Positions 1-64,000 of a stretch of DNA of 64,000 nt are shown here, piece by piece (positions within the stretch are counted from its first letter, which is position 1; every line of letters starts with the position of its first letter). The stretch is from Spirochaetales bacterium (GTDB lineage: Bacteria > Spirochaetota > Spirochaetia > SZUA-6 > RPPD01): positions 96,300 to 160,299 of the forward strand of contig JAFGJO010000042.1 of assembly GCA_016929065.1 (NCBI GenBank), in the 5' to 3' direction. The translations under genes were made by a program, and so were the position numbers. The notes beneath the pieces were generated by a model. The model worked only from the letters and a program-made list of their open reading frames with translations, did no database searches and had not been told where the DNA came from.

Positions 1-187
1 CTGACCCAGAGAAGACATCAAATATACAAAGCTTTCGTTTGGCTAATGAACCCTGAATACGTTCAAGTCCGGACTGAATAAACTGCAGTAATGCCCGTTT
101 GTTCCCGATGCAGGTTATCAGTTGGTTTGAAAGATAATCAGCATTCTCCATTAGTGATGGAGATTCTTTAATCAGATTGTGTTTCAT
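1..187 (-). CDS. N-terminal fragment (62 aa) of a D12-class (Dam / T4-Dam-like) N6-adenine DNA methyltransferase; the gene runs off the left edge of the window
   Basis: ATG at 187-185 with an open frame to position 1 and no stop. The protein begins MKHNLIKESPSLMENADYLSNQLITCIGNKRALLQFIQSGLERIQGSLAKRKLCIFDVFSGS. 'ITCIGNKRALL' matches the Dam N-terminal motif (T4 Dam 'IAYTGNKQSLL', E. coli Dam 'WAGGKYPLL'). About 20 aa later 'IFDVFSGS' matches MTase motif I FxGxG (T4 Dam 'FVDLFCGG'). Confidence 0.55.
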   Translation of the reverse strand, partial: MKHNLIKESPSLMENADYLSNQLITCIGNKRALLQFIQSGLERIQGSLAKRKLCIFDVFSGS

Positions 188-360
188 GTTCAATATCAAT
201 TTCCTCGCTCACAGTGTAGTGATAAATGGAATTTCCGGCAAGTAATCGGTAAACCGGGGACAGAGGAACATACGAATATATTTCATGTTAAAGTAAAAAC
301 TGAAAAAAACTCGGACTTCTGGTAAAGTAAAAAAAAGGACCCTCCACGACAGATTTACTA

Positions 361-1344
361 TTAATAAGACTCTGGCAATCGCATTGAATACAGCTCCGTC
401 CCCTCAAAATTGCCTGATTCGGTAAAACATTCCTGAATGGACTGACGGCAATGGGTATACATATTTTTTGAAACATACATATTCCCGGGGTGTGCGTATT
501 TCTGGCCGATATGCGCCAAAGAGTTTACTGCATCTGAAATTATCCGCCCTGTTTTGCCCCGTTCACGATAAACTGTGCTGCCTGGATAAAGAACAATCCG
601 GTAGGAAAGCAACAGTTTTTGTTCAGAATTATCGACGCTGATTATCCGGCGCGACAGCATCAACCGCATACACGTTACGATTACCTCTGTTGGATTTTCA
701 TTATACGGAAAAAGAACAATACCGCCGAAATCATTCCATATCCACAATCTCCCATTTTGTTGCGACACATATGACTCAACCGTTCGCTGGAAATTGTGTA
801 AAAGCCGATCGATGGTTGATTCACGGACCCGATTTCCGAAATTCCGCGAGCCATCAAGTTCAATATACATCATGGTAAAAAGATACTCCGTCCCTGTCTG
901 GACATTTTTCCAATCACTTGCTTTCTTTACCAGGGAGGTTATTAATTGATTTTTACTGTTTCCCGCTTCCTGATCTGAAAAATCAACATTCTGCCTGCAC
1001 AATATTTCATTAAACCTCTTTAATTCCATTGGCTGCCGGCATAACTGCGGCCCCAAATAATCGTGCAATCCAGACGAAAACAATAATGCTGGATCACTGA
1101 TCGCCTGTTTATGATCTATGATTCCGACAAAATACTTTTTTTTATCACTCACTCTCAAAATTGACCTGATTTCCTTCTGTGAAAAAAAAGTAATATCAAA
1201 ATAATAAAAAACAGTCGCGTTATTCTGCCGGATAATTTTACTTGTCATCTCTACTGAACAGTAATTCAAGGTAAATTTGCTGCAACTATGCAATTTCTCG
1301 AATATTTTCTTTACATTTCGGTCTGAAAAAACAAATATTCTCAC
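361..1344 (-). CDS. Class III adenylyl/guanylyl-cyclase-homology-domain protein (paralog B). C-terminal cyclase-like domain of about 170 aa; N-terminal domain of about 160 aa of unknown function
   Basis: 'LFTMMYIELDGSRNFG' aligns to the metal-binding 'ILFxDIVGFT' motif. 'NGRLWIWNDFGGIVLFP' aligns to 'KIKTIGDAYMA'. 'LSYRIVLYPGSTVYRERG...GRIISDAVNSLAHIGQKYAHPGNMYVS' aligns to the 'GLHxGxV..GxxVNxAARL..A.PGxIxVS' C-terminal motifs. The start lies 3 nt after the stop of the upstream paralog. Confidence 0.5.
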   Translation of the reverse strand: MRIFVFSDRNVKKIFEKLHSCSKFTLNYCSVEMTSKIIRQNNATVFYYFDITFFSQKEIRSILRVSDKKKYFVGIIDHKQAISDPALLFSSGLHDYLGPQLCRQPMELKRFNEILCRQNVDFSDQEAGNSKNQLITSLVKKASDWKNVQTGTEYLFTMMYIELDGSRNFGNRVRESTIDRLLHNFQRTVESYVSQQNGRLWIWNDFGGIVLFPYNENPTEVIVTCMRLMLSRRIISVDNSEQKLLLSYRIVLYPGSTVYRERGKTGRIISDAVNSLAHIGQKYAHPGNMYVSKNMYTHCRQSIQECFTESGNFEGTELYSMRLPESY

Positions 1345-1347
1345 CTG

Positions 1348-2268
1348 TTACTCCAGATTGACTTTATAATTATACAAAGCATAAATATGCCGTTCCTTGC
1401 AGAGGGAGAATAAATCAGCGATTCTACGATCAAGACACACAAATACCTTATTGGAAACAGTAACTGAGTTTGGCTGTGTGAATTTTGATTCAATATCTGA
1501 TATTTCCTTTATTGTGTCATTTTTTTTAAGAGATTCAGTATTCAAGCTAAAAACATGCCTGCCAGAATGGATTGCAAATCTTACTTCCAACGGAGTTGAT
1601 ATTTCACGAGCAATTCTATTATAGAAAAACAAGTCATGTAGAATCTCGACAGCGCACATCGTCGCCTGTAGATCTTTGCGCGAAAAACAGAATGCCGCCA
1701 ATCCTCCGTCCCCTTGCGTTGTCCAGAGTCGTCCATTTCGTCGTTCAAGCGCCGTATTTACCATGGAAAACAAATCATGATACGTTTTCTCAATTTTTTT
1801 CCTTGAATTATTTCTTACCAGTTTTGAATTGCCACAAATATCGAATCGCAAAAAGGTCATTTCATATTCAATACCTTCCCGTAAAACACCCCAGTTAACA
1901 CTTTTATGAATCCTTGAATCTTCAACGAACATGCTGTTTTCGCTGTCAAAAATATATCCATGAATCTGAAGCCCCTGAATAATTCTTGAAAGATATGCAA
2001 TGGGATATTTTCTTCCCCTGAATCCCCGATTTTGTGCGCAAATCAACAACTGGACAAAGTCAGGAAACAATTGAGCATTACAAATATCTTCAATTATTTG
2101 TTTGGCGGCATTTGCACTTGGTATGGAGATGCTCTCTCGTGATCCAAACTGTTTATGGAGGTCATATCCCGGCAACATTTCCTGAATCAGCTGAACCATC
2201 AGTTTCACTGTCATTGATTCACAAAGAGCTTTTCCCGCAAGATTTCTTAAATGCGTTTTAATAACCAT
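1348..2268 (-). CDS. Class III adenylyl/guanylyl-cyclase-homology-domain protein (paralog A). N-terminal domain of about 135 aa is uncharacterised
   Basis: 'TFLRFDICGNSKL' matches the first metal-binding Asp motif. 'NGRLWTTQGDGGLAAFCF' matches the second Asp motif (KTIGDxxMAxF). 'ATMCAVEILHDL', 'EVRFAIHSGRHVF' and 'TIKEISDIESKFTQPNSVTVSNKVFVCL' follow the canonical class III order. Confidence 0.55.
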   Translation of the reverse strand: MVIKTHLRNLAGKALCESMTVKLMVQLIQEMLPGYDLHKQFGSRESISIPSANAAKQIIEDICNAQLFPDFVQLLICAQNRGFRGRKYPIAYLSRIIQGLQIHGYIFDSENSMFVEDSRIHKSVNWGVLREGIEYEMTFLRFDICGNSKLVRNNSRKKIEKTYHDLFSMVNTALERRNGRLWTTQGDGGLAAFCFSRKDLQATMCAVEILHDLFFYNRIAREISTPLEVRFAIHSGRHVFSLNTESLKKNDTIKEISDIESKFTQPNSVTVSNKVFVCLDRRIADLFSLCKERHIYALYNYKVNLE

Positions 2269-2467
2269 TTTGTATCACCAGGAGAGTATGCATATTGAAA
2301 TTACTTTAATGAAAATTGCCCAATTGGTGAAGAGGGGGACGAAGAATTGTTTTTTTTCTTATGTATTCAATTTTCTTATAAAAAAGACTTATTTTTTCTT
2401 TCATTCAGCGTTAAAATATAAATTATGAAATTGGACTATATAACAAATTCAAAAAAAGGAGCTTACA

Positions 2468-3454
2468 ATGGAATACAGGTTACTCGGAAAAACCGGATTA
2501 AACATCTCGGAAGTTTCACTCGGGACATGGCAGGTAGGAGGAACATGGGGAACCAGCTTCAATGAAATAAATGCAAAAAAAATACTGCATGCTGCCATCG
2601 ATAAAGGCATTAATTTTATTGACACTGCAGATGTTTATGGCAATGGCCTGAGTGAAAAAATGACAGGTGAGGTTATTAAAACCAGAAGTGAAAATGTTTA
2701 TATTGCGACAAAATGCGGAAGAAAAATATCACCCCACACCAGTGCCGGGTACACACCAAAAGCTTTGCAAAAATATGTGGAGGACAGCCTGAAAAATATG
2801 AAAATTGAATGTATAGATCTTATTCAATTGCATTGCCCTCCAACTGAGGTATATTATCGCCCGGAGATTTTTGAGCTGTTCGATCGGTTAAGGGAGGAAG
2901 GAAAAATAAAACATCTTGGGGTAAGTGTTGAAAAAATTGAAGAAGCAATTAAAGCAATTGATTACCCGAATGTCTCTACCGTGCAGATCATTTTCAATAT
3001 GTTTCGGCACCGCCCGAAAGAGCTTTTTTTCAAGCTCGCAAAGGAAAAAAATATTGGAATAATAGCCAGGGTTCCTCTCGCAAGCGGTTTGTTATCGGGA
3101 AAAATAACTCCTGAAACCAAATTTGATGAAAAAGATCATCGTATGTTTAACAGGGACGGAGGATCATTCGATAAAGGCGAGACATTCTCAGGAGTTGATT
3201 TAGCGGATGGTTTCAAAGCGGTGAAGGAATTACAAAAAATATTCCCTGACAATGCAACTCTGGCTCAATGGGCGATTAAATGGATACTGATGTTTCCAGA
3301 AATTAGTTGTGTCATTCCCGGAGCTTCCAGACAAGAACAGGTGATCTCGAACGTGCATGCAAGCACACTTTCTGCCATTCCAGAGAAGATCATGATCCAG
3401 GTAAATAGTATCTATGATTTATTAATCAGGAAATCTGTTCACCAGAGATGGTAA
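2468..3454 (+). CDS. Aldo/keto reductase family oxidoreductase
   Basis: N-terminus 'MEYRLLGKTGLNISEVSLGTWQVGG.WG' and 'IDTADVYGNGLSE' are AKR hallmarks. RBS AAAGGAG lies 6 nt before the ATG. Confidence 0.85.
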   Translation: MEYRLLGKTGLNISEVSLGTWQVGGTWGTSFNEINAKKILHAAIDKGINFIDTADVYGNGLSEKMTGEVIKTRSENVYIATKCGRKISPHTSAGYTPKALQKYVEDSLKNMKIECIDLIQLHCPPTEVYYRPEIFELFDRLREEGKIKHLGVSVEKIEEAIKAIDYPNVSTVQIIFNMFRHRPKELFFKLAKEKNIGIIARVPLASGLLSGKITPETKFDEKDHRMFNRDGGSFDKGETFSGVDLADGFKAVKELQKIFPDNATLAQWAIKWILMFPEISCVIPGASRQEQVISNVHASTLSAIPEKIMIQVNSIYDLLIRKSVHQRW

Positions 3455-3550
3455 TTTTTACTATTCACTTAATCTGGTGTTTAACCATTTACGGGTAACA
3501 TTTCGATGAATTGACGAATATCACTGATTATTTTAAGCCTTGATCTACCG

Positions 3551-3579
3551 TTGACAGGATAGAAAACTATCAGTATTTT
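3551..3579 (+). promoter_or_regulatory. Candidate sigma70 promoter for gltBD (TTGACA, 17 bp spacer, TATTTT), leaving a 5' leader of about 255 nt
   Basis: TTGACA at 3551-3556, spacer ggatagaaaactatcag, TATTTT at 3574-3579. Confidence 0.35.
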
Positions 3580-3840
3580 ATTAAAACAACCAGGACACTC
3601 ACGTGGAGCTTTATGGTATTTCTTTACTTTTTTGTAAAAATACGGTAAAACTCCAATTGGTGCCTGGAAAAGAACAAACTTTTTACTGAAAGCATCAATT
3701 ACTCAACGCGCTGGAGCTTGTTGGGTTTCCCGTCAATGGCAAGACATCTCTTGTGGAGCAATTAAATGGAGATACAGTCAAACAGGTGAGGTATGCCTGT
3801 GGAGTATGAATTCTATTAATATGCAAGGAGCAAGCAGCAT

Positions 3841-6800
3841 ATGAGGAAGGCCGAAGGGCTCTATGATCCCCAATACGAACATGATGCCTGCGGTGTTGGC
3901 TTTGTTGTCAATATCAAGGGACAGAAAAACCATCAGATTGTCACCGATGGGATTACGATTTTAAAAAACCTCGTCCACCGCGGAGCTATCGGCGGAGACG
4001 GGAAAACAGGAGACGGCGCGGGAATTCTGATCCAGATACCGCACGATTTTTTTGTTGACAGCACACTCCGGCTCAAAATAAAGCTCCCCAAAGCCGGTTC
4101 CTACGGTGTGGGCATGCTGTTTTTACCACAGGAAAAAGCTGAACAGGACAAATTAAAGAAAATAATAGCTGACAAGGTAGCGGCCAAAGGCGGTGTTGTA
4201 CTGGGCTTTCGGGAAGTACCCACCGACAGTTCCTGCCTGGGTGAAATCGCCCTTTCTTCCATGCCTTCGGTATGGCAGGTTTTTATTTCATTCGATGAAA
4301 TGAAAGACGCTGAACTGGAACGCAAACTGTATATTGTCCGCAGGTCAATAGAAAACGCTGCAGCGAAAAAAAAGTATTCGATAGAAGATTTTTATATCTC
4401 ATCGCTTTCCTGCCGCACAATTGTCTATAAAGGCATGCTCGATTCTCCGCAGCTGGACCTGTTTTTTCCCGATCTCATCAATCCGCAGATGAGCAGTGCC
4501 ATTGCAGTGGTGCATGCGCGCTACAGTACGAATACATTCCCGTCGTGGCCTCTTGCACAGCCGTTCCACCTCCTTGCCCATAACGGCGAAATCAATACAC
4601 TCCGCGGAAATGTCAATAAAATGAATGCCCGTGAATCCTCTCTCGAGTCTGAAGTATTTGGAAAAGAAATCAAGGAGCTGTTCCCTGTTATCACCCCCGG
4701 GTTAAGCGATTCCGGCCAGCTCGACAATGTATTCGAGCTGTTGTGGCAGAGCGGCCGGTCAATCGAACACTCGATGATGATGCTTATTCCCGAAGCATTC
4801 GGCCAGAAATACCATATCAGCCAGGACAAGCGCTCATTTTTCGAATACCATTCCGCAATACTGGAACCGTGGGACGGTCCTGCAGCGGTTGCCTTTACTG
4901 ACGGTTTGAAAGTGGCGGCGATCCTTGACCGGAACGGCCTTCGGCCCGCCCGCTATATCGCGACAAAAAGCGGCAAGTTTATTCTTGCCAGTGAAGTCGG
5001 CGTGCTTGACATCCCCAATGAGGATATCCTGGCAAAGGGACGGCTCGCCCCCGGAAAAATGATTCTGGTAGACACCGAAAAAGGGCGCATCATCTATGAC
5101 AACGAAATCAAGGCGACCATTTCACGGCAAAAACCGTACCGCAGATGGCTCGAGCAGAACCGGATAGAATTAAAGGGGCTTTTTCAGGCACCCGGCCCGG
5201 TTGAAACCGAACTCGTATCCCTGCGGACCCGCCAGAAAATATTCGGCTACTCATTAGAAGATATCAACATGATCATCGGCCCGCAGGCGGTCAATTCCCA
5301 GGAACCAGTTAACTCGATGGGGAATGACGCAAGCCTCGCGGTACTCTCTGACCGGCCGGTACTGCTGTACAATTATTTCAAACAGCTCTTCGCTCAGGTG
5401 ACCAACCCGCCGATTGACCCTTACCGGGAAAATCTGGTAATGAGCCTGATGAGCTTTGTGGGAAAAGAGCACAATCTCCTGGAGGAGACGCCGCAGCATT
5501 GTCACCGGCTCAAGCTTCCCTTCCCCATTTTATCAAACGATGACATGGAAAAACTGAGAAACGTCAATGTGGATGGATTAAAAGCTTCGGTTGTTCCGAT
5601 GTTCTTTATCGCCTCGGAGAATCCTGGCGAAGCACTGGAAAAACGGCTGACAGAAATTGTCGCACTTGCAGAACGCCGCATTGATGACGGCACCTCTCTG
5701 ATTGTGTTGTCAGACCGTTTTGTCGATGACACGCACATCCCCATACCGGCGCTACTTGCCGTATCTGCCCTGCATCATCATTTGATTCGTGCGGGCAAAC
5801 GTCATCTGGCAGGCATTGTTGTGGAATCCGGCGAAGTGCGTGAAGTCATGCATTTCGCCACACTCATCGGTTTTGGCGCGAGTGCAGTAAACCCGTATCT
5901 TGCCTTTGAGACCATTGCCGATCTTAAAAAGAACAATACCCTCCCTGTCGACCTCAAACTTGATGAGGCCTGCGACAATTATATTACCGCAATTAAAAAG
6001 GGATTGCTGAAAATCATGTCAAAAATGGGAGTCTCGACTATCCGGTCATATGCCGGCGCCCAGATTTTTGAAATTGTCGGCATCAACTCAAAAATTGTCG
6101 AGAGCTATTTTCCCGGAACCCCTTCGCGGATTGAAGGCATCGACATGGATATCATCGCCCGGGAAGCATTCCAGCGGCATGCTGCCGCCATGGCAGAGAC
6201 CAAAACTTCAAACCTGAATCTTGCATCCGGCGGCGATATACATTATCGTTCGCACTCCCTCAAACATACCATCACCCCGGAAGCAGTCATGATGGTGCAG
6301 AAGGCGGTACGCACCAACGACTACGCTGTGTATAAACAATATTCTGCAATCGCGAATGATGCTTCAAAAAACCTCTGCACGCTGCGCGGGCTGTTTACGT
6401 TTAAAAAAGGAAAGCCCGTACCGATAGAAGACGTTGAGCCGGTCGAGTCGATTGTCAAACGCTTTTATTCATCGGCAATGTCATTCGGATCAATCAGCAA
6501 GGAAGCACATGAAACCATGGCAATCGCCATGAACCGTTTGGGGGCGGGAAGCAACAGCGGCGAAGGTGGTGAAGACGAAATCCGCTACACACCTCTTGAA
6601 AACGGCGACAGCAAAAAAAGCAAGGTCAAACAGGTTGCATCCGGCCGCTTCGGTGTCACCTCAAACTATCTTGTAAACTCTGAAGAACTCCAGATCAAGA
6701 TGGCACAGGGAGCAAAACCCGGCGAAGGGGGACAGCTTCCCGGCCACAAGGTCAATGACATTATCGCGAAGGTCCGGCATTCAACACCCGGGGTCATGCT

Positions 6801-8379
6801 GATCTCCCCGCCGCCGCACCACGATATTTATTCAATTGAGGATCTCGCCCAGCTTATTTTTGACCTTAAATGCGCAAACCCCAGAGCCCGGATTTCGGTA
6901 AAACTTGTTGCCGAAGTGGGCGTGGGAACAGTCGCAGCCGGGGTGGCAAAGGGAAAAGCAGACATGGTGCTTGTCTCCGGCCATGACGGAGGGACAGGAG
7001 CTTCCCCGATATCATCGATTAAACACGCAGGTATCCCCTGGGAAATCGGCCTTGCTGAAACCCAGCAAACTCTGGTTTTGAACAAGCTCCGTGACAAAAT
7101 ACGCGTCCAGGTGGACGGAAAAATGAAAACCGCCCGTGATGTGGCAATTGGCGCCCTGCTTGGTGCCGAAGAGTTCGGATTCGGCACCCTGTCACTGATC
7201 ACGCTTGGCTGTATTATGATGCGTAAATGCCATTTGAATACCTGCCCGGTCGGAGTGGCAACCCAGGATCCGGAATTACGAAAACGCTTTCCCGGGAAGC
7301 CTGAGCATCTGGTCAATTTCATGACCTTTGTCGCGACCGAGCTTCGGGAGATCATGGCAGAACTGGGATTCCGGACCGTCGATGAGATGGTCGGACGAGT
7401 GGATATGCTCGAGGTTCAGGACGCGGTCCGCCATTGGAAGGCCAAGGGAATTGATTTTTCAAAAATCCTTTATGCACCGAAGGTTCCAAAGGGAACCGCA
7501 CTCCGCTGCACAGGATCACAGGAAATAGACCGGACACGGTCTTTAGATACAGAACTTATCAAGGAGGCAGACAAGGCCCTGAACAGCCAAACACCGGTGC
7601 GGCTGTTTGCAGCAATCCGCAACTGCCACCGAACCGTGGGTGCAACCCTTTCCAGCGAGGTATCAATCCGTTACGGCGAAAAGGGGCTGCCCGACAATAC
7701 CATTCACTGCAAGTTCACCGGCTCTGCCGGACAGAGCTTTGGCGCTTTTCTTGCGAAGGGCATCAGTTTTGAACTTGAAGGCGATGCAAACGATTATTTC
7801 GGCAAAGGGCTCTCCGGCGGCAGGCTGGTGATCTATCCACCGAAAGATGCCACCTTCCGGCCGGAACAAAACATCATCACCGGCAATGTGTGCCTCTTCG
7901 GCGCTACCAGCGGCGAAGCCTTTATTCACGGCATGGCCGGCGAACGGTTTGGCGTGCGGAACTCCGGTGCAACTGCGGTGGTTGAGGGTGTTGGTGATCA
8001 CGGGTGTGAATACATGACCGGCGGCACGGTGGTTGTGCTGGGAAAAACCGGCATCAATTTTGGCGCAGGCATGTCCGGCGGGATTGCCTATGTACTCGAT
8101 GAAGACCAGCTGTTTGACACGCACTGTAATCTTGAAATGGTGGATATCGAGCCGGTAACAGACCTTGCCGAACAGGACCGGTTGTACGCATTGATTCAGA
8201 AACATGTAAAATTTACAGAAAGTGAATACGCATCCCGTATCCTTTCAAACTGGACCGAATATGTCATGCAGTTTGTCCGTGTGATGCCGATCGACTATAA
8301 AAAAGCACTGGAACGCCTCCGAAAAAATGAACTCAAGGGAGCAGAAGTAGTTTCGGTAACAGAGGAGGTATTCAACTAA
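3841..8379 (+). CDS. gltB: Glutamate synthase large subunit (NADPH-GOGAT alpha chain)
   Basis: 1512 aa. N-terminal Ntn-amidotransferase 'CGVGFV'. FMN and Fe-S central domain. C-terminal GXGXG beta-helix 'GNVCLFGATSGEAFIHGMAGERFGVRNSGATAVVEGVGDHGCEYMTGG'. Confidence 0.95.
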   Translation: MRKAEGLYDPQYEHDACGVGFVVNIKGQKNHQIVTDGITILKNLVHRGAIGGDGKTGDGAGILIQIPHDFFVDSTLRLKIKLPKAGSYGVGMLFLPQEKAEQDKLKKIIADKVAAKGGVVLGFREVPTDSSCLGEIALSSMPSVWQVFISFDEMKDAELERKLYIVRRSIENAAAKKKYSIEDFYISSLSCRTIVYKGMLDSPQLDLFFPDLINPQMSSAIAVVHARYSTNTFPSWPLAQPFHLLAHNGEINTLRGNVNKMNARESSLESEVFGKEIKELFPVITPGLSDSGQLDNVFELLWQSGRSIEHSMMMLIPEAFGQKYHISQDKRSFFEYHSAILEPWDGPAAVAFTDGLKVAAILDRNGLRPARYIATKSGKFILASEVGVLDIPNEDILAKGRLAPGKMILVDTEKGRIIYDNEIKATISRQKPYRRWLEQNRIELKGLFQAPGPVETELVSLRTRQKIFGYSLEDINMIIGPQAVNSQEPVNSMGNDASLAVLSDRPVLLYNYFKQLFAQVTNPPIDPYRENLVMSLMSFVGKEHNLLEETPQHCHRLKLPFPILSNDDMEKLRNVNVDGLKASVVPMFFIASENPGEALEKRLTEIVALAERRIDDGTSLIVLSDRFVDDTHIPIPALLAVSALHHHLIRAGKRHLAGIVVESGEVREVMHFATLIGFGASAVNPYLAFETIADLKKNNTLPVDLKLDEACDNYITAIKKGLLKIMSKMGVSTIRSYAGAQIFEIVGINSKIVESYFPGTPSRIEGIDMDIIAREAFQRHAAAMAETKTSNLNLASGGDIHYRSHSLKHTITPEAVMMVQKAVRTNDYAVYKQYSAIANDASKNLCTLRGLFTFKKGKPVPIEDVEPVESIVKRFYSSAMSFGSISKEAHETMAIAMNRLGAGSNSGEGGEDEIRYTPLENGDSKKSKVKQVASGRFGVTSNYLVNSEELQIKMAQGAKPGEGGQLPGHKVNDIIAKVRHSTPGVMLISPPPHHDIYSIEDLAQLIFDLKCANPRARISVKLVAEVGVGTVAAGVAKGKADMVLVSGHDGGTGASPISSIKHAGIPWEIGLAETQQTLVLNKLRDKIRVQVDGKMKTARDVAIGALLGAEEFGFGTLSLITLGCIMMRKCHLNTCPVGVATQDPELRKRFPGKPEHLVNFMTFVATELREIMAELGFRTVDEMVGRVDMLEVQDAVRHWKAKGIDFSKILYAPKVPKGTALRCTGSQEIDRTRSLDTELIKEADKALNSQTPVRLFAAIRNCHRTVGATLSSEVSIRYGEKGLPDNTIHCKFTGSAGQSFGAFLAKGISFELEGDANDYFGKGLSGGRLVIYPPKDATFRPEQNIITGNVCLFGATSGEAFIHGMAGERFGVRNSGATAVVEGVGDHGCEYMTGGTVVVLGKTGINFGAGMSGGIAYVLDEDQLFDTHCNLEMVDIEPVTDLAEQDRLYALIQKHVKFTESEYASRILSNWTEYVMQFVRVMPIDYKKALERLRKNELKGAEVVSVTEEVFN

Positions 8380-9806
8380 TGGGGAAGCCAACTGGTTTTT
8401 TTGAATATGCTCGCAAGAGCTTTACCTATCGTCCGGTCAAGGAACGAATCAAGGATTTCAGGGAATTTGTCATCTGCCAGCCGGTGGAAGAAACACAAAC
8501 CCAGGGCTCGCGCTGTATGGACTGCGGAATTCCGTTTTGCCATTCAACGGGATGCCCGGTCTTTAATCTTATCCCCGAGTGGAATGACCTTGTCTATCAC
8601 GGGAAATGGGAAGAGGCGTATTACCGGCTGGAACTTACCAATAACCTGCCCGAGATTACCGGAAGGATTTGTCCCGCTCCGTGCGAAACGTCGTGTACGC
8701 TCTCTATTAATACCGCGCCGGTTACCATCAAACAGATAGAACTTGCCATAATCGAAAAGGCGTTCGAAGAAGGCTGGGTTGTTCCCCGTCCGCCGAAACA
8801 GGAAACAGGAAAACGAGTTGCAGTTATCGGGTCGGGGCCTGCAGGACTTGCCGCTGCACAGGAGCTCCGGCGCACCGGACATGCGGTGACCGTATTCGAG
8901 CAATCGTCGAAAGCAGGCGGAATCCTCCGCTACGGCATTCCCGATTTCAAACTGGAAAAACACATCATCGACCGCCGGCTTTCACAGATGGCGGCTGAAG
9001 GCATACAGTTTGAAACGAATGTTAGTGTGGGTGATGATGTTTCGGTAAAATATCTCAAACAGAAATATGATGCAATTCTCCTCGCACAGGGAGCCGGTGA
9101 ACCGCGGGACCTTCCCGTTCCGGGCCGCGGCCTTGAGGGCATTTACTATGCAATGGATTATTTGACGGTGAATAACATGGTACTCGCCGGCGAATTGCAG
9201 GATACCGATCTAATTTCAGCAAAAGACAAGACTGTTCTGGTGATCGGCGGCGGGGATACCGGAGCAGATTGCGTGGGAACGGCAAACCGCCAGGGTGCAA
9301 AAAAAGTGTTTCAGTATGAAATACTCCCAAAACCCCTTGAATGGAAAGAACCATTTAATCCTGAATGGCCGGCATGGCCGAATATTCTCCGCACCGGAAG
9401 TTCCCATGAAGAAGGCTGTACCCGTGACTGGTCAATCAATACAAAACAGTTCTCCAGTCAGGGTATTCGTGTTCAAAAGGGATATTTCAACCGGGTTGAA
9501 TGGAAAAAAGATGCATCGACCGGCAGGTTTAAAATGAACGAAATCGAGGGAAGCGATTTTTCACTTGATGTTGATATCGTCCTTCTGGCGATGGGTTTTC
9601 TGCATGTAAAACATTCTCGCCTCCTGCAGGATCTGGGCATTGAGTTTGATGAACGGGGCAATATAAAAACCAGTACCGGGTATGATACCAACGTACCGGG
9701 TGTATTTGCTGCCGGCGATTCATCCACCGGAGCATCCCTGATCGTGCGGGCAATCTGGCACGGAAGGCAGGCTTCTAAAAATATTGATACATTCCTGAAG
9801 CAATGA
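8379..9806 (+). CDS. gltD: Glutamate synthase small subunit (NADPH-dependent beta chain)
   Basis: Start overlaps the gltB stop. Fe-S Cys cluster 'CMDCGIPFCH...CPAPCETSC'. Two Rossmann dinucleotide motifs 'VAVIGSGPAGLAAA' and 'VLVIGGGDTGADC'. Confidence 0.95.
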   Translation: MGKPTGFFEYARKSFTYRPVKERIKDFREFVICQPVEETQTQGSRCMDCGIPFCHSTGCPVFNLIPEWNDLVYHGKWEEAYYRLELTNNLPEITGRICPAPCETSCTLSINTAPVTIKQIELAIIEKAFEEGWVVPRPPKQETGKRVAVIGSGPAGLAAAQELRRTGHAVTVFEQSSKAGGILRYGIPDFKLEKHIIDRRLSQMAAEGIQFETNVSVGDDVSVKYLKQKYDAILLAQGAGEPRDLPVPGRGLEGIYYAMDYLTVNNMVLAGELQDTDLISAKDKTVLVIGGGDTGADCVGTANRQGAKKVFQYEILPKPLEWKEPFNPEWPAWPNILRTGSSHEEGCTRDWSINTKQFSSQGIRVQKGYFNRVEWKKDASTGRFKMNEIEGSDFSLDVDIVLLAMGFLHVKHSRLLQDLGIEFDERGNIKTSTGYDTNVPGVFAAGDSSTGASLIVRAIWHGRQASKNIDTFLKQ

Positions 9807-9807
9807 T

Positions 9808-9838
9808 AAAAAAAGGCGCCATTCGGCGCCTTTTTTTA
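9808..9838. terminator. Bidirectional intrinsic terminator between the convergent gltD and gdhA
   Basis: AAAAAAA-GGCGCC-ATTC-GGCGCC-TTTTTTT. A perfect hairpin flanked by an A run and a T run. Confidence 0.7.
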
Positions 9839-9854
9839 TCATTTTTCAAAATTA

Positions 9855-11216
<1,362 letters not shown>

Positions 11217-11228
11217 TTAAAAATACTC

Positions 11229-11255
11229 ACCAAACGGTAATAGCTTGCCGTTTGG
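11229..11255 (-). promoter_or_regulatory. Dyad CCAAACGG-N10-CCGTTTGG in the gdhA 5' region, immediately upstream of the RBS (as RNA, an 8 bp hairpin)
   Basis: caccAAACGGTAATAGCTTGCCGTTTGGtaaa. Contains two copies of the AAACGG(C/T)AA motif in opposite orientation. Confidence 0.4.
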
Positions 11256-11392
11256 TAAATTTACCATAGCACCAGCCGTCATATATGTCAATATTTTTTC
11301 CGTTTTTTCCCCGATTTTTGGCAATAGAGAGGTGTTTTTCGATGTTTTTTGACCGTTTATTGCCGATTAACGTTCGACAAGTCCTTGTCGAT

Positions 11393-11410
11393 AACGGCAA
11401 TTTTGCCGTT
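11393..11410. promoter_or_regulatory. Perfect palindrome AACGGCAA-tt-TTGCCGTT between the nrpR-like stop and gdhA
   Basis: ataACGGCAAttTTGCCGTttga. Same half-site as at 11229-11255, 23924-23973 and 31419-31428. Confidence 0.4.
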
Positions 11411-11448
11411 TGAAATGCTTTTCAGCTATTTTTTTGTTCATAGTGCTG

Positions 11449-12519
11449 TTACGGGCTCTTGATAAGATCGCGGAATTTCTCTTCAAAGTCAGTGAAAAAA
11501 AACAGTTTATTGTAATCGATAACCGAAGACAGTGCCCGGGAATATACATCGACACCGTGTTCCTCAAGAATTGCCACAGGATTGAGGCCCCCAATCACAA
11601 TGGCCGCAATACGGCCCTCATTAACCGGTATTCCCAGCAATGTCTGGCCCGGAAAGCCCAACTGCAATAATCCGCCGAGTCCGACCTTGTCCAGTTCTGT
11701 GGAAAGCGCGAGCACTTTCTCCCTGCAAACAGCCGGGACTTCGCGAAAACTTGCACCTATCTGTCCGTTTCCGGTTGTTGTTGCGCCCCGGTGATCGGTC
11801 ATTCCGCTTTTAATGTAGATTTCGAGTGGATCAAGTGTCGTGCCGTCATAATTGATAATTGCGGTAAAACGGGACGGCTTCCAGTCCACATACTCAAGAA
11901 GCCCGCCGAACCGGCTCGTTACCGGAATTCCCCGGCTTAACAGAATGCCGTTTAAGGTAATGGAGCAAACTGTTCCGATGCCGATCATCCCTGCCGGAAT
12001 GATAATATCGCCGATCCGGTCTCCGGGGTAAAACATGGCCAGCAGTTTTCCCATGCTGTACCCCTTTTTAAAGACTTCCAGCATGTAGGGATAGGTATAT
12101 AACAGTTCCCGCTGGGAAACAATACTCATGTTGACGACAACACTCCCTGTTTTGGTTACAGGATCAAAGTTCATTTCACAGGACATCGCATCGATTTTTG
12201 ACGCCAGGAACCCCACTTTATCAAACACCCGGGCTTTGGTGAACTCGATGAGCCCCTTTTCGGTAATCTTCCGTCCCTGCCGGCCGATACATTCTGTGAG
12301 GCCGTTCTTGTCCATGGCATTCAAATGAAAGCGTACGGTTCGCTCGCTCATATCCATATTCAGCACAGCAAGCATCTCCATAATTGTCTGGCTTCCCAGC
12401 GGCTCATCAACATCCTTGAGTACTGACAGTATGGCGAGGCGTTTTTTTTCGATTTTGTCGCTGGTTTCTTTCATGGTCCTCAAATTCTGAATCAAGATGA
12501 ATTCTTCTCTGCGGCTCAT
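11449..12519 (-). CDS. NrpR-like nitrogen-repressor-family transcription regulator (N-terminal winged HTH plus one DUF128/NrpR domain)
   Basis: N-terminal 'IEKKRLAILSVLKDVDEPLGSQTIMEMLAVLNMDMSERTVRFHLNAMDKNGLTECIGRQGRKITEKGLIEF' has the NrpR winged-HTH pattern. A single globular domain of about 250 aa follows. The gene sits beside gdhA and near gltBD. The longest ORF starts with TTG at 12582; ATG starts at 12519 (MSRREEF) or 12474 (MKETSDK) are more likely. Confidence 0.5.
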   Translation of the reverse strand: MSRREEFILIQNLRTMKETSDKIEKKRLAILSVLKDVDEPLGSQTIMEMLAVLNMDMSERTVRFHLNAMDKNGLTECIGRQGRKITEKGLIEFTKARVFDKVGFLASKIDAMSCEMNFDPVTKTGSVVVNMSIVSQRELLYTYPYMLEVFKKGYSMGKLLAMFYPGDRIGDIIIPAGMIGIGTVCSITLNGILLSRGIPVTSRFGGLLEYVDWKPSRFTAIINYDGTTLDPLEIYIKSGMTDHRGATTTGNGQIGASFREVPAVCREKVLALSTELDKVGLGGLLQLGFPGQTLLGIPVNEGRIAAIVIGGLNPVAILEEHGVDVYSRALSSVIDYNKLFFFTDFEEKFRDLIKSP

Positions 12520-12770
12520 AGTACCAGCTGTGAAAATATTTGTAAATGTCAAAGGAATCATTTGCCGGAAACAATCTGACAATACATATCACGGAAATAA
12601 ACTGTTTTTCTTTCATTCAATGCCGGTCAGATAGTTCAACACGACTGCATATTTTTACCATATTCTTTTGAAGAATTCCATGAAATACCTATAATTAATG
12701 GAGGGAACAAAAAGCACTCATTGAGACGAAAAGCACTTTCACTTTTTTTCCGCAATCTGAAGGAGGCTAT

Positions 12771-13187
12771 ATGAGCACCGAACAATCGCCCGTACAGAAG
12801 AGAAAGACACTCCCCCCCTCCCATATCCTGGTTGTTGACGATGAACCGATTCTTCTCGACATGGCATCAACCATGCTGAAACGCCTGGGATGTACCGTTG
12901 ATGTGGCAGAAAACGGCCGTGAAGCGTTGAATATTTACACGCAAAAAAAAGACAAAATCCATATTGTGATTCTCGATATGATTATGCCGATACTCGACGG
13001 GAAAGAAACTTTTCTGGAACTGCAAAAAATAAATCCCGACTTAAAAGTGCTCCTTGCCTCGGGATTCAGCCTGGATGCCGAGGCACAGATATTGCTCTCG
13101 CAGGGAGTTTCCGGATTTCTTCAAAAACCGTTCCGGATGCACGAATTGTACAACAAGCTGGCTGATATTCTTGAACCGGAACCATAA
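12771..13187 (+). CDS. Stand-alone response-regulator receiver (CheY-like REC) protein
   Basis: 'ILVVDDEPILLDMASTMLKRLGCTVDVAENGREAL...IVILDMIMPILDGKETF...KVLLASGF'. Phospho-acceptor Asp, T/S and K positions are in place. There is no output domain. Confidence 0.8.
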   Translation: MSTEQSPVQKRKTLPPSHILVVDDEPILLDMASTMLKRLGCTVDVAENGREALNIYTQKKDKIHIVILDMIMPILDGKETFLELQKINPDLKVLLASGFSLDAEAQILLSQGVSGFLQKPFRMHELYNKLADILEPEP

Positions 13188-13199
13188 TGGACAGACTCC

Positions 13200-14504
13200 T
13201 TACACGCTCTCCCTCTTGTCTATGACCCGGCGTATCTTGTCTTTTGTCGCCCGCTCGAAGGTTCGAGGCTCCACAAAATGCACCTGTGCCGAAATCTCCA
13301 GCTCCTGCTGAATGCGTTCAACCAGTGTGTCGCGCATTGCCTCAAGTTTTCCCAGTTTGTCGATCTCAAATGACTCGCCAGCCTCGACCCTGACATCCAT
13401 GATGTCCTTTCCATTCTCACGGGACAGAACGATCTGGTAATGGGGTGCAGTCCCCTCTACATCAAGAAGAATCTGTTCGATTTCCGACGGGAATATTTTT
13501 TGTCCGTCAAAAAAGATCAGGTCATCGGTCCGGCCCGTCACTCTTGTTATACGGGTAAATGTTCTGCCGCATGAACACGGCTCTGAAATGAGTGATGCAA
13601 TATCGCCGGTCCGGTAACGGATCAAAGGGAACCCCTCCTTGGTGATGGTGGTAAACACCAGCTCGCCCTGTCCGTCTTCACCAACCCACTTGCCGGTGGC
13701 AGGATCAACAACCTCAACGATAAAATGGTCTTCATTGACATGCAGTCCCGCGCGCTCTTCACATTCGCCGGCAACACCCGGGCCCATAATCTCGGTGAGA
13801 CCGTAACTGTCATGGGCAGTGCAATGCAGTCTGGTTTCGATCTGCCTGCGCATGCTGTTACTCCACGGCTCTGCTCCGAAAATCCCGGTTTTCAGAGAAA
13901 GCTGTTCCGGGTGAATTTTCATCGCATCCATTTCCTGGGCAATATGAAGGGCAAAACCGGGCGTACACAACAAGGCTGTGGTCTTGTAGTCTTTCATAAT
14001 AGTAATCTGCTTTTCAGCGAGTGTTGTGGACGCGGGAATCACCGAGGCACCGATGAGTTCGGCACCCTGATGGAATCCAAAACCGCCGGTAAATAAATCG
14101 TAATGAAATGCAATCTGGACAACATCATGCTCGGTAATACCGGATGCTGCCAAAAGCCGGGCAGTACAGGCTGTCCAGTTTTTCAGGTCGTTTTTTGTAT
14201 ATCCCACCACAAGCGGTTTTCCGGCTGTCCCGGAGGTGGAATGTATCCGCACAATATCGCGCAGGGGAACGGCAAACATGTCATAGGGGTAAGCGGCGAG
14301 AAGGTCTGCGCGGGTGGTGAACGGCAGATTCGGCAGGTCTTCCCGGCTTTTTATTGATTCAATATTCACCCCGTGACTGTCAAATGATTTTTTATAAAAA
14401 GCTACATTACGGTACACACGGTTTAATGTGGTCTGCAGCCGTTCAATCTGGACCTGCTCCAGTTCTTTCCGAGGCATGGTTTCTGCTTTTTTATCGAATA
14501 TCAT
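13200..14504 (-). CDS. paaK: Phenylacetate-CoA ligase family (aryl-acetate:CoA ligase), copy 1
   Basis: 434 aa. 'ELEQVQIERLQTTLNRVYRNVAFYKKSFDSHGV', 'HSTSGTAGKPLVVGYTKNDL', 'GLTEIMGPGVAGEC'. AMP-binding fold. Lies immediately downstream of livF. Confidence 0.85.
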   Translation of the reverse strand: MIFDKKAETMPRKELEQVQIERLQTTLNRVYRNVAFYKKSFDSHGVNIESIKSREDLPNLPFTTRADLLAAYPYDMFAVPLRDIVRIHSTSGTAGKPLVVGYTKNDLKNWTACTARLLAASGITEHDVVQIAFHYDLFTGGFGFHQGAELIGASVIPASTTLAEKQITIMKDYKTTALLCTPGFALHIAQEMDAMKIHPEQLSLKTGIFGAEPWSNSMRRQIETRLHCTAHDSYGLTEIMGPGVAGECEERAGLHVNEDHFIVEVVDPATGKWVGEDGQGELVFTTITKEGFPLIRYRTGDIASLISEPCSCGRTFTRITRVTGRTDDLIFFDGQKIFPSEIEQILLDVEGTAPHYQIVLSRENGKDIMDVRVEAGESFEIDKLGKLEAMRDTLVERIQQELEISAQVHFVEPRTFERATKDKIRRVIDKRESV

Positions 14505-14513
14505 ATTTCCCCC

Positions 14514-15248
14514 CTACTCATCAATAGTACTGTAGTCTTTCCCAAGATACGCCCGGCCGACATCATGATTTTCCAGCAATTCCTCCCTGCTCCCGGAAAC
14601 TACAATCTGGCCTGTTTCAAGGACATACCCCCGGTCTGCAATTGACAGGGCTTTTTTTGCGTTTTGTTCAACAAGCAGAACAGAAAGCCCCTCTTCACGG
14701 AGCATGCTGATTGTTTTGAATATCTGCGACACAATAATGGGGGCAATCCCCATTGACGGCTCATCCATCATCAAAAGTTTCGGCCGCGACATAAGCGCAC
14801 GCGCGATCGCAAGCATCTGCTGTTCGCCCCCGGAGAGCGTTCCAGCCATCTGTTTCATCCTTTTTTGCAGGACAGGAAACAGGGAATACATTCTTTCGAT
14901 ATCCTGTTGTATTGCGGACTTTTCATTTTTTCCCGAACGCAAGAAGGCGCCAAGCTCCAGGTTCTCTTTTACCGTCAGGGTTGAAAAAACTCTCCGCCCC
15001 TCGGGAACAAGCACACATCCCGCCTCAACCCGTTTCTCTGCAGAAAAACTCTCCAGATCGGTATTATCGAATGTCACTGTTCCCGCAAAGGGTTTCAGGA
15101 TTCCCGCCACAGTCATCAGTAATGTGGATTTTCCCGCACCGTTCGGACCAATGACGGTCACAATTTCATTTTCCCCGACATGGACTGAAACCCCCTTGAG
15201 CACACGCAGCTTATGGTAACCGGATTGCAGATTCCGTATTGTCAGCAT
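14514..15248 (-). CDS. livF: Branched-chain amino acid ABC transporter ATP-binding protein
   Basis: Walker A 'GPNGAGKST'. Signature 'LSGGEQQMLAIARAL'. Walker B 'LLMMDEPS'. Confidence 0.9.
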   Translation of the reverse strand: MLTIRNLQSGYHKLRVLKGVSVHVGENEIVTVIGPNGAGKSTLLMTVAGILKPFAGTVTFDNTDLESFSAEKRVEAGCVLVPEGRRVFSTLTVKENLELGAFLRSGKNEKSAIQQDIERMYSLFPVLQKRMKQMAGTLSGGEQQMLAIARALMSRPKLLMMDEPSMGIAPIIVSQIFKTISMLREEGLSVLLVEQNAKKALSIADRGYVLETGQIVVSGSREELLENHDVGRAYLGKDYSTIDE

Positions 15249-16015
15249 TCGTCTTCCCCCAAATACACACGGATGACATCGGGATTTTTCTGTATTTCAC
15301 GCGGCAGGCCTTCGGCAAGGACCGCTCCTTCATTGAGCACAAGTATTTCATCGGAAATATCCATCACCATGGACATGTCATGCTCCACCAACAGGATGGT
15401 AATACCAAGGTCGCGGATCCTGCAGATGAGCTGTGACAGTTCTTTTGTCTCATAAATGTTCAATCCTGCAGCAGGCTCGTCCAAAAGCAGAATATCCGGT
15501 TCAAGAGCGCATGCCCGGGCGCATTCCACCTTCCGTTTTATCCCGAATGCAAGGTTTTGTGCTGTTTCGTCTATAAATTCTCCAAGGCTGAAAAATGTTA
15601 AGAGCTCGCGGGATTTTTTTTTACAGTCAGATTCCTCCCGCAGCGTCCAGGGCAGCCTGAGCGCACTCGCAATAAACCCTGCTTTTGTTTTTATATGCCG
15701 GCCCGCCATGATATTTTCAAGAACTGTCATGTGTTCAAACAGACGCGTTGTCTGATACGTCCTGGCCATTCCCAGCGCGGCAATTGCATATGGTTTTTTT
15801 GATGAGATCAATTCGCCCTTGAACATGACCCTCCCGGAATCCGCAGGGATAGCCCCGCTTAACAGATTAAAAAGCGTGGTTTTTCCCGCACCGTTCGGCC
15901 CGATAATCGATTTTATTTTACCTTTTTGAACCGAAAACCATACATCCCGAACCGCATGCAGGCCGCCGAAATGCTTGTTCAGCCCCTGTGCTTCAAGAAT
16001 TACAGCATCGCTCAT
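15242..16015 (-). CDS. livG: Branched-chain amino acid ABC transporter ATP-binding protein
   Basis: Walker A 'GPNGAGKTTLFN', Walker B 'ILLLDEPAAGL'. LivG-type C-terminus. Overlaps livF and livM. Confidence 0.9.
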   Translation of the reverse strand: MSDAVILEAQGLNKHFGGLHAVRDVWFSVQKGKIKSIIGPNGAGKTTLFNLLSGAIPADSGRVMFKGELISSKKPYAIAALGMARTYQTTRLFEHMTVLENIMAGRHIKTKAGFIASALRLPWTLREESDCKKKSRELLTFFSLGEFIDETAQNLAFGIKRKVECARACALEPDILLLDEPAAGLNIYETKELSQLICRIRDLGITILLVEHDMSMVMDISDEILVLNEGAVLAEGLPREIQKNPDVIRVYLGEDEC

Positions 16016-17253
16016 TTTTCGTCATCCTTCTTTTTATTTGCAAAAACAATACCCTTTTTTTCAAGTTTGCGCTTGAGCACCATTCTTCGCGTCAGGCGTC
16101 TTGTTTTTTTTATCACCACCTCCAGGTATTCTTTGCGGAACAACCCCCGGGGCAGAAACAGCATGGTCACCACCAAAATGAGCGCAAAAAATATTTCGTC
16201 GAAGCTGCCAAAGTAGCCGCGCAGGGAAACAAAGTTCAGCCCCATGCTCATGGCAACAACCCCCCAGATCGAATCCATGCCGCCTGCAGCGACGATGGAA
16301 ACATAGCGGACTGATTTTAATACACTTGTCTCGGAGGTGCCGATGCTCCCGTTATAATGAACAAGGAATACACCCGCAATGGCAGCGAACAATGCAGAGA
16401 GCACAAACACTCCGAGCTTGTAACGCATGGCATTGATCCCAAGAGACCCCGCAGCCTGTTCATTGCCGTGGATAGCGCGAAGGGCGCGGCCCACACGCGA
16501 GGCAACAATGTGCATACTGACAATGAGGACAATAAACAGAATAATGCCCGCAATATAGTAATTCACCGTGCGGTCAGCCATCCCGCCGTTTATGGATAAA
16601 GGCCCGACAAGATGGAATGCAGGAACCCGCGAGATCCCGTCGGCCTCTCCAAATAATTTGGTGCCAAATACAATGGTTGAAATAATAATACCAAACCCAA
16701 GAGTTGCCATGGCAAGATAATGCCCTTTCAGCCGGAGGACCGGAAGGCCGATAAGACAGGCAATGCCGATTGCGGTCAAAAGCGAGATAAACAATGCCGC
16801 CGAAGGGGCATATGACAAAATGCCATTGCCGAAACCATCAGTTCCCGGCACAAACATGCCAAAAATATCTCCAAGGCCCACGAACAGCTTTACGGGGATT
16901 CCCAGAATCGCCCCGATTTTTTCGGGAATGAGCTCATACCACTCTACTGTACCGAATATTTGTGACACATTTTTAAACACCTCATCCCATGAGGAGTGAA
17001 TTATTGAAGAAAAATCATGCGTGGTGAGCATTGCCTGCATATAGGCGCCGATACTGAAAAATCCGGCATGGCCAAGAGATATCTGGCCCGCGTATCCCAT
17101 CAGCAGGCATAATCCGATGACCACGATGGTATAATAAAAAGACATTGTAATCTGCGTAAAATAAAACGCAGCACCGGTAAGGGAGATGACGAGCTGCACT
17201 GCAACAAGCGCACCCAGAAAAACGGCCGCAGGAAGATATTGCCTGATATTCAT
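16012..17253 (-). CDS. livM: Branched-chain amino acid ABC transporter permease (with a basic C-terminal tail)
   Basis: Polytopic membrane protein. 'GYAGQISLGHAGFFSIGAY' matches the LivM family. The start overlaps the livH stop. Confidence 0.85.
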   Translation of the reverse strand: MNIRQYLPAAVFLGALVAVQLVISLTGAAFYFTQITMSFYYTIVVIGLCLLMGYAGQISLGHAGFFSIGAYMQAMLTTHDFSSIIHSSWDEVFKNVSQIFGTVEWYELIPEKIGAILGIPVKLFVGLGDIFGMFVPGTDGFGNGILSYAPSAALFISLLTAIGIACLIGLPVLRLKGHYLAMATLGFGIIISTIVFGTKLFGEADGISRVPAFHLVGPLSINGGMADRTVNYYIAGIILFIVLIVSMHIVASRVGRALRAIHGNEQAAGSLGINAMRYKLGVFVLSALFAAIAGVFLVHYNGSIGTSETSVLKSVRYVSIVAAGGMDSIWGVVAMSMGLNFVSLRGYFGSFDEIFFALILVVTMLFLPRGLFRKEYLEVVIKKTRRLTRRMVLKRKLEKKGIVFANKKKDDEK

Positions 17254-18311
17254 TAAAATTCCTTCAACTGGCTTGCCTGCCGGCTGCCGAATACACCGCT
17301 CGGTTTGAAAACAAGAATAAGTAAAAGCAGCAGGATCGCCACCACATCCTTGTAGGCATTGGGGAAGATACTGACACTAAACGCCTCGAGGATGCCCAGG
17401 ATGAGTCCACCGGCGACCGCTGCGAAACTGTTGCCGAGCCCGCCAAGGATGGCAACCGAGAATCCCTTTATGGCAAGTACCGATCCCATATCATACTTTG
17501 TCTGTGAAAGCGGGGAAATGACGCTGCCTGCCAGTGCGGCAATCGCGGCTGACACGATAAAGGAAATGGTAATCATAAGCCGGACATTTATCCCGCACAA
17601 TTTTGCGGCAGTGTGGTCAAGACTGCACGCTCTCATGGCCTTGCCGTAGCGGGTGTATTTGAAAAAGACATACAAGCCGATCACCAGGAGCGCACAAATG
17701 CCCAAGACCCAGATCCGCTGGGGAGAAAAAGAGATCGAACCCAATGACAGGATGGTATTTGAATCCCCGATAAAATAGGGAAGCACATGCGCGTCCTTGT
17801 CCCAGAGATGGCTCATGATTTCGCGCGTCAAAATAGAAACTGCAATGGTGAGCACAATCAGGCTCAAGACTGTCTGTTCTTTCATATATTTTCGAAACAC
17901 TGTTTCAAGCCCGAATCCAACGGGAAGGCCGAACAGAAATGCGGCGGCAAAATCAATACCCTCCGGTAAAAAGGAGAAAATGCCGAGTGTTTTTAGAAGA
18001 AGAGCGGCAATAATGCCGATACAGACCGACCGGAACGGTGAAAAAGACCGGTTGCGGCGGATAAACACATTTTCCACTACCGCCCCGTACACCGCAGCAA
18101 CCAGTACTCCCACGCCGATGGCAATACCGATCGGTAGAATGCTGGACATCGATATTGCGACCATGGCTCCCAGGATCAAAAAGTCTCCCTGGGCGAAATT
18201 GATAATTCCGGTGGTATTGTAGATAATATTAAATCCAATAGCCACAATCGCATACTGTGCGCCGACAGTGAGTCCTATGACGAGATAATTGAAAAACAGA
18301 TCAACATTCAT
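17253..18311 (-). CDS. livH: Branched-chain amino acid ABC transporter permease
   Basis: Polytopic. 'FNIIYNTTGIINFAQGDF' matches the LivH family. The likely start is MNVDLFFNYLVIGL at 18311; the ORF extends to 18341. Confidence 0.85.
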   Translation of the reverse strand: MNVDLFFNYLVIGLTVGAQYAIVAIGFNIIYNTTGIINFAQGDFLILGAMVAISMSSILPIGIAIGVGVLVAAVYGAVVENVFIRRNRSFSPFRSVCIGIIAALLLKTLGIFSFLPEGIDFAAAFLFGLPVGFGLETVFRKYMKEQTVLSLIVLTIAVSILTREIMSHLWDKDAHVLPYFIGDSNTILSLGSISFSPQRIWVLGICALLVIGLYVFFKYTRYGKAMRACSLDHTAAKLCGINVRLMITISFIVSAAIAALAGSVISPLSQTKYDMGSVLAIKGFSVAILGGLGNSFAAVAGGLILGILEAFSVSIFPNAYKDVVAILLLLLILVFKPSGVFGSRQASQLKEF

Positions 18312-18412
18312 GCTTTTCCCTGCTTTCTTTGGCAGAATCAAAACACTTTTTGGGAATTTGCTTTTTTATCATGGCATAACCGGAATGATTTTTCAACCCT
18401 GATTTTCTTGAC

Positions 18413-18438
18413 AAAAAAGCCCCCTGTTTCCAGGGGGC
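18413..18438 (-). terminator. Intrinsic terminator after giant surface protein 1
   Basis: Minus-strand RNA GCCCCCUG-gaaa-CAGGGGGC followed by UUUUUU. Confidence 0.75.
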
Positions 18439-18462
18439 CTATACAAATTACATTCTATGCCG

Positions 18463-21400
18463 CTATAAAATCCGCGCCCGTATCCCAAAGCTGAGAGACA
18501 GGTTTGTTCCGCCTTCAACTGCCGACGAGATAAACCACAGCTCAAGCTGCGTGTAGAATCCGAAGTTGTTGAATGCGCCCCAGTTCTCAATCGTAAAATT
18601 GGCGAATTCAAACTGAACAAGAGCTGCGCCAAATATCAATCCGTCTTCGCTGAATGCTATCTCTTCACCTGAATTCGTGAAATACGAGAATGCCGCACCC
18701 ACGCCGAGGGACATGGAAAAGAATTCCCAGTCAGGGCCAAGGAACGATGCGAACGGAAGCTTGAATACATTTGCAATAAGACGAGCGCCCAGGACTAGTC
18801 CGTTCGGCCATTTTTCCGCACCGGTAAACATATCTGTGTTTGGAGTGTAGCCTGCCTCAAACTGCAGTTTTACATTCTGGTCAAAGAAGGTGAGTCCCAG
18901 ACCCAGATGAAAGAGTGTCGCACCGGTCCCCTGCAGATCAATATACATTCCCTGAATAAACTCGGGGATGGAGTATCCGCTCTTGTCGCCCTTACGCAGG
19001 TTAACCGAAATATCAGCGAGCCGGTTTTCATCGGAAGCGATTCCCACAATCCGGATCTTGTCATTAAACCGTTGATTCTCCTCGGGGCCAAGGAGGTTCA
19101 CAAACGGCGGCTTGTCGTCGTTCAGATACATTGTTTTGGTAATTACCTGTTTTTCTCCCACGGTTGCACGCATGATAATGCGGACATTGCCGTCGGGGAT
19201 ATCCTGGGTCTGGAGCCGGTAGCGCCATTGGTCGGTCCCGTTCACCTCATGAAAGCTTTTGCCGTTATTGAGGCTGATCTCGACTTTCTGCACACGGTTT
19301 TTATTGAGCGTTTTTTCATATTTCTCAAACTCTTCCTTTTGTTCGCGGTCTACCGCATCAAGGAAAAATCCTGCCTCACCTTCGAGCCATGGACGCCGCG
19401 CCACAAAATCTCCGGTATGGAAATTGTTAATTCTCACCCATCCGCCCACACGGGTATAAATGATTTTTTGTTTTCCAGATTTGATCACACTGCCGTCGGC
19501 GCTGGTCGTTGCCAGTTCCAGATCATGTTCGCCGTCTCCAAGGTCTTCGGGACCCATATCAAGGTAAAAGTACCCGTATTCGGAAATGTCCGCCTGCTTT
19601 TTCTTTGCACCATCCACCAGCAGGTCTACGGTTTTTACCGGATATTCCGACATCACCTTACCGCTGATCGTAAAGAAGCCGGCGACATTTTCGCCCTCTA
19701 CAGGAAAAACCTGTTCCATTGTGTTCACAATTGTTTTTTCTTTTATCACGATATTGCGCGTAATATAGACAATATTGTTTGCCTTGTCGCGCGCCTCGAT
19801 GCGCAGATTATACCACCCGGGTTTCAGGCTGGTGACGTCGATCTGACGGGAAAACACACCGGAAAGCGGCAGTTCCACGGGTTTTGCGAGCGCTGAACTG
19901 CCGGTCTTGAATCCCGCTCCGCCGCTGATGGGCGATACCTCAAAGGTGAGAGCTGACAATACAATGTTGTCGAACGCACGGCCGTCAAGAAGCATTTTCT
20001 CTGTATACTCCTGCCCGTCCTTCGGAAAATCAAGGGAGAGGGTCGGCGGTGTATTGTCAATATTGAGCATTGTCGCAAAGAGCCCCTCGGTTGAGGTCTT
20101 GTCGACTGCTTTCACAAGGATTCGGTGAATCCCGTCTGAAAGCAGATGTGTATTCAATGGAAATGTCCATTTCTCCGCGCCGAATCCTTTCTGGAAGCTG
20201 TTGCCATTGTCAAAACTGAAATACACTTCCTTGATTCCGTTCGCGTCGCTCGAGTTCCCTGCCAGGGTAATGGTTCCGCGCGTGGTTACCGATACTTGTG
20301 GGGATTCAAGCGTTGAAATCGGTTCTGCCTTGGAGATGAATATCTTGCGTTTGATTACATCGCCTTTAAATCCGCTGATATCCTCGGCCTGCACTTCAAT
20401 GGTATGTTCGTTGTCAGTAATTTCATCAAGCTTTACGGGAACGCGGAAACTGTTTCCACCCTCGAGTTTCTGAAACTCGCCGTTGTCAAGCCTGAAGTAT
20501 ATCGCACCCACACCGTCATCGTCGAAAACCATGCCCGAGATGACAAAGTCGTTCCTCAGAACTTCTTCTTCTTCCGGAATCTGGATTTCGGCGACCGGTT
20601 TGTCGGCCTCATAATTGATATTGAATACCGGATTGGTCACCGCATTGTTGCCTGCCATGTCCGTTACTCTGAAATAAAATTTCTCGGGAAGTTTTTTGTA
20701 TTTTGTCAAATCAAGATTGTAGGCAAGGAATCTGCCGCCCTCGATCGGTGTATATGTTTTTCCATCATCGGAAAACTCGATAGTTTTGATCCTGCCCTCA
20801 TCGGCAATATCCGCCATAACGCTGAAGATACCGTTTACCGGAACCCCTTCTTGCGGAGTAATAAGGGTAAACGCCGCGTTGGCAGTATCTTTTTTCAGCG
20901 GAATCACTTTTACAGTGCTTTTGCCGCTGTTGTCGGTTGCCTTCACAAACAGGGGAAATGTTCCGTCTGCGATCGCCTCAAGAGAAATTGTCTCGGAAAA
21001 AGTCACACCCTCTGTGCTCTTTTTTACGGTCATCGGCTTGTAGGTACCTTCCGCGTTCAGGGCATATTCAACCGCGGCGATGCCGATCTTGTCGTTTGCC
21101 GTTCCCTCGATTTTCACCGAGTTTTTGTACCATTCCTCGGCCACCGGTGTGGTTAACGTGAGTTCAGGCTCCCCTGCATCGGAAATGAACTGTAATTTTT
21201 TAACAAAGGTCTTGCCATTGGTTTTCTTCACCACAATTTCAACCGCCTGGCTTAATCCCTCGCCGGTTGCAGTAATGGTGATCTTCCGGCCGTCTGCCGA
21301 TGCCTGCAGAAATCCCGTTGCCGGTTTTATCTCGACGCTTGCAACAGTGTACCCGTTGAAAAATCCGATTAAGGGTTTTTCCGGTGCAATATATGCTTTG

Positions 21401-23862
21401 TTGTCAGCGGTTATCCTTGAATCGATAAAATACAGATCCTCGGCAGTGTTGAGCACCGTCTTGCCGGGATCATCAATTTTGTAAAAAAAATCAGAATAAT
21501 ACCCGGTCTGTTTTGTCTTGTTGGTAAACCGGACAGTAAACTCGTTTTTACCGTAGGGAAGTTCCTTGGGCAGGGCAATACTGATCGCCGCAAGCGGCTG
21601 ATTGTTGTTTCGTTTGACATCAATCCCCTTGTATTCCTTGCCGCCATTAAAGCTCACTTCTGCTCGATCGATGGTTTGCTCGACTGTTCCTTCCAGCCGC
21701 ATGGTTCCGTCGCTTGCAGCAAGCTGCACCCCGGAAAAATAGTCAACCGTCGCGGTTTTCGAAACTGCTTTAAGGATTGCTGCAGAATACACATCTGCGG
21801 AGGGTGAGTTCACTGTTGTCACACTAACCGGTTCGGAAGTTACTGTTTCCCCGCCGACGGTTTTTATACTGATCCGCACGGTTCCTTCAACGCCGGTCTG
21901 GGACGGGGTGATAATAACCCGTTTCCCCTGGGCCGATGCCGACAGAAACGGGGTATTCGGTTCAAGCGATACCGATGCGATATCCTCCCCGGAATAATAA
22001 GCGGTAAGCGGAGAATCGGATGCAATCTCTACCTGATCATTCGCATTCTTGCGTGCCAAAGCAAGCGACAGTGCTGGTTTTTCGTATATCCCGGTATAAT
22101 TGTTGACATACACAAACGTGGTAAAGGAAAAAGACCGGTCATATTTGTCTGTGGCGTTAATTGTAATGGGAACAACACCATACGGGATGTCCGGCGAAAG
22201 AGCTATTTCAAACTCGCGCCAAAACTTTTCGGTCATTGTTTTCAAGGTGATCGGTTTGGGGGCAATCCCCTCAGTCTCCCACGTCGCTTTGGCAAAACCG
22301 CCGTAATCGCGGATGAGCCCGGTGAGTTTTGCATTGCCGGCCTTGTCCACTGCTATTCCAGGATAAAAGGGAGCTGAAGATTTACCGCTCACCAGATCCT
22401 GCATGACCAGTTCTGTATTGCCGCCCGTAGAGGTAAAATCAACAGTCACCGGAAGTCCTTTTGTACCGTACATGTCTGTTGCAGTAACGGTGATTTTGTG
22501 CTTTCCCGCAGCAAGTTCGTCAAGAATGAGGGAAAATCCTTCCTTTGCCTCGACCGTTGTGCTTTCTTTTCCATCGATGGAATAGGTAATTTCTTTTGCA
22601 CCGTCCGCATCGGTAACGAATCCGTAGACAGGCAGCCTTCCAGAGATCACTGCATCTGCAAACGGCGACAACAGCTGAACCACCGGCTTGTCAGCTTCTC
22701 GGTCGATTTTTACCGGAACCCGCAGTACTTCCTTGTTGCCGGTGCTGTCTTCCAGGGTAAACGTAACTGTTTCCTCGGCAGATGCCAGCCCCGAAAAATC
22801 AAAGTTCTGTTTCCAGTAAATGTTTCCGGGAACGAGTTCAATCTCCCCTGTTTTATCTTTCCATTCCCAGGTCAGACCCTTTAACCCGATTTCGTCCCGC
22901 GCCGTCCCCACAACCGCAACCTGCGAAAGGTTTTTCGCATCGGGAAGCGGAGAGACAATTTCCAAAGCCGGTTTCTTGTTGTCGACAAAGAACAGAAACG
23001 CAGCATAGCCCACAGAACCGGTATTGTCCGTACTTTTAAACCAGAACACCTGCGGTCCGTCCTCGAGCCGGTTCGTGTCGATATCAAGCTTGAAAACATA
23101 TTGACTTTCTTCCTGTTTGTATTCCATGCCCAGCTGCTTGTAGGTTTCCCCGCGGTCTTCACTGTAAAAAAGCGAGACAATCCCGTTTAAATCCCGGACA
23201 TTTGCCTCCAGTTTTGCATTGCCGTGCAGGAGCACGCCGCTTTGGGCATTGGTAAACTCAAACAGCGGTTTTGCCGTATCGATCTGAAACTTGCGGGAGA
23301 CTTCATTACCCACAGCACCGTTTATATCAATACCGCGTACGGTGATCGTGTGTACCCCGTCGGTATAGCCTTCTGTTTTAAAATTGTACGACCAGAAATC
23401 CTTTCCCTGTGCGGGAGCGTATTCTCCCTCATCGATTTTTACTTCCACCTTGGCAACCGCGTCGTCGTCCGCGCACACCCCCACAATGTTGAGGCTTGAG
23501 CCGCCGACACGCATCATGTTCACCGGGTTGGTAATATCTACCACCGGCAAATCCGAATCCGGATCAATTAAAATATTGACCGGGCCTTCAAAATAGACAT
23601 TGCCTGCCTTGTCAGTACCTTTTATAATGATATTATATGTTCCCTTTTCAAGGCCGGATACATCAAAGGTATAGTCCCAGTTTTCAAGGCCGTTTGCCTT
23701 TTTGTAGGAATTAAGAAAAGGCTCAGGAGTGGGTTTTGGCGTTGCAACCACAGGAGTTTCTTCCCCGGCCGAAACAGGAGTTTCTTCCTGGGCAAAGACA
23801 ACCATCCCGGTTGTCCCCAAAAAGAGTATGAACATCAACGCAAACAGTCTCATTTTAAACAT
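18463..23862 (-). CDS. Giant secreted surface protein 1 (about 1800 aa). Signal peptide, more than 12 tandem Ig-like beta-sandwich modules, and a C-terminal amphipathic beta-strand (putative outer-membrane barrel) region
   Basis: Signal peptide 'MRLFALMFILFLGTTGMVVFA/QEE'. Module motif [LIV]xGxAxDxxGhxxhxhxxDxGxxY recurs, for example 'IVGVCADDDAVAKVEVKID', 'VSGTARDEIGLKGLTWEW', 'VYGFVTDADGAKEITYSIDGK', 'IEGTANDKIGIAAVEYAL', 'ISGMVFDDDGVGAIYFRLDNG', 'LAGNSSDANGIKEVYFSFDNG', 'IVGIASDENRLADISVNL'. The last 170 aa have alternating hydrophobic strands ending in '...LSLSFGIRARIL'. The ORF could start at 23910. Confidence 0.6.
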   Translation of the reverse strand: MFKMRLFALMFILFLGTTGMVVFAQEETPVSAGEETPVVATPKPTPEPFLNSYKKANGLENWDYTFDVSGLEKGTYNIIIKGTDKAGNVYFEGPVNILIDPDSDLPVVDITNPVNMMRVGGSSLNIVGVCADDDAVAKVEVKIDEGEYAPAQGKDFWSYNFKTEGYTDGVHTITVRGIDINGAVGNEVSRKFQIDTAKPLFEFTNAQSGVLLHGNAKLEANVRDLNGIVSLFYSEDRGETYKQLGMEYKQEESQYVFKLDIDTNRLEDGPQVFWFKSTDNTGSVGYAAFLFFVDNKKPALEIVSPLPDAKNLSQVAVVGTARDEIGLKGLTWEWKDKTGEIELVPGNIYWKQNFDFSGLASAEETVTFTLEDSTGNKEVLRVPVKIDREADKPVVQLLSPFADAVISGRLPVYGFVTDADGAKEITYSIDGKESTTVEAKEGFSLILDELAAGKHKITVTATDMYGTKGLPVTVDFTSTGGNTELVMQDLVSGKSSAPFYPGIAVDKAGNAKLTGLIRDYGGFAKATWETEGIAPKPITLKTMTEKFWREFEIALSPDIPYGVVPITINATDKYDRSFSFTTFVYVNNYTGIYEKPALSLALARKNANDQVEIASDSPLTAYYSGEDIASVSLEPNTPFLSASAQGKRVIITPSQTGVEGTVRISIKTVGGETVTSEPVSVTTVNSPSADVYSAAILKAVSKTATVDYFSGVQLAASDGTMRLEGTVEQTIDRAEVSFNGGKEYKGIDVKRNNNQPLAAISIALPKELPYGKNEFTVRFTNKTKQTGYYSDFFYKIDDPGKTVLNTAEDLYFIDSRITADNKAYIAPEKPLIGFFNGYTVASVEIKPATGFLQASADGRKITITATGEGLSQAVEIVVKKTNGKTFVKKLQFISDAGEPELTLTTPVAEEWYKNSVKIEGTANDKIGIAAVEYALNAEGTYKPMTVKKSTEGVTFSETISLEAIADGTFPLFVKATDNSGKSTVKVIPLKKDTANAAFTLITPQEGVPVNGIFSVMADIADEGRIKTIEFSDDGKTYTPIEGGRFLAYNLDLTKYKKLPEKFYFRVTDMAGNNAVTNPVFNINYEADKPVAEIQIPEEEEVLRNDFVISGMVFDDDGVGAIYFRLDNGEFQKLEGGNSFRVPVKLDEITDNEHTIEVQAEDISGFKGDVIKRKIFISKAEPISTLESPQVSVTTRGTITLAGNSSDANGIKEVYFSFDNGNSFQKGFGAEKWTFPLNTHLLSDGIHRILVKAVDKTSTEGLFATMLNIDNTPPTLSLDFPKDGQEYTEKMLLDGRAFDNIVLSALTFEVSPISGGAGFKTGSSALAKPVELPLSGVFSRQIDVTSLKPGWYNLRIEARDKANNIVYITRNIVIKEKTIVNTMEQVFPVEGENVAGFFTISGKVMSEYPVKTVDLLVDGAKKKQADISEYGYFYLDMGPEDLGDGEHDLELATTSADGSVIKSGKQKIIYTRVGGWVRINNFHTGDFVARRPWLEGEAGFFLDAVDREQKEEFEKYEKTLNKNRVQKVEISLNNGKSFHEVNGTDQWRYRLQTQDIPDGNVRIIMRATVGEKQVITKTMYLNDDKPPFVNLLGPEENQRFNDKIRIVGIASDENRLADISVNLRKGDKSGYSIPEFIQGMYIDLQGTGATLFHLGLGLTFFDQNVKLQFEAGYTPNTDMFTGAEKWPNGLVLGARLIANVFKLPFASFLGPDWEFFSMSLGVGAAFSYFTNSGEEIAFSEDGLIFGAALVQFEFANFTIENWGAFNNFGFYTQLELWFISSAVEGGTNLSLSFGIRARIL

Positions 23863-23923
23863 CGTTTTTCCTCCTTGATTCACCGTTGGCCGTAAGCTCC
23901 GGTGTTTCACACCAAAACCATAG

Positions 23924-23973
23924 TTTGCCGTTTTCTCTCCGTGTTCTGTGCAGAACGGCCATAAAACGGCAAA
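23924..23973. promoter_or_regulatory. Inverted repeat TTTGCCGTTTT-N28-AAAACGGCAAA upstream of giant protein 1. Same AAACGGCAA half-site as at gdhA and livK
   Basis: tagTTTGCCGTTTTctctccgtgttctgtgcagaacggccatAAAACGGCAAAg. Confidence 0.4.
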
Positions 23974-24002
23974 GAAAAAGCTCTCTCCCCTCAGGGAGAG
24001 AG
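23971..24002 (-). terminator. Intrinsic terminator after giant surface protein 2
   Basis: Minus-strand RNA CUCUCUCCC-ugag-GGGAGAGAG followed by CUUUUUCUUU. It starts 13 nt after the stop at 24015. Confidence 0.75.
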
Positions 24003-24014
24003 TATCAATTTGTA

Positions 24015-27000
24015 TTATTCTTCGGGCTTGAGCTGGACGATATCAAACGCATCACCCTTGTATCCAACCGACACTGTCCAATCCACCGAACCCTTTGCAT
24101 ACTCAATACTGGTCCGGTTTTCTGAAATAGGAGTGGACAGAGGTGCATTAATATATTCCCAGCTTGAACGGGTTGTATCCCAATAAGCTACCTTGAGTCC
24201 ATTAAAGGTTCCAATCATTGAACTGTTCAGGTATGAAATATACGGAGTTGTCCCGTTCAGGGTAATGTCCGCCCAGGCACCCACAGCTCCTTCGCTGTCA
24301 ATCACTGTGCTGGCCGCAAACACGTAATTGTCATTGGAAAAGTCCGGGCCGCTCGGATCAATATCAGGCGCGGTAATATATACCAGATCGCCGGTCGAGA
24401 TCCGATAACAGGCAAGATACAGTCTTCCAGTAGTATCAAAATCTATAGTGACATGCTGGCCGATATAGAATCTGTTGGGATCACTTGTCCCGACAAAAAC
24501 AGTCTGGCGGTACCAGTCTGACGGCGATGCCGGCGCGGTGCTTGTCGCCCGTGCAAGTTTTATTGTCTGTGCTGCGATGTCATAGTAAGCAATTACCGGA
24601 TATCCCTGTTCATCGACATCAATCGTCACATATGAACCTGCCGAGGTACTTCTCGTTGCCCCCTGCGAAACAAGATTGCTCGTTGCTGTAATGATTGTAT
24701 AACTGGTATAAGTAGTATCAATGGTCGTATCAAAATCCACACGTCCAGTGCCGCTGGTAAATGCAGTAATGAGTGCTGTCCCGTAATTTCCCAAATTATT
24801 ATGAAGCTGAATTGTCTGACCGGCAGCAATCATGGTGTTCCCTATAAGTGCGGTATCGGTAACCCGGGTATTTGCCCTTGTGCCTACACCGGTTAAATGG
24901 ATCACGTCGTCACCATCAGACCCGCCGTCAATATTTATCCAGTTCATCTCCCCGGTTGACGTACTGCCATTCAGCGCATATCCGTATTTTACGGCATTGG
25001 TGTTGAGATCGTAATAGGCAATATGAATGTTATTCCCGGTTCGTACAACCTTCGGCCTCTGGAACTGCAAAAGCATGGTATCGTGATACAGCATCTCGAA
25101 CCGGTAAAAATAGTTCCAGGGATAAGCGCCACCGCGCTGAACCTGCTGCGGAGCGCTCGTATTGTAGACACTCACCGCTCCTGCCGAGTCGATATCCGGC
25201 GACCACCCCGATCCGCCGTAGTAATTTCCAAGGTAAACAACAGAAATGTTATCCGAACTGTCAAGATGAATATCACTGTATTCAGCGGGGTCATACATCT
25301 GGAATATCGGCGTTGCCGATGCTGTGGTCCCATAGAACACGGACGCTGCTGTTGTGTAGTCGGTCCATGATCCATACAGGGTTCCGTCCGAGGCGATGCT
25401 CATTGCCGGGTATTGAGCATTTGTACTTGAATCGAATGAAAGCCCGGTTCTCCAGACTGACAAATATCGGTCGTCATTCCACAAAGTCTCGTCGATGCCG
25501 CTTCCGTCATCTTCCTTGTTGTACACAAGCAGATCGCTATTCACTGTATTGACGGCTTCGATATTATTTACCATAACCCGGAGCCACCCTGAATGAGTTA
25601 CTGCGTTCAAATTTGTCAACGTCAGCTGGGTAAACGTCCCATTTGCCGTCACATCCGCATTTGCAATCTGGTCATATTCCAGGGTTCCTGTTGCGCCGTC
25701 GCCGATTTCACGGTCCCAGACGCGGACCCAGGAATTGGTTCCGTATGTTCCTGTTTTCGCCAGATTGTACCCATTGATTGCCAGCCCGGTTTCACCTGTC
25801 TGGACCGAGTATTTCCCATATTTGGAACGGGTTGTCGCTTCCGCACCGAGCGAACGCAGTATCCCCGAAATATACGGAACGACATCGTGATCACGGCTTT
25901 CGAAACTGTTGTTCGGGGTAAAGTCAATCGCACGCACCAAAACTGTTATATTGTCGCCGGTCCGGTTGGTGACATTCGCGGTATTCCAGACATATGTCCA
26001 GTCAAAGTCATGCCCGCCGGATTCCGTCAAGGTGACATTGCTGATCGTCAGGTTGCCGAAAGTCCCGCCGGTATACGTCTGCGGCCAGGTTGCCAGTGCA
26101 ACCTCGGTACCGTCGCCGGAACCCAGATCAAAGTTGTCAATCGCCATATTGAAGTACCGGATTCTCTGGTTGTCATGCATATGCCCTTTCAGCGTAATCG
26201 TTCCGCTGACATCCGGATCGGTCCCGTCATAAAGGCTGTCTCCGTCATGTTCGATATGACCGCCGGTGACAGGATCGGATGTCCGGTCGGACTGTGAAAG
26301 GTCGTCCAGCGTCACCTCCGGTGCATCGCCGTCATCATTATCGATCACCACATCAATGGTTTCATCGACATAAATACCATCCGCGTCGGTCACCCGTATC
26401 AGGAAGGTCGTCGGACCTTCGCTGTATCCGCTAATGTCGATGTCGCCTGCAGCAGCCGAAAGCACCAGGGCACCTGCAGCATCCGGATGATACACACGGT
26501 AATCGGATAATGTATCATTGTCTGTTGCGGTGACGCTGATATAAAGCAGATTTCGGCCGGTAATTCCATAGGCGTCATCATAGACGAACCGTTCGTTGGC
26601 ATCATCGGTTGAATCATCAAAATCAAGATCCGTTCCCACAGTAAGCCCGGTAATCTGGGGTTTGTTGTTTTTGATGAATCCCGTCTGTTCATTATGTCGG
26701 CCATTGCCTCCCTTGTCGAAGGTGACATAATGGATGGTTAACGGACCATCGGGAATATTTGATGAATCAAACTGTGCCCACCAGTTGTAATCAGAACCGG
26801 AAAGCGTGAGGGATTCATCATACCCGTCTCCATCTCCATTCCCGGAGCCGTCATTTCCCAGCTCGGTTGTTTTATCGATGGTGATCACATAATCCGTTTT
26901 TTCACCTGGATCCATATAAGGCACATCACCGTTTCCATCGTCAAAATCATTTAAGGTTGCCGTTGTGGTGCCCGCGCCATTCGGACTGTACAACGTGTAG

Positions 27001-29678
27001 GGGCCTGTACCGCGGGTAAAGTATACTTCTATTTTGTCTATTCCGCTTACCACGCCGGTATCCCAGGCCATGCCCTGCAGCCGGGAATTGGTATCGCTGC
27101 CGAAAATGTCATTGTACCCTGTGCCGGTATATGCGGCAGTCGGAAACTGATTGTCGACATTCAGGGTCAAATAACTGATCGTCTGATAATAGGCATTGTC
27201 AATCACCTTCAGCCGCAATTGAAACAACCCGCTCACGGGAATATACACTGTGCTGTCTATCGAAATATCCAGAGTGTAATGGTCAACATCAACATAGGTC
27301 ACCTTGGAAGCATCTCCGGTTATATCAATATAATCCACTCCGCCATTGTAGCTTATCCATATACTGTCCACTTCTTCATCATCATACACATCGCCGGTAA
27401 AACTGAATGTCCCGCTGACATAATCATATGCCTGAATTGGTACGCCAACAACTGCCGGCGGCACTGGTTCATGCAGTAAATTTTCGATACGGGGGATGGT
27501 GTCATCGCAGTGGAAGGTAATCTGCTGATAGTTGCCGGTCACCGGTATTGCATTTATATCAACTGCTCTTACCCGGATCGTTATATTCCCGTTCAACGCA
27601 GGGATAGTATCGGCGCGTGCGTAGAGTTCGCCGTAACTGTTGATCATCTCTGTCCAGACGGTTGTTCCGGTGAGTGTATACCATTGCGTCTCGTCCTCGA
27701 ACCGGTCGCTTGTGTCTGTATCAAGTGTTTTTGATACGCCATCACCGATATCGATCTGGTCTGAAAAATCTCCATCGCCGTTGATATCGATTTGAATTTC
27801 CACATGATCCACCGCATCATCATCAAAAGCGGTTCCGGAGATGAGCACCGGGCCGCCGATGTTCTGCCCGTTGGACGGGGCAATAATGGTCACCTGGGGT
27901 TTGTCCAGATCATTGTCAATATAGACATAGTAGGTAGTAAGGGTTGTTACATTGTTTGCCACATCGGTTGCGCGTGCCTGGACAGTGAGTTTCCAGACAT
28001 CACTGGCCGGGGGCGTCTCTACCGCGTGGGTTGCATTCGCATAGCTTGTACTGTCAACCGTATATTCCCAGTTGTACGTTCCTGAAAGCGGAATAAACGG
28101 GTCATTGGCTCCGATTTTAAGTTCAACCAGCGTAATTTGTGTATTGTCGGAAGAGGTTCCCTTGAAAATCACCTGGCCGTTTACCGTTGTCGACTGCGCC
28201 GGGTTGACGAATGATATCGACGGATTCGTTCGGTCGATAATTACCTGAAGGTTATATGTCGTCTGTTTGGTACCGCCGCCTCCTTCTGTGGCGCGGACCT
28301 TGATCAGCATTGATCCGTCCGGTGGTGAGATGACATCATAGCTCCAGGAGGTTGTCCCGGTAGCAGGATAGTAATCCACCCCGTTATTCGTGCTCACTTC
28401 AACAAGGGAAATGCCCTGTGCGTCGCTTGCTGTGCCGGATACAGTGAAATTCCCGTTTAAATACTGGCCCTGCGTGGGGGTGTTTACTACAAGAGTAGGT
28501 ACACCGGAGTCAACAGTAAATGCATACGGCGCGGTCGTCCGCTGATTGGCGCCGATATCAGAAGCCCGTACCTCAATGAGGTATTCGCCGTCGGCCATGT
28601 GCCCGGTGGGCGGCTGCCCGTCCATGATATATGACCAGCTGACAGATGGCCCTGCCGGGTTATTGGTGGAAGTCCAGGGAATGACCTCGACGGGCGTTGC
28701 CTCGTTTGTAGTGATGCGAATTTCTACAGAATTCGCAGCAACACCATCCGAGTCAATCGCTTTTCCGGAAAGCCGGCTGGTCGCAGTAAAAATATTGTTT
28801 GCCGCGCCGGTTCCATCCGGGTTATACACTTCGATAGTCGGTTTATTCTGGTCCTGGTCAAAATACAGGCCGATCATGGCAGTTCCGTCATTGGCGGCAA
28901 GATATGTTTCAACTTCAGCATCAGCAAGGTCACCATTTAAAACGCGGTAGATATCATCGATAACAATATTTTCATATCCATTTGCCACAAGAATATTGTA
29001 ATAATGATAAAAACGTGTGCTGACATTGCCCGCCTTGTCAGTTGCAGTGATCCGAAATTTAAGGGTGCCGGTTGTTGCAACAAGCGCGGCACTGTCAAAA
29101 ACACATGACCAGGTTGATGCACCGCTAACAGACGGTGTTGCAAGCAGTACAGTCTCGGCATCATTATAGATTTCAACAACGACACTGTTTACACCAAAGA
29201 GGTCAGCTGCTTCACCTCGAAGAACAAATGCACTGCCGTAATAGGTAGCGCCGGGAATTGAAGGAGTAGATAACAATACCAGCGGCCCGGTATTGTCAAC
29301 GTACACAAGAAGATTTCTATTGGTCATTTTGCCGGATGAGTCGGTAATTAAAAAAATAAGATTGTATTCGCCGTCAGGTATACTGGTGGTGTCCCAGTCA
29401 TAGCTCCATGTTTCTGCATCCTGATCAATGGTTGCATCGACATAGGTCGCTCCGGCGTCAAATGAAACCTGTATCCTGGCAGCCTGCATATCCTCTTCGA
29501 AATTCCCTGAAAGGACAACGAGGCCGTGAGTATAGGCGCCATTCGGGTGGCTTGAGACAAAAACAAGAGGTGCATCAATATCCACCTTGTTTCCCAATCC
29601 GGGACTCAAAAGATCACATGAAATAACAGAAAAAAACAGCAGAGTAACTGCTGCTGCAGACAAGATAACTCTCTTCAT
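24015..29678 (-). CDS. Giant surface lipoprotein 2 (about 1890 aa). Lipoprotein signal, tandem Ig-like modules, acidic linker, and a C-terminal Tyr/Thr-rich beta-propeller-like region
   Basis: Lipobox 'LLFFSVISC'. Modules 'LSGNFEEDMQAARIQVSFDAGATY', 'LRGEAADLFGVNSVVVEI', 'LSGKAIDSDGVAANSVEIRI', 'VSGTASDAQGISLVEVSTNNGVDY', 'ISGTAFDDDAVDHVEIQIDINGDG'. The C-terminal 700 aa are rich in YY, WxY and TxT blade-like repeats. The ORF extends to 29708. Confidence 0.6.
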   Translation of the reverse strand: MKRVILSAAAVTLLFFSVISCDLLSPGLGNKVDIDAPLVFVSSHPNGAYTHGLVVLSGNFEEDMQAARIQVSFDAGATYVDATIDQDAETWSYDWDTTSIPDGEYNLIFLITDSSGKMTNRNLLVYVDNTGPLVLLSTPSIPGATYYGSAFVLRGEAADLFGVNSVVVEIYNDAETVLLATPSVSGASTWSCVFDSAALVATTGTLKFRITATDKAGNVSTRFYHYYNILVANGYENIVIDDIYRVLNGDLADAEVETYLAANDGTAMIGLYFDQDQNKPTIEVYNPDGTGAANNIFTATSRLSGKAIDSDGVAANSVEIRITTNEATPVEVIPWTSTNNPAGPSVSWSYIMDGQPPTGHMADGEYLIEVRASDIGANQRTTAPYAFTVDSGVPTLVVNTPTQGQYLNGNFTVSGTASDAQGISLVEVSTNNGVDYYPATGTTSWSYDVISPPDGSMLIKVRATEGGGGTKQTTYNLQVIIDRTNPSISFVNPAQSTTVNGQVIFKGTSSDNTQITLVELKIGANDPFIPLSGTYNWEYTVDSTSYANATHAVETPPASDVWKLTVQARATDVANNVTTLTTYYVYIDNDLDKPQVTIIAPSNGQNIGGPVLISGTAFDDDAVDHVEIQIDINGDGDFSDQIDIGDGVSKTLDTDTSDRFEDETQWYTLTGTTVWTEMINSYGELYARADTIPALNGNITIRVRAVDINAIPVTGNYQQITFHCDDTIPRIENLLHEPVPPAVVGVPIQAYDYVSGTFSFTGDVYDDEEVDSIWISYNGGVDYIDITGDASKVTYVDVDHYTLDISIDSTVYIPVSGLFQLRLKVIDNAYYQTISYLTLNVDNQFPTAAYTGTGYNDIFGSDTNSRLQGMAWDTGVVSGIDKIEVYFTRGTGPYTLYSPNGAGTTTATLNDFDDGNGDVPYMDPGEKTDYVITIDKTTELGNDGSGNGDGDGYDESLTLSGSDYNWWAQFDSSNIPDGPLTIHYVTFDKGGNGRHNEQTGFIKNNKPQITGLTVGTDLDFDDSTDDANERFVYDDAYGITGRNLLYISVTATDNDTLSDYRVYHPDAAGALVLSAAAGDIDISGYSEGPTTFLIRVTDADGIYVDETIDVVIDNDDGDAPEVTLDDLSQSDRTSDPVTGGHIEHDGDSLYDGTDPDVSGTITLKGHMHDNQRIRYFNMAIDNFDLGSGDGTEVALATWPQTYTGGTFGNLTISNVTLTESGGHDFDWTYVWNTANVTNRTGDNITVLVRAIDFTPNNSFESRDHDVVPYISGILRSLGAEATTRSKYGKYSVQTGETGLAINGYNLAKTGTYGTNSWVRVWDREIGDGATGTLEYDQIANADVTANGTFTQLTLTNLNAVTHSGWLRVMVNNIEAVNTVNSDLLVYNKEDDGSGIDETLWNDDRYLSVWRTGLSFDSSTNAQYPAMSIASDGTLYGSWTDYTTAASVFYGTTASATPIFQMYDPAEYSDIHLDSSDNISVVYLGNYYGGSGWSPDIDSAGAVSVYNTSAPQQVQRGGAYPWNYFYRFEMLYHDTMLLQFQRPKVVRTGNNIHIAYYDLNTNAVKYGYALNGSTSTGEMNWINIDGGSDGDDVIHLTGVGTRANTRVTDTALIGNTMIAAGQTIQLHNNLGNYGTALITAFTSGTGRVDFDTTIDTTYTSYTIITATSNLVSQGATRSTSAGSYVTIDVDEQGYPVIAYYDIAAQTIKLARATSTAPASPSDWYRQTVFVGTSDPNRFYIGQHVTIDFDTTGRLYLACYRISTGDLVYITAPDIDPSGPDFSNDNYVFAASTVIDSEGAVGAWADITLNGTTPYISYLNSSMIGTFNGLKVAYWDTTRSSWEYINAPLSTPISENRTSIEYAKGSVDWTVSVGYKGDAFDIVQLKPEE

Positions 29679-29796
29679 CGAGGGCCCCCTCAAAAGATCA
29701 AATTTCACCTATTTTATTATCGTCGGTTTTTTCCGCGACGATACAAATTTCCTTCCGTGATAGACATTTTATTATTATTTGACTTTTTAGAGTTCC

Positions 29797-29825
29797 CCTC
29801 AATAATAATATAGCACCTTTGCGCG
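29797..29825 (-). promoter_or_regulatory. Candidate sigma70 promoter for giant protein 2 (TTGAAA, 17 bp spacer, TATATT)
   Basis: On the minus strand: TTGAAAtacccgcgcaaaggtgcTATATT. The -10 maps to 29797-29802 and the -35 to 29820-29825. Confidence 0.4.
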
Positions 29826-29951
29826 GGTATTTCAATAGATTTTCGCTGTTATTTTTTTGTATAAAAAGTTCTCCCAAAGACCGTGGAGGAAAAAAAGAGC
29901 ACTTTTCGCTTCCAGACAGTTGAGGATGAAACAAGTGTTCTATAGATTATG

Positions 29952-29978
29952 AACGTACTTACTAAAAGAAGGGGAAGC
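29952..29978 (-). terminator. Second intrinsic terminator or attenuator, about 200 nt downstream of the livK terminator
   Basis: Minus-strand RNA GGGGAAG-gug-CUUCCCC followed by UUCUUUU. An alternative 12 bp stem uses AGGTGCTTCCCC at 29991-30002. Confidence 0.6.
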
Positions 29979-30176
29979 ACCTTCCCCCTTTAAAAAAATC
30001 AGGTGCTTCCCCATAAAAAAACAAGTTATTATTTATCCGGCAGGCTGAACCTGCCTTCCTGTACAGTAAACAACTCAAAGACGTTTATGTCAAGCCCGTT
30101 TTGATTTTGTGTCAAAAATGACAAACGGTCAGAAAGGATAGGACCAGAACAATTGTCACATCGTAATCATTACCTC

Positions 30177-30214
30177 AAAAAAAAATGGAGTATCGGTGTA
30201 CCCCGTACTCCATA
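30177..30214 (-). terminator. Intrinsic terminator immediately after livK
   Basis: Minus-strand RNA AUGGAGUA-13 nt loop-UACUCCAU followed by nine U. It starts 18 nt after the stop at 30232. Confidence 0.75.
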
Positions 30215-30231
30215 CAATATGCTTTTATAAT

Positions 30232-31398
30232 CTATTTTTTATACAGATCAAATTTTCCATCTTTAACTACATACATTTCAAATGCGTCTTTATCAAGTCC
30301 ATTATGATCAGTCGCGGAAAAATTGAACACTCCGCCGGTACCGGGAAAATTGCTGACCTTTTCAATGGCACTGCGGACCGCTTCGGTCTCAGTACTGCCC
30401 GCAATTTCGATGGCTTTTTTCAGGATCATCAGCGCATCATAGGCATGTCCACCGAATGTACTGACATCTTCCTTGTACAAACCCTGATACTGTGTGATGT
30501 AATCAGAAATTACCTTTTTCTGCGGATTGGAATCGGGAAGAACTCCCACTGCAAGCATACGGCCGGCCGGGAATATAACACCCTCGGCTGCGGCGCCTGC
30601 TGTTTCCACATATTTGATGTTTCCAAAACCATGACTCTGGTATAACGGCTGTTTCATACCAAGCTGGCGTATATTGGTAATGACGATTGACTGTGCCGGT
30701 TCAATAGACCAGTTCACCACCGCATCCACATTCGCACCCTTGACCTTTGTCATGACATCGGTAAGATCTGTTGCCTTGGCGTCATACACTTCTGCGATGA
30801 CAATTTCAAGGCCGTATTCACCGGCGTATTTTTCCAGCTGGGCTTTTCCGCCTTGTCCAAAACCGGAGTTCGATACCACCACGCCGATCCGCTTCAAACC
30901 ACGCGCTTTGATGTCTTCAAATATTTTCATTGCTGCAAAGCTGTCCTTCTGCGGGGTCTTGAATACATACGGGGTAACAGGGACGACGATGTCTTCCGCT
31001 GCAGCACAGGAGATCAGAATTGTCTTGTTTTCATTACAGACATCCTTTACCTGCAGGCTCTCCCCGCTGGTGGTCGGTCCAATAATTGCCAGAACCTTGT
31101 CTTCCTCGATCAGCTGCCTGGCAAATGAAACGGCATTCTCGGCTTTCCCCTGTGTGTCTTTCACAACAAGTTCAACCTGATGTCCGTTGATTCCGCCGTT
31201 TTTGTTGATTTCCTCAACAAGCATTTCCAGTGTTTTGTTCTCCGGGTCACCCAAAAAACTCGCCGGACCGGTAACCGCCAGCAGCGCACCGATTTTAATC
31301 GTCCCGCCGTCGGCACTGCCGCCGCACGATACCATTGCAAAAAGACCTCCCGCTATTGCGAGCAGGGCAAGAATAAAAATAGCTCCTTTATTCCGCAT
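30232..31398 (-). CDS. livK: Branched-chain amino acid ABC transporter substrate-binding lipoprotein
   Basis: Lipobox 'LFAMVSCGG'. 'IKIGALLAVTGPASFLGDPENKTLEMLVEEINKNGGINGHQVELVVKDTQGK' is a Leu/Ile/Val-binding-protein family motif. RBS AAGGAGGG. Confidence 0.9.
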   Translation of the reverse strand: MRNKGAIFILALLAIAGGLFAMVSCGGSADGGTIKIGALLAVTGPASFLGDPENKTLEMLVEEINKNGGINGHQVELVVKDTQGKAENAVSFARQLIEEDKVLAIIGPTTSGESLQVKDVCNENKTILISCAAAEDIVVPVTPYVFKTPQKDSFAAMKIFEDIKARGLKRIGVVVSNSGFGQGGKAQLEKYAGEYGLEIVIAEVYDAKATDLTDVMTKVKGANVDAVVNWSIEPAQSIVITNIRQLGMKQPLYQSHGFGNIKYVETAGAAAEGVIFPAGRMLAVGVLPDSNPQKKVISDYITQYQGLYKEDVSTFGGHAYDALMILKKAIEIAGSTETEAVRSAIEKVSNFPGTGGVFNFSATDHNGLDKDAFEMYVVKDGKFDLYKK

Positions 31399-31418
31399 AC
31401 CTTTTCCCTCCTTTTGAT

Positions 31419-31428
31419 TTTGCCGTTA
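31419..31428 (-). promoter_or_regulatory. Copy of the ATAACGGCAA motif directly upstream of the livK Shine-Dalgarno
   Basis: Minus-strand sequence guATAACGGCAAAAucaAAAGGAGGGaaaaggu-AUG. Confidence 0.35.
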
Positions 31429-31440
31429 TACAATTATTTT

Positions 31441-31461
31441 AAAACAGTCATTGACTGTTTT
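31441..31461. promoter_or_regulatory. Perfect 10 bp inverted repeat AAAACAGTCA-t-TGACTGTTTT between the ACT gene and livK (hairpin terminator or operator)
   Basis: AAAACAGTCAtTGACTGTTTT flanked by A and T runs. Confidence 0.4.
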
Positions 31462-31497
31462 AAATGATTGCCGAATAAAATATATCATTTCCGGTAT

Positions 31498-31929
31498 TTA
31501 CAGATTTTTAAGAACATCATTTGAAACAATGCCGATTTTGTGTTTTCCCAGAACATCAATCATTTTCTGATGTTCATCAGTTCTGAAAATAACAATTGCA
31601 TTGTCCACATGTTTTTCCACGAACGCATACATATATTCAATATTGATATTCTCTTTTTCAAACACATCCAGTATTTTTGACAGGCCGCCGGGCTTGTCCT
31701 CTATTTCCACAGCAATCACCTCGTTAACCTGTGCGACAAACTCTTTTATCTTGAGCGCAGCCAAAGCCTTCTCTGTATCATTGACGATGAGCCGAAGGAT
31801 GCCGAAATCAGCGGTATCAGCGAGCGACAATGCCCGGATATTGACCCCGGCTTCTGAAAGCACGCGGGTAACCTCGGCTAGCCGGCCTTTTTTGTTTTCA
31901 AGAAACACTGCTATCTGTTTAATCTTCAT
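31498..31929 (-). CDS. ACT-domain (amino-acid-binding) regulatory protein of the kind that commonly accompanies paaK and ior
   Basis: 143 aa. Two beta-alpha-beta-beta-alpha-beta half-domains: '[29 protein letters not shown]' and '[29 protein letters not shown]'. The start overlaps the paaK stop. Confidence 0.75.
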
Positions 31930-33236
31930 GACCTGCCTCCCTGTATATTCCGTTTGTCGATAACCCGTTTTGCCTTTCCCTCACTGCGGGGAATGCTCTT
32001 TGGTTCGACAAGCTTTACTTTCGAATGCACGTTCAACGTCGAGTATATTTCTGCCTCGATGTTTTTCTCTGTGCTGCTTAAATCTTTTATTTCATCGGAG
32101 AACAGTTTTTCGGTCATTTCAACCTGCACCTCGATACTGTCGAGCTGGCCGTGGCGCTGGACCACAATCTGGTAATGCGGTTCGGTGCCCTCAATTTTCA
32201 TCAGCACTTCCTCGATCTGCGACGGAAAAACATTTACACCCCGTATAATGAGCATGTCGTCGGTACGGCCCAAAAGCCGGTGCATTCTAATGATTGTTCT
32301 TCCACAGGCGCATTGTTCAGGCATGAGATAGGTAATATCGCGTGTGCGGTAGCGCAGCACCGGAGTCCCTTCGCGGGTGAGCGTGGTGATCACCAGTTCG
32401 CCCTTTTCGCCGTGCGGCAGTACCTCGCCGGTCTCAGGATCAATGATCTCGGGATAGAACACATCTTCAAAAATATGCAGCCCGTTCTGCTGCATGCATT
32501 CTGATGCCACTCCCGGGCCAATGATCTCTGTAAGCCCGTAAATATCCAGCGCCTTGAGCTTTAATTTGTCTTCAATTTCCCTGCGCATGCCCTCACCCCA
32601 CGGTTCGGCACCAAACAGCCCCACACGCAGGGACAGTTTGTCAAAATCAATCCCTTCCTCTTTTGCCACTTCTGCCATCAACAGCGAATATGACGGTGTA
32701 CAGGTGAGTACGGTCGATTTGAAATCCTGCATGACCATAAGCTGGCGCTTTGTATTGCCCCCGGATATCGGGATGAGATTCGCACCGATTTTCCGCGCCC
32801 CGTAATGAACACCCAGACCGCCGGTGAACAGGCCGTACCCGTACCCGTTATGAACCGTGTCTTCTTTTGTGGTTTCACCCATCGCAAGTGTCCGTGCCAT
32901 GACCTCGGACCACAGTTCAATGTCATTGCGGGTGTAGGCTCCGACAACCGGTTTTCCGGTCGTTCCCGAGGAAGTATGGATTTCTACAATTTCGTTGATA
33001 TCGGTTGCCAATAGTCCATAGGGATAGACTTCGCGCATATCCTGCTTGGTGGTAAAGGGGAGTTTTGCAATATCGGTGATTGTCTTTATGTCTTTGGGAG
33101 TAACTCCCTTTTCATCCATCCTTTTTTTATAAAAGGGAACCCTGGAATAGAGCTTTTCCACAAGGGCAATCAGACGTTCCTGCTGCAGGTGGGTAAGCTC
33201 TTCCCGTCCCATGGATTCATGCTTGCTGTTCCACAT
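31926..33236 (-). CDS. paaK: Phenylacetate-CoA ligase family, copy 2
   Basis: 436 aa. '[35 protein letters not shown]', '[20 protein letters not shown]', '[14 protein letters not shown]'. Paralog of the 13200-14504 gene. Confidence 0.85.
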
Positions 33237-33418
33237 CGCCGCTGCTCCTTGTCATTATGTATTTGCAAAAAGTGTAGCCGGAAAGTTATCGAGTGTAAAG
33301 AAGTTTTTTTTGGCTCATGGCCAATATGCGGGAATGTTCTGTTCACCCGCGCCGGAAACACTTGTCCCATGATTTTTATACTGGTATTATCATTACAGGG
33401 TCAAAAAAGGAGATGCAG

Positions 33419-34102
33419 ATGCCGGAGCTGTCAGACAACAAGCCCAGAATTGTCATTGTAAAAAACGGATGCTATCGTGTATATGGCAACATCCCGCTCA
33501 GGGAAGAAATTATTATCTCAAGTGAACTGGGAATCGCACAGAGTTGGAAACAGGGCAAAGAATACCAGCTTGAACCCGGAAGATACTCCCTGTGCAGATG
33601 CGGAAAATCAAAAAATCCGCCATTCTGCGACGGGACGCACAAGCAAATTGATTTCGACGGGACCGAGACAGCATCAAAGGAAAACCCGTTTAAAGAGACG
33701 AATACGATAACCGGTCCCGACTTGCTTCTGGATGATGAAAAACATCTCTGCGCCGCAGCCCGGTTCTGCATGAAAGCGGGCGGCATTTGGGATCTTGTCG
33801 AGAATTCTAATAATCCGGAGAAAAAAGCGCTTGCCATTCAGGAAGCACACGAATGCCCGGCAGGAAGACTCGTGGTAAAACAAAAAGAGACTGGCAAGCC
33901 GATTGAGCCGGAACTGGAGCCATCGATCAGTATCGTGGAAGACGAATTTCACAACCGACCCGGTCCAATCTGGGTAAAAGGCGGGGTGGCAATTGTATCT
34001 GCAGACGGGACAATCTACGCAAAACGAAACAGAGTCACTCTCTGCCGGTGCGGAAAATCACAAAACAAACCATTTTGCGACGGAAGTCATATCCAATCTT
34101 AA
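33419..34102 (+). CDS. CDGSH-type iron-sulfur domain protein (two CDGSH zinc-finger/2Fe-2S motifs)
   Basis: 'CRCGKSKNPPFCDGTH' and 'CRCGKSQNKPFCDGSH' match the consensus C-x-C-x2-(S/T)-x3-P-x-C-D-G-(S/T)-H. AAAGGAG RBS before MPELSD. The longer ORF from 33317 is rejected. Confidence 0.8.
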   Translation: MPELSDNKPRIVIVKNGCYRVYGNIPLREEIIISSELGIAQSWKQGKEYQLEPGRYSLCRCGKSKNPPFCDGTHKQIDFDGTETASKENPFKETNTITGPDLLLDDEKHLCAAARFCMKAGGIWDLVENSNNPEKKALAIQEAHECPAGRLVVKQKETGKPIEPELEPSISIVEDEFHNRPGPIWVKGGVAIVSADGTIYAKRNRVTLCRCGKSQNKPFCDGSHIQS

Positions 34103-34671
34103 TCTGTTTTCCCGATCCCGAATGCCGTCCAGTTTGCCTCGAAGGTCCCCCGGGGAACATGCTCTTCAATTGACTGTTTCCAGGATGCCTCGGGAAGATC
34201 AATATATTTTGCAAGCATGCCGCAAAACGCGACATTAATATATTTTTTGTCGCCGATTTTTTTAATCAGTTCTTTGGGATCAACAAATACAGTTTTTTGG
34301 GAAAGTTTTTTTATCTCGTCTTCAAGTCCAGTCGGGTATTCCTCTACCATTGCCGGCAGTATCATTTCCTGTGACACAATGCATTGGGTATCGGGCCCGG
34401 CATACTGCACCCACCGCAGGGTTTCCATCAGTTCCAAAGACAACAGGATATCAGCCTGATGATTGGGGATCACCGGCGAGTAAATATGTTTTCCAAAGCG
34501 GATATGGGAAAACACCGATCCGCCCCGCTGGCTCATGCCGTGAATCTCGCTTTTTTTGGCGTCAAACCCCGCATGAAGTGCCGCGGCACTGACAATATCG
34601 CTTGCCAGAATGATCCCCTGCCCGCCGACCCCGACCATAAGTATGTTTGTTGTTTTGTTTTTATCTGTCAT
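34099..34671 (-). CDS. iorB: Indolepyruvate ferredoxin oxidoreductase beta subunit
   Basis: 'ILMVGVGGQGIILASDIVSAAALHAGFDAKKSEIHGMSQRGGSV'. Start MTDKNK at 34671 with an AGAGGT RBS; the 23 aa upstream extension is rejected. Confidence 0.85.
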   Translation of the reverse strand: MTDKNKTTNILMVGVGGQGIILASDIVSAAALHAGFDAKKSEIHGMSQRGGSVFSHIRFGKHIYSPVIPNHQADILLSLELMETLRWVQYAGPDTQCIVSQEMILPAMVEEYPTGLEDEIKKLSQKTVFVDPKELIKKIGDKKYINVAFCGMLAKYIDLPEASWKQSIEEHVPRGTFEANWTAFGIGKTD

Positions 34672-34818
34672 AACATTACCTCTTGTAAAAATAGAAACCA
34701 CAGATTCAGGTTGTCCCATAACTCCTGACATCACCGTCAATCAAGAAAAGATAGTAAACTTTCATTCACACTCTTCTTTTCCTCTGTGAACTTTATGTTC
34801 TTTGTGTGAAATTCTTTT

Positions 34819-36438
34819 TTATTCCTTCTTCTTCCGTTTCCGCTTCCAGATAACGCACGGCCCCTTGATCACCAAAAGCGAGAGACTGTCTTTATCAAGC
34901 ATTTCCCTTATCGCATCCTCGATATCTTTCGGTTTGTACGCATCGACAATTTTCACCTGGTCCTTTTTCATGCCGACCGCCCTGCCCAATAACTCATAGT
35001 CAACCGCGACTGATGCTTCCAGGGTAATCCTTTCGCCGGAAAAAGGATTCGGCTGCATGCCGGTCATCGCAGTGGTATTATTGTCCAGGACAATATACAG
35101 GCCTTTTCTTCCATTATAGGCTGCATTTACCAGATTGCTGATTCCGGAATGTGCAAAGGTCGAATCACCAATCACTGCAACCGTCTTCTTGATGGCAGTT
35201 TCACCTCCAGCAATCTCGATTCCCTGTGCAAGGCCGATACTGCCGCCCATTTCCACACAGGTATCCATGGCGCTCCACGGCGGGAGCACGCCAAGCGTGT
35301 AACAGCCGATGTCGCCGGTCACCGTGAGCCCCATCTCGTTTAATATTTTAAACACGGTCCGGTGCGGACATCCCGGGCATAATGCAGGAGGCCGCGGCGG
35401 GAGTTTTGGTGAAGCATAATATTCCTTTGTTTCCAAAGGTTCACCCATCGCTGCAGAAATTGTTTCCCTGACCACATCGGGAGAAAACTCTCCGGTTACC
35501 GGAAAAATATCTTTTCCCGTAACGGTATAGCCGCGGGCCTTGATCTCGATTTCAAAAAAAGCATCAAGTTCCTCCACGATAAAAATCCGGCCAACCTTTT
35601 TTGAAAACTCATCAATTTTTTTCCAGGGCAGCGGCCAGATCATTCCAAGTTTCAACACCGAAGCGTCCGGGAATGCCTCTTTGACATACATATAGTTGAT
35701 CCCGGAGGTGATAATGCCAAACCGGGTATCGTTAATTTCTATAATATTGATGTCAAAGCTGTCCGCATCGGCTGTCAGTTTTTCCATCCGTTTTTCCACA
35801 ACCTTGTGCCGTTCACGAGCAAAAGCGGGAATCATGACGTATTTTTTTATATCGCGGGAAAAACCCTCTGGCTTTAATGCCCGAACCTTTTCCAGGCTGG
35901 GAGACTGAGCGGCTTCGCTATCGGGTGTTACCACCGACATTGAATGGGAAATGCGGGTTGTGGTGCGCAGAATAACCGGGGTATCATATTTTTCCGACAA
36001 TTCAAAAGCCCGCACAGTGAAACGACGGGTTTCGTCACTGTCTGCCGGTTCAAGCATGGGAACTTTTGCCGAACGGGCGTAATTTCGATTGTCCTGCTCA
36101 TTTTGGGAACTGTGCATGTCGGGATCATCGGCATTGACGATAACCAGCCCCGCTTTTACACCGATATAGGAGCTGGTAAAAAGCGGGTCTGCGGCAACAT
36201 TCAGGCCGACATGCTTCATGGTCACCAGAGTCCGGGCGCCGGCAAGGCATGCGCCGATGCCCACTTCATAGGCAATTTTCTCGTTCACGCTCCACTCGGT
36301 ATAAATTCCCGGATATTTGGTGAGATTTTCAAGAATTTCTGTTGATGGGGTGCCCGGATAGCCGGCGCCGACCGCGACTCCGGCTTCAAAAGCGCCGCGT
36401 GCAACCGCTTCGTTGCCCGAAAGAAGAATTTTTTTCAT
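34819..36438 (-). CDS. iorA: Indolepyruvate ferredoxin oxidoreductase alpha subunit (TPP-dependent)
   Basis: 'MKKILLSGNEAVARGAFEAGVAVGAGYPGTPSTEILE'. TPP-binding 'GDIGCYTLG' region. C-terminal CxxC ferredoxin-like motifs. Confidence 0.9.
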   Translation of the reverse strand: MKKILLSGNEAVARGAFEAGVAVGAGYPGTPSTEILENLTKYPGIYTEWSVNEKIAYEVGIGACLAGARTLVTMKHVGLNVAADPLFTSSYIGVKAGLVIVNADDPDMHSSQNEQDNRNYARSAKVPMLEPADSDETRRFTVRAFELSEKYDTPVILRTTTRISHSMSVVTPDSEAAQSPSLEKVRALKPEGFSRDIKKYVMIPAFARERHKVVEKRMEKLTADADSFDINIIEINDTRFGIITSGINYMYVKEAFPDASVLKLGMIWPLPWKKIDEFSKKVGRIFIVEELDAFFEIEIKARGYTVTGKDIFPVTGEFSPDVVRETISAAMGEPLETKEYYASPKLPPRPPALCPGCPHRTVFKILNEMGLTVTGDIGCYTLGVLPPWSAMDTCVEMGGSIGLAQGIEIAGGETAIKKTVAVIGDSTFAHSGISNLVNAAYNGRKGLYIVLDNNTTAMTGMQPNPFSGERITLEASVAVDYELLGRAVGMKKDQVKIVDAYKPKDIEDAIREMLDKDSLSLLVIKGPCVIWKRKRKKKE

Positions 36439-36554
36439 ATGGCCAATCCTTCCATAAAAGATGAGTACAATAGTTACAAACGATTATTACCTGTGATTTT
36501 GTGATGTGTGTATACTATTTCCCAAAACAGGCCGTAAAGTCAAGGAGAAACTGG

Positions 36555-37250
36555 CTATTTCACTTCATACCCGGTAATTTCCATTTTCATGACCGGACTG
36601 CCCGGGCCTCCTGAAATGCCCTCATATTTTACCATATAATGCGGAGCCTCTTTTGTATACCAGACATATGTTTTCGGGAAAAAGATCCCCAACAACCCGT
36701 CAAGGCCCACCTCCAGCTCAAAGCATCGGACAGTCCCAAGCTTTGTCGCAACATCAGTTTCTTTTGTAAATGTGGCAAGTATCAAAATATCCCCGCCCTC
36801 CGACGTTCTCACCCTGATTGACCGGGTAGCGGGAAAAGGGAATCCCCGGAACAGATGCGTCATCCCGTTGTATTCAATAATGGCTATTTCATTTTTGTTT
36901 GTCGGAATGACATTTTTGTGCGTGGTGATTTCTTTCTCGACTGTAAAATATTTTGCCTTCACCTTTGTCCAGGAGTACACCACTTCCATCTTCCGGCGGT
37001 CGATTTTCAGGCGTTGGTCTTCGCTCTGGGAATCAGAAGTGACCTCATAGAGTTCTTTCCCGTTTTCTGTTTTTTGAAGGATTGTCTGCATCCGGGTAAA
37101 TGTCCTGTTCTCGATGGTGACCGAGTACGATATTTTTTCCCCGTCCGGGATAAGAGGATCGGTCAACACAGTGTCAGAAAATAACACAGCTGCTGAAAAA
37201 CCGGTGAAAAAAACAACAGCAAAAAGAAAAGCAGAAAAACGCATGGACAA
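36555..37250 (-). CDS. Secreted hypothetical protein (signal peptide; beta-rich)
   Basis: Signal peptide 'MRFSAFLFAVVFFTGFSAAVLFS'. No recognisable motif. Confidence 0.4.
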   Translation of the reverse strand: MSMRFSAFLFAVVFFTGFSAAVLFSDTVLTDPLIPDGEKISYSVTIENRTFTRMQTILQKTENGKELYEVTSDSQSEDQRLKIDRRKMEVVYSWTKVKAKYFTVEKEITTHKNVIPTNKNEIAIIEYNGMTHLFRGFPFPATRSIRVRTSEGGDILILATFTKETDVATKLGTVRCFELEVGLDGLLGIFFPKTYVWYTKEAPHYMVKYEGISGGPGSPVMKMEITGYEVK

Positions 37251-37331
37251 CTCCTGTCATGTTGATTTCTCTATAATAGAATAATTCATGTATCCGGACA
37301 AGTAATGGTAAAATCAGGTATCTGCAAAAAA

Positions 37332-38384
37332 CTATTGAGCTGTTTGCATGGTCTGATATGCCTCTAAAAGCAGGCTTTCAGTCGTTTCCCATCCAATACA
37401 GGGATCAGTGATGGATTGCCCGTAGACCAGGCTGCTTTTATCTGCAGGAATCACCTGGCATCCTGCCATAAGATTACTTTCAAGCATGACACCAACCAGG
37501 CTTGTATGTCCCTCTTTCCGGTTCTGCAGAAAAGCGCGCAGCACCCGTGCCTGCCGCTCCGGCTGTTTCGCAGCATTCGCATGACTGCAGTCAAGCACGA
37601 TCGCCTTTGGCACCTTTTCTTTTTCCAGCAGCATTTCTGCTCGCTCTACGCTCTCCAGGTAGTAGTTGGGTCCGCTTCTGCCGCCCCGAAGAATAAGGTG
37701 TACTGCTTTATTCCCCTTTGTCTTGAGCACAGCGGTTCGCCCCTGCTGGTCAATGCCCAAAAAGCTGTGGCCGGTGATCGAACTCACCATCGCATTCACT
37801 GCGGTAGTAAACTCACCGTCGGTCCCGTTTTTAAATCCCACCGGCATGGACAATCCCGATGCCATTTCCCGGTGCGTCTGGCTCTCGGTAGTCCTGGCCC
37901 CGATTGATGCCCATGAAATGAGGTCGGCGATATACTGGGGTACAATGGGGTCAAGCATTTCAGACCCGACCGGAATCCCCATGGAGGTGATGTCGATCAG
38001 AAGTTTCCGGGCAATGCGCAGCCCCTTTTTTATATTTCCTGTTCCGTCAATATCCGGGTCCAGGATGAGCCCGCGCCAGCCGACTGTGGTGCGGGGTTTT
38101 TCAAAATATACCCGCATGACCAGCTGTATTTTGTCTCTTACCTGTTTTTGCAATGCAGCCAGTTTTTCCGCGTATTCGAGTGCAGCTTTCGGGTCGTGAA
38201 TCGAGCAGGGTCCGACAACCGCGAACATCCGGGAGTCAATGCCTGCCAGAATCGCCTCGATACCGCGCCGGCCTGTGAGCACAGTATCTGCAGCAGTTTC
38301 CGAAATGGGAAATTCTTTTTTTAACTCATCCGGCGTCGGTAAAAGGTCGCAGGAGAGGATTCGCACATCACTGGTATTTTCCAT
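37332..38384 (-). CDS. 3-deoxy-7-phosphoheptulonate (DAHP) synthase, class I (AroF/G/H type)
   Basis: 'RMFAVVGPCSIHDPKAALEYAEKLAAL', 'VMRVYFEKPRTTVGWRGLILDPDIDGT', 'LLIDITSMGIPVGSEMLD' are class I DAHP synthase signatures. Confidence 0.9.
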   Translation of the reverse strand: MENTSDVRILSCDLLPTPDELKKEFPISETAADTVLTGRRGIEAILAGIDSRMFAVVGPCSIHDPKAALEYAEKLAALQKQVRDKIQLVMRVYFEKPRTTVGWRGLILDPDIDGTGNIKKGLRIARKLLIDITSMGIPVGSEMLDPIVPQYIADLISWASIGARTTESQTHREMASGLSMPVGFKNGTDGEFTTAVNAMVSSITGHSFLGIDQQGRTAVLKTKGNKAVHLILRGGRSGPNYYLESVERAEMLLEKEKVPKAIVLDCSHANAAKQPERQARVLRAFLQNRKEGHTSLVGVMLESNLMAGCQVIPADKSSLVYGQSITDPCIGWETTESLLLEAYQTMQTAQ

Positions 38385-38608
38385 CGCTCTAATGTAAAGA
38401 AAAAGAGGTGATCGGGCAAGAGCCCCGTATAATTACGAGTAATTTCGACACCTGTCAATATTACTCGCGAGTTTTTTCGACTTGTGGTCAAATTACACGC
38501 CTACCATTATTCTTGAAATGCAGTCAATTTTGGGCTATTTTTTCCCGAAATATGATTCAATGAACAGAAAGGATATTTGACAATAAAACAATTTAAATAA
38601 CCGCAGGC

Positions 38609-39415
38609 CTAATCCTTTGACACAGCTTTTGCCATCAGTTTCACCCGCATTTTTCTGGTCATAAAGCGGGTAAGAAAAAAGGCCGCAACACGGTTCATTG
38701 TTCCGGTAAGCACGCTTGGTTTTTTCCCCAGATTTTTCAACGCAATCTCTGCGACCTTCTCCGGCTTCATCACCGGGATCAACGGACGTGATTTCGCGGT
38801 CATCACGCTTTCCAGATACCCGGGTGTCGCGGTGGCACCGGCGATACAGGCCAGAACATCCACCCCAAAAGGCTTTAACTCAAACCACAGCCCCTCGGCC
38901 AGCACCATGTTATAAGCTTTGGTTGCGGAATAATGGGCAAAATTCGGCCCGCCCTGCATCCCGGCGAAAGAACTCATTAAAATGATTCCGCCCCTACCCC
39001 GTTTTTTCATCTGCTGCGCTGCAGCATACACAGAGACAAGGGGCCCGCGGCAGTTGGTAGAGAGCACCTTTTTGTGATCCTCCGTCCCCAAAGACAGGAA
39101 TTCCCCGGTTGGTGAGTATGCTGCATTATACACCAAAAGCCCGATCTCCCGTTTCTTGATTTCCCGGGCAAGTGTGTCCGCACTCTTTGATTCTGCAAGG
39201 TCAAGTACCCGGGTGACTACATCAACCTTGTATTTTTTCTCTATTTCCTTCCCGAACGCAGTCAGATCTTTTTTATTTCTGGCAACAAGGACCAGATTAA
39301 GCCCCCTGGCAGCAAGATTTTCCGCAAAGGCTGCCCCAATCCCTTTGGAAGCACCCGCAACAAGCGCCCATGGCCCGTATTTGATAAAAAACATCGCGTT
39401 CGTGCGCTGATTCAT
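38609..39415 (-). CDS. Short-chain dehydrogenase/reductase (SDR)
   Basis: Rossmann 'ALVAGASKGIGAAFA'. Catalytic 'YSATKAYNMV'. The ATG at 39415 overlaps the TGA of the upstream membrane-protein gene (ATGA). The 98-codon upstream extension is rejected. Confidence 0.8.
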   Translation of the reverse strand: MNQRTNAMFFIKYGPWALVAGASKGIGAAFAENLAARGLNLVLVARNKKDLTAFGKEIEKKYKVDVVTRVLDLAESKSADTLAREIKKREIGLLVYNAAYSPTGEFLSLGTEDHKKVLSTNCRGPLVSVYAAAQQMKKRGRGGIILMSSFAGMQGGPNFAHYSATKAYNMVLAEGLWFELKPFGVDVLACIAGATATPGYLESVMTAKSRPLIPVMKPEKVAEIALKNLGKKPSVLTGTMNRVAAFFLTRFMTRKMRVKLMAKAVSKD

Positions 39416-39984
39416 GATGCTGCCTTTGGTTCTTTTGTAAACGGATGCTCTTTGTACATACGGGCGATAATGATAAACGGGAAAACCAGCCAGGCCGCAT
39501 TCGCCGCCAGGACCATCCCCAGGACTGGACTGGCATGAGTTCCCCAGATTTCCTCGGATAATATCACGGTAACATTCGTAAAAAGAATGGCGGAATAAAT
39601 AATTGAAGGAATCCGTATCCACTCTTTCCCTTTGAGAAAAGCAAACAAGGCAACCAGGTAAAACGGCCCAAACAGCAGGGCGTCCAGCCAGATCGTCGCC
39701 TTCCACCATGCCGGCCGGGCAAGCAGAACCGGATCAAAGTTCTCCCCCCACCAGTGAACCAGATCCACGCAGGGTGCAGGCGGCCACACCGGGTACGCTG
39801 TAAAAGTTTCACCGGGAATTACCGAATTTGGTACTGCAATTTGCTCAAAATCGACAATATAGGTAATAAACAGAATATTCACTGCAAAGAAAATTATAAT
39901 AACAATATCGAGTGGTCTTTTTTTCAGTGGTATTATTGTACGCATCTCCCGCTCCTTGTTTCCGCTTTCATTCTCTTTCATCAT
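39412..39984 (-). CDS. Small four-helix integral membrane protein, possibly EXPERA/TMEM97-like, translationally coupled to the SDR
   Basis: 190 aa. Hydrophobic helices 'LDIVIIIFFAVNILFITYIV', 'ATIWLDALLFGPFYLVALFAFL', 'IIYSAILFTNVTVILSEEIW', 'VLGMVLAANAAWLVFPFIIIA'. The family assignment is tentative. Confidence 0.45.
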   Translation of the reverse strand: MMKENESGNKEREMRTIIPLKKRPLDIVIIIFFAVNILFITYIVDFEQIAVPNSVIPGETFTAYPVWPPAPCVDLVHWWGENFDPVLLARPAWWKATIWLDALLFGPFYLVALFAFLKGKEWIRIPSIIYSAILFTNVTVILSEEIWGTHASPVLGMVLAANAAWLVFPFIIIARMYKEHPFTKEPKAAS

Positions 39985-40079
39985 AACAAAGTGATATTAT
40001 TCACGCAAGGATATTGACGCAGTAACATGCTTGATGAATATTGCCGGGATAGATACAATACAGACATTCGAAGCAAAAA

Positions 40080-40619
40080 ATGAGCAAGTACATCGTTTCC
40101 AATGTCCAGGATTTTCTTGGGCTGTACAAAGAATTATTCCCCAAAATATACAATTATGTGCTGCGGAACGTGTATCACCAAGAGACTGCAGAAGACATTA
40201 CCGCCACAGTATTCGAAAAGGCACTCCGGCACATCAAAAAGCATCATAAAACAATTGAAAATTTTCAGGCCTGGATATACAGAATTGCAACAAATGAGAT
40301 GATTTCGAGTTATAACAAGAAGAGGCTGAAGAATGTTTTGAGTATCGATGACGAAAATCTGGCTTTGGAGAATCTCATAAAAGACGACAAACGGGACCCG
40401 TCGCACTATGAGGATTTCATGGATCTCAAGGCCGCCATTAAAAAACTCAAGCCAAATGAGGCATTGCTGATAGAACTGTTCTTTTTTGAAAAGCAGAGCT
40501 ATGAGGAGCTTGAAAAAGTCTTCGATGAAAAACAGGTAACGCTCAGGTCCAGGCTGCACCGTACGCTGAAAAAATTGGAACAGATACTCAAAGGAGAAGC
40601 GGGAGGAGATGCTGCATGA
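40080..40619 (+). CDS. ECF (sigma-24 type) RNA polymerase sigma factor
   Basis: Region 2 'FPKIYNYVLRNVYHQETAEDITATVFEKALRHI'. Region 4 'LKPNEALLIELFFFEKQSYEELEKVFDEKQVTLRSRLHRTLKKLEQIL'. Confidence 0.85.
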   Translation: MSKYIVSNVQDFLGLYKELFPKIYNYVLRNVYHQETAEDITATVFEKALRHIKKHHKTIENFQAWIYRIATNEMISSYNKKRLKNVLSIDDENLALENLIKDDKRDPSHYEDFMDLKAAIKKLKPNEALLIELFFFEKQSYEELEKVFDEKQVTLRSRLHRTLKKLEQILKGEAGGDAA

Positions 40620-42232
40620 ACGAAAATAATCCGCTTTTTAAACGGTTACAGAACACAAAAATACCTTCTGCTTCACATCCCGCTTTTGAGGAACAATTAT
40701 ACAGGCATCTTGAAAAGATCGCTGAAGAACCCGTAAAAAAATCAAAGCTTGCTTTTTTTCAAAAACCTGTTTTCCGGGCATTATCCGGTGCGGCTGCCGC
40801 TGCATGCGCACTGTTTCTTGTTGTCTTTTTTACCCAAACGACCGGCACTGCATATCAAAACCCTGTTGCACAGTACATTAATTCACCGCAGCCGCAGCAG
40901 CACCTTGCAGCGCTGGCATACGGCGGGCAGATAACCATAACAGACAAAAATTCGGTGCTTCCTTTTTCCCTCAATTCATCCATTCAGATCCCTGCGTCTC
41001 TCTCATGCGGAGAAAACTCGTTCCTGCTCATGCAGTACAATACATCTTCGATTGTGGAGCTTCAGGGTACGGCCCAGGCATCGATCACCTATCCGGAGAA
41101 CAGGAACAATGAAGCGGAAATATCATGTAAACTGATCACCGGGACGATCCTTGTAAAGGCGGTTTCAGGCAAACCATCTGCAATTACCGTTGAAACAACT
41201 GAAGGCGTGTTCACCCACACCGGTACAGTGTTTCTGGTAAAAACTGCGCCGGAAAAAGGGACAACGGTTGTCGTGCTGGAAGGAACAGTCACCGCATCCG
41301 GGGTGCAGGCAGACTCCTTTTCCATCCCCTCCGGCAGGGAGATATTTATCGCTCCGGACACAAAACATGTTTCACAGAGATCCGTCTCATCCGTCTCTGT
41401 TCAGAATCTGGAAAACTTCAACACTCATGAACCGTATTCAGAAATTACTGCCGGGAATTTGTATACTATGACCGTTTCATCAAATATTGCAGATGCGGCG
41501 ATTACCACCAGCAATGGATTTTCGGGTATTGGGAGCATCTCCTTTTTCGCACAAAAAGGAAAAAGCTTTACCGCCACGGCAGCCAAAGACGGATTCACTT
41601 CTGCATCGGCAACCATGATGCCGACCCAGGACAGCCAGACACTGCTTTTCCTGCGTCCTGTTGAATCCGGGCAAAAGCCGGACAGCACCGATCAGACTGA
41701 GGAGTCGGCAGTCCGGCAACCTGAAACATCTGTATCCGGTAAATTGCCAAAGGGAATTTTATTTGACTGGACACCCTCCATGCTGCTGCTTGAAGATCCC
41801 AAAGGGGATACAAAGACCGAACGATCCGGAGCCGATATCATCCGGGTGTACCATGCACTGTCAGAGGGAAAACATTATTTTTGTATTGTATCGGGGAATA
41901 TAAACGGTTCGATTTTAATAGATATTGAATACAGAATATCAGCATCACTTCCGGACGGTAAAACGCTTGTATTTTCCACCCATGCACAAAACAACACATG
42001 GGTGACAGACATGCGCCTTGAAGAAAACAGCTCCATCATTTCAACGGGAAACAATATCGGGACCTGTGCAGAAGGCGCGGATTTCATGGAAATTTCCTTT
42101 CCTTCGTCTGTCACGGCAGACGTTATCGCTGTGGGCACCCGCCTTGATACAATCTTCGAAACCAGAATGGCAATGTATCAAAGAAATGATGTATTGATTG
42201 ATCAGACAAAACAGGTGCCGATGGGATATTGA
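40616..42232 (+). CDS. Putative membrane-anchored anti-sigma factor with a large extracytoplasmic domain (about 440 aa)
   Basis: Start overlaps the sigma-factor stop (ATGA). Short cytoplasmic N-terminus. Single TM 'ALSGAAAAACALFLVVFF'. Long Ser/Thr-rich periplasmic domain. Confidence 0.5.
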   Translation: MNENNPLFKRLQNTKIPSASHPAFEEQLYRHLEKIAEEPVKKSKLAFFQKPVFRALSGAAAAACALFLVVFFTQTTGTAYQNPVAQYINSPQPQQHLAALAYGGQITITDKNSVLPFSLNSSIQIPASLSCGENSFLLMQYNTSSIVELQGTAQASITYPENRNNEAEISCKLITGTILVKAVSGKPSAITVETTEGVFTHTGTVFLVKTAPEKGTTVVVLEGTVTASGVQADSFSIPSGREIFIAPDTKHVSQRSVSSVSVQNLENFNTHEPYSEITAGNLYTMTVSSNIADAAITTSNGFSGIGSISFFAQKGKSFTATAAKDGFTSASATMMPTQDSQTLLFLRPVESGQKPDSTDQTEESAVRQPETSVSGKLPKGILFDWTPSMLLLEDPKGDTKTERSGADIIRVYHALSEGKHYFCIVSGNINGSILIDIEYRISASLPDGKTLVFSTHAQNNTWVTDMRLEENSSIISTGNNIGTCAEGADFMEISFPSSVTADVIAVGTRLDTIFETRMAMYQRNDVLIDQTKQVPMGY

Positions 42233-42235
42233 TCT

Positions 42236-43903
42236 TTACCCTGTCACTGCCCCTTCACTTGCGGATGATACCAGCCGGGCGAACTTTGCCAAAGCTCCGG
42301 TTTTGTATTTTATTTCTTTCGGTTTCCATGCTGATCTTCGCTTTTCAAGCTCAGTATCTGACACTGCAACAGACAATTCTTTTTTTGATGCACTGATGGT
42401 TATCACATCCCCTTCCTGTAAAAGGCCAATCACCCCTCCTGTTTGCGCCTCCGGGGCCACATGCCCCACAACTATTCCGTGACTTCCCCCGGAAAACCGG
42501 CCATCGGTGATCAGGGCCACCTCTTTTGCAAGGCCACGCCCCGCGATCGCACTGGTGGGTGCAAGCATCTCCCGCATGCCCGGCCCTCCTTTGGGCCCCT
42601 CATAGCGGATCACCACCACATCCCCGCTTTTGATCTTGCCGTCAAGAATCGCAGACAGTGCATCCTCTTCGCATTCATAGACCCTGGCCGGGCCGGTGTG
42701 CTCAATTTCCTGGAACCCGCAGGTTTTCAGTACTGCCCCTTCGCGGGCAAGGTTCCCTTTCAGTATGACAATCGGGCCGGTTGATTTTTCCGGGTTCTCT
42801 ATTGAATGCAAGACATCCTGTCCGTCCAGTTTCACCGTCACGTCTTTCAGGTTTTCTGCAACAGTCTTGCCGTTGACCGTAAGGCACTCGCCGTGCAGCA
42901 TTCCCGCATCGAGGAGCATTTTCATGACAACCTGAACACCGCCCACGCGGAAAAGGTCTTCCATGACATACTTGCCGGCCGGCTTCATGTCTGTGAGTAT
43001 GGGTGTTGTTTCGCTGAATGCATTAAACTCATCTATGGAGAGCGGCACTCCCGCTTCATGTGCCAATGCAAGCAGATGCAGCACGGCATTGGTTGACCCG
43101 CCAAGGGCCATCACCGTGCGAATCGCATTCTCAAACGCGTTCTTTGTCATGATATCCCGCGGCAAAACTTCATTCTGTATACACCATTGCAGTGCATCCG
43201 CACTGTCGCGCATCACCTTCTCCCGCGCAGAATCCATGGCAGGTACCGCTGCGCTGCCGGAGATACTCATCCCGATTGCCTCCATGGCGGATGCCATTGT
43301 ATTGGCTGTATACATCCCGCCGCAGGCTCCCGGCCCGGGACAGGCAGTACACTCCACGCCGTGAAGCTCTTCTTCGGAAATCTTCCCCGCGGAGAATTGG
43401 CCGACTGCCTCGAATGCACTGACAATATCAACAGCCCTGCCTTTATAATGACCTGCCGCGATGGTGCCGCCGTAGACAAAGACGCCTGGAATGTTGAGGC
43501 GCACCATTCCCATCACTGTTCCTGGAATTGTCTTGTCGCAGCCGCCGATTCCGTACAGGCCGTCAAGCTGATGCCCCCGGGAAAACAGTTCGACCACGTC
43601 GGCGATCGTCTCACGGCTGATAAGCGAACACTTCATCCCCTCATGGCCCATGGCCTGTCCGTCGGTCACCACAAAAGTATGAAATTCAACCGGAACGGTT
43701 AAATTTGTCCTCAGCGCCTGTTTTGCAAAAACCGCGATCTCGTCAAAGTGGCAGTTACAGGGCGATACATCGCTTCCCGCATTCGCAATTCCGACGATCG
43801 CCTTTTTAAAATCTTCGTCTTTGAATCCGACCGCCCGAAACATCGCGCGGTTCGCTGTCCGTTCAATACCTTCTGTCATCATTCTGCTGTTTTTATTATT
43901 CAT
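42236..43903 (-). CDS. ilvD: Dihydroxy-acid dehydratase
   Basis: 555 aa. 'CNCHFDE', 'CDKTIPG', 'GTCGGMYTANTMA' (2Fe-2S ligands) and 'SGGSHG' are IlvD/EDD family motifs. Confidence 0.9.
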   Translation of the reverse strand: MNNKNSRMMTEGIERTANRAMFRAVGFKDEDFKKAIVGIANAGSDVSPCNCHFDEIAVFAKQALRTNLTVPVEFHTFVVTDGQAMGHEGMKCSLISRETIADVVELFSRGHQLDGLYGIGGCDKTIPGTVMGMVRLNIPGVFVYGGTIAAGHYKGRAVDIVSAFEAVGQFSAGKISEEELHGVECTACPGPGACGGMYTANTMASAMEAIGMSISGSAAVPAMDSAREKVMRDSADALQWCIQNEVLPRDIMTKNAFENAIRTVMALGGSTNAVLHLLALAHEAGVPLSIDEFNAFSETTPILTDMKPAGKYVMEDLFRVGGVQVVMKMLLDAGMLHGECLTVNGKTVAENLKDVTVKLDGQDVLHSIENPEKSTGPIVILKGNLAREGAVLKTCGFQEIEHTGPARVYECEEDALSAILDGKIKSGDVVVIRYEGPKGGPGMREMLAPTSAIAGRGLAKEVALITDGRFSGGSHGIVVGHVAPEAQTGGVIGLLQEGDVITISASKKELSVAVSDTELEKRRSAWKPKEIKYKTGALAKFARLVSSASEGAVTG

Positions 43904-44047
43904 GGGTCACATCCTTTTTGTCAGGGAATAATTCAAAGATACTGATTAGAAACTTTTTGGGAAAGAAGAAAAAAACATTCTGCATCACACAAGCAACAAT
44001 AATGTTGCTTTAAGCGTACCTGCCGGACGTAGATGCCGCGGATGGTT

Positions 44048-44827
44048 TTATGTGCGTGTGATCGGTATCATATTCAGTTTTTCACGGCAGGATTTCCAAT
44101 CCGGAAGGTATTTTGTCATCAGTTTTTTAAAGTGTGCATTATGATATCGTTCCAGAAAGTGCGTCAATTCGTGAACGATCACATACTCAACACATTCCAT
44201 GGGTTTTTTTGCCAGTTCAAGATTCAGCCAGATCCGTTTTGCCGTTCTGTTGCAGGTTCCCCATTTGGTTTTCATTTTTTTTATGCCCCACTCATCCGCC
44301 TTCACCCCGATAATTTTTTCCCAGTTTTCGATCTTTTCCGGGACAAGCCTTTTTAATTCCTTCCGGTACCATTCATTCAGAATTGAACGGCGTTTCTCTG
44401 CCCCATACTTTTTCTGACAGGACAGAAGTATCGTTCCGTTTTCCAGTTTCACTTTCGAATAGTTGTCTAAATGGAACACCCGAAGCGGATACAGTTTGCC
44501 CAAATAAAAATGCATTTCGCCGGTGATATATTGTTTCGGCGAATCGGTTTTTATTTTCCGAAACTTTTGCTGCTGGTGTTTTATCCAGTCTGCCTTTGAT
44601 TCAACAAATCGTGTGATCGCGGCGTCGGACATAAAAACCGGCGCCGATACGCAGACTCTTCCATCTGGAGGGTAAATTCGCAGATGCAGATTTTTTATTT
44701 TCTTGCGGGTCACTTCTATTGAAACATCGGCAATGTTCAGGAAATACGTTTCCTGCAGCGGCCTTTTACTGTTTTGTTTATGGGTTTCGTATAAAAATTG
44801 TGAATACATGTTTTTCAGAAAATTCAT
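44048..44827 (-). CDS. YgjP/DUF45 (M48-like) zinc metallohydrolase
   Basis: HExxH 'VIVHELTHFLERYH' near the C-terminus. The overall length and 'WGTCN...IWLN' motif are typical of YgjP. Confidence 0.75.
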   Translation of the reverse strand: MNFLKNMYSQFLYETHKQNSKRPLQETYFLNIADVSIEVTRKKIKNLHLRIYPPDGRVCVSAPVFMSDAAITRFVESKADWIKHQQQKFRKIKTDSPKQYITGEMHFYLGKLYPLRVFHLDNYSKVKLENGTILLSCQKKYGAEKRRSILNEWYRKELKRLVPEKIENWEKIIGVKADEWGIKKMKTKWGTCNRTAKRIWLNLELAKKPMECVEYVIVHELTHFLERYHNAHFKKLMTKYLPDWKSCREKLNMIPITRT

Positions 44828-44859
44828 GGAAACCTGTTCCTTTTATTATTTATTTCCGG

Positions 44860-45255
44860 TTAATAATCGTTTTTTATTAAAAGTGTGTCAATATTTTTAA
44901 AATGCGTATCAAGAGAAAAGAGAGCCAAACCATTTTGTAAGGCACAAGCGGCAATCCATATATCATTCGACGGAATTGGAGTCCCTTTAAATTTTAACGC
45001 AATAAAAATATTGGCATAAAATTCTGCGGTATTATCATCATGAGGAAGAATAAAAACTCGTGATGAATTACAGAATTCTTCCAATTCCCGCATATTCTGT
45101 TTTTCCCTGCTCCCCGCCTTGAATCCGGAATACAATTCCGCCAATACCGTTACATCCAGGCCAATAAAATCACAATACCGCAACGCCTCGACAATTCTGT
45201 TATTGTTTTTCTTGAATTCCGAATAGATATTTGTATCGATAAGTACTCTTCTCAT
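44860..45255 (-). CDS. vapC: PIN-domain toxin (VapC family)
   Basis: 'RVLIDTNIY' with the first acidic residue, then 'LDVTVLAEL', 'IPSNDIWIAACA', 'LFSLDTHF'. The ATG at 45255 overlaps the TGA of the upstream antitoxin (ATGA). The ORF extends to a GTG at 45261. Confidence 0.8.
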   Translation of the reverse strand: MRRVLIDTNIYSEFKKNNNRIVEALRYCDFIGLDVTVLAELYSGFKAGSREKQNMRELEEFCNSSRVFILPHDDNTAEFYANIFIALKFKGTPIPSNDIWIAACALQNGLALFSLDTHFKNIDTLLIKNDY

Positions 45256-45509
45256 CTCCACATCTCCTCATCAATTTTCTCAAAACCGGCTGTGGCGTTC
45301 AGGAATTCTTTATATTCTTTTTCTGTCCATGTCCCGCTTAAATCATCAAGATCATGGTACACCGGATATTTTGCATCTTGTTCCAGGCCAAGAGCCTTCC
45401 GTAAAAGAGTAATTATGGTTTTATTGATACTTGAATCTTCTTTTCTGGATAATTCTTCCAGGCCTTTGTGCAGTTTATCATCTATACCGCGAATAGTGAT
45501 TGATTTCAT
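45252..45509 (-). CDS. vapB: Ribbon-helix-helix antitoxin (VapB/FitA-like)
   Basis: 'MKSITIRGIDDKLHKGLEELSRKEDSSINKTIITLLRKALG' is an RHH/CopG pattern with an acidic C-terminal tail. Immediately upstream of the PIN gene. Confidence 0.7.
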   Translation of the reverse strand: MKSITIRGIDDKLHKGLEELSRKEDSSINKTIITLLRKALGLEQDAKYPVYHDLDDLSGTWTEKEYKEFLNATAGFEKIDEEMWR

Positions 45510-45609
45510 ACAACCCTCCATGATGTCATTTATGACATCAATTCGATGTCATAAATATAGCATGTTTCACACCTGATTTCAATATTCTCACTGATATTGT
45601 TTTCCATAC

Positions 45610-46191
45610 ATGATTCATGTTAAAATTGGAACTATGAATTCAAAAAAAGACCCCTCAGAAATTCTCACAGATTTCTTCAACCATGCCACACCCGATGAAA
45701 TCCGTGAATTAAAGGCACTTATCCAAAGCCGCAAGCAAAACAAAAGCCTGAACAACATGAATTTCTCCTCGATGGCAGAACAGGTTGCCGCATCAATAAA
45801 AGACCAGATGGGCCTGTCAAAGGATTTCGTCAAGGAAACTGCGGAAACGGCCATCAAACAGATTATCCGGGCATACGCGCCCGATATCCCGCCCAAAGAC
45901 CTGGACGCACTCGTTAAGGCCATGACACCTTCCATGCATAAAAAATATGAAGCTGCGGTACCACCGGAAATGCTCAAAGAAATGGTTTCGCTGTTTGTCG
46001 ACTACAGCCTGGGAAGAATGAGCGAGGATGAAAAACAGGAAATGCCAACAGGCTGGTCGCAGAAATACTGGTTTGCCTTTTCGCCGGTTATTCAGGGACT
46101 GATCAACCGGTTTCTGCATGGCGAGGTTGATGAAGAATTGTTTTGGCTTGCGATCGATGAAGCAATCCGGAGATCAAAAACATCAGGATAA
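45610..46191 (+). CDS. Hypothetical all-alpha protein
   Basis: 193 aa with no recognisable motif. The likely start is MNSKKD at 45634. Confidence 0.35.
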   Translation: MIHVKIGTMNSKKDPSEILTDFFNHATPDEIRELKALIQSRKQNKSLNNMNFSSMAEQVAASIKDQMGLSKDFVKETAETAIKQIIRAYAPDIPPKDLDALVKAMTPSMHKKYEAAVPPEMLKEMVSLFVDYSLGRMSEDEKQEMPTGWSQKYWFAFSPVIQGLINRFLHGEVDEELFWLAIDEAIRRSKTSG

Positions 46192-46208
46192 AAAACAGAG
46201 GACCGCTC

Positions 46209-46502
46209 ATGATAATTAAAGGTAATGCTATTCCCTTTCAGAACAACAGGCGCCCTTTTGATCTTGAAGGAAGGGAAATAAAAACAAAACACTTTGTCAC
46301 CCGCATCACCGCACCGGATAACCCTTTTCTCCCGCATAAGCATGAACAATCAGAACTGTGGTTTATTCTTGAAGGCAATGGTGTTGTCACCCTCGAGGGG
46401 AAGGATTTTCCGGTGGAAAAGGCTGATCTGATTATCCTCGATCCATGGCAGGAACATGGATTGAGAACCGAAACTGAAATTACCTGGATTTGTCTGGGAT
46501 AA
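46209..46502 (+). CDS. Cupin-domain protein
   Basis: 'HKHEQSELWFILEGNGVVTLEGKDFPVEKADLIILDPWQEHGL' matches cupin motifs G(x)5HxH and G(x)5PxGxxH. Confidence 0.7.
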   Translation: MIIKGNAIPFQNNRRPFDLEGREIKTKHFVTRITAPDNPFLPHKHEQSELWFILEGNGVVTLEGKDFPVEKADLIILDPWQEHGLRTETEITWICLG

Positions 46503-46525
46503 TACATAAAAAAAACTCACTCTTT

Positions 46526-47941
46526 TCACGACCCCTTGAACTCGGAAACCAGACTTTGAATTGTTGCCTTTGCATCACCGAAGAGCATCCGGGTGTTTTT
46601 TCGGAAAAACAGAGGATTGGTAATACCCGCAAACCCGGTCGCCATGGAGCGCTTTAAGACAAACACGGTCCTGGCCTGGTCGGCATTGATAATGGGCATG
46701 CCGTAAATGGGGCTTGTTTCATCTTCGTGTGCCGCCGGGTTTACCACATCATTTGCACCAACGACGATACAAACATCAACCGTCGGCATTTGTGTATTAA
46801 TAGCCTCCATCTCCACAAGCTGGTCATACGGCACATTTGCCTCTGCCAGGAGCACATTCATGTGTCCGGGCATACGTCCTGCTACCGGATGAATCGCATA
46901 GCTCACGTCCGCCCCATTTTGTTCCAGAAGCTCCCCAAGTTCCCTGGTTACATGCTGCGCCTGTGCAACCGCAAGGCCGTATCCCGGAACAAAAACGACC
47001 GATCCGGCCGCCTCGAGAATAAGGTATGCATCCTCAACAGATATCGGCTGTACTGTTCCCTCGGCAGCTTTCCCGTGAGCGACCGAACTTGAACCAAAGC
47101 CGCTGAACAAGACGTTCGAAATCGAACGGTTCATCGCCTTGCACATGATATTGGTAAGAATTATCCCGCTCGCGCCAACCAATGCGCCCGAGACAATCAG
47201 TATGTTATTTTGAATTACAAATCCGGCTGCACATGCTGCAAGCCCGGAAAAACTGTTCAGCAGGGAAATCACCACCGGCATGTCTGCCCCGCCAATCGGG
47301 ATGACAAACAACACGCCGTAAATAAACGAGAGCAAGACCACTGTCAAAAAGGGAACATATCCGGCAGGCAGGGCAAAAACCAACGGGATCATTCCCGCAA
47401 TTTCAAGGCCGAACCAGACCCCGGAACCGGCCATCCCTGCCAACAACAGTCCATTGACTATATGCTGTCCCGGAAACAATACCGGGCTGCCCCCGATAAT
47501 CTCGCTTAGTTTCAGGAACGCAACAAGACTGCCGGTAAAAGTCACCCCGCCGATAATCACCGACAATACTATCGTAACAGTCTGAAGACTGTCCAGAGAC
47601 TGGGCTCCCGCGCCGAGTGAATAATGAAACACCGCCCAGCCGACGAGCAGGCTGGCGATTCCGCCGAACCCGTTAAACAAGGCAACCATTTCCGGCATCT
47701 TGGTCATGGCAACCAGACGTGCCGCAAATATGCCGATGACCGTTCCGATCAAAAGGCCGAGTGCAATCCATTGATAATCAACGATCCCCTTGCTGAACAG
47801 GGTAACGACAACCGCCGAAAGCATTCCCAAAGCGGAAATAAAATTGCCGAGCCTCGCTGCCGACGGTTTGCTCATCATTTTTAATCCCACGACAAAACTG
47901 ATCGCGGCAACGATATATACAAGATTGATAATCAAATCCAT
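46526..47941 (-). CDS. pntB: NAD(P) transhydrogenase beta subunit
   Basis: N-terminal polytopic domain plus C-terminal NADP(H)-binding dIII 'ICIVVGANDVVNPAA...IYGMPII'. The ATG at 47941 sits beside the pntA2 stop. Confidence 0.9.
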   Translation of the reverse strand: MDLIINLVYIVAAISFVVGLKMMSKPSAARLGNFISALGMLSAVVVTLFSKGIVDYQWIALGLLIGTVIGIFAARLVAMTKMPEMVALFNGFGGIASLLVGWAVFHYSLGAGAQSLDSLQTVTIVLSVIIGGVTFTGSLVAFLKLSEIIGGSPVLFPGQHIVNGLLLAGMAGSGVWFGLEIAGMIPLVFALPAGYVPFLTVVLLSFIYGVLFVIPIGGADMPVVISLLNSFSGLAACAAGFVIQNNILIVSGALVGASGIILTNIMCKAMNRSISNVLFSGFGSSSVAHGKAAEGTVQPISVEDAYLILEAAGSVVFVPGYGLAVAQAQHVTRELGELLEQNGADVSYAIHPVAGRMPGHMNVLLAEANVPYDQLVEMEAINTQMPTVDVCIVVGANDVVNPAAHEDETSPIYGMPIINADQARTVFVLKRSMATGFAGITNPLFFRKNTRMLFGDAKATIQSLVSEFKGS

Positions 47942-47942
47942 A

Positions 47943-48239
47943 TTATTTTTCCTGCACTTTCTTTTTCTTGAACATGCCAAGCATTCGGTCGGTTACCACA
48001 TACCCGCCGACAACATTAATCGTTGCAAACGCAACCGCGGAAACGCCCAGTGTAATGCTTATCCATTCAGGTACTCCTGTCCCCGCAGTGATGAGAGCAC
48101 CAATCAGGGTAATACCTGATATGGCATTTGACCCTGACATAAGCGGCGTATGGAGTGTGGAAGGCACCTTTGAGATCACTTCAAATCCCAAAAAAATGGA
48201 TAAAATCAGAATGAATCCAAGAGGTATCAATACTTCCAT
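47943..48239 (-). CDS. pntA: NAD(P) transhydrogenase alpha subunit part 2 (membrane segment)
   Basis: About 98 aa with three TM helices: 'MEVLIPLGFILILSIFLGFEV...GITLIGALITAG...LGVSAVAFATINVVGGYVVT'. ATGA overlap with pntA part 1. Confidence 0.85.
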   Translation of the reverse strand: MEVLIPLGFILILSIFLGFEVISKVPSTLHTPLMSGSNAISGITLIGALITAGTGVPEWISITLGVSAVAFATINVVGGYVVTDRMLGMFKKKKVQEK

Positions 48240-48240
48240 G

Positions 48241-49389
48241 TTATTTCCTCGCTTTCTTTGCTGTAAATGCAGCGACAAGCATTTCACTGCATATTTTTTT
48301 ATCTTTTGTAATTACACAGGAAGCAAGGATGTCGTCCTGCGTGGCCACATCAAACTGTTTTGTTTCCTTGTCCCAAAACTCCTCAAGCAGATTAAAAATG
48401 TTGTTCGCATACATCTGGGTCGCATTATACGGAACCATCCCGGGAAGATTATCATACCCGATAATGACCACCCCGTTTTTATTGATTTCCCTGTTGCAGA
48501 CCGTCCCCTCGACATTGCCGCCCGTTCCGGCGGCCATGTCGACAATTATGCTTCCCGGATTCATTCGGGCAACGGTTTGTTTTGTCACAATCACCGGTGC
48601 TTTTTTCCCGAACACCTGCGCGGTGGTTATGACAATATCCGCCTGTTCACAATACTTTGCGATCATTTCCCTCTGTTTTTGAATCTGTTTGGGAGTGAGC
48701 TGTTTTGCATACCCGTCTTTTGTTTCACCAGTCGCACCCAAATCCAGCTTGACGAATTTGGCCCCGAGCGAGCGCACCTGTTCCTCGACCGCTGGACGGG
48801 TATCAAACGCCTCCACGCGTGCGCCGAGCCGTTTCGCTGTCGCGATCGCCTGAAGCCCCGCAACTCCCGCACCAATAATAAATACCCGCGCCGGGGATAT
48901 GGTCCCCGACGGCGTCACCATCATGGGAAATATTTTCTGCAGCCGCTCCGCAGCAAGGATCACCGCGGCATATCCGCCAAGGCTTGCCTGGGAGCTTAAT
49001 GCATCCATTTTCTGCGCCTTTGTGGAACGGGGAATCAGTTCCATGCACAGCGCAGTCACTCCGCGGCTGGCCAGACTCTGTACAAGTGATTTCTCGTTGA
49101 ATGGATCAAGAAAACTGATGTGCACAGTCCCCGGATGCAAAAGAGCGATATCTTTCGTATCCGGTTTGTTGATGCGGACGATCATATCGGAGGTGCTGAA
49201 TAATTTTTTCCGCTCTTTTAGTACAGCCGCGCCTGCTGTTTTGTAGGCAGTGTCGGGATGCCCGGCAGCCTCTCCCGCCCCCGCCTCAATCTGCACTTTC
49301 GCACCAAGAGCAATCACTTTTTTTGCGATCTCGGGGGTGATTGCACAGCGCGTCTCGTTTTTTGGTTCTTTGGGAATTCCAATAATCAT
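48241..49389 (-). CDS. pntA: NAD(P) transhydrogenase alpha subunit part 1 (AlaDH/PNT dI domain)
   Basis: 'MIIGIPKEPKNETRCAITPE' and the NAD-binding 'VFIIGAGVAGLQAIATAKRLGARV'. Confidence 0.9.
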   Translation of the reverse strand: MIIGIPKEPKNETRCAITPEIAKKVIALGAKVQIEAGAGEAAGHPDTAYKTAGAAVLKERKKLFSTSDMIVRINKPDTKDIALLHPGTVHISFLDPFNEKSLVQSLASRGVTALCMELIPRSTKAQKMDALSSQASLGGYAAVILAAERLQKIFPMMVTPSGTISPARVFIIGAGVAGLQAIATAKRLGARVEAFDTRPAVEEQVRSLGAKFVKLDLGATGETKDGYAKQLTPKQIQKQREMIAKYCEQADIVITTAQVFGKKAPVIVTKQTVARMNPGSIIVDMAAGTGGNVEGTVCNREINKNGVVIIGYDNLPGMVPYNATQMYANNIFNLLEEFWDKETKQFDVATQDDILASCVITKDKKICSEMLVAAFTAKKARK

Positions 49390-49514
49390 AGGTTCTTATT
49401 ATTCCTTGTCATTTTTTTCCCCTCCATTTTTTTAAAATATATATATGCCGCCCGGAAAACAAGCAATACACAGAAAAAATCATATATAATTTCCAGCCAT
49501 ACACGCTGTTCCAC

Positions 49515-50021
49515 TCACAGAAAAAATTCCATCTGAAAATCATTGAGCATGAAGGGGCCAAAACATGTATTTTCCTCGTTTTCTATCTTGAATCCGAACC
49601 GCATATAGGCGAAAATCGCCTTTTTATTGTTTCGATGCACATTCAGGACTATCTTTTTTGCTCGATTCTCTCTTGCGTATTCCCTTACCATACTAAAAGC
49701 CTTCCTTCCAATGCCCATGCCATGGTACGAAGGATGAACATAAATCTTGTGAAGCTTGCAGATATCTGCACACATCATGGAATAAGAAAAATAACCGGCT
49801 GGTTGTTCATTATAATATATGATCTGCCATTTGACGCCAGCGGCAATCTCCCTTTTTATCGCCGGGGCAGTATACATCTCATTCAGCATGTAGTTGATCT
49901 GCTTCTGGCTGATGATTCCAGGAAAATGCAAATTCCAGATGGTCGTTGCCAGATTTAAAAGAAGATCGGTATCTTTGGCTGTTGCAGGACGAAATTCTGT
50001 TTTCAGAGTGCACCCCGGCAA
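49515..50021 (-). CDS. GNAT family N-acetyltransferase
   Basis: 'KLHKIYVHPSYHGMGIGRKAF' acetyl-CoA-binding motif A. Confidence 0.75.
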   Translation of the reverse strand: MPGCTLKTEFRPATAKDTDLLLNLATTIWNLHFPGIISQKQINYMLNEMYTAPAIKREIAAGVKWQIIYYNEQPAGYFSYSMMCADICKLHKIYVHPSYHGMGIGRKAFSMVREYARENRAKKIVLNVHRNNKKAIFAYMRFGFKIENEENTCFGPFMLNDFQMEFFL

Positions 50022-50297
50022 TTTTACATTATCAGTACATTATATATTATGGGAAACCAAATTTCGAGGGGTTTTTCAGGTGCGGGATGAAATTATTTTT
50101 TCCCGCAAAGTACACAAGCGGCATAAAAAATCGAACGCAAAGAATATATTTATTTCGGGAAGCCTGTTTTTTAGGTTAAACATACATACTTGAAGAAAAC
50201 AGTAATTACAAAAAGTCAAGGAGAGAGGCAGAATCATCCGAATCATTTCAATTATCCATTAAATCATATTGATCCTGCCTTCTTCATTTGAACTTGA

Positions 50298-50912
50298 TCA
50301 TTTAAACCCTTTACTATACGGGAGACTGCTCAAGGTCGCTTCTACTTCAGCATCATTTTTCTGCAGTTCAAAAACCGTATCCCACGTACCGTTTATCAGC
50401 GACTGACGGTGCGATTCCGGCATGGTAAACGAAAAAATTTCCCCATCGCATTCAATTGTTTTGTCCATCAGACTGATCACAACCTTGATCTGCGGGCTCT
50501 TCTGAATTTTCGCGGCAAGATTTTCAACTGCTGATTTTTTCACTGACACTGCCGGCAGGCCAAGCGTTGCACAGTTGCCCGCAAAGATCTCGGCAAAACT
50601 TTCCGCGATAAAAGCATCAAAGCCAAAACGCTTTAATGCCTGCGGGGCATGTTCACGGCTCGAACCGCATCCAAAATTGTTGTTGGATAAAAGAATATTA
50701 GCAGCTGCATATATCTCTTCATTCAGGGGGTGTTCCTTTGGCGTCTCATCCGCATTAAACCGGACGTCATAGAATGCATATTTTCCAAGACCATCAAAGG
50801 TCACACACCGCATGAACCGGGCAGGAATTATTTGATCGGTGTCTATATCATCACCGGGCACATACACCCCCCGGCCTTCTATTCTGATTTTTTTTACGTC
50901 ATCGTTTGCCAT
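50298..50912 (-). CDS. leuD: 3-isopropylmalate dehydratase small subunit (LeuD family)
   Basis: 'GRGVYVPGDDIDTDQIIPARF' and 'NFGCGSSREHAPQAL'. Start MANDDV is preferred over the longer ORF starting at 50939. Confidence 0.8.
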   Translation of the reverse strand: MANDDVKKIRIEGRGVYVPGDDIDTDQIIPARFMRCVTFDGLGKYAFYDVRFNADETPKEHPLNEEIYAAANILLSNNNFGCGSSREHAPQALKRFGFDAFIAESFAEIFAGNCATLGLPAVSVKKSAVENLAAKIQKSPQIKVVISLMDKTIECDGEIFSFTMPESHRQSLINGTWDTVFELQKNDAEVEATLSSLPYSKGFK

Positions 50913-51109
50913 ATATTTCTCCTTAACATAATTTTTCAAATTTCTCGCGGAGCGCGCAGAGGACGCGGAGGAATAATTCAGTTATTCCATCAATCATTTC
51001 TCTGATTCCGATCTTTAATGCAAGGTCACAGGCTGGTACCTTTTGACAACTTGTATTTCTTCCCTCTGTGTACTCCGCGGTCTTCGCGTGCTTTGTGTGA
51101 ACTCCTCTT

Positions 51110-52507
51110 CTACAATTTTCTGATGTCCACGACTTTCCCAGCAACAGCAGCAGCGGCAACCATGACCGGACTCATTAAAAGTGTCTTCCCGGTTGGAGAT
51201 CCCTGACGTCCAATGAAATTCCGGTTGGAGCTTGATGCCGACATCTGGTTTCCAACCAGTTTATCGGGATTCATCCCCAGACAGATTGAACAGCCGGCTT
51301 CACGCCACTGGAAGCCTGCCGCCTCAAATATTTTATCCAACCCTTCTTTTTCCGCCTGAATTTTTACGCTGTTGGAGCCGGGAACCACAAATGCCCACAC
51401 ACCCTCCGCCACTCTCTTGCCCTTCAGGAATTCAGCAGCATCACGAAGATCCGATATCCGGCCGTTGGTGCAGCTCCCGATAAAGGCGACATCTATTTTT
51501 TTGCCCTCCATGGTTTCACCTTCTTTAAAGCCCATATGAATAAGCCCCTTGCCGGCAGAATCCTGGTATTCTCCTGGAAGACTTGCTGTTTCAGGAATGG
51601 GCTCATCAACACCAATTGCCTGACCCGGATTAATCCCCCAGGTCACCATCGGTTTTAAATTGTTTACATCAAGCGTATATATATCATCGTACTGTGCATC
51701 TGCATCAGAGGCAATACTCTTCCAAAACTCAACAGCTTTGTCCCATGCAGCGCCCGAGGGTACATATTTTCGGCCTTTCAGATAATCAAACGTGGTCTGG
51801 TCCGGATTGATATACCCGAACCGCGCGCCTCCCTCGATACTCATATTGCAGACCGTCATCCGCTCTTCCATGGAAAGCCCTTCGATGGTCTCCCCGGCAT
51901 ACTCATACGCATAGCCAAGCCCTCCGTTGACGCCAAGTTCCGCGATAATCTTTAAAATAATATCCTTTGCGGTTACCCCCCTGGAAAGTTTTCCTTTCAC
52001 CTCAATCTTGCGGACCTTTGGTTTTCCCATTGCCATGGTCTGTGTTGCGAGCACATCGCGCACCTGGGATGTTCCGATCCCGAAGGCCAGTGCACCGAAT
52101 GCACCGTGTGTTGCGGTATGAGAATCCCCGCAGACAATGGTCATCCCCGGCTGGGTCAAGCCCAGCTCGGGCCCAATGATGTGCACGACTCCCTGAAGGC
52201 CTGATTCCGGGCCAAAAAAAGTAATCCCGTATTCTTTTGTATTCTTCTCGACTGCCTCCATCATGGCCTCGGCAAGGCTGTCGGCAAATGGACGGGCGCG
52301 GCTTTCTGTGGGAATAATATGGTCTGCGGTGGCGAAGGTCCGTTCCGGATGTTTTACGGCCATGTTATATTCCTTCAGCATGGCAAATGCCTGCGGTGAG
52401 GTCACCTCGTGAATCAGATGCAGGCCGATCGCAATCTGATCCTGGCCTGACGGCAGGGTTTTTACTTTATGGAGTTCCCATATTTTATCGACTAAATGTT
52501 TTCCCAT
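51110..52507 (-). CDS. leuC: 3-isopropylmalate dehydratase large subunit
   Basis: Aconitase-family motifs 'HEVTSPQAF', '[23 protein letters not shown]', 'IGSCTNGR'. Gives a leuCD pair. Confidence 0.9.
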
Positions 52508-52680
52508 AATATTTTTCTCCTGTAATGGTATATTTTTATGTAATGAAGATCATCAAATTCGCACAATAAAATAAATTAAGCAAGCACCAGGCTGAGATAT
52601 ATTTTTTTCATCCCGTTGATTTTTTGATCCTGTCTCCATTCCCCCATTGATCTTCGTGCAGAATTCTTCTTCTCTTGAGG

Positions 52681-53199
52681 CTATCCCGTGAGTTCTTCAC
52701 CCCGGGACATGAGCACTTTCCCTGTCCGTACCATTTCAATGATTTTGTACTTTCCGAGCATCTTGTGAAACCCGTCAAGTTTTTCTGTTGAGCCAGTTGA
52801 CTGTATGATCATTGTGTTGTCGGTCAGGTTTATGACTACCGCATCAAATACGTGGCTTATCTGCATGATCTCGGTCCGCTGTTCTGCCGCACATTGCAGC
52901 TTGATCAATGCCAGCTCCCGGTCAATAATGTTGTCTCCGGTATGGTCAGTTGCATGCACTACATCCACCAGTTTATTCAACTGCTTGATTATCTGCACGA
53001 GTGTTTCGGCGTCCCCGGATGCAACCAGATTCATGTGTGAAAACCTGGGGTCATGTGCCTCTGAAACCACCAGAGAGTCAATATTGAACCCGCGGCGTGC
53101 AAATATCAGGGAGATACGAATCAACACACCGGGTTTATTTGCAACATATAAACTGATTGCATGCTTTTTCATGTCTTTATTATTCCCGCTTGCTTTCAT
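52681..53199 (-). CDS. ilvN: Acetolactate synthase small (regulatory) subunit
   Basis: ACT domain 'HAISLYVANKPGVLIRISLIFARRGFNIDSLVV'. The start lies next to the ilvB stop. Confidence 0.85.
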   Translation of the reverse strand: MKASGNNKDMKKHAISLYVANKPGVLIRISLIFARRGFNIDSLVVSEAHDPRFSHMNLVASGDAETLVQIIKQLNKLVDVVHATDHTGDNIIDRELALIKLQCAAEQRTEIMQISHVFDAVVINLTDNTMIIQSTGSTEKLDGFHKMLGKYKIIEMVRTGKVLMSRGEELTG

Positions 53200-53200
53200 T

Positions 53201-54931
<1,731 letters not shown>

Positions 54932-55001
54932 ATGCTCTCCTTGTATTGTATAATTCCTTCTATAAGAAAAATCCAATAAACTACAGTATTGTTGTGTTCA
55001 T

Positions 55002-55032
55002 CTAAAATAGTCAGGATAGACGATTCTGTCAA
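55002..55032 (-). promoter_or_regulatory. Candidate sigma70 promoter for ilvBN (TTGACA, 17 bp spacer, TATTTT)
   Basis: Minus strand: TTGACAgaatcgtctatcctgacTATTTT. Confidence 0.35.
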
Positions 55033-55103
55033 AGGGTTTTCGGGATGTTTTTTAGTCAAAAATAAAAACTATCGACGCGTTTGGTTTTTTTTCATATGAT
55101 AGT

Positions 55104-55817
55104 ATGATGGGTATGTTTCATGATTTGAATGAATTACAGCAAGAATTGGAGCATCAGGATGCCGAAACAATTTTAAACTGGGCGTTCACCAGTTTCTCTC
55201 CAGAGGAAATCGTTATTGCGTGCAGTTTTCAAATAGAAGACCAGGTGATCTGTGATATGGCAATTGCCGGGCAGCATGATGTAAGTATTCTTACCATCGA
55301 CACCCTGAGACTGAATCAGGAAATATATGATACAATCCGTCTCTTTGAAAACAAATACGGAATACGCGTTCAAAAAATATATCCCGATTCAGAGGAAATT
55401 CAAAAAATGACAGCTGAAAAGAAGGAAAATTCTTTTCTCAACAGTAAACAGGATCGAGAGGCGTGCTGCTTTTTTCGAAAAGTCAAACCGCTCGCCAAGT
55501 CGCTTACCGGCAAAAAAGCATGGATAACCGGGCTTCGGCGGGAACAGTCATACAATAGAAAATGTATACAAAAAATAGAACAGGACACCCGGTTCAATAT
55601 TATCAAGATTAATCCGCTTGCAGACTGGACGCTTCAGGAAGTTTGGGACTATATAAAAAAACAGAACATCCCCTATTGTGTATTATATGACAGGGGGTAC
55701 ACCAGCATCGGGTGCGAACCGTGCACCCGTCCTGCAACAGACCCGGCAGATATCCGGTCCGGTAGATGGTGGTGGGAAACAGACAGTTCCCGCGAATGCG
55801 GAATGCATGAGAAATAG
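55104..55817 (+). CDS. cysH: Phosphoadenosine-phosphosulfate (PAPS/APS) reductase, thioredoxin-dependent CysH family
   Basis: PP-loop-like N-terminal region. The C-terminal 'ECGMHEK' matches the CysH catalytic 'ECGLH' motif. Confidence 0.7.
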   Translation: MMGMFHDLNELQQELEHQDAETILNWAFTSFSPEEIVIACSFQIEDQVICDMAIAGQHDVSILTIDTLRLNQEIYDTIRLFENKYGIRVQKIYPDSEEIQKMTAEKKENSFLNSKQDREACCFFRKVKPLAKSLTGKKAWITGLRREQSYNRKCIQKIEQDTRFNIIKINPLADWTLQEVWDYIKKQNIPYCVLYDRGYTSIGCEPCTRPATDPADIRSGRWWWETDSSRECGMHEK

Positions 55818-55865
55818 AAAAAACCGCACCAGAACAGTACAGCTTTTTACATGGGTGTATGCTCC

Positions 55866-57803
55866 TTAATATGGTAATTCCGGAGTATAACCCAGTATTT
55901 TTTCCGTTGAAGAATAATTTGCCTGGTACTCTTCATCCGTCATCAGCTTCCTGTTCCCGCGTTCTTCGGTAATCGCCCCGGGACCAGTATTTTTATATTC
56001 ACGGTAAAACTGCCTGGCGACAGTGGATTCATCATCCCAGTCAAGCCATCCCACCCTGCTGATCTGATCGTGCAAAACAGAAAACATGAACACAGTTTTG
56101 GCCGGAACGTCTTTTGCCATGGATCCGCCCGTCCATGCCCCTCGTCCCAGATTGATCCGCTGTCCGGTATTTTTTTTATCGACAGTAAAAAGGCAATTGC
56201 GGAATACATACCCGTTATTGAATCCCGCTCCCATCGTATCGCTCGGGGCAGAGGCAGTGATATATCCGCCGGAAGACCGATATAAAGAGTTGATATGGCA
56301 ATTTTCAAACAAAACAGTTGCCCCGCCGCAGATAAAATCAACCTCGCCTTCGATATAACAATTTTCAAAATACATGCGTCCGGAGCGCAGATACAGGGTG
56401 TCCTGCTGTCCCAGAAATACACAGTTTTTCATATACCCGATTGGCAGCCGTTTCCCCGAAAATGCCACAGAGCGTCGTTCTTCATTTCCCCAGGTGGTGT
56501 TCCATTCCGCGCCTTTATTATAGAAGGTAATGTTCTCTGCGGTAAAATACCCCTCTGCCGGGTCTGCTTCTACCAGAATATTGCTTGATATGCCGCCGTA
56601 ATCGGCTTCATACCCGTAGATTATCGTATTGACCGGGCTCTCTCCAATAAATGAGATATCTTTCTTGAAGATATACAGCTTCTCCTGATACATTCCCGGT
56701 TTGATATAAATAATGGAGCCGGGCTGTACTTTTTCAACCGCCGCTTTAATAGTGGTAAACGCGCCGTCTTTTCCGCTTTTATCAACAACTGCCGCCGCAA
56801 TCTCTGCCAGGTTTTTCGGCAGCACAGGTTTTGCCGTTACCTTCTGCGCAGCAGCTTTGCTGTAGGGCAAACTGGAGAGATTGATTTTTCCGTCTTTGAC
56901 AAATGAGGGATCAACATATTTTGGATCCTTGCTTTTTATCTCTGCCGCGGTCATGTTGATCCCGGCAGGTTTTGCTTTCGGCCGCCTGCCCTCCGGAACC
57001 GGATCATCTTTTAATCCCGGGACAGTCACCAGGTCATGTTCAACTGCTTTCCCGATCATGGCAAGACTACTTTGTGACACATCCTTTTCTTTAATAACGA
57101 GTATATATGCATAACGGGCAAAGCCCTTCATCCCGGCATCCGCTTCACCAAACTCTATATAATTGCCGTCGCCTGCAGCCTCAACATATCCTTTTGTCTC
57201 ATGCCGCAGTCTGTTGTCAATATACAATGAGGCTGCCATTGTCTTATTGTCATCTCCAACACTGAACACTATTCTGTACTCATGCCAGGCGTTCGCTATC
57301 TGCAAAGACCCAAGCCGGGTCATACCGCTGCTTCCCTTTATCTGGTTGTACATATTATGCAAAAGTTTTGCCTGGTATGCGCCGCGCTGCCATAACACCC
57401 AGAAAAGCGAGAACGGGGTAAAGTTGTCCGGATCTGATGCACCCCGGGCCTTGAATACTATAGTAATCTGTTTTTCGTTTCCCGCAAGCGGTATGCGAAA
57501 CGTCTCATCTTTGTCATCTACTGTATCAAGTTTCAACACTTTTGTGCCGCTTGCAGTATCGGTTGCCAAAGAAAAATGATCCGATACAGTTTTATTGGTT
57601 TGAAATCCATTCGCCTCCAGATCCATCTTTACATTATCTGGATTTTTTTCTCCGGGAATATAGAGCATATAATCGCCTGCTGCAAGCTCGGCCGGTACAT
57701 CTTTTTTTACCTGCGGGGGCGGAGTTGCCGTGCTGGTACAGCCGCCCGCCAACAAAAAAAGACAAATCAAAATTGCCGGGAACATAACAAATGTTTTTTT
57801 CAT
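55866..57803 (-). CDS. Pectinesterase (CE8 pectin methylesterase) lipoprotein with an N-terminal extra domain
   Basis: Lipobox 'LLAGGC'. CE8 catalytic motifs 'GQQDTLY' and 'GEVDFICGG' on a right-handed beta-helix. Confidence 0.8.
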   Translation of the reverse strand: MKKTFVMFPAILICLFLLAGGCTSTATPPPQVKKDVPAELAAGDYMLYIPGEKNPDNVKMDLEANGFQTNKTVSDHFSLATDTASGTKVLKLDTVDDKDETFRIPLAGNEKQITIVFKARGASDPDNFTPFSLFWVLWQRGAYQAKLLHNMYNQIKGSSGMTRLGSLQIANAWHEYRIVFSVGDDNKTMAASLYIDNRLRHETKGYVEAAGDGNYIEFGEADAGMKGFARYAYILVIKEKDVSQSSLAMIGKAVEHDLVTVPGLKDDPVPEGRRPKAKPAGINMTAAEIKSKDPKYVDPSFVKDGKINLSSLPYSKAAAQKVTAKPVLPKNLAEIAAAVVDKSGKDGAFTTIKAAVEKVQPGSIIYIKPGMYQEKLYIFKKDISFIGESPVNTIIYGYEADYGGISSNILVEADPAEGYFTAENITFYNKGAEWNTTWGNEERRSVAFSGKRLPIGYMKNCVFLGQQDTLYLRSGRMYFENCYIEGEVDFICGGATVLFENCHINSLYRSSGGYITASAPSDTMGAGFNNGYVFRNCLFTVDKKNTGQRINLGRGAWTGGSMAKDVPAKTVFMFSVLHDQISRVGWLDWDDESTVARQFYREYKNTGPGAITEERGNRKLMTDEEYQANYSSTEKILGYTPELPY

Positions 57804-57893
57804 AGCCTCACTCCAATGAACAAAAATATATCTGTCATAGTATACAAGGTTTTAACAAGAGAATATACATTATCTGGTCATGCGTGTTTTCTT

Positions 57894-59270
57894 TTACCTG
57901 CCGGTCTCCACAAACCATTTCGGCGGCTTTATTTTATGCTTTTTATAGAACGCTTCAAGCCGCAGCCTGTTTTTATTCCAGCCATCCTTTTGTTTTGCCT
58001 TTTTCGGCAGCAATCCCAAAAAATGAACCGCGTTTCTGCCCAGAAAATCGTCAATATCAGTATTGCTGAACAAGTTGTTCTCTTTTAGTATTTTGCAATA
58101 ATCTTCTTTGAAATTTTTATAATTCTCCTCTTTGGCGAACACATGCCAGTCCACCCCATATAAAAACCTTTTCTTTACCACATTACCATGGTCTTTTATT
58201 ATCGACGGCCAATCTTCAATAAACTCTTTTTTCAAAGATTTGGTGGTCACCATATGATGTCCGGAATCAATATACAGGTCGCCATATTTTTCGAGCATTT
58301 CGCAAATTTCTTTTACCCATGGTTTCTGCCCTTTCGTTCCTTTTGCATTATACCGCTCCTTTCCGGTCCAGCCGAAATGGGCCAGGTTCAGATGAAGACG
58401 CGGATATTTTTTCAGCACCTTGTCCCAGTATCGCGGAGCACCGAACACATAGCTGGCATTATGAAAGGCCTCGATCCCGCCTGAGACACAGTGAGCAGTA
58501 ATGGGCACCTGCTCTTTTTCACAATACCTGAAAAGCTCATCCAACGCCCCGTCAATTTCCTTTCCGGTGAACTCCATGTACTGCTTCATGTTATTATGCC
58601 TGAATATTTTTTTTCGCCGCTGTTTGTCCACTTCTGTGTTGCCGACAGGCCTGTACCCAAGCGCAGGATACAGTTTGACGCCGATAAAGCCCTGTTCATT
58701 AATCGCCTTTTTAACGAGTTCCAGTGAACTGTACCGTTCGCGGGAACCGTCCGGGGCAAGCATTTTCTTCCGAAATGCCAGCTCGCGTGCAGGACAAAAC
58801 GGAACAAAGGGATGAACCCGGCCGGCCATGGGGACAACCACATCATCGCAGGTCATATCGATCTGATTTTTCACGCATGTATCGTACGTATTTTTAAACC
58901 AGTATTCATAATCCAGAAGCAGCGGCACAAACAAATCCACTTTGTCTTTTGCATAGTCTTTTGCCAGTTCTTTATACACATCAATAATATCGGGAAGCGA
59001 CATAATTTCGCCCCAGCGGCGGTATCCTTTGCCCAAAGCCAGCGTCGCGATCCCGAAGATAATTTTACACCATAAAGACCGCTTGTTGTTTCTGCCCCCA
59101 TACTGGACACACCGGGCAACCGGTGTGAGAAAATGAAAAAATTTGCCAAAAATCCTGACCAGTGGTAAATTCTCATACTTTCTTGAGTACAGATACCCCT
59201 TTAATGGTATATCCCTCCCCCGAAAAATGTGTTCGTGGACATCGATAAGCGGTTTTCCCTTGATCTCCAT
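57894..59270 (-). CDS. Amidohydrolase-2-like TIM-barrel metal-dependent hydrolase (tentative)
   Basis: N-terminal 'LIDVHEHIF' (HxH metal motif), 'GVKLYP', 'ITAHCVSGG', 'LNLAHFGW', 'LYGVDWHV' (terminal Asp). Confidence 0.45.
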   Translation of the reverse strand: MEIKGKPLIDVHEHIFRGRDIPLKGYLYSRKYENLPLVRIFGKFFHFLTPVARCVQYGGRNNKRSLWCKIIFGIATLALGKGYRRWGEIMSLPDIIDVYKELAKDYAKDKVDLFVPLLLDYEYWFKNTYDTCVKNQIDMTCDDVVVPMAGRVHPFVPFCPARELAFRKKMLAPDGSRERYSSLELVKKAINEQGFIGVKLYPALGYRPVGNTEVDKQRRKKIFRHNNMKQYMEFTGKEIDGALDELFRYCEKEQVPITAHCVSGGIEAFHNASYVFGAPRYWDKVLKKYPRLHLNLAHFGWTGKERYNAKGTKGQKPWVKEICEMLEKYGDLYIDSGHHMVTTKSLKKEFIEDWPSIIKDHGNVVKKRFLYGVDWHVFAKEENYKNFKEDYCKILKENNLFSNTDIDDFLGRNAVHFLGLLPKKAKQKDGWNKNRLRLEAFYKKHKIKPPKWFVETGR

Positions 59271-59396
59271 GGCGGGCTCCTTTTCTTACATTAATCTGTA
59301 GATAATTATTTATCAGAATAGAATAGAGAGAAATGAAATACAATTACTTTTTTTTATTTTGAGGATACCTTCGAGGTAAATTCCGGGCAAGGCCGG

Positions 59397-60083
59397 TTAT
59401 TTTGAGTTCAGCCAGATAAAAAAATCCTTGAGTGCTTTGGAGACGAGTTTTTTATACGCTCCTTCAAGATCAACAGGGTCAAGTACTTCCCGACGGGTAC
59501 CTTTCAAGGCACTTGAAATGACTGTGTGATATCGTTTTGAATATTCCCAGACCGATTCATTGCTTTCCTTGTCAATCAGCCGTATACAGAAAACCATGAA
59601 GGGCCCGTCCTCGGTTGGAGTGTTGCTGACTGTGTATCCCCACTGGTCAACCGTAAATGCCAGAATATACTTTGCCGGAATCGATGCCTGAAAATCAGAA
59701 AAATTGTATCCGCTGAAGGCAGAAGTATCCTGTTCAGATTTTGTATACTCTGCGTTTAATCTGACGACAAAGTCAGGATCCACAATAAATAAATCGGTTT
59801 TTTTTGCCTTATCCACAAACTCAGGATTAATCAACATCTGAATTTCTCCTGAGTTGATTTTCCCCAGGAGGGTTACCATATGTTCCCTGTATAATAATTC
59901 CCAAACATCTTTGGAGCCCATGGGAAGCCGGTTATCCAGTACTCCGGTATCGGCGACATCGGTGAACAGGGTCACAGGTACGGGAATTTCCATGGTTTTT
60001 TCCGGGAAGCCAAGGCGCGGTGTGGCGCACCCGAGTGTCAGGAATACAATTATTATTGTAAATAAAAACCGATTACCGTTCAT
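59397..60083 (-). CDS. Hypothetical lipoprotein
   Basis: Lipobox 'FLTLGCATP'. No other motif. Confidence 0.45.
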   Translation of the reverse strand: MNGNRFLFTIIIVFLTLGCATPRLGFPEKTMEIPVPVTLFTDVADTGVLDNRLPMGSKDVWELLYREHMVTLLGKINSGEIQMLINPEFVDKAKKTDLFIVDPDFVVRLNAEYTKSEQDTSAFSGYNFSDFQASIPAKYILAFTVDQWGYTVSNTPTEDGPFMVFCIRLIDKESNESVWEYSKRYHTVISSALKGTRREVLDPVDLEGAYKKLVSKALKDFFIWLNSK

Positions 60084-60183
60084 GAATACTCCCTTACAAA
60101 TAAAAGATCTGCCGAAAACAGTATAACCACCCCTTCCTTGTTATGGCAAGGACTTTGGTTTTCAAAAACAGGAACACATCCCG

Positions 60184-60218
60184 CACAAAAACAAGGCGCG
60201 TTCACTTTAGAACGCGCC
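60184..60218 (-). terminator. Intrinsic terminator after the outer-membrane protein gene
   Basis: Minus-strand RNA GGCGCGUUC-uaaagu-GAACGCGCC followed by UUGUUUUUGUG. Confidence 0.7.
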
Positions 60219-60241
60219 TGACAAGAATCATTCAAATCCAA

Positions 60242-61300
60242 TTAGAAACCAAAATTGATGAGAATCGGCACTGCCCAGTCATAGTCATCTGTGGTTGTGT
60301 TCAGATCGCCGTTCATTGTCAATTTGAAACTGATGCGAAGATCGAAATCATCAATTTTCACATACGGTTCAGCGGTAATAGCCAGCCCGGTGTCGGCTTC
60401 TGAAGAACCGGCAACAGAAGCGTACAACCCGACGGTCACTGCACCAAGGTCATAATACACTTCAGGAGCTGCGTTCCATGTTGTTACTTCTGTGTCAAGA
60501 TTCATGCCGAGTGTTGCTGCAAATGCGATTGAAAGCGCATCCATTTTGTAGCCGGCTGCCAGAACAGAATCGATACCGGTATCCGTAGCGGTTTCAAGCC
60601 CGGTGTATTTTACATCTGCCCAAAGAACGAGGTCCGGTACCATAAGAAGTTCAACTCTGCCGAAAATGTTTCTCACTTCAGCGGTTGGATCATCGCCGGA
60701 GGCAGTAGATCCAAGAGTGAATTTCAACATGTCAGGGACCGTATAGGCTGCTGCCAGGCCGGTCAACGTCATATTGTCCTGAATGGTTTCAGTTGGGGCA
60801 AATCCATTTGTTCTCCAGTTGACTGCAGCTTCAAATCCTGTGTCTGCCGGTGCAAGAACAATCCATACGCCCATACCGCCCATTCTGCCGACATTCCCGT
60901 TGTTGACATCATAGATGGGATGCGGAGAGGTTTTTCTGAACATATCCAAACCGTCACCGGCCCATTTTCCAATATAGGCAGTCAAAAGGCTCGGCATGAG
61001 TTTTAATACGCCGTACATATTAGTGATATCGCCAAACTCATCATCAACTACCAATTGTGCACCATTAAACTGGTATTTGAAATAGAATTCAACAAAATCT
61101 CCCTTGAACCATGCATCAATTCCCTGCCGCGGACCGGGATTTCCCCAACCTGGTCCCCATGACTGGGTGATATCACTGGATGCTTCATCTCCCTGGGCAA
61201 CATTGAAAATTGTGCGGCCCCAAGTGCCGACACCGGCTTCAGCAATAAGTAAGTTGCTTACGGCAACCAACATGATAAAAAGTATAAGACCCTTTTTCAT
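60242..61300 (-). CDS. Outer-membrane beta-barrel (porin-like) protein
   Basis: Signal peptide 'MKKGLILFIMLVAVSNLLIA'. Alternating amphipathic strands throughout. C-terminal '...WAVPILINFGF' ends in an aromatic residue. Confidence 0.55.
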   Translation of the reverse strand: MKKGLILFIMLVAVSNLLIAEAGVGTWGRTIFNVAQGDEASSDITQSWGPGWGNPGPRQGIDAWFKGDFVEFYFKYQFNGAQLVVDDEFGDITNMYGVLKLMPSLLTAYIGKWAGDGLDMFRKTSPHPIYDVNNGNVGRMGGMGVWIVLAPADTGFEAAVNWRTNGFAPTETIQDNMTLTGLAAAYTVPDMLKFTLGSTASGDDPTAEVRNIFGRVELLMVPDLVLWADVKYTGLETATDTGIDSVLAAGYKMDALSIAFAATLGMNLDTEVTTWNAAPEVYYDLGAVTVGLYASVAGSSEADTGLAITAEPYVKIDDFDLRISFKLTMNGDLNTTTDDYDWAVPILINFGF

Positions 61301-61630
61301 TTTGATTCCTCCTTAAAATTTTCGGGACTCATAAAAGTCAACGACTTCATAAAATGTCCCCCCTTTTCAGTTACAGTATTAAATTTAAAAAAAATATTCA
61401 ATAGATTTTCGGAAAAAAGTTGATTTATTCTATCAACTATCCTCTTTTTTGTTTAATTTCATGGAAATTCAGGGGAATGAGGGTGTTTTTTTCATTCATC
61501 CCGACACAAAATATTTTTTTTATGAAATAACAGCACAACGAAAAGAAATATTGTGATTTTTCTATATATAGTTTTCCCGTGTGAGTTTATTCGAAAATTC
61601 CAGAACTATTATTCAATATAACGGAGTCCG

Positions 61631-62797
61631 CTACTTTCCCTCGGGTGATTGAACTGCTTGATCTCCTGCATCATCAATATCCTTCTCATCCGGAGAGTTA
61701 TAATCTATCAGCAGTTCCGGATCGGCAATCCAGGCTGCAAAATACGGGTATGGTGCATCTTTCTGTCGGAGCATTACAATGAAGGGCCGGTCATATATCA
61801 GTGACCGCGCTGTACTGGCGATCCCCTCGGCACCACCCGATCCCCGTGACACCAGCATGGCGCCTTTTTCATCCAGCCGAAAATCAATCGTCTGCTTTGC
61901 CACGGTGATATAGTACCCCTTTAACCGTGGATGAACTGTCGTTATTTGTTTGTAATACAGATCCTTAAATGTATGTCCCAGCTTGAATATTATTTTCGGA
62001 ATAACGATTGTGTCATTGAATGCCAATTCTTCGGCGTCGGCCCGGGATACCCTCTCAAGCGTTTTCTGCACTGTTTCCAACAATGTTTTCCCGGGTAATA
62101 TTTTTGCAAGGATAATTTCATCATTCATCGATTCACTGACCAGCGAAACGATACAATTTCCGGTTTTCTCTTCATAATAGAATATTTTCACCTGATCCCG
62201 TATTTTATCAAACATTCCTTCAGTTCCACTGGAATATCCGAACGCTGAAACCTGCCTGCGCTCTTCCCCAAATTCAAAGTTGATATAAAGCGTGCCGTCA
62301 AAAACATTTTTAAACGGCAAATTCTTCGACATATACGCATAAAAGAGAATACTTCCCGCCGGCCATGGCTCTTCCAGCACCTTCTCTATGTAATCGAATT
62401 TTTGTTTAAGATCTGTTTTCAATTCTTCGATGATCCCTTCGCCGACTACCCCTGCTCCTGCAACATATGAATCACCGGAAAGATATTCTTTTTTAAACAT
62501 TTTTCGGCTGAGCTGTACTGCATATTCCGGGCTGTTTTCAAGGGTAATCGTGTCATGATACACTGTATCCGAAAGCTCGTTCCAGGCCAGCTGGAACGTT
62601 GCACAATAGACAAGATTTTTATTGGGAACTATTTTTGCTTCAAGAACCGGGGTAATAGCGGTGTTTTTTAATGCAGATGAATCTGTCTCATTGACCATTA
62701 TTTTATTGTATGTATATTCAATCTGTCCTTCAGAAAATGCTGATGGAATAAAACATATCAGAACAAAAATACTGAAAATCACTTCTTTCAAAATCAT
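61631..62797 (-). CDS. Serpin (serine protease inhibitor family) with an N-terminal signal peptide
   Basis: The C-terminal 'LIYDRPFIVML' matches the serpin signature [LIVMFY]-{G}-[LIVMFYAC]-[DNQ]-[RKHQS]-[PST]-F-[LIVMFY]-[LIVMFYC]-x-[LIVMFAH] exactly. The upstream 'FRLDEKGAMLVSRGSGGAEGIASTARS' parallels the alpha1-antitrypsin hinge and reactive-centre loop '[22 protein letters not shown]' with the same spacing to the PF motif. 'YFAAWIADP' parallels 'LFMGKVVNP'. Confidence 0.7.
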   Translation of the reverse strand: MILKEVIFSIFVLICFIPSAFSEGQIEYTYNKIMVNETDSSALKNTAITPVLEAKIVPNKNLVYCATFQLAWNELSDTVYHDTITLENSPEYAVQLSRKMFKKEYLSGDSYVAGAGVVGEGIIEELKTDLKQKFDYIEKVLEEPWPAGSILFYAYMSKNLPFKNVFDGTLYINFEFGEERRQVSAFGYSSGTEGMFDKIRDQVKIFYYEEKTGNCIVSLVSESMNDEIILAKILPGKTLLETVQKTLERVSRADAEELAFNDTIVIPKIIFKLGHTFKDLYYKQITTVHPRLKGYYITVAKQTIDFRLDEKGAMLVSRGSGGAEGIASTARSLIYDRPFIVMLRQKDAPYPYFAAWIADPELLIDYNSPDEKDIDDAGDQAVQSPEGK

Positions 62798-62806
62798 TCT
62801 CCTCTT

Positions 62807-63601
62807 TTATTTCACTGTTACTTGAATTCGGGTCTGGACAACATACCCTCCGGCAGGCCAGTCAAAATATACCCTGATCTCATACTCCCCGGGCTTCACT
62901 TTACCGAAGGTATAGGACCCGGATTTTTTTCCTTCGGTATAAAACCACTCACCGTAGGTCTTGTCCGAATCCCCGGATTTTACCAATGTTATCCAGTCCT
63001 GGTCGTTGCCGGGAAAACCGGAATATTCAATGTTAATGTTCTCATCGCTTGAATACACTTTTTTGGCAGTTGTGACGGTAAAGACATCCTTTATCGGCTT
63101 GTCACCATCCTTGGCCGATTGGGTCCCGGCTGCAACATACTCTGCAACAGAAGCAAGAATAATACCGCGTTCACTGCCAATTGCCCGAACAATAAACTCG
63201 GTCCGTTCATCGGTTACCAAAATAGTTCCAATGATCACCGCATCGACGGAAAGCACTTTTCCAATCCTGGCAGCAGTACTTGCATCCACAATGTCCGACA
63301 ATGAAAAACTCTGTTCCTTGATGACCTCATCAATACGCGTCCGCTCGATGACCAAAAAACTCCCCTCATTGACAATTTCATGGGTCAGTTTTTCGGTTGC
63401 GTACCGTCCATAACTGTCGCCGGGCCGGCCAATCACATCAAAGCCGTACACTGCGATTGTCTTATTCGGGAGCCGTTTTTCTACCGCAGCAAGTTTTTCA
63501 GCAATTATTCTAAAAACCGAGTCAAAATCAGGTGCTTCATCAGCAAACAGTACGGAAACTGCAAGAAGAGATACAATCAGTAAAAAAACAGCTTTTTTCA
63601 T
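62807..63601 (-). CDS. Secreted protein with a CsgG/LpoB/TolB-N-like periplasmic scaffold domain and a C-terminal beta-sandwich
   Basis: 'KTIAVYGFDVIGRPGDSYGRYATEKLTHEIVNEGSFLVIERTRIDEVIKEQSFSLSDIVDASTAARIGKVLSVDAVIIGTI' follows the CsgG-like pattern (IAV.F.N.G...L...L...G.F.V.ER..L..V..E..L..SG....aA..GK.LGAD.II.G). Confidence 0.45.
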   Translation of the reverse strand: MKKAVFLLIVSLLAVSVLFADEAPDFDSVFRIIAEKLAAVEKRLPNKTIAVYGFDVIGRPGDSYGRYATEKLTHEIVNEGSFLVIERTRIDEVIKEQSFSLSDIVDASTAARIGKVLSVDAVIIGTILVTDERTEFIVRAIGSERGIILASVAEYVAAGTQSAKDGDKPIKDVFTVTTAKKVYSSDENINIEYSGFPGNDQDWITLVKSGDSDKTYGEWFYTEGKKSGSYTFGKVKPGEYEIRVYFDWPAGGYVVQTRIQVTVK

Positions 63602-63788
63602 AAATACAGCACCTCCATGAATCCTGGAGTAGAAAATACTCCGAAAAACATTATTATTGTAGCAAGTATTCCCTGTTTTTTAAAGGGGAAAGAAAATAAT
63701 GTATTATTATTTTTCTTTACCCCTCATTTACTTTTTTTCTATTACTTGATAATAAATAAAAAAACTTAAAATTTTATATTTTTTCTGC

Positions 63789-63817
63789 TTGACAGAATAA
63801 ATTTTTGGGTATATTAT
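63789..63817 (+). promoter_or_regulatory. Strong sigma70-like promoter (TTGACA, 17 bp spacer, TATTAT) pointing rightwards
   Basis: cTTGACAgaataaatttttgggtaTATTATc. Confidence 0.5.
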
Positions 63818-63823
63818 CAATTT

Positions 63824-63978
63824 AAAGATAGTTGATTTATGCAACCAACTAAATGAAGATATGCTTTTTTTGGATCATAAAACTTCTATTGTTATAAAAA
63901 TAGTATATGAAAAGAGTGTTTCACGGTTTTTCCCGTGTTCCACTCAGCCCGCCCAACGAGCAATGCGGGAGTTTTTTT
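63824..63978 (+). ncRNA. Candidate small RNA or cis-regulatory leader of about 155 nt, between the promoter at 63789 and an intrinsic terminator at 63948-63978
   Basis: Internal hairpin CACGG-uuuuuc-CCGUG at 63922-63937. Terminal hairpin CCCGC-12 nt-GCGGG followed by AGUUUUUUUAU. No convincing ORF with an RBS. The element lies just before the right window edge. Confidence 0.35.
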
Positions 63979-64000
63979 ATCAGAACCGGATATCGGTAAA

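What the first reader, a model, noticed from the sequence alone, without database searches (positions are those of the whole stretch)
361..2268. Two tandem divergent class III nucleotidyl-cyclase-like paralogs with unknown N-terminal domains
Both adjacent same-strand genes (306 and 327 aa, start to stop gap of 3 nt) carry the ordered class III cyclase motifs. These are the FxDIxG metal site, the xxGDGxxAxF second metal site, and the arginine-containing C-terminal motifs. The metal-binding Asp residues are present in both. Each has a different, unrecognisable N-terminal extension of 135 to 160 aa. The two share only about 30% identity. They sit divergent from housekeeping genes and directly upstream of a Dam-family methyltransferase fragment. 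That context suggests an accessory or defence island rather than cAMP signalling. The architecture resembles Pycsar-type cyclase systems (cNMP-producing cyclases coupled to effectors). However, no TIR, TM or CAP-type effector is visible inside the window, and the paired-paralog arrangement is not the described one. Possibilities are a heterodimeric cyclase, a cyclase plus pseudo-cyclase sensor, or novel effector N-domains.
Basis: partly seen in the sequence, partly recalled or inferred. Interest (0 to 1): 0.62.

Follow-up and report, generated by a model that had tools for sequence, protein, structure and literature searches.

The report
Split two-gene spirochaete nucleotide cyclase
Two adjacent spirochaete genes encode diverged cyclic-nucleotide-cyclase domains that each keep only half of the catalytic residues, so they probably work only as a heterodimer, an arrangement known from mammalian cyclases but not described for bacterial ones, and they show no sign of being a phage-defence system.

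Summary
The two minus-strand genes are real: A is 2268..1348 (306 aa) and B is 1344..361 (327 aa, GTG start), 3 nt apart. Both end in a class III cyclase-homology domain (CHD), shown by profile and fold evidence but missed by Pfam thresholds.

Three details of the finding are wrong:
- The CHDs are 19% identical, not 30%.
- Only A has both canonical metal-binding Asp residues.
- B's N-terminus is a receiver-like (REC) domain, not an unrecognisable one.

A is followed directly by B in 80 of 81 loci, all from Spirochaetota MAGs. No other neighbour is conserved, no effector is present, and the Dam-type methylase occurs only in this genome.

The catalytic residues are split between the two proteins:
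- A keeps Asp143, Asp187 and Arg230 in 80/80 species but lacks the Asn/Arg pair.
- B keeps Asn274 and His278 in 74/74 but has degenerate metal positions.
- A solo sister family (118 members) carries all five residues in one chain.

Best reading (confidence about 0.6): an obligate A/B heterodimer with one composite active site. It arose by duplication and subfunctionalisation, is possibly controlled through B's receiver domain, and makes an unidentified cyclic nucleotide. The Pycsar or defence reading is not supported. This is a new variant of a known kind; interest about 0.55.

The parts
1348..2268 (-). Gene A (306 aa): family-specific N-terminal domain plus class III cyclase-homology domain. 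This is the 'C1-like' subunit that keeps the metal and phosphate residues.
1894..2268 (-). A N-terminal domain (aa 1-125): five helices, then a helix and a beta-hairpin. Function unknown. It is shared only with the solo spirochaete cyclase family.
   Evidence: No PDB or Pfam match. phmmer against 1.84 billion representatives gives 66 hits, all 326 aa or shorter and of the same architecture. It aligns with the N-terminus of the solo family.
1351..1881 (-). A cyclase-homology domain (aa about 130-306). Key codons: D143 at 1840-1842, D187 (in GDGG) at 1708-1710, R230 at 1579-1581. The Asn and Arg positions are K254 (1507-1509) and D258 (1495-1497).
   Evidence: D143, G186-L190 and R230 are invariant in 80/80 species. 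Position 254 is K56/R8/N7 and position 258 is mostly E/D. Aligned to 3mr7. Codon coordinates verified.
1351..1354 (-). GGAG Shine-Dalgarno site for gene B, inside the last codons of A, 6 nt upstream of the GTG start. It indicates translational coupling.
   Evidence: Sequence. The A-B gap is -26..+5 nt in 70/80 loci.
361..1344 (-). Gene B (327 aa, GTG start): receiver-like domain, disordered linker, then a degenerate cyclase-homology domain. This is the 'C2-like' subunit that keeps Asn and His.
   Evidence: ORF. Homologs of 322-363 aa cover 100% of the long form. AF2 pLDDT 84.9, and 91 over residues 1-30. The public annotation starts at an internal ATG and gives 295 aa.
991..1344 (-). B receiver-like (REC) domain (aa 1-118). 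D50 (1195-1197) sits at the phospho-acceptor position. D77 replaces the conserved Thr/Ser. P99 replaces the conserved Lys in this genome.
   Evidence: PDB profile hits to PhoP, CpxR and YycF receivers, E 0.014-0.06, with D50 aligned to the acceptor Asp. AF2 shows a (beta-alpha)5 topology. Full-length Foldseek matches to the REC-GGDEF proteins PleD and DgcR. D50 is 80/80, D77 is 79/80, and position 99 is K39/R12 of 80.
928..990 (-). B inter-domain linker (aa 119-139), predicted disordered and variable in length.
   Evidence: pLDDT below 50 for residues 119-136. Large length variation in the family alignment.
364..927 (-). B cyclase-homology domain (aa 140-327). Conserved codons: N274 at 523-525, H278 at 511-513, T265 at 550-552. 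Degenerate metal and phosphate positions: E162, D164, D205/F206 and R249.
   Evidence: N274, H278 and T265 are 74/74. E162 and D164 are each 71/76. Position 206 is mainly F/Y. R249 is 54/74. Aligned to Ma1120 and 3mr7. hhalign against A.
2269..2467 (.). Divergent intergenic region between gene A and the aldo-keto reductase gene. It presumably holds the promoter of the A-B operon, but none was identified.
   Evidence: The consensus scan gave no more sites than shuffled sequence. No Rfam match.
1..187 (-). 5' end of a D12-class (Dam-like) DNA methyltransferase gene. It is not part of the system and is unique to this genome.
   Evidence: Translation. It is 366 aa with PF02086 in contig L001. It has no homolog next to the pair in the other 80 loci.

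Best explanation
Genes A and B encode the two subunits of an obligate heterodimeric class III nucleotidyl cyclase. Class III cyclase domains act as head-to-tail dimers whose active sites lie at the interface. One subunit gives the two metal-binding Asp and a phosphate-binding Arg. The other gives the transition-state Asn/Arg pair and the base-contacting residues (established knowledge; PMC2576301).

Here A supplies Asp143, Asp187 and Arg230. B supplies Asn274 and His278, the lineage's replacement for the Arg, plus the base pocket. That leaves one competent composite site and one degenerate pseudo-site, as in mammalian adenylyl cyclase C1/C2 or soluble guanylyl cyclase alpha/beta.

The pair arose inside Spirochaetota by duplication of a homodimer-type enzyme (N-domain plus CHD with all five residues), followed by complementary loss. 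B swapped the ancestral N-domain for a receiver-like domain. Output is therefore probably tuned by phosphorylation or another input at Asp50 of B, and by whatever the conserved N-domain of A senses.

The product is a cyclic nucleotide of unknown base, because the canonical Lys/Asp or Glu/Cys specificity pairs are absent. The role is ordinary chromosomal second-messenger signalling, not phage defence.

Shown here: the fold, the adjacency, the residue partition and the phyletic pattern. Inferred: physical heterodimerisation, catalysis, the product and REC control.
For: 1. Both proteins have the class III fold.
2. A is immediately followed by B on the same strand in 80/81 loci from different Spirochaetota species. 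The one exception is cut by a contig end. The gap is -26..+5 nt in 70/80.
3. The residues are partitioned in a complementary way.
   - A: D143, GDGGL and R230 are 80/80, with K/R at the Asn position and E/D at the Arg position.
   - B: N274, H278 and T265 are 74/74. Metal position 1 is Glu in 71/76. Metal position 2 is mainly Phe/Tyr. The phosphate Arg is present in only 54/74.
4. The solo sister family has D, GDGG, R and N in 118/118 and H in 117/118, all in one chain. It shares A's N-domain, and the one member whose neighbourhood was examined (L085) has no B-like neighbour.
5. A distant pair (28% identity, Leptospiraceae) shows the same split. A' keeps D, D and R. B' is REC plus a CHD that keeps N...H but has lost Asp1 and Arg.
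6. A natural in-frame A/B hybrid gene joins A up to GDGGL with B from that point on. It restores all five residues in one 304-aa chain at the syntenic position.
7. Pairwise divergence of A and B is correlated across 73 species, r = 0.85.
8. [quoted passage not shown]
Against: - No direct test of heterodimerisation was possible.
- No enzymatic data exist for any member, including the solo family.
- The transition-state Arg is His throughout the lineage and the base-specifying residues are non-canonical, so catalysis and product are uncertain.
- B still keeps semi-conserved acidic residues (E162 and D164 at 93% each, D/E205 at 81%), so its site may not be fully dead.
- Correlated divergence and adjacency are expected for any co-inherited operon.
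- The receiver domain lacks the conserved Thr (it has Asp77) and, in this genome, the conserved Lys (it has Pro99). It may therefore be a pseudo-receiver.
Confidence: 0.6

Rival explanations
1. The pair is a non-catalytic pseudo-cyclase complex. The A and B CHDs bind a nucleotide or each other and act as a regulatory or scaffolding module, for example a REC-controlled switch, without making a second messenger.
Against: Both metal Asp, the GDGG loop and the phosphate Arg of A are invariant in 80/80 species, and Asn/His/Thr of B in 74/74. The same five residues are invariant in 118 solo homologs. This is the pattern expected under selection for catalysis. Pure binding modules usually lose the metal Asp residues.
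Confidence: 0.17
2. There are two independent homodimers. A is a weak but self-sufficient cyclase, as Rv1900c tolerates non-canonical residues. B is a separate REC-regulated degenerate cyclase or an inhibitor. They share an operon only for co-regulation.
For: Bacterial class III cyclases are described as homodimers (PMC9552081). From memory (Sinha et al. 2005, EMBO J, not re-read here), Rv1900c remains active although the canonical Lys and Asn are replaced.
Against: The losses are reciprocal rather than random. What A lacks (Asn, His) is invariant in B, and what B lacks is invariant in A. The split recurs in a pair only 28% identical. A natural hybrid recombines exactly the two conserved halves. 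An A homodimer would have K254/D258 facing the substrate at both sites.
Confidence: 0.13
3. The pair is a Pycsar-like or other cyclic-nucleotide anti-phage system. The cyclase pair signals to an effector encoded elsewhere, or one of the N-terminal domains is a new effector.
For: Weak PADLOC PycC hits: A at E 4e-7 and 27.7 bits, B at E 3.5e-3. A neighbouring D12 methylase and a low-GC block of 36-41% against 47% for the window. PycC structures are among the fold neighbours.
Confidence: 0.04

Closest known systems
Mammalian membrane adenylyl cyclase C1/C2 catalytic core, and soluble guanylyl cyclase alpha/beta
   Different: The origin is independent. The nearest relatives are spirochaete solo cyclases, not eukaryotic enzymes. 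There are two separate polypeptides from a bacterial operon rather than one fused chain (tmAC). His replaces the transition-state Arg. The Lys/Asp or Glu/Cys base-specifying pairs are absent. The regulatory domains differ: REC plus a novel N-domain, rather than TM/helical or H-NOX/PAS domains.
Solo spirochaete 'N-domain + CHD' cyclases, e.g. P0293 of Sediminispirochaeta smaragdinae DSM 11293, Spirochaeta isovalerica and S. cellobiosiphila (annotated adenylate/guanylate cyclase, uncharacterised)
   Same: They have the same N-terminal domain and the same CHD lineage, including the hallmark 'TGxIVSExINxAAHLE' Asn...His motif and the WxGDGG loop.
   Different: The solo proteins carry all catalytic residues in one chain (118/118), and no B-type partner gene follows the one solo gene whose locus was examined. 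They are therefore expected to be homodimers with two sites. A has lost Asn and His and always has B downstream.
Canonical bacterial homodimeric class III cyclases (Ma1120, CyaC of Spirulina, Cya2, Rv1625c, Rv1900c)
   Different: In those enzymes both monomers participate equally and form two productive centres (PMC9552081). Here the residues are divided between two gene products.
Pycsar (PycC cyclase plus effector)
   Same: The cyclase component also has the class III fold. There are weak PycC HMM hits.
   Different: There is no effector gene, no defence-island context and no cross-phylum patchiness. There are two cyclase-like genes instead of one, and a receiver-domain input.
Response-regulator output-domain fusions such as REC-GGDEF (PleD, DgcR/WspR type)
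   Same: B has an N-terminal receiver-like domain followed by a palm-type nucleotide cyclase domain. Full-length Foldseek alignments of about 310 columns match PleD and DgcR.
   Different: The output domain is a class III CHD, not GGDEF. It appears catalytically incomplete on its own. The receiver lacks the conserved Thr and, in this genome, the conserved Lys.

Membership tests
Class III nucleotidyl cyclase (cyclase-homology domain, Pfam PF00211) | Cyclase-homology (beta-alpha-alpha-beta-beta-alpha-beta palm) fold | tested here: met
Class III nucleotidyl cyclase (cyclase-homology domain, Pfam PF00211) | Score above the Pfam gathering threshold for PF00211 | tested here: not met
   A scores 15.5 bits against a cutoff of 21.9. 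B gives no hit, and 0 of 24 B-family members hit any Pfam model. Several solo sister proteins do pass.
Class III nucleotidyl cyclase (cyclase-homology domain, Pfam PF00211) | Two metal-binding Asp residues (beta1 and the beta2-beta3 loop) | tested here: met
   Met in A only: D143 and D187 are 80/80. Not met in B: Glu162 and Phe206 occupy the aligned positions.
Class III nucleotidyl cyclase (cyclase-homology domain, Pfam PF00211) | Transition-state Asn and Arg on helix alpha4 (VNxAxR motif) | tested here: not met
   A has K254 and D258. B has N274 (74/74) but His278 (74/74) in place of Arg. The solo family also has N...H.
Class III nucleotidyl cyclase (cyclase-homology domain, Pfam PF00211) | Base-specifying pair (Lys/Asp for ATP, Glu/Cys-type for GTP) | tested here: not met
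   In B, the Lys position is Met/Ile202, and the Asp position (Asn minus 7) is variable: T/E/N/R267. In A, the Lys position is N/S/T183.
Class III nucleotidyl cyclase (cyclase-homology domain, Pfam PF00211) | Converts NTP to 3',5'-cNMP plus PPi | not testable with these tools
   Needs an enzyme assay.
Heterodimeric class III cyclases (functional type: tmAC C1/C2, sGC alpha/beta) | Two different CHDs with reciprocal loss of catalytic residues, giving one composite site | tested here: met
   Conservation tables over 74-80 species pairs. The same pattern occurs in the distant pair in L083. The complete set is present in the solo family.
Heterodimeric class III cyclases (functional type: tmAC C1/C2, sGC alpha/beta) | Physical head-to-tail heterodimer | not testable with these tools
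   No multimer prediction was available. Only obligate gene adjacency (80/81 loci) and correlated divergence are available, and these are indirect.
Heterodimeric class III cyclases (functional type: tmAC C1/C2, sGC alpha/beta) | Descent from the eukaryotic C1/C2 or alpha/beta lineages | tested here: not met
   The closest relatives of both A and B are spirochaete proteins. A shares its N-domain and CHD with the solo spirochaete family. This is an analogue, not a member.
Pycsar anti-phage system | PycC-type cyclase | tested here: inconclusive
Pycsar anti-phage system | Adjacent effector gene (cNMP-binding domain fused to TM, TIR or similar) | tested here: not met
   No conserved neighbour in 80 loci. 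The neighbours found are housekeeping genes. No cNMP-binding phosphate-binding-cassette motif was found in the 64-kb window by a crude regex.
Pycsar anti-phage system | Defence-island context and patchy, horizontally spread distribution | tested here: not met
   All 80 retrieved genome loci are Spirochaetota MAGs apart from one unclassified record. Synteny is lineage-specific and A/B divergence is correlated. The methylase is unique to this genome.
Pycsar anti-phage system | cCMP or cUMP product and phage protection | not testable with these tools
   Needs LC-MS and a phage challenge.
Response-regulator receiver domain (REC) - N-terminus of B | (beta-alpha)5 fold with the phospho-acceptor Asp at the end of beta3 | tested here: met
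   The AF2 model has strands 2-6, 25-29, 45-50, 71-76 and 95-97 alternating with helices. D50 is 80/80 and aligns to the acceptor Asp of PhoP and CpxR. Foldseek gives full-length matches to PleD and DgcR.
Response-regulator receiver domain (REC) - N-terminus of B | Remaining quintet residues: acidic pair after beta1, Thr/Ser after beta4, Lys after beta5 | tested here: not met
   After beta1: Ser7-Asp8, with D8 present in only 45/80. After beta4: Asp77 (79/80) instead of Thr/Ser. After beta5: Pro99 in this genome, though K/R in 51/80 species. Pfam PF00072 is hit by 0/24 members. It may be an atypical receiver or a pseudo-receiver.

The most novel reading that the evidence does not exclude
This would be the first natural bacterial obligate heterodimeric class III nucleotidyl cyclase. 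It is a two-gene, phylum-wide spirochaete enzyme in which duplication of a homodimeric ancestor was followed by reciprocal loss of catalytic residues. That independently replays the C1/C2 (or sGC alpha/beta) solution of animals. All the intermediates survive side by side: the solo complete form, the split pair, and a natural re-fused hybrid. A non-canonical Asn/His active site and base pocket could also mean a non-standard cyclic nucleotide product.
Probability: 0.5. Interest if true: 0.7.

Novelty: new variant of a known kind. Interest (0 to 1): 0.55.

Why it matters
Reviews of the field state that bacterial class III cyclases homodimerise, with both monomers contributing equally to two active centres. 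They place asymmetric, single-site dimers in eukaryotes (PMC9552081; PMC2576301).

A bacterial operon that encodes a C1-like and a C2-like subunit would show that this asymmetry evolved more than once. It would also offer a small, soluble, genetically separable model for three questions: why half-site enzymes become heterodimers, what pseudo-sites are used for, and how two different regulatory domains (a receiver and a novel N-domain) are integrated on one catalytic site.

The solo family, the split pairs and the natural hybrid form a ready-made series for testing subfunctionalisation.

The finding also flags about 100 or more spirochaete proteins, the B family, that no Pfam model recognises. 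Finally, it removes a false lead: this is not a new Pycsar-type defence system.

Tried and rejected
- **Pfam, NCBIfam and PADLOC on the two proteins.** These gave only sub-threshold or weak hits. Family profiles and structure prediction were needed.
- **Defence-island idea.** I clustered all ORFs within 7 kb of the pair in 80 loci. Nothing besides A-B is conserved in more than 21 loci, and the largest such cluster is generic histidine kinases. Rejected.
- **Methylase linkage.** The D12 methylase has no counterpart in any other locus. Rejected as part of the system.
- **N-domain of A.**
  - A profile search against PDB gave nothing at E up to 10.
  - Pfam gave only scattered single-member noise.
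  - A single-sequence search found only the same architecture.
- **Regulatory elements.** The promoter and terminator consensus scan gave nothing above shuffled expectation. Rfam gave no hit in 1-4000.
- **cNMP-binding proteins.** A regex for the cNMP-binding phosphate-binding cassette found nothing in the window's ORFs. This is a crude test.
- **Literature.** Searches for a described bacterial heterodimeric class III cyclase found none. The library is incomplete, so this is absence of evidence only. The Rv1900c paper could not be retrieved and is cited from memory only.
Full report
**1. What is in the sequence**

The minus strand of window 361-2268 carries two ORFs:
- A runs 2268..1348 (306 aa, ATG start).
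- B runs 1344..361 (327 aa, GTG start).

A's TAA stop and B's GTG start are separated by CAG. A GGAG lies 6 nt upstream of the GTG, inside A's last codons, so the two genes look translationally coupled.

The public annotation of the same contig starts B at an internal ATG and gives 295 aa. Two results support the long form. Homologs of 322-363 aa cover 100% of it, and the first 30 residues fold confidently as strand 1 and helix 1 of a domain.

The genome is an uncultured Spirochaetales MAG.
- Upstream and divergent lie an aldo-keto reductase, gltB and gltD.
- Downstream lies a 366-aa D12-class methyltransferase, whose first 62 codons are at window 187..1.
- Beyond that lie convergent phosphatase, aldolase, Band_7 and NfeD genes.

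**2. Are they class III cyclase domains?**

Yes, but only profiles and structures show it. Pfam gives A 15.5 bits against a gathering cutoff of 21.9 and gives B nothing. NCBIfam gives nothing. PADLOC PycC models give weak hits of 27.7 and 14.8 bits. None of 24 B-family members hits any Pfam model.

The stronger evidence is as follows:
- A 32-sequence profile of the A family hits the class III cyclase 3mr7 at E 7.7e-9 and Ma1120 at 3e-5.
- The B cyclase-domain profile hits 3mr7 at 2.4e-3.
- A and B profiles match each other with 99.6% probability, E 7e-24.
- The AF2 model of B (pLDDT 84.9) gives Foldseek E 3.4e-8 to Cya2 and target TM 0.77 to Ma1120.

**3.

- The two cyclase domains are 19% identical, not about 30%.
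- Only A has both canonical metal Asp residues.
- Neither protein has the canonical Asn/Arg helix motif.
- B's N-terminus is not unrecognisable.
  - Its profile weakly matches OmpR/PhoB-type receivers (E 0.014-0.06), with Asp50 on the phospho-acceptor Asp.
  - The model has (beta-alpha)5 topology.
  - The full-length model aligns over about 310 columns with the REC-GGDEF proteins PleD and DgcR.
- A's N-terminal 125 residues (five helices, then a helix and a hairpin) match nothing in PDB or Pfam. In a search of 1.84 billion representatives they occur only in proteins of 326 aa or fewer with the same architecture.

**4. Conservation of the pair**

A scan of one genome per species found 131 species with an A homolog. 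The 80 best are all Spirochaetota MAGs, apart from one record titled 'uncultured bacterium'.

In 80 of 81 loci, an A-type gene is followed directly on the same strand by a B-type gene. The exception ends at the contig edge. The gap is -26..+5 nt in 70 of 80.

I clustered all ORFs within 7 kb of the pair. No other gene family is present in more than 21 of 80 loci. The recurring neighbours are housekeeping genes with lineage-specific synteny: a PyrK-like protein, LigT, PBP1A, an isochorismatase, methylmalonyl-CoA mutase, an AddB-like protein and a fructokinase.

The methylase has no counterpart at any other locus.

Pairwise divergence of A and B is correlated across 73 species, r = 0.85.

The A/B region is the lowest-GC part of the window (about 38-40% against 47%). 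It shares this with the reductase, methylase and phosphatase genes. I give that little weight.

**5. The key result: the catalytic residues are divided between A and B**

I placed the positions using the alignments to 3mr7 and Ma1120 and the A/B profile alignment.

| Position | A | B |
|---|---|---|
| Metal Asp 1 | Asp143, 80/80 | Glu162, 71/76 (Asp164, two residues on, also 71/76) |
| Metal Asp 2 | Asp187 in an invariant GDGGL, 80/80 | mainly Phe/Tyr206; preceding residue is Asp in only 45/74 |
| Phosphate-binding Arg | Arg230, 80/80 | Arg249, 54/74 |
| Transition-state Asn | K56/R8/N7 of 80 | Asn274, 74/74 |
| Transition-state Arg | Glu/Asp | His278, 74/74 |

Thr265 of B is also invariant at 74/74.

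In class III cyclases, the Asp/Asp/Arg set and the Asn/Arg plus base-contact set of one active site come from opposite subunits. [quoted passage not shown] A therefore looks like a C1-type subunit and B like a C2-type subunit. An A-B dimer would have one complete site and one degenerate site. A-A and B-B dimers would have none.

**6. Evolutionary support**

- **A solo sister family.** Locus L066 carries, besides its A-B pair, a solo 315-aa paralog.
  - A search with it found at least 361 relatives, including proteins from cultured Sediminispirochaeta smaragdinae, Spirochaeta isovalerica and S. cellobiosiphila.
  - They share A's N-domain.
  - Among 118 full-length members, Asp, GDGG, Arg and Asn are 118/118 and His is 117/118, all in one chain.
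  - In S. smaragdinae no B-type gene follows the solo gene.
  - His at the 'Arg' position is therefore a hallmark of the lineage, not decay.
  - The A/B pair is best explained as a duplicate of such a homodimer-type enzyme followed by reciprocal loss.
- **A distant pair with the same split.** In a Leptospiraceae pair only 28% identical to A, A' keeps Asp, Asp and Arg but not Asn/His. The downstream 347-aa protein is REC plus a cyclase domain that keeps 'EALNLSAHL' (Asn...His) but has Gln at metal position 1 and Gln at the Arg position.
- **A natural hybrid.** In a relative of locus L010 (88% DNA identity in the flanks), a 969-nt in-frame deletion fuses A up to GDGGL with B from the equivalent point onward. 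The result is a 304-aa protein at the syntenic position that again has all five residues in one chain.

**7. Mechanism proposed**

Shown by the analyses here: the fold, operon coupling, residue partition and phyletic pattern.

Inferred:
- A and B form a head-to-tail heterodimer with one composite active site, built from A Asp143/Asp187/Arg230 and B Asn274/His278 plus B's base pocket.
- It cyclises an NTP.
- Its activity is set by B's receiver-like domain and A's N-domain.

The base cannot be predicted. In B, the Lys position is Met/Ile202 and the Asp position is variable (T/E/N/R267).

The receiver may be atypical. Asp50 is invariant, but Asp77 replaces the conserved Thr. The conserved Lys is Pro99 in this genome, although it is K/R in 51/80 species.

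B's semi-conserved Glu162/Asp164, together with A's Lys254, may form a regulatory pseudo-site. That is speculation.

**8. Comparison with known systems**

Functionally the closest analogues are mammalian AC C1/C2 and sGC alpha/beta. By descent the pair belongs to a spirochaete-specific branch of class III cyclases.

A 2022 review states that bacterial class III cyclases homodimerise, that both monomers contribute equally to two productive centres, and that a fused dimeric form is unknown in bacteria (PMC9552081). My literature searches found no described natural bacterial heterodimer. The library is incomplete, so this is not proof of absence.

From memory only: Sinha et al. 2005 (EMBO J) proposed from Rv1900c's asymmetric homodimer that heterodimeric cyclases evolved by duplication and loss of one site. 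This locus would be a bacterial instance of that path.

Pycsar membership fails on its defining effector gene and on genomic context.

**9. Rivals**

- A non-catalytic pseudo-cyclase complex (0.17) is countered by invariance of the full catalytic set across about 80 pairs and 118 solo proteins.
- Two independent homodimers (0.13) do not explain the reciprocal pattern, its recurrence in the distant pair, or the hybrid.
- A defence system (0.04) is disfavoured as described above.

The main weakness of the favoured model (0.6) is that heterodimerisation and catalysis are untested. Both structure-prediction jobs went to the monomers, and no multimer tool was available.

**10. Verdict**

This is a new variant of a known kind. 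It is of moderate interest to signalling enzymologists, mainly as a natural and experimentally tractable case of C1/C2-type asymmetry evolving in bacteria.

Noticed in passing
L082:4001-4915 (protein P0091); compare L010:10001-11884: A natural in-frame A/B hybrid gene. A 969-nt deletion relative to a relative with 88% identical DNA joins gene A up to the GDGGL loop to gene B from the equivalent point. The 304-aa protein has A's two Asp residues and B's Arg/Asn/His in one chain, at the syntenic position. It occurs on two contigs. An assembly artefact is not excluded, but it is unlikely given the low DNA similarity between A and B.
   Followed up: partly
L066:1590-2537; L085:5001-5921 (P0293, Sediminispirochaeta smaragdinae DSM 11293): A larger solo sister family (at least 361 hits, including cultured Spirochaeta and Sediminispirochaeta species) with the same N-domain and a cyclase domain that carries all catalytic residues. 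His sits at the canonical Arg position in 117/118 members. The family is uncharacterised and would be the natural experimental control.
   Followed up: partly
window 1-187 (minus strand); L001:10650-11750: A D12-class (Dam-like) DNA methyltransferase gene with no adjacent restriction gene. It is followed by convergent genes and is present next to the cyclase pair only in this genome. It is probably an orphan methylase or a recent insertion.
   Followed up: partly
window 1-3700: This is the lowest-GC block of the window: 36-40% against a 47% mean, with gltB at 51%. It spans the methylase start, B, A and the aldo-keto reductase. In L001 the methylase and phosphatase genes are also at 39-41%.
   Followed up: no
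L083:5001-8338: A distant (28% identity) Leptospiraceae version of the pair is followed by a third gene, a canonical membrane-anchored adenylyl cyclase with the full FSDIRGFT / KFIGD / GDAVNTAARIE motifs. Its B-type partner has Glu rather than Asp at the receiver's acceptor position (DIVLTE).
   Followed up: partly
L058 and L078 (both from assembly JBNKTL01): One MAG carries two separate A-B pairs on different contigs, so the pair itself can be duplicated. Contamination of the bin is an alternative explanation.
   Followed up: no
window 361-1344: The public annotation starts gene B at an internal ATG (295 aa), which removes strand 1 and helix 1 of the receiver-like domain. The GTG at 1344 with its GGAG site, full-length homologs and the AF2 model all support 327 aa.
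   Followed up: yes
window 18466-24042 and 24018-29708 (minus strand): Two adjacent very long ORFs (about 1,860 and 1,900 aa) were seen in the window's gene map. They were not examined.
   Followed up: no

Follow-up and report, generated by a model that had tools for sequence, protein, structure and literature searches.

The DNA analysed here, a stretch of 64,000 nucleotides from a Spirochaetales bacterium (the window), carries copies of the 9-mer AAACGG[CT]AA near gdhA, livK, and giant gene 1, and a preliminary description took these for the signal of a regulon joining the three genes. The locus raises the question of whether this word is a regulatory signal and, if so, which protein reads it and which genes it serves. 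With both strands counted, six exact copies were found, rather than the at least seven first claimed, compared with an expectation of 1.63 +/- 1.28; six or more were obtained in 2 of 100 dinucleotide shuffles. Five of the six lie in the intergenic share of the window, which is 10.2%. The copies are not always intergenic, as had been stated, because the one at 62312 is coding and lies inside the ORF at 61631-62797. One-mismatch matches numbered 66 against 37.6 expected, and included 11392 and 31420 (both TAACGGCAA) as well as 30123-30131 (AAACGGTCA), the last noted before as a related copy near 30124-30132. The hairpin-forming dyad reported at 11229-11255 was recovered at 11229-11256 with 12-bp arms, one mismatch, and a 4-bp centre, and the inverted copies upstream of giant gene 1 proved to form an inverted repeat whose 11-bp arms match perfectly across a 28-bp spacer. 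The reported perfect palindrome at 11393-11410 has perfect 8-bp inverted arms but is no strict palindrome because the TT at its centre is not self-complementary, and the livK copy adjoins the Shine-Dalgarno sequence as described but is a lone half-site with one mismatch. The 9-mer is the half-site of a dyad plus its preferred flank and not a free-standing word, and its significance comes from the dyad arrangement and its conservation rather than from the number of copies.

Two of the dyads lie in the 247-bp spacer between nrpR and gdhA, both of which are encoded on the minus strand (Table 1). The gdhA product scored 778 bits against NCBIfam NF006929 (cut-off of 536). The nrpR product was placed in the NrpR family by both of its domains and by structural homology: the winged helix matched HTH_12 (PF08461; E = 8.7e-17, residues 50-113 of the long ORF), the regulatory domain matched NRD1_2 (PF01995; E = 1.9e-77), and residues 90-326 matched PDB 3NEK, the solved NrpR-like protein MJ0159 (E = 1.3e-26). 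It is 100% identical to a protein from a Spirochaetales MAG (P0001). NrpR has over 4,000 bacterial homologues, with Spirochaetales, Thermodesulfobacteriota, and Abyssobacteria among their sources, and several were labelled "NrpRI" by JGI. Residues 43-51 (SERTVRFHL), in the winged-helix region, were invariant or nearly so in 25 bacterial homologues and were taken as the putative recognition helix; such an invariant helix would fit the invariant core of the candidate operators described below. The window has only one nrpR gene, and this stands beside sites of both spacing classes, in which the half-sites are separated by two (N2) or four (N4) base pairs.

Weight matrices built from NrpR-related loci replaced a loose dyad search of the window, which allowed two mismatches and was dropped because it returned uninformative noise. 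Read on the minus strand, the spacer comprises dyad 1, a promoter, dyad 2, AGGAGG, and the ATG. Dyad 1, located 41 nt past the nrpR stop codon and ~145 bp ahead of the point where gdhA transcription is predicted to begin, was the top match of the window at 27.8 bits, the shuffled-window maximum being 14.5. Dyad 2 (matrix match at 11232-11253) was the top N4 match in the window at 19.6 bits, with a shuffled-window maximum of 18.6; its centre is 41 bp before the gdhA ATG and 159 bp from the centre of dyad 1. The promoter matches 10 of 12 consensus positions and has a TG extension in addition, and its position puts dyad 2 at ~+1 to +28 of the predicted transcript. There was no dyad upstream of nrpR in the window, unlike in most relatives, and none upstream of the window's classical gltBD operon. 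Sites of at least 15 bits were also absent from a 13.8-kb Logan contig that extends the right edge.

Table 1. Window coordinates of the genes, candidate operators, and repeat copies discussed in the text
Feature	Position	Strand	Description
gdhA, NADP-specific glutamate dehydrogenase	9855..11201	-	Pfam ELFV_dehydrog and ELFV_dehydrog_N; NCBIfam NF006929
gdhA Shine-Dalgarno AGGAGG	11209..11214	-	Read from sequence; invariant in the four-genome alignment
Dyad 2, N4 operator candidate	11229..11256		ACCAAACGGTAA-TAGC-TTGCCGTTTGGT; core GGTAA-TAGC-TTGCC at 11236-11249
gdhA sigma-70-type promoter	11263..11291	-	TTGACA at 11291-11286, 17-nt spacer, TG-extended TATGGT at 11268-11263
Dyad 1, N2 operator candidate	11392..11411		TAACGGCAA-TT-TTGCCGTTT; core GGCAA-TT-TTGCC at 11396-11407
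nrpR, NrpR-family regulator, 341 aa	11449..12474	-	Winged helix and one NRD domain
Near-consensus N2 dyad	18002..18021		GAGCGGCAA-TA-ATGCCGATA; ~110 codons into livH-like permease ORF
Inverted repeat	23924..23973		TTTGCCGTTTT-N28-AAAACGGCAAA; between giant gene 2 terminator and giant gene 1
One-mismatch copy	30123..30131	+	AAACGGTCA; no N2/N4 partner; operator reading not supported
Lone half-site	31420..31428	-	TAACGGCAA; adjoins livK Shine-Dalgarno; operator reading not supported
Exact AAACGG[CT]AA copies	11232, 11245, 11403, 23925, 23964, 62312	+, -, -, -, +, +	

Related loci were obtained from a scan of genome contigs with a single NrpR protein (2 loci) and a scan of metagenomes with an NrpR alignment (80 more, with NrpR identities of 52-66%), giving 82 loci and 461,831 bp, all chosen by the presence of nrpR. 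In two loci from Spirochaetaceae MAGs, whose NrpR proteins are 65-66% identical, the exact 9-mer occurred once each per 13 kb, in both cases directly past the nrpR stop codon, and both loci repeat the layout of dyad 1, promoter, dyad 2, and gdhA. When the window was aligned with three Spirochaetaceae loci (NrpR 64-66% identical), only dyad 1, the -35 and -10 elements, dyad 2, and the Shine-Dalgarno/ATG region were conserved, the rest of the spacer having diverged. Dyad 1 gave 16 consecutive invariant columns, and in all four genomes the promoter kept TATTGACA at the -35 element and TG-N-TA at the -10 element. The gdhA-upstream dyads were thus kept in the comparison of orthologous promoters that the preliminary description had proposed as a check, and they are conserved in orthologous control regions with diverged flanks, as expected of repressor operators. 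An equivalent of dyad 1 was found directly past the nrpR stop codon in six loci (L001, L002, and L004-L007), and an N4 dyad was conserved at the place of dyad 2 in L001, L002, and L007.

Across the 82 loci, exact GGCAA-N2-TTGCC occurred 78 times and GGCAA-N4-TTGCC 48 times, compared with 0-4 occurrences for each of the other spacings from 0 to 10 and a random expectation of ~0.5, and everted and direct arrangements of the pentamer were at background level. A search anchored on one half-site found the second half to be equally conserved, with CC following TTG in 156 of 180 N2 sites and 96 of 115 N4 sites. The sites are inverted repeats of the half-site (A-N-Y)GGCAA around a 2-bp A/T spacer or a 4-bp spacer, with the consensus sequences A-N-Y-GGCAA-WW-TTGCC-R-N-T (N2) and Y-GGCAA-(t n n a)-TTGCC-R (N4). 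At N4 sites the flanks were more symmetric at positions -1 to -3 than expected of independent half-sites. Extra half-sites (TTGCCGGCAA) adjoin the sites in relatives. Two spacings that lie 2 bp apart are unusual for one rigid dimer.

The genes behind sites of at least 15 bits were assigned with crude ORF calls, BLAST clustering, and Pfam/NCBIfam. In the related loci, such sites were found upstream of 54 of 81 nrpR genes, 35 of 41 glutamate-synthase-type genes (PF01645, ~530 aa), and 9 of 14 gdhA genes, against 12 of 213 (~6%) for all other ORFs. Among these 12, several are either NuoE-like genes at the head of NuoEF-ferredoxin-Glu_synthase operons or a classical gltB, and two are antisense artefacts over nrpR. 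The palindrome is thus found at nitrogen-assimilation promoters and in association with nrpR, as a functional NrpR operator should be. Of 69 N4 sites, 42 had a target gene as their nearest neighbour (median distance to its ATG, 27.5-57 bp), and of 113 N2 sites, 83 had nrpR. Two layouts were typical. In one, the divergent target and nrpR genes are separated by an N4 site on the target side, an N2 site ~90-140 bp away, and a second N2 site a further ~140-145 bp toward nrpR; in the other, which is that of the window, nrpR is followed by an N2 site and, after 135-160 bp, by an N4 site that precedes the target. The inter-site distances, counted over mutually related loci, hint at helical phasing. 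Some loci carry two full-length divergent nrpR paralogues. Next to the bacterial nrpR genes there was no sign of a separate NRD-only gene of the NrpRII type, and no other regulator gene recurred in the NrpR-anchored loci.

These data describe a two-fold symmetric DNA element of invariant sequence that is fixed relative to a sigma-70 promoter and tied to nrpR and to glutamate-synthesis genes. We predict that the dyads between nrpR and gdhA are operators of the adjacent NrpR-family regulator and would control glutamate synthesis from 2-oxoglutarate, with a probability of roughly 0.78. From their sequence pattern, we are highly confident in the prediction that the dyads are DNA sites bound by a protein. 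From co-localisation, NrpR is the probable binder; its binding sites are what the dyads most likely represent, since they are conserved beside nrpR genes in many uncultured bacteria. The sites before nrpR look like autoregulation. The signal first proposed is therefore upheld as genuine and cis-regulatory for nitrogen metabolism; it is most likely an operator in DNA and has gdhA as a target, but its extension to the wider gene set is not supported.

The assignment to NrpR rests on co-localisation, the site differs from the archaeal NrpR consensus, and the two spacing classes could mean two proteins, some loci having two divergent nrpR paralogues. Another nitrogen or glutamate regulator might therefore bind the GGCAA dyads, with targets that merely tend to adjoin nrpR. 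This is quite unlikely, since nrpR is the sole gene common to all loci and no second regulator recurs, the sites before nrpR (54/81) resemble autoregulation, and only a single nrpR accompanies the N2 and N4 sites in the 64 kb of the window. A role as sigma-54 (-24/-12) promoters, TGGCAC-N5-TTGC, with upstream enhancer sites would draw on the similar letters (GGCA...TTGC), on the position of the N4 sites, 30-60 bp ahead of nitrogen-assimilation start codons, and on the further sites 100-150 bp upstream. It was rejected on spacing and symmetry, and its probability is close to nil: the sites have GG-N9-GC (N4) or GG-N7-GC (N2) instead of the strict GG-N10-GC, in the 82 loci N5 was counted 4 times and N4 48 times, the two-fold symmetry is full, and a conserved sigma-70 promoter lies directly upstream of dyad 2. 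The canonical TGGCAC-N5-TTGC has no occurrence in the 462 kb and is absent from the window, which confirms the earlier view that no sigma-54 site is matched. The preliminary description had left the choice between a DNA operator and an RNA element, and the latter would be a 5'-terminal stem-loop of the gdhA leader acting as a stabiliser, attenuator, or protein-binding hairpin. Dyad 2 does fold at -17.4 kcal/mol (z of -4.1) and is followed by the U-rich GAGUAUUUUU, N4 sites are located in leaders, and there is a weak sense-strand excess of G.U-type over A.C-type mismatches (23 vs 11); the excess flank symmetry of the N4 sites also leaves room for a secondary hairpin role. However, the core is invariant and not covarying in more than 120 sites, the stem does not extend past the 5-bp core in 11 of 24 target-proximal N4 sites, the U-tract is missing in L001, L002, and L007, and the window's own sense-strand mismatch is C.A, not G.U. 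The N2 sites, moreover, are upstream of promoters, and their 2-nt loop cannot close. Rfam gave no match at the gathering score in the whole window and none at E <= 1 for 11150-11500, so that the dyads display neither the covariation, nor the conserved tail, nor the curated-model match of a cis-regulatory RNA. With its invariant core and lack of an Rfam match, an RNA element is very improbable, and the DNA operator is the most likely of the two.

There remains the proposal that the same factor controls livK and giant gene 1 as well, through single or everted AAACGGCAA half-sites. Amino acid uptake is a plausible nitrogen-regulated function, and adjacent extra half-sites (TTGCCGGCAA) do occur in relatives. 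In favour of giant gene 1, the repeat at 23924-23973 has the exact 9-mer in both arms, and since the window has only ~7 long inverted repeats, of which this is one, a chance identity is unlikely. Its RNA fold is -22.3 kcal/mol (z of -2.95), and Rfam gave only sub-threshold chance matches at 23850-24050. The true start of giant gene 1 is probably the ATG at 23862, which has a Shine-Dalgarno sequence (AAGGAGGA) and is followed by a signal peptide. A similar everted pair, which is not conserved, flanks a small palindrome at 11360-11400 beside dyad 1. The only other strong matrix match in the window, at 18002-18021, scored 19.4 bits (shuffled maximum of 14.5) and lies within a LIV permease gene; it is truly coding because the Pfam BPD_transp_2 match begins at residue 20. 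Against the proposal, there is no dyad at livK or giant gene 1: no weight-matrix match was found at the giant-gene, livK, or 30123 copies or upstream of gltBD, nrpR, livK, or the giant genes. The arms of the giant-gene repeat are everted (TTGCC...GGCAA), without an N2 or N4 partner, and the everted N28-N38 arrangement was not enriched in the 82 loci. The pair cannot be filed with the operators because everted and direct arrangements are at background. The livK half-site, which coincides with a plausible start of transcription and adjoins a perfect palindrome unrelated to it, has no TTGCC partner at N2 or N4, and it and the 30123 copy are one-mismatch words, of which the window has 66. The extension to livK and giant gene 1 is unsupported: the copies there are half-sites that stand alone, only the gdhA sites form dyads of the conserved kind, and a regulon joining the three genes is unlikely.

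Returning to NrpR as the predicted regulator, we propose that a dimer on the N4 site would block initiation or promoter escape at gdhA and that the N2 site would either assist as an auxiliary operator, by looping or cooperative binding, or serve as a roadblock that stops transcription reading through from nrpR. If the analogy with archaeal NrpR holds, the repressor would be released by 2-oxoglutarate, and the enzymes converting 2-oxoglutarate to glutamate would then be induced when their substrate accumulates. Such a circuit would be coherent: 2-oxoglutarate is consumed by GDH as well as by glutamate synthase, and it would thus switch on the enzymes that turn it into glutamate. This analogy supplies both the direction of regulation and the effector, and we lean slightly toward repression that is relieved by 2-oxoglutarate. 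A more speculative model, which we consider rather unlikely to hold, is that bacterial NrpR may read two geometries, the 14-bp N4 site at the target promoter and the 12-bp N2 site 90-160 bp away near nrpR, in helical phase, and so form a looped, 2-oxoglutarate-sensitive repression complex over the genes for glutamate-forming enzymes; in this genome the everted half-site hairpins (23924-23973 and 11360-11400) and the intragenic dyad (18002-18021) might bring the giant adhesin and the LIV transporter cluster under NrpR control. If so, expression of a surface protein would be tied to nitrogen status.

NrpR is the textbook nitrogen repressor of methanogens. No study of a bacterial NrpR operator or regulon was found in the searchable literature (subscription papers and regulon databases were outside its scope), which contained archaeal NrpR work only. 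What is added here is a testable operator consensus, a conserved multi-site architecture, and a core regulon made up of nrpR, NADP-GDH, and glutamate synthases of several kinds. This opens the way to genome-wide prediction of nitrogen regulons in uncultured anaerobes, offers a natural experiment in which one regulator family has been rewired from archaeal TATA-type to bacterial sigma-70 promoters, and provides small, defined parts for 2-oxoglutarate-responsive gene switches. No concept is overturned; the result is useful and testable, and conceptually unsurprising.

In archaea, the palindromic operator GGAAN6TTCC lies upstream of nitrogen-assimilation genes and is bound by NrpR, which represses the promoters of nif and glnA depending on 2-oxoglutarate. 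Two nif operators are reportedly described by Lie et al. (2005). The identity of the present sites with the archaeal operator was rejected: GGAA-N6-TTCC had two matches in the window (42949 and 44740), which is the chance level (2.02 expected), both far from nitrogen genes, and the sites are GGCAA-N2-TTGCC and GG(C/T)AA-N4-TTGCC. The earlier statement that the motif is not the NrpR operator was thus right in that the sequence differs, but setting NrpR aside was misleading, as the NrpR gene adjoins the sites and the dyad is tightly associated with nrpR. On sequence grounds, the candidate operator appears best explained as a variant of GGAA-N6-TTCC in which the 14-bp GG-N10-CC frame was kept (N4) and a 12-bp class was added.

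Compared with NrpR of Methanococcus maripaludis (nif, glnA, and glnK-amtB), the regulator is of the same protein family, with a winged helix and NRD, and the candidate operators are likewise short and palindromic, the N4 form having the same 14 bp in the GG-N10-CC frame and sharing A4 and T11. More than one operator per control region and nitrogen-assimilation targets are also common to both, and 2-oxoglutarate is the known archaeal effector. The differences are a GGCAA half-site instead of GGAA, the second, 12-bp N2 class with its own position preference, sigma-70 promoters in a bacterial host instead of TATA/BRE promoters, and gdhA and glutamate synthases instead of nif and glnA as targets. 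In addition, archaeal nrpR is reportedly unresponsive to nitrogen supply, whereas most bacterial nrpR genes have upstream sites of their own. NrpRI (NrpR1) of Methanosarcina, the subunit that contains the DNA-binding region, has the same layout of one winged helix and one NRD in ~340 aa, but no NRD-only gene of the NrpRII type was seen beside the bacterial genes, some loci having two full-length paralogues instead. The sites and the sigma-54 promoter TGGCAC-N5-TTGCW have GGCA...TTGC and a link to nitrogen genes in common, but for the sites the spacing is one (N4) or three (N2) bases shorter, the symmetry is two-fold, and a sigma-70 promoter is conserved alongside. Other global nitrogen regulators that bind palindromes are NtcA (GTA-N8-TAC), TnrA/GlnR (TGTNA-N7-TNACA), and AmtR. 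These belong to protein families unrelated to NrpR and their site sequences differ, and on reading the sites against these consensus sequences we agree with the preliminary description that neither GlnR/TnrA nor NtcA is matched. The logic is nevertheless shared, in that a dimer sensing nitrogen or 2-oxoglutarate status occupies dyads at ammonium-assimilation promoters.

Directly adjoining the dyad at window 11392..11411 in the nrpR-gdhA spacer, which is an N2 site (GGCAA-N2-TTGCC, a proposed operator of the NrpR-family regulator), was the palindrome TCGACAAG-TC-CTTGTCGA at 11372-11393. Its shape, CGaCAA-N4-TTGtCG, is that of an N4 site (GGCAA-N4-TTGCC) altered symmetrically in both arms; the palindrome scored 8.0 bits against the matrices built from related NrpR loci and was not kept in L001, L002, or L007, the nrpR-anchored loci compared from relatives. 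A near-consensus N2 dyad, CGGCAA-TA-ATGCCG, was found at 18002-18021 within the coding sequence of the livH-like permease and scored 19.4 bits, higher than all shuffles. The gltD and gdhA genes converge on a long GC hairpin with A/T flanks (9802-9843), which resembles a terminator acting in both directions.

The branched-chain amino-acid ABC cluster (window 13200-31398) was observed to be split in two, with two giant Ig-domain genes (1897 and 1815 aa) intervening between its parts. In window 23860-23910, the GTG at 23910 listed as the start of giant gene 1 is probably wrong; an alternative start is the ATG at 23862, which has the Shine-Dalgarno sequence AAGGAGGA and from which a typical signal peptide (MFKMRLFALMFILFLG…) starts. 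Between the ACT-domain gene and livK there is a perfect palindrome, AAAACAGTCA-T-TGACTGTTTT, at 31441-31461; it may terminate the upstream operon or serve as an operator in its own right. Its RNA fold was -12.1 kcal/mol (z -5.5), and TTGCCG words in direct orientation were present on either side of it, at 31420 and 31468.

Coordinates of the split transporter cluster (window) and of the nrpR paralogue pairs (related loci)
Feature	Locus	Coordinates	Remark
livK	window	30232-31398	one part of split cluster
livHMGF + paaK-like gene	window	13200-18341	other part of split cluster
Divergent nrpR paralogue pair	L046	2189-4812	
Divergent nrpR paralogue pair	L059	2385-5008	
Divergent nrpR paralogue pair	L061	2654-5005	
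Divergent nrpR paralogue pair	L077	6-1982	
Divergent nrpR paralogue pair	L080	411-2672	

Among 82 NrpR loci, counted without weighting for relatedness, the centre-to-centre distances of neighbouring N2 sites clustered at 130-133, 140-144, and 151-155 bp, with an apparent periodicity of ~11.5 bp for N2-N2 and ~10.25 bp for N2-N4. In five loci, two full-length nrpR paralogues lie divergently and the spacer they share contains both N4 and N2 dyads, an arrangement that may be related to the two spacing classes.

In L009, a tandem array of three overlapping N4 dyads with a 14-bp period and …TTGCCGGCAA… junctions (2184-2225) stands in front of a glutamate-synthase-type gene. In L041 (4288-5572), nrpR is followed downstream by an N2 and N4 dyad pair and then directly by an IS1595-family transposase gene; the transposase gene occupies the position of the target gene in relatives and probably inserted there, displacing or disrupting that target. 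The post-dyad operon of L084 (11084-15895) encodes NuoE-like, NuoF-like, and ferredoxin-like proteins and then a 529-aa Glu_synthase-domain protein, and such an operon also follows the dyad in L085, L037, and L057. This gene content points to an NADH-linked glutamate synthase complex that is subject to the same regulation.

Follow-up and report, generated by a model that had tools for sequence, protein, structure and literature searches.

A conserved pair of giant Ig-repeat proteins of Spirochaetia, candidate envelope fibres, relocated into a liv operon of a Spirochaetales bacterium

Two adjacent genes encoding giant Ig-repeat proteins, here called giant A and giant B, form a native module that is vertically conserved in Spirochaetia and that has moved into the liv operon in the lineage of a Spirochaetales bacterium (assembly GCA_016929065.1), of which a window of 64,000 nucleotides was analysed. 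The pair is conserved across Spirochaetia and uncharacterised, and what ties it to amino-acid transport is its location and not its function. We give about an even chance to the overall reading that this relocated native module encodes very long, membrane-anchored Ig fibres of the cell envelope, acting as a scaffold or tether and not as classical secreted adhesins.

Position and conservation of the gene pair

The giants, their flanking genes and the signals between them all lie on the minus strand, where the gene order is livK, giant A, giant B and then livHMGF-paaK. The upstream flank of the relocated pair is a gene for a livK-type substrate-binding protein (30232..31398, Liv/Urt substrate-binding protein family match), and the downstream flank is livH-livM-livG-livF-paaK (13200..18341), in which NCBIfam matches correspond to LivH (17253-18341), LivM (16012-17253), LivG (15242-16015), LivF (14514-15248) and PaaK (13200-14504). 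It should be noted that all of these names, including livK, are family-level, every match falling below the NCBIfam equivalog cut-offs. Since livK and livH are 11.9 kb apart, this is not a contiguous livKHMGF operon, and the ORF map together with the family matches bears out a preliminary description of the locus, according to which the operon is split by two giant genes. Giant A (24015..29678, MBN1524711.1, JW904_09520) is a predicted lipoprotein of 1887 aa and giant B (18463..23862, MBN1524710.1, JW904_09515) a predicted Sec-exported protein of 1799 aa, and both ORFs have the lengths of the deposited proteins.

None of the 79 related liv loci listed (of 80 retrieved) carries the giants, and in almost all listed loci with enough downstream flank livK is followed directly by livHMGF. 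Orthologous A and B genes are found elsewhere, adjacent to each other in each context examined across Spirochaetia and never within a liv locus. For example, A-type lipoprotein genes adjoin B-type genes in Teretinema zuelzerae (L084), a Treponema MAG (L085) and Spirochaetia 38H-sp (L090), as well as at L081, L082/L083, L086-L088, L089 and L091, in several orders and orientations, and the closest A orthologue adjoins Rrf2, PfkB and nitroreductase genes. Because the pairs always lie outside liv loci and no listed liv locus contains them, the two genes are a native module that has moved into the operon here, and their placement between livK and livH is specific to this lineage, as had been proposed.

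That the genes are an adhesin or S-layer cassette which entered the liv operon by horizontal transfer from another lineage had also been suggested and is highly improbable. Such an origin would fit an insert that is bounded by terminator-like hairpins and that interrupts the liv operon only here among the examined liv loci. However, GC content is 0.489 and 0.493 in the two giants and about 0.49 in the flanking DNA. In GC3 and in codon-usage distance (0.056-0.069) the giants do not exceed the range spanned by neighbouring genes, lying inside or under it, so that in composition they are indistinguishable from the rest of the window. There are no mobile-element genes, no boundary repeats were detected in a repeat search of 17800-31500, and the same pair recurs in related Spirochaetales MAGs as orthologues with 40-50% identity. 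Neither SLH nor other S-layer families were found in either giant with Pfam and NCBIfam. The caveat that these domain searches might place the giants in a known S-layer family was not realised, both proteins being deposited as unannotated 'hypothetical proteins'.

Architecture of the giants and their relatives

Ig modules were counted with an iterated HMM seeded with one Big_7 module, which recovered 15 modules in giant B and 9 in giant A at a period of about 93-95 aa (per-domain E-values 1e-5 to 1e-27). Both are tandem Big_7 proteins (PF17957; E = 7e-60 and 200 bits for B, 3e-19 and 69.8 bits for A, against a Pfam gathering cut-off of 24.1 bits), and the Pfam repeat matches in the giants comprise Big_7, Big_13 and Big_3_3, not Big_2. 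No DNA-level tandem repeats were found in 17800-31500, and the Ig modules are old and diverged.

The N-terminus of giant A, MKRVILSAAAVTLLFFSVIS-C, reads as a signal peptide with lipobox (residues 1-21, ending ...FSVIS-C, 29616..29678). This cysteine is kept in six A-type partners (those at L081, L082, L084, L085, L090 and L091), in which it is followed by the conserved motif x(2-4)-[GS]LG-x-x-[VI]D-x-x-x-P. The stalk of Big_7-type modules, delimited with Pfam and the iterated HMM, spans residues 36-805 (27264..29573) and gives way to a family-specific middle region (residues 806-1250, 25929..27263) without Pfam matches except two partial Ig modules, which reach residue 1101; full Big_7-type modules are absent from approximately the last 790-1000 residues. 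The C-terminal head (residues 1251-1887, 24018..25928) consists of a small beta-sandwich and a 7-bladed beta-propeller that resembles PLL/BP39L lectins and integrin alpha heads.

Giant B begins with a signal peptide (residues 1-24, 23791..23862), its N-terminus MFKMRLFALMFILFLGTTGMVVFA-QEE reading as a signal peptidase I site (...VVFA followed by QEE), and the N-termini of homologues are comparable. There is a conserved N-terminal tip module (residues about 43-120, 23503..23736), and the chain of 15 Big_7-type modules (residues 50-1640, 18943..23715, Pfam and iterated HMM) also contains two inserts that are not of the Big_7 type, at residues of about 575-710 and 783-898. The C-terminal domain (residues 1636-1799, 18466..18957) is modelled as a closed, 8-stranded, antiparallel transmembrane beta-barrel. 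Hydrophobic/polar alternation is clear in 5 of the 8 strands, consistent with a hydrophobic, lipid-facing side, and the last residue of B homologues is F in 102 of 120 and L in 15 of 120, as in a C-terminal aromatic beta-signal. The model is a monomer prediction, and a multimeric or non-canonical arrangement may apply. The propeller-like end on one giant and the membrane barrel on the other had both been predicted correctly. Pfam searches at E-values up to 5 gave nothing meaningful for the middle region and head of A or the inserts of B, PDB sequence searches with both giants returned no match, and no peptidoglycan-binding domain was detected in either giant with Pfam or NCBIfam.

The B-type family is discrete. 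Barrel and tip are common to all 120 B homologues listed, and the barrel domain is matched by only 226 of 1.84 billion cluster representatives, shorter matches looking like fragments. Identity between giant B and its clade orthologues is 60-73% in the tip, 52-56% in the barrel and 46-47% over the whole protein, and chain length varies among homologues. This pattern fits a spacer between two functional ends as well as a conserved endogenous partner.

The barrel shares its eight strands with the OmpA N-domain, OprF-N, NspA, OmpW and PagL, but does not belong with them at the sequence level, and no Pfam or NCBIfam barrel family (OmpA_membrane, OMP_b-brl and similar) matches it. Whereas the soluble peptidoglycan-binding domain of OmpA is C-terminal, the soluble part of giant B is N-terminal, and in every full-length match the barrel is the C-terminal end of an Ig-repeat protein of 1,300-2,600 aa. 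The Tpr/MOSP proteins of Treponema have the layout predicted for B, with a periplasmic N-terminal soluble part and a C-terminal outer-membrane barrel; B differs in its giant Ig chain and 8-stranded barrel and has no MOSP_N or MOSP_C match in Pfam. Type V and inverse autotransporters (intimin/invasin) also have an outer-membrane barrel fused to a long passenger that is partly Ig-like, but their barrels have 12 strands and a passenger-carrying lumen. Giant B has no linker helix preceding its barrel and no Autotransporter (PF03797) or IAT_beta match in Pfam, which separates it from type Va autotransporters, and it is unlike the inverse type, in which an N-terminal 12-stranded barrel precedes a C-terminal Ig passenger, in having a C-terminal barrel of 8 strands. 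A split barrel of the Hop type for surface display was considered and rejected, there being no amphipathic strand after the B signal peptide and all 8 strands being already present in the C-terminal barrel.

Among spirochaetal proteins, leptospiral LigA and LigB carry Big_2 repeats where the giants carry Big_7, and Lp49 is only about 10% identical to the giants; we know of no barrel-anchored partner for LigA/LigB or Lp49. TDE0362 (PMC11833123), the T-Mac protein of Treponema denticola, has 647 aa with Big_1, Big_2 and Mac-1 protease domains and is not related to the giants. A search of the literature found no paper on the giant-pair family. The bacterial alpha-2-macroglobulin YfhM/ECAM shows that a lipoprotein of the periplasm can exceed 1,600 aa and comprise many beta-sandwich domains; no sequence or domain relationship to the giants was detected, and it is an analogy for feasibility only.

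Transcription signals around the pair

Terminator-like hairpins are present at all three places where terminators had been expected, after livK, A and B. A scan for hairpins and T-runs placed the livK hairpin, with a run of 9 T, at 30187..30204, and that after giant B at 18417..18440 (10 pairs, 7 GC, with a T-run). Between A and B lies a hairpin with a weak T-run (23981..24002), possibly leaky as a terminator, followed by an inverted repeat with two AACGGCAAA copies that folds as a long hairpin (23924..23973). A strong promoter-like site, TTGAAA-17-TATATT with TG, precedes giant A (29807..29835; 10/12 matches, a consensus match only), and none was found in the stretch that leads from the A terminator to giant B. 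The earlier picture of two insulated genes with a promoter each is not supported: a promoter of B is not confirmed, and in the related contexts L082, L086 and L089 an A-B gap of 18-22 bp indicates that A and B form an operon. The relocated pair would have brought or acquired transcription signals between livK and livHMGF. Rfam, run in E-value mode over 9500-34000, returned nothing within the giant-pair segment. Its two weak matches both lie at the convergent gltD/gdhA terminator.

A motif shared with gdhA and livK had been described upstream of one giant, and this is indeed the case for B and not for A. AACGGCAAR occurs in 13 copies against 2.0 expected, and five of these are in non-coding DNA, two preceding gdhA, two preceding giant B and one preceding livK. 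This short motif points weakly to nutritional control of the pair, in which A and B would be tied to nitrogen or amino-acid metabolism. An operator common to the pair, gdhA and livK, to which an NrpR-like protein may bind, would then co-regulate them, envelope fibres being made according to nutrient status. A gene of the NrpR family (11449-12582) does adjoin gdhA and gltBD. Nevertheless, we regard such control as improbable. The two copies that precede B make up the stem of an RNA-type hairpin and could have a structural role, and A, the first gene of the pair, has no upstream copy. Orthologous pairs occupy unrelated contexts and have no copy in their listed A-B intergenic regions or in those upstream of A. 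The motif was rejected as a conserved liv operator, its heptamer being found upstream of livK in 4 of the 79 loci of other genomes, which is chance level.

Envelope scaffold or surface adhesin

Under the envelope reading, an N-terminal lipid anchor would hold giant A, with a stalk of about nine Big_7 modules and family-specific domains, at whose end the beta-sandwich and propeller would be a likely head for binding a ligand or partner. Giant B would be exported by Sec, and its 8-stranded, OmpA/OprF-like barrel with the terminal Phe/Leu beta-signal would enter the outer membrane, presumably via BAM. By the standard topology of outer-membrane proteins, an even-stranded barrel has both termini on the periplasmic side, and one of eight strands has no lumen for a passenger, so that the Ig chain of B, approximately 1,600 residues long, and its conserved tip most likely hang on the inner face of the outer membrane. 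This orientation favours an envelope scaffold or tether, in which A and B would act jointly, over a classical surface adhesin. Several points speak against a scaffold. Tandem Big_7, Big_13 and Big_3_3 repeats are typical of cell-surface proteins, a stalk tipped with a propeller like those of lectins or integrins is adhesin-like, and spirochaetal lipoproteins can be surface-exposed. By our own estimate, a chain of at least 15 Ig-like domains would probably exceed the width of a periplasm several-fold.

The giants may instead be surface-exposed fibrillar adhesins or a coat, with A as a surface lipoprotein, B exported through an unspecified translocation route, and propeller and tip binding cells, polysaccharides or minerals. 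We consider this a tentative but serious possibility. Like the fibrillar adhesins surveyed by Monzon and Bateman (PMC8286594), the giants are very long single polypeptides with a tandem Ig-like stalk, a distinct domain farthest from the membrane anchor and a cell anchor, and thus have the fibrillar-adhesin layout. Neither a lipobox, as in A, nor a family-specific 8-stranded barrel, as in B, is among the anchors in the part of that survey considered here, which also reports that many fibrillar adhesins have no recognised anchor, a point in favour of surface exposure. The likeness of the A propeller to lectins and integrin heads points the same way, as do a weak match to the Ca_tandemer adhesin repeat and differences between genomes in copy number and length. 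Moreover, the N-terminal module scores 46.9 bits against a cut-off of 40 for the NCBIfam OmpL47-type domain, and OmpL47 is reported, in the part of the source considered here, to be surface-exposed in Leptospira (PMC2698987). Against these points, a passenger of 1,600 residues cannot pass through an 8-stranded C-terminal barrel, which makes surface exposure of B topologically unlikely on the modelled fold. The giants yielded no match to a 12-stranded autotransporter domain, no split barrel of the Hop type and neither a T1SS nor a T9SS signal, and in the contexts examined the pair has no conserved translocator gene as a neighbour. Furthermore, the tip is unusually conserved over free-living, gut and oral lineages, in which it differs from fast-evolving adhesins.

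A more specific form of the preferred scaffold reading, unlikely as it stands, is that A and B are a spirochaete-specific elastic tether or scaffold of the periplasm, in which titin-like Ig chains from the B barrel and the lipid anchor of A keep the loosely attached outer membrane joined to the cell cylinder, or hold the periplasmic flagella in place, and still permit the large relative movements of motility. If true, it would add a new way of tethering the outer membrane to those of Lpp, Pal, OmpA and OmpM. To our knowledge, it is poorly understood how the fluid outer membrane of spirochaetes is kept around a periplasm with rotating flagella, and we know of no well-defined equivalent of the classical tethers in these organisms. 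The pair offers a concrete candidate for a system of envelope fibres, and it is carried by cultivable bacteria, namely Teretinema zuelzerae, Thiospirochaeta perfilievii and oral Treponema. As an instance of genome rearrangement, the split liv operon is of minor interest. If the giants are surface-exposed, the B barrel would be a new type of anchor for fibrillar adhesins of diderm bacteria.

Placement of the gene pair in the liv locus

The DNA derives from a Spirochaetales MAG, and every relevant gene of the locus is carried on the minus strand. In order of transcription these are a PaaK-like ligase (31926-33236), an ACT-domain protein (31498-31929), 'livK', a Liv/Urt-type substrate-binding protein (30232-31398), giant A (24015-29678; 1887 aa; MBN1524711.1, JW904_09520), giant B (18463-23862; 1799 aa; MBN1524710.1, JW904_09515), livH (17253-18341), livM (16012-17253), livG (15242-16015), livF (14514-15248) and a second PaaK (13200-14504). 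Both giants are annotated 'hypothetical protein', and the Liv names are family-level only because scores fall under the NCBIfam equivalog cut-offs. Open reading frames, family matches and hairpins agree with the coordinates, lengths and gene order of the preliminary description. Terminator-like hairpins with T-runs lie 3' of livK (30204-30187), giant A (24002-23981) and giant B (18440-18417), all on the minus strand. The suggestion that each giant has its own promoter holds for A, which has a good promoter-like site upstream (29835-29807, minus), but not for B, as no promoter-like site was found between the giant A hairpin and the giant B start.

The two gaps contain further structured elements. 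Within the 520 bp between livK and giant A, a promoter-like TTGACA-17-TTTACT is followed by about 100 nt with two hairpins (29955-30093, minus strand), the second of them a terminator rich in GC, GGGGAAGCACC...GGTGCTTCCCC with a T-run; the element (fold z-score -4.06; no match in Rfam) could be a small RNA or leader. The A-B intergenic region (23863-24014, minus; z-score -3.83) has three hairpins in succession: a terminator-like stem whose T-run is weak, a long stem formed by the two AACGGCAAA copies, and a stem directly upstream of the giant B ribosome-binding site. These could modulate read-through or translation of giant B.

The pair had been proposed to be an inserted cassette, either horizontally acquired or lineage-specific. 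The comparison took in 80 liv loci of GTDB species representatives, among them members of Spirochaetota, Nitrospirota, Desulfobacterota and Lentisphaerota; gene maps were read for 79, and the giants are absent from all 79. In almost all loci with enough downstream flank, paaK-ACT-livK-livH-livM-livG-livF-paaK is one contiguous block. In the two closest loci (L001 and L002; LivK identity 69%) livK is followed by unrelated genes, and both MAGs carry the pair elsewhere, beside Rrf2, PfkB, nitroreductase and DUF4015 genes, which is likewise the context of the closest giant A orthologue (50% identity). The absence of the giants from other liv loci and their location elsewhere in relatives thus indicate that the liv-operon position is specific to this lineage. 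The horizontal origin did not stand: the expected compositional skew against the flanks was not seen, with GC (0.489 and 0.493), GC3 (0.547 and 0.514) and codon-usage distance to other window genes (0.069 and 0.056) not exceeding the spread seen in neighbouring genes, and no mobile-element signature or boundary repeat was found in the giants and flanks. Horizontal acquisition was rejected on these grounds, and a native operon relocated into the liv operon is the best description. The order of the liv block is kept across MAGs of Spirochaetota, Nitrospirota, Desulfobacterota, Lentisphaerota and Planctomycetota (L003-L080; e.g., L004, 7975-15892), often near indolepyruvate ferredoxin oxidoreductase genes.

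Architecture and conservation of the giants

Both giants contain matches to the Pfam Ig-like family Big_7, overlapped by Big_13 and Big_3_3. An HMM iterated from one module detects 15 modules in giant B (residues 50-1640) and 9 in giant A (residues 36-1101, with seven good copies within 36-805), with a period of about 93-95 aa. Modules of A are only about 22-26% identical to those of B, and a repeat search of the region found no DNA-level repetition, so the repeats are ancient. Roughly the last 790-1000 residues of giant A are not module-built, are family-specific and have no match in Pfam.

Predicted structures bore out both earlier guesses about the end domains, a barrel and a propeller; searches against PDB sequences found no relative of either giant. 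The last 290 residues of giant B, modelled from an alignment of 30 homologues (mean pLDDT 84.8; >90 across most of the last 165 residues), form eight long strands, with clear hydrophobic/polar alternation in five of the eight. The final residue is Phe in 102/120 homologues and Leu in 15/120 and, judged from sequence, is a classical outer-membrane-protein beta-signal. Residues 1251-1887 of giant A, modelled with 23 homologues (pLDDT 85.5, pTM 0.87), fold into a small beta-sandwich and, after it, a seven-bladed propeller. Directly N-terminal to the first barrel strand, all B homologues carry a nearly invariant R-x-G-D-K-x-x-Y-x-V-P-x-F-I-Q-G-[LM]-Y (positions 102-131 of the 290-residue alignment A1; residues about 1611-1640; window about 18943-19032), a region of only moderate model confidence that could be a plug, hinge or binding site.

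The search with giant B returned >130 proteins of 1,200-2,550 aa, with named homologues in Treponema, Teretinema zuelzerae, Thiospirochaeta perfilievii and Spirochaetales/Spirochaetaceae MAGs. The barrel and the conserved N-terminal module (tip) are common to all 120 homologues listed. When the barrel by itself was searched exhaustively with HMMER, only 226 of 1.84 billion cluster representatives matched; all full-length matches have it as the extreme C-terminus of a 1,300-2,600-aa protein, and shorter matches look like fragments. Identity is 60-73% in the tip, 52-56% in the barrel and 46-47% over the whole protein, and the homologues vary in length, which suggests a spacer between two functional ends. 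The giant A family is smaller and more divergent, and includes 3,000-3,300-aa versions.

The upstream motif as a candidate regulatory site

The window has 13 copies of AACGGCAAR where 2.0 would be expected. The promoter region of gdhA contains copies, including the palindrome CGGCAATTTTGCCG (11395-11408); others lie upstream of livK, at 31419, and of giant B, at 23924 and 23965, in agreement with the motif previously noted as shared by gdhA, livK and one giant. An NrpR-family regulator gene (NRD1_2 and HTH_12 domains; 11449-12582) adjoins gdhA (9855-11201) and gltBD (3841-9806). The NrpR family is best known from methanogens, and AACGGCAAR/CGGCAATTTTGCCG at gdhA may be the operator of this NrpR-like regulator. 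The case for nutritional control of the pair is weakened because the two copies near giant B form both arms of a stable hairpin, the region upstream of giant A has no copy, the heptamer occurs upstream of livK in other genomes at chance level (4/79), and the intergenic regions read in orthologous pairs, between A and B or upstream of A, showed no copy. Such control is no more than a lead. Between the nrpR-like gene and paaK, an apparent short ORF on the plus strand (12770-13190; MSTEQSPVQKRKTLPPSHILVVDDEPILLDM...) appears, on a by-eye reading, to encode a product resembling a response-regulator receiver.

Coupling of A and B and their proposed role in the envelope

A gene for a giant predicted lipoprotein adjoins the B-type gene in every context read, and A and B are genetically coupled across Spirochaetia. 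The order is A then B in a Spirochaetales MAG (JW969; L081) and in related Spirochaetales MAGs and metagenome contigs (L082/L083, L086-L088, L089); the junctions read, in L082, L086 and L089, have a gap of 18-22 bp. B is followed by a lipoprotein partner of 4994 aa in Teretinema zuelzerae (L084; partner 15197-25184), of 5439 aa in a Treponema MAG (L085; 15279-25262) and of at least 3781 aa in L091 (14776-24671); in Spirochaetia 38H-sp (L090) A (3260 aa) and B (1602 aa) are convergent. All these partners have a signal peptide with terminal Cys, then x(2-4)-[GS]LG-x-x-[VI]D-x-x-x-P, like giant A. The partners in L084, L085 and L091 are among the largest genes in their genomes. L085 also encodes a second B-type paralogue (2192-9860; 1981 aa), with parA and parB lying between it and the B-plus-lipoprotein pair. 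Upstream of the pair in L081, in divergent orientation, is a further gene (1-3506) for a 3776-aa protein that matches Tricorn-like and Big_13 models only faintly.

Giant A thus combines a predicted lipobox, an Ig stalk and a propeller head. Giant B, predicted to be exported by Sec, consists of the conserved tip, the Ig chain and, at its C-terminus, the 8-stranded barrel with its beta-signal. Even-stranded outer-membrane barrels have both termini in the periplasm, and those with 8 strands lack a lumen that could take a passenger. From these established topology rules we infer that the B chain would be suspended from the outer membrane on its inner face; the N-terminal halves of Treponema Tpr/MOSP reportedly lie likewise on its periplasmic side. 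The main rival is that the pair forms a surface fibrillar adhesin or coat. Such Ig repeats are usually found at the surface, the head of A is lectin- and integrin-like, and the layout of stalk, tip and anchor matches fibrillar adhesins as described in PMC8286594. This reading is possible, if rather doubtful. Domain searches and the B model revealed neither a 12-stranded autotransporter domain nor a Hop-type split barrel. T1SS and T9SS signals were likewise not found, and in the contexts read no translocator gene is a conserved neighbour of the pair. The pair is kept across free-living, gut and oral spirochaetes, with its tip conserved. Together with the topology, these observations favour an envelope scaffold or tether, a statement which, taken whole, we regard as evenly poised.

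The pair is a real, conserved, uncharacterised spirochaetal module and a new combination of known parts, chiefly a family-specific 8-stranded barrel anchoring a giant Ig chain. If true, the reading of A and B as a periplasmic tether would be of high interest.
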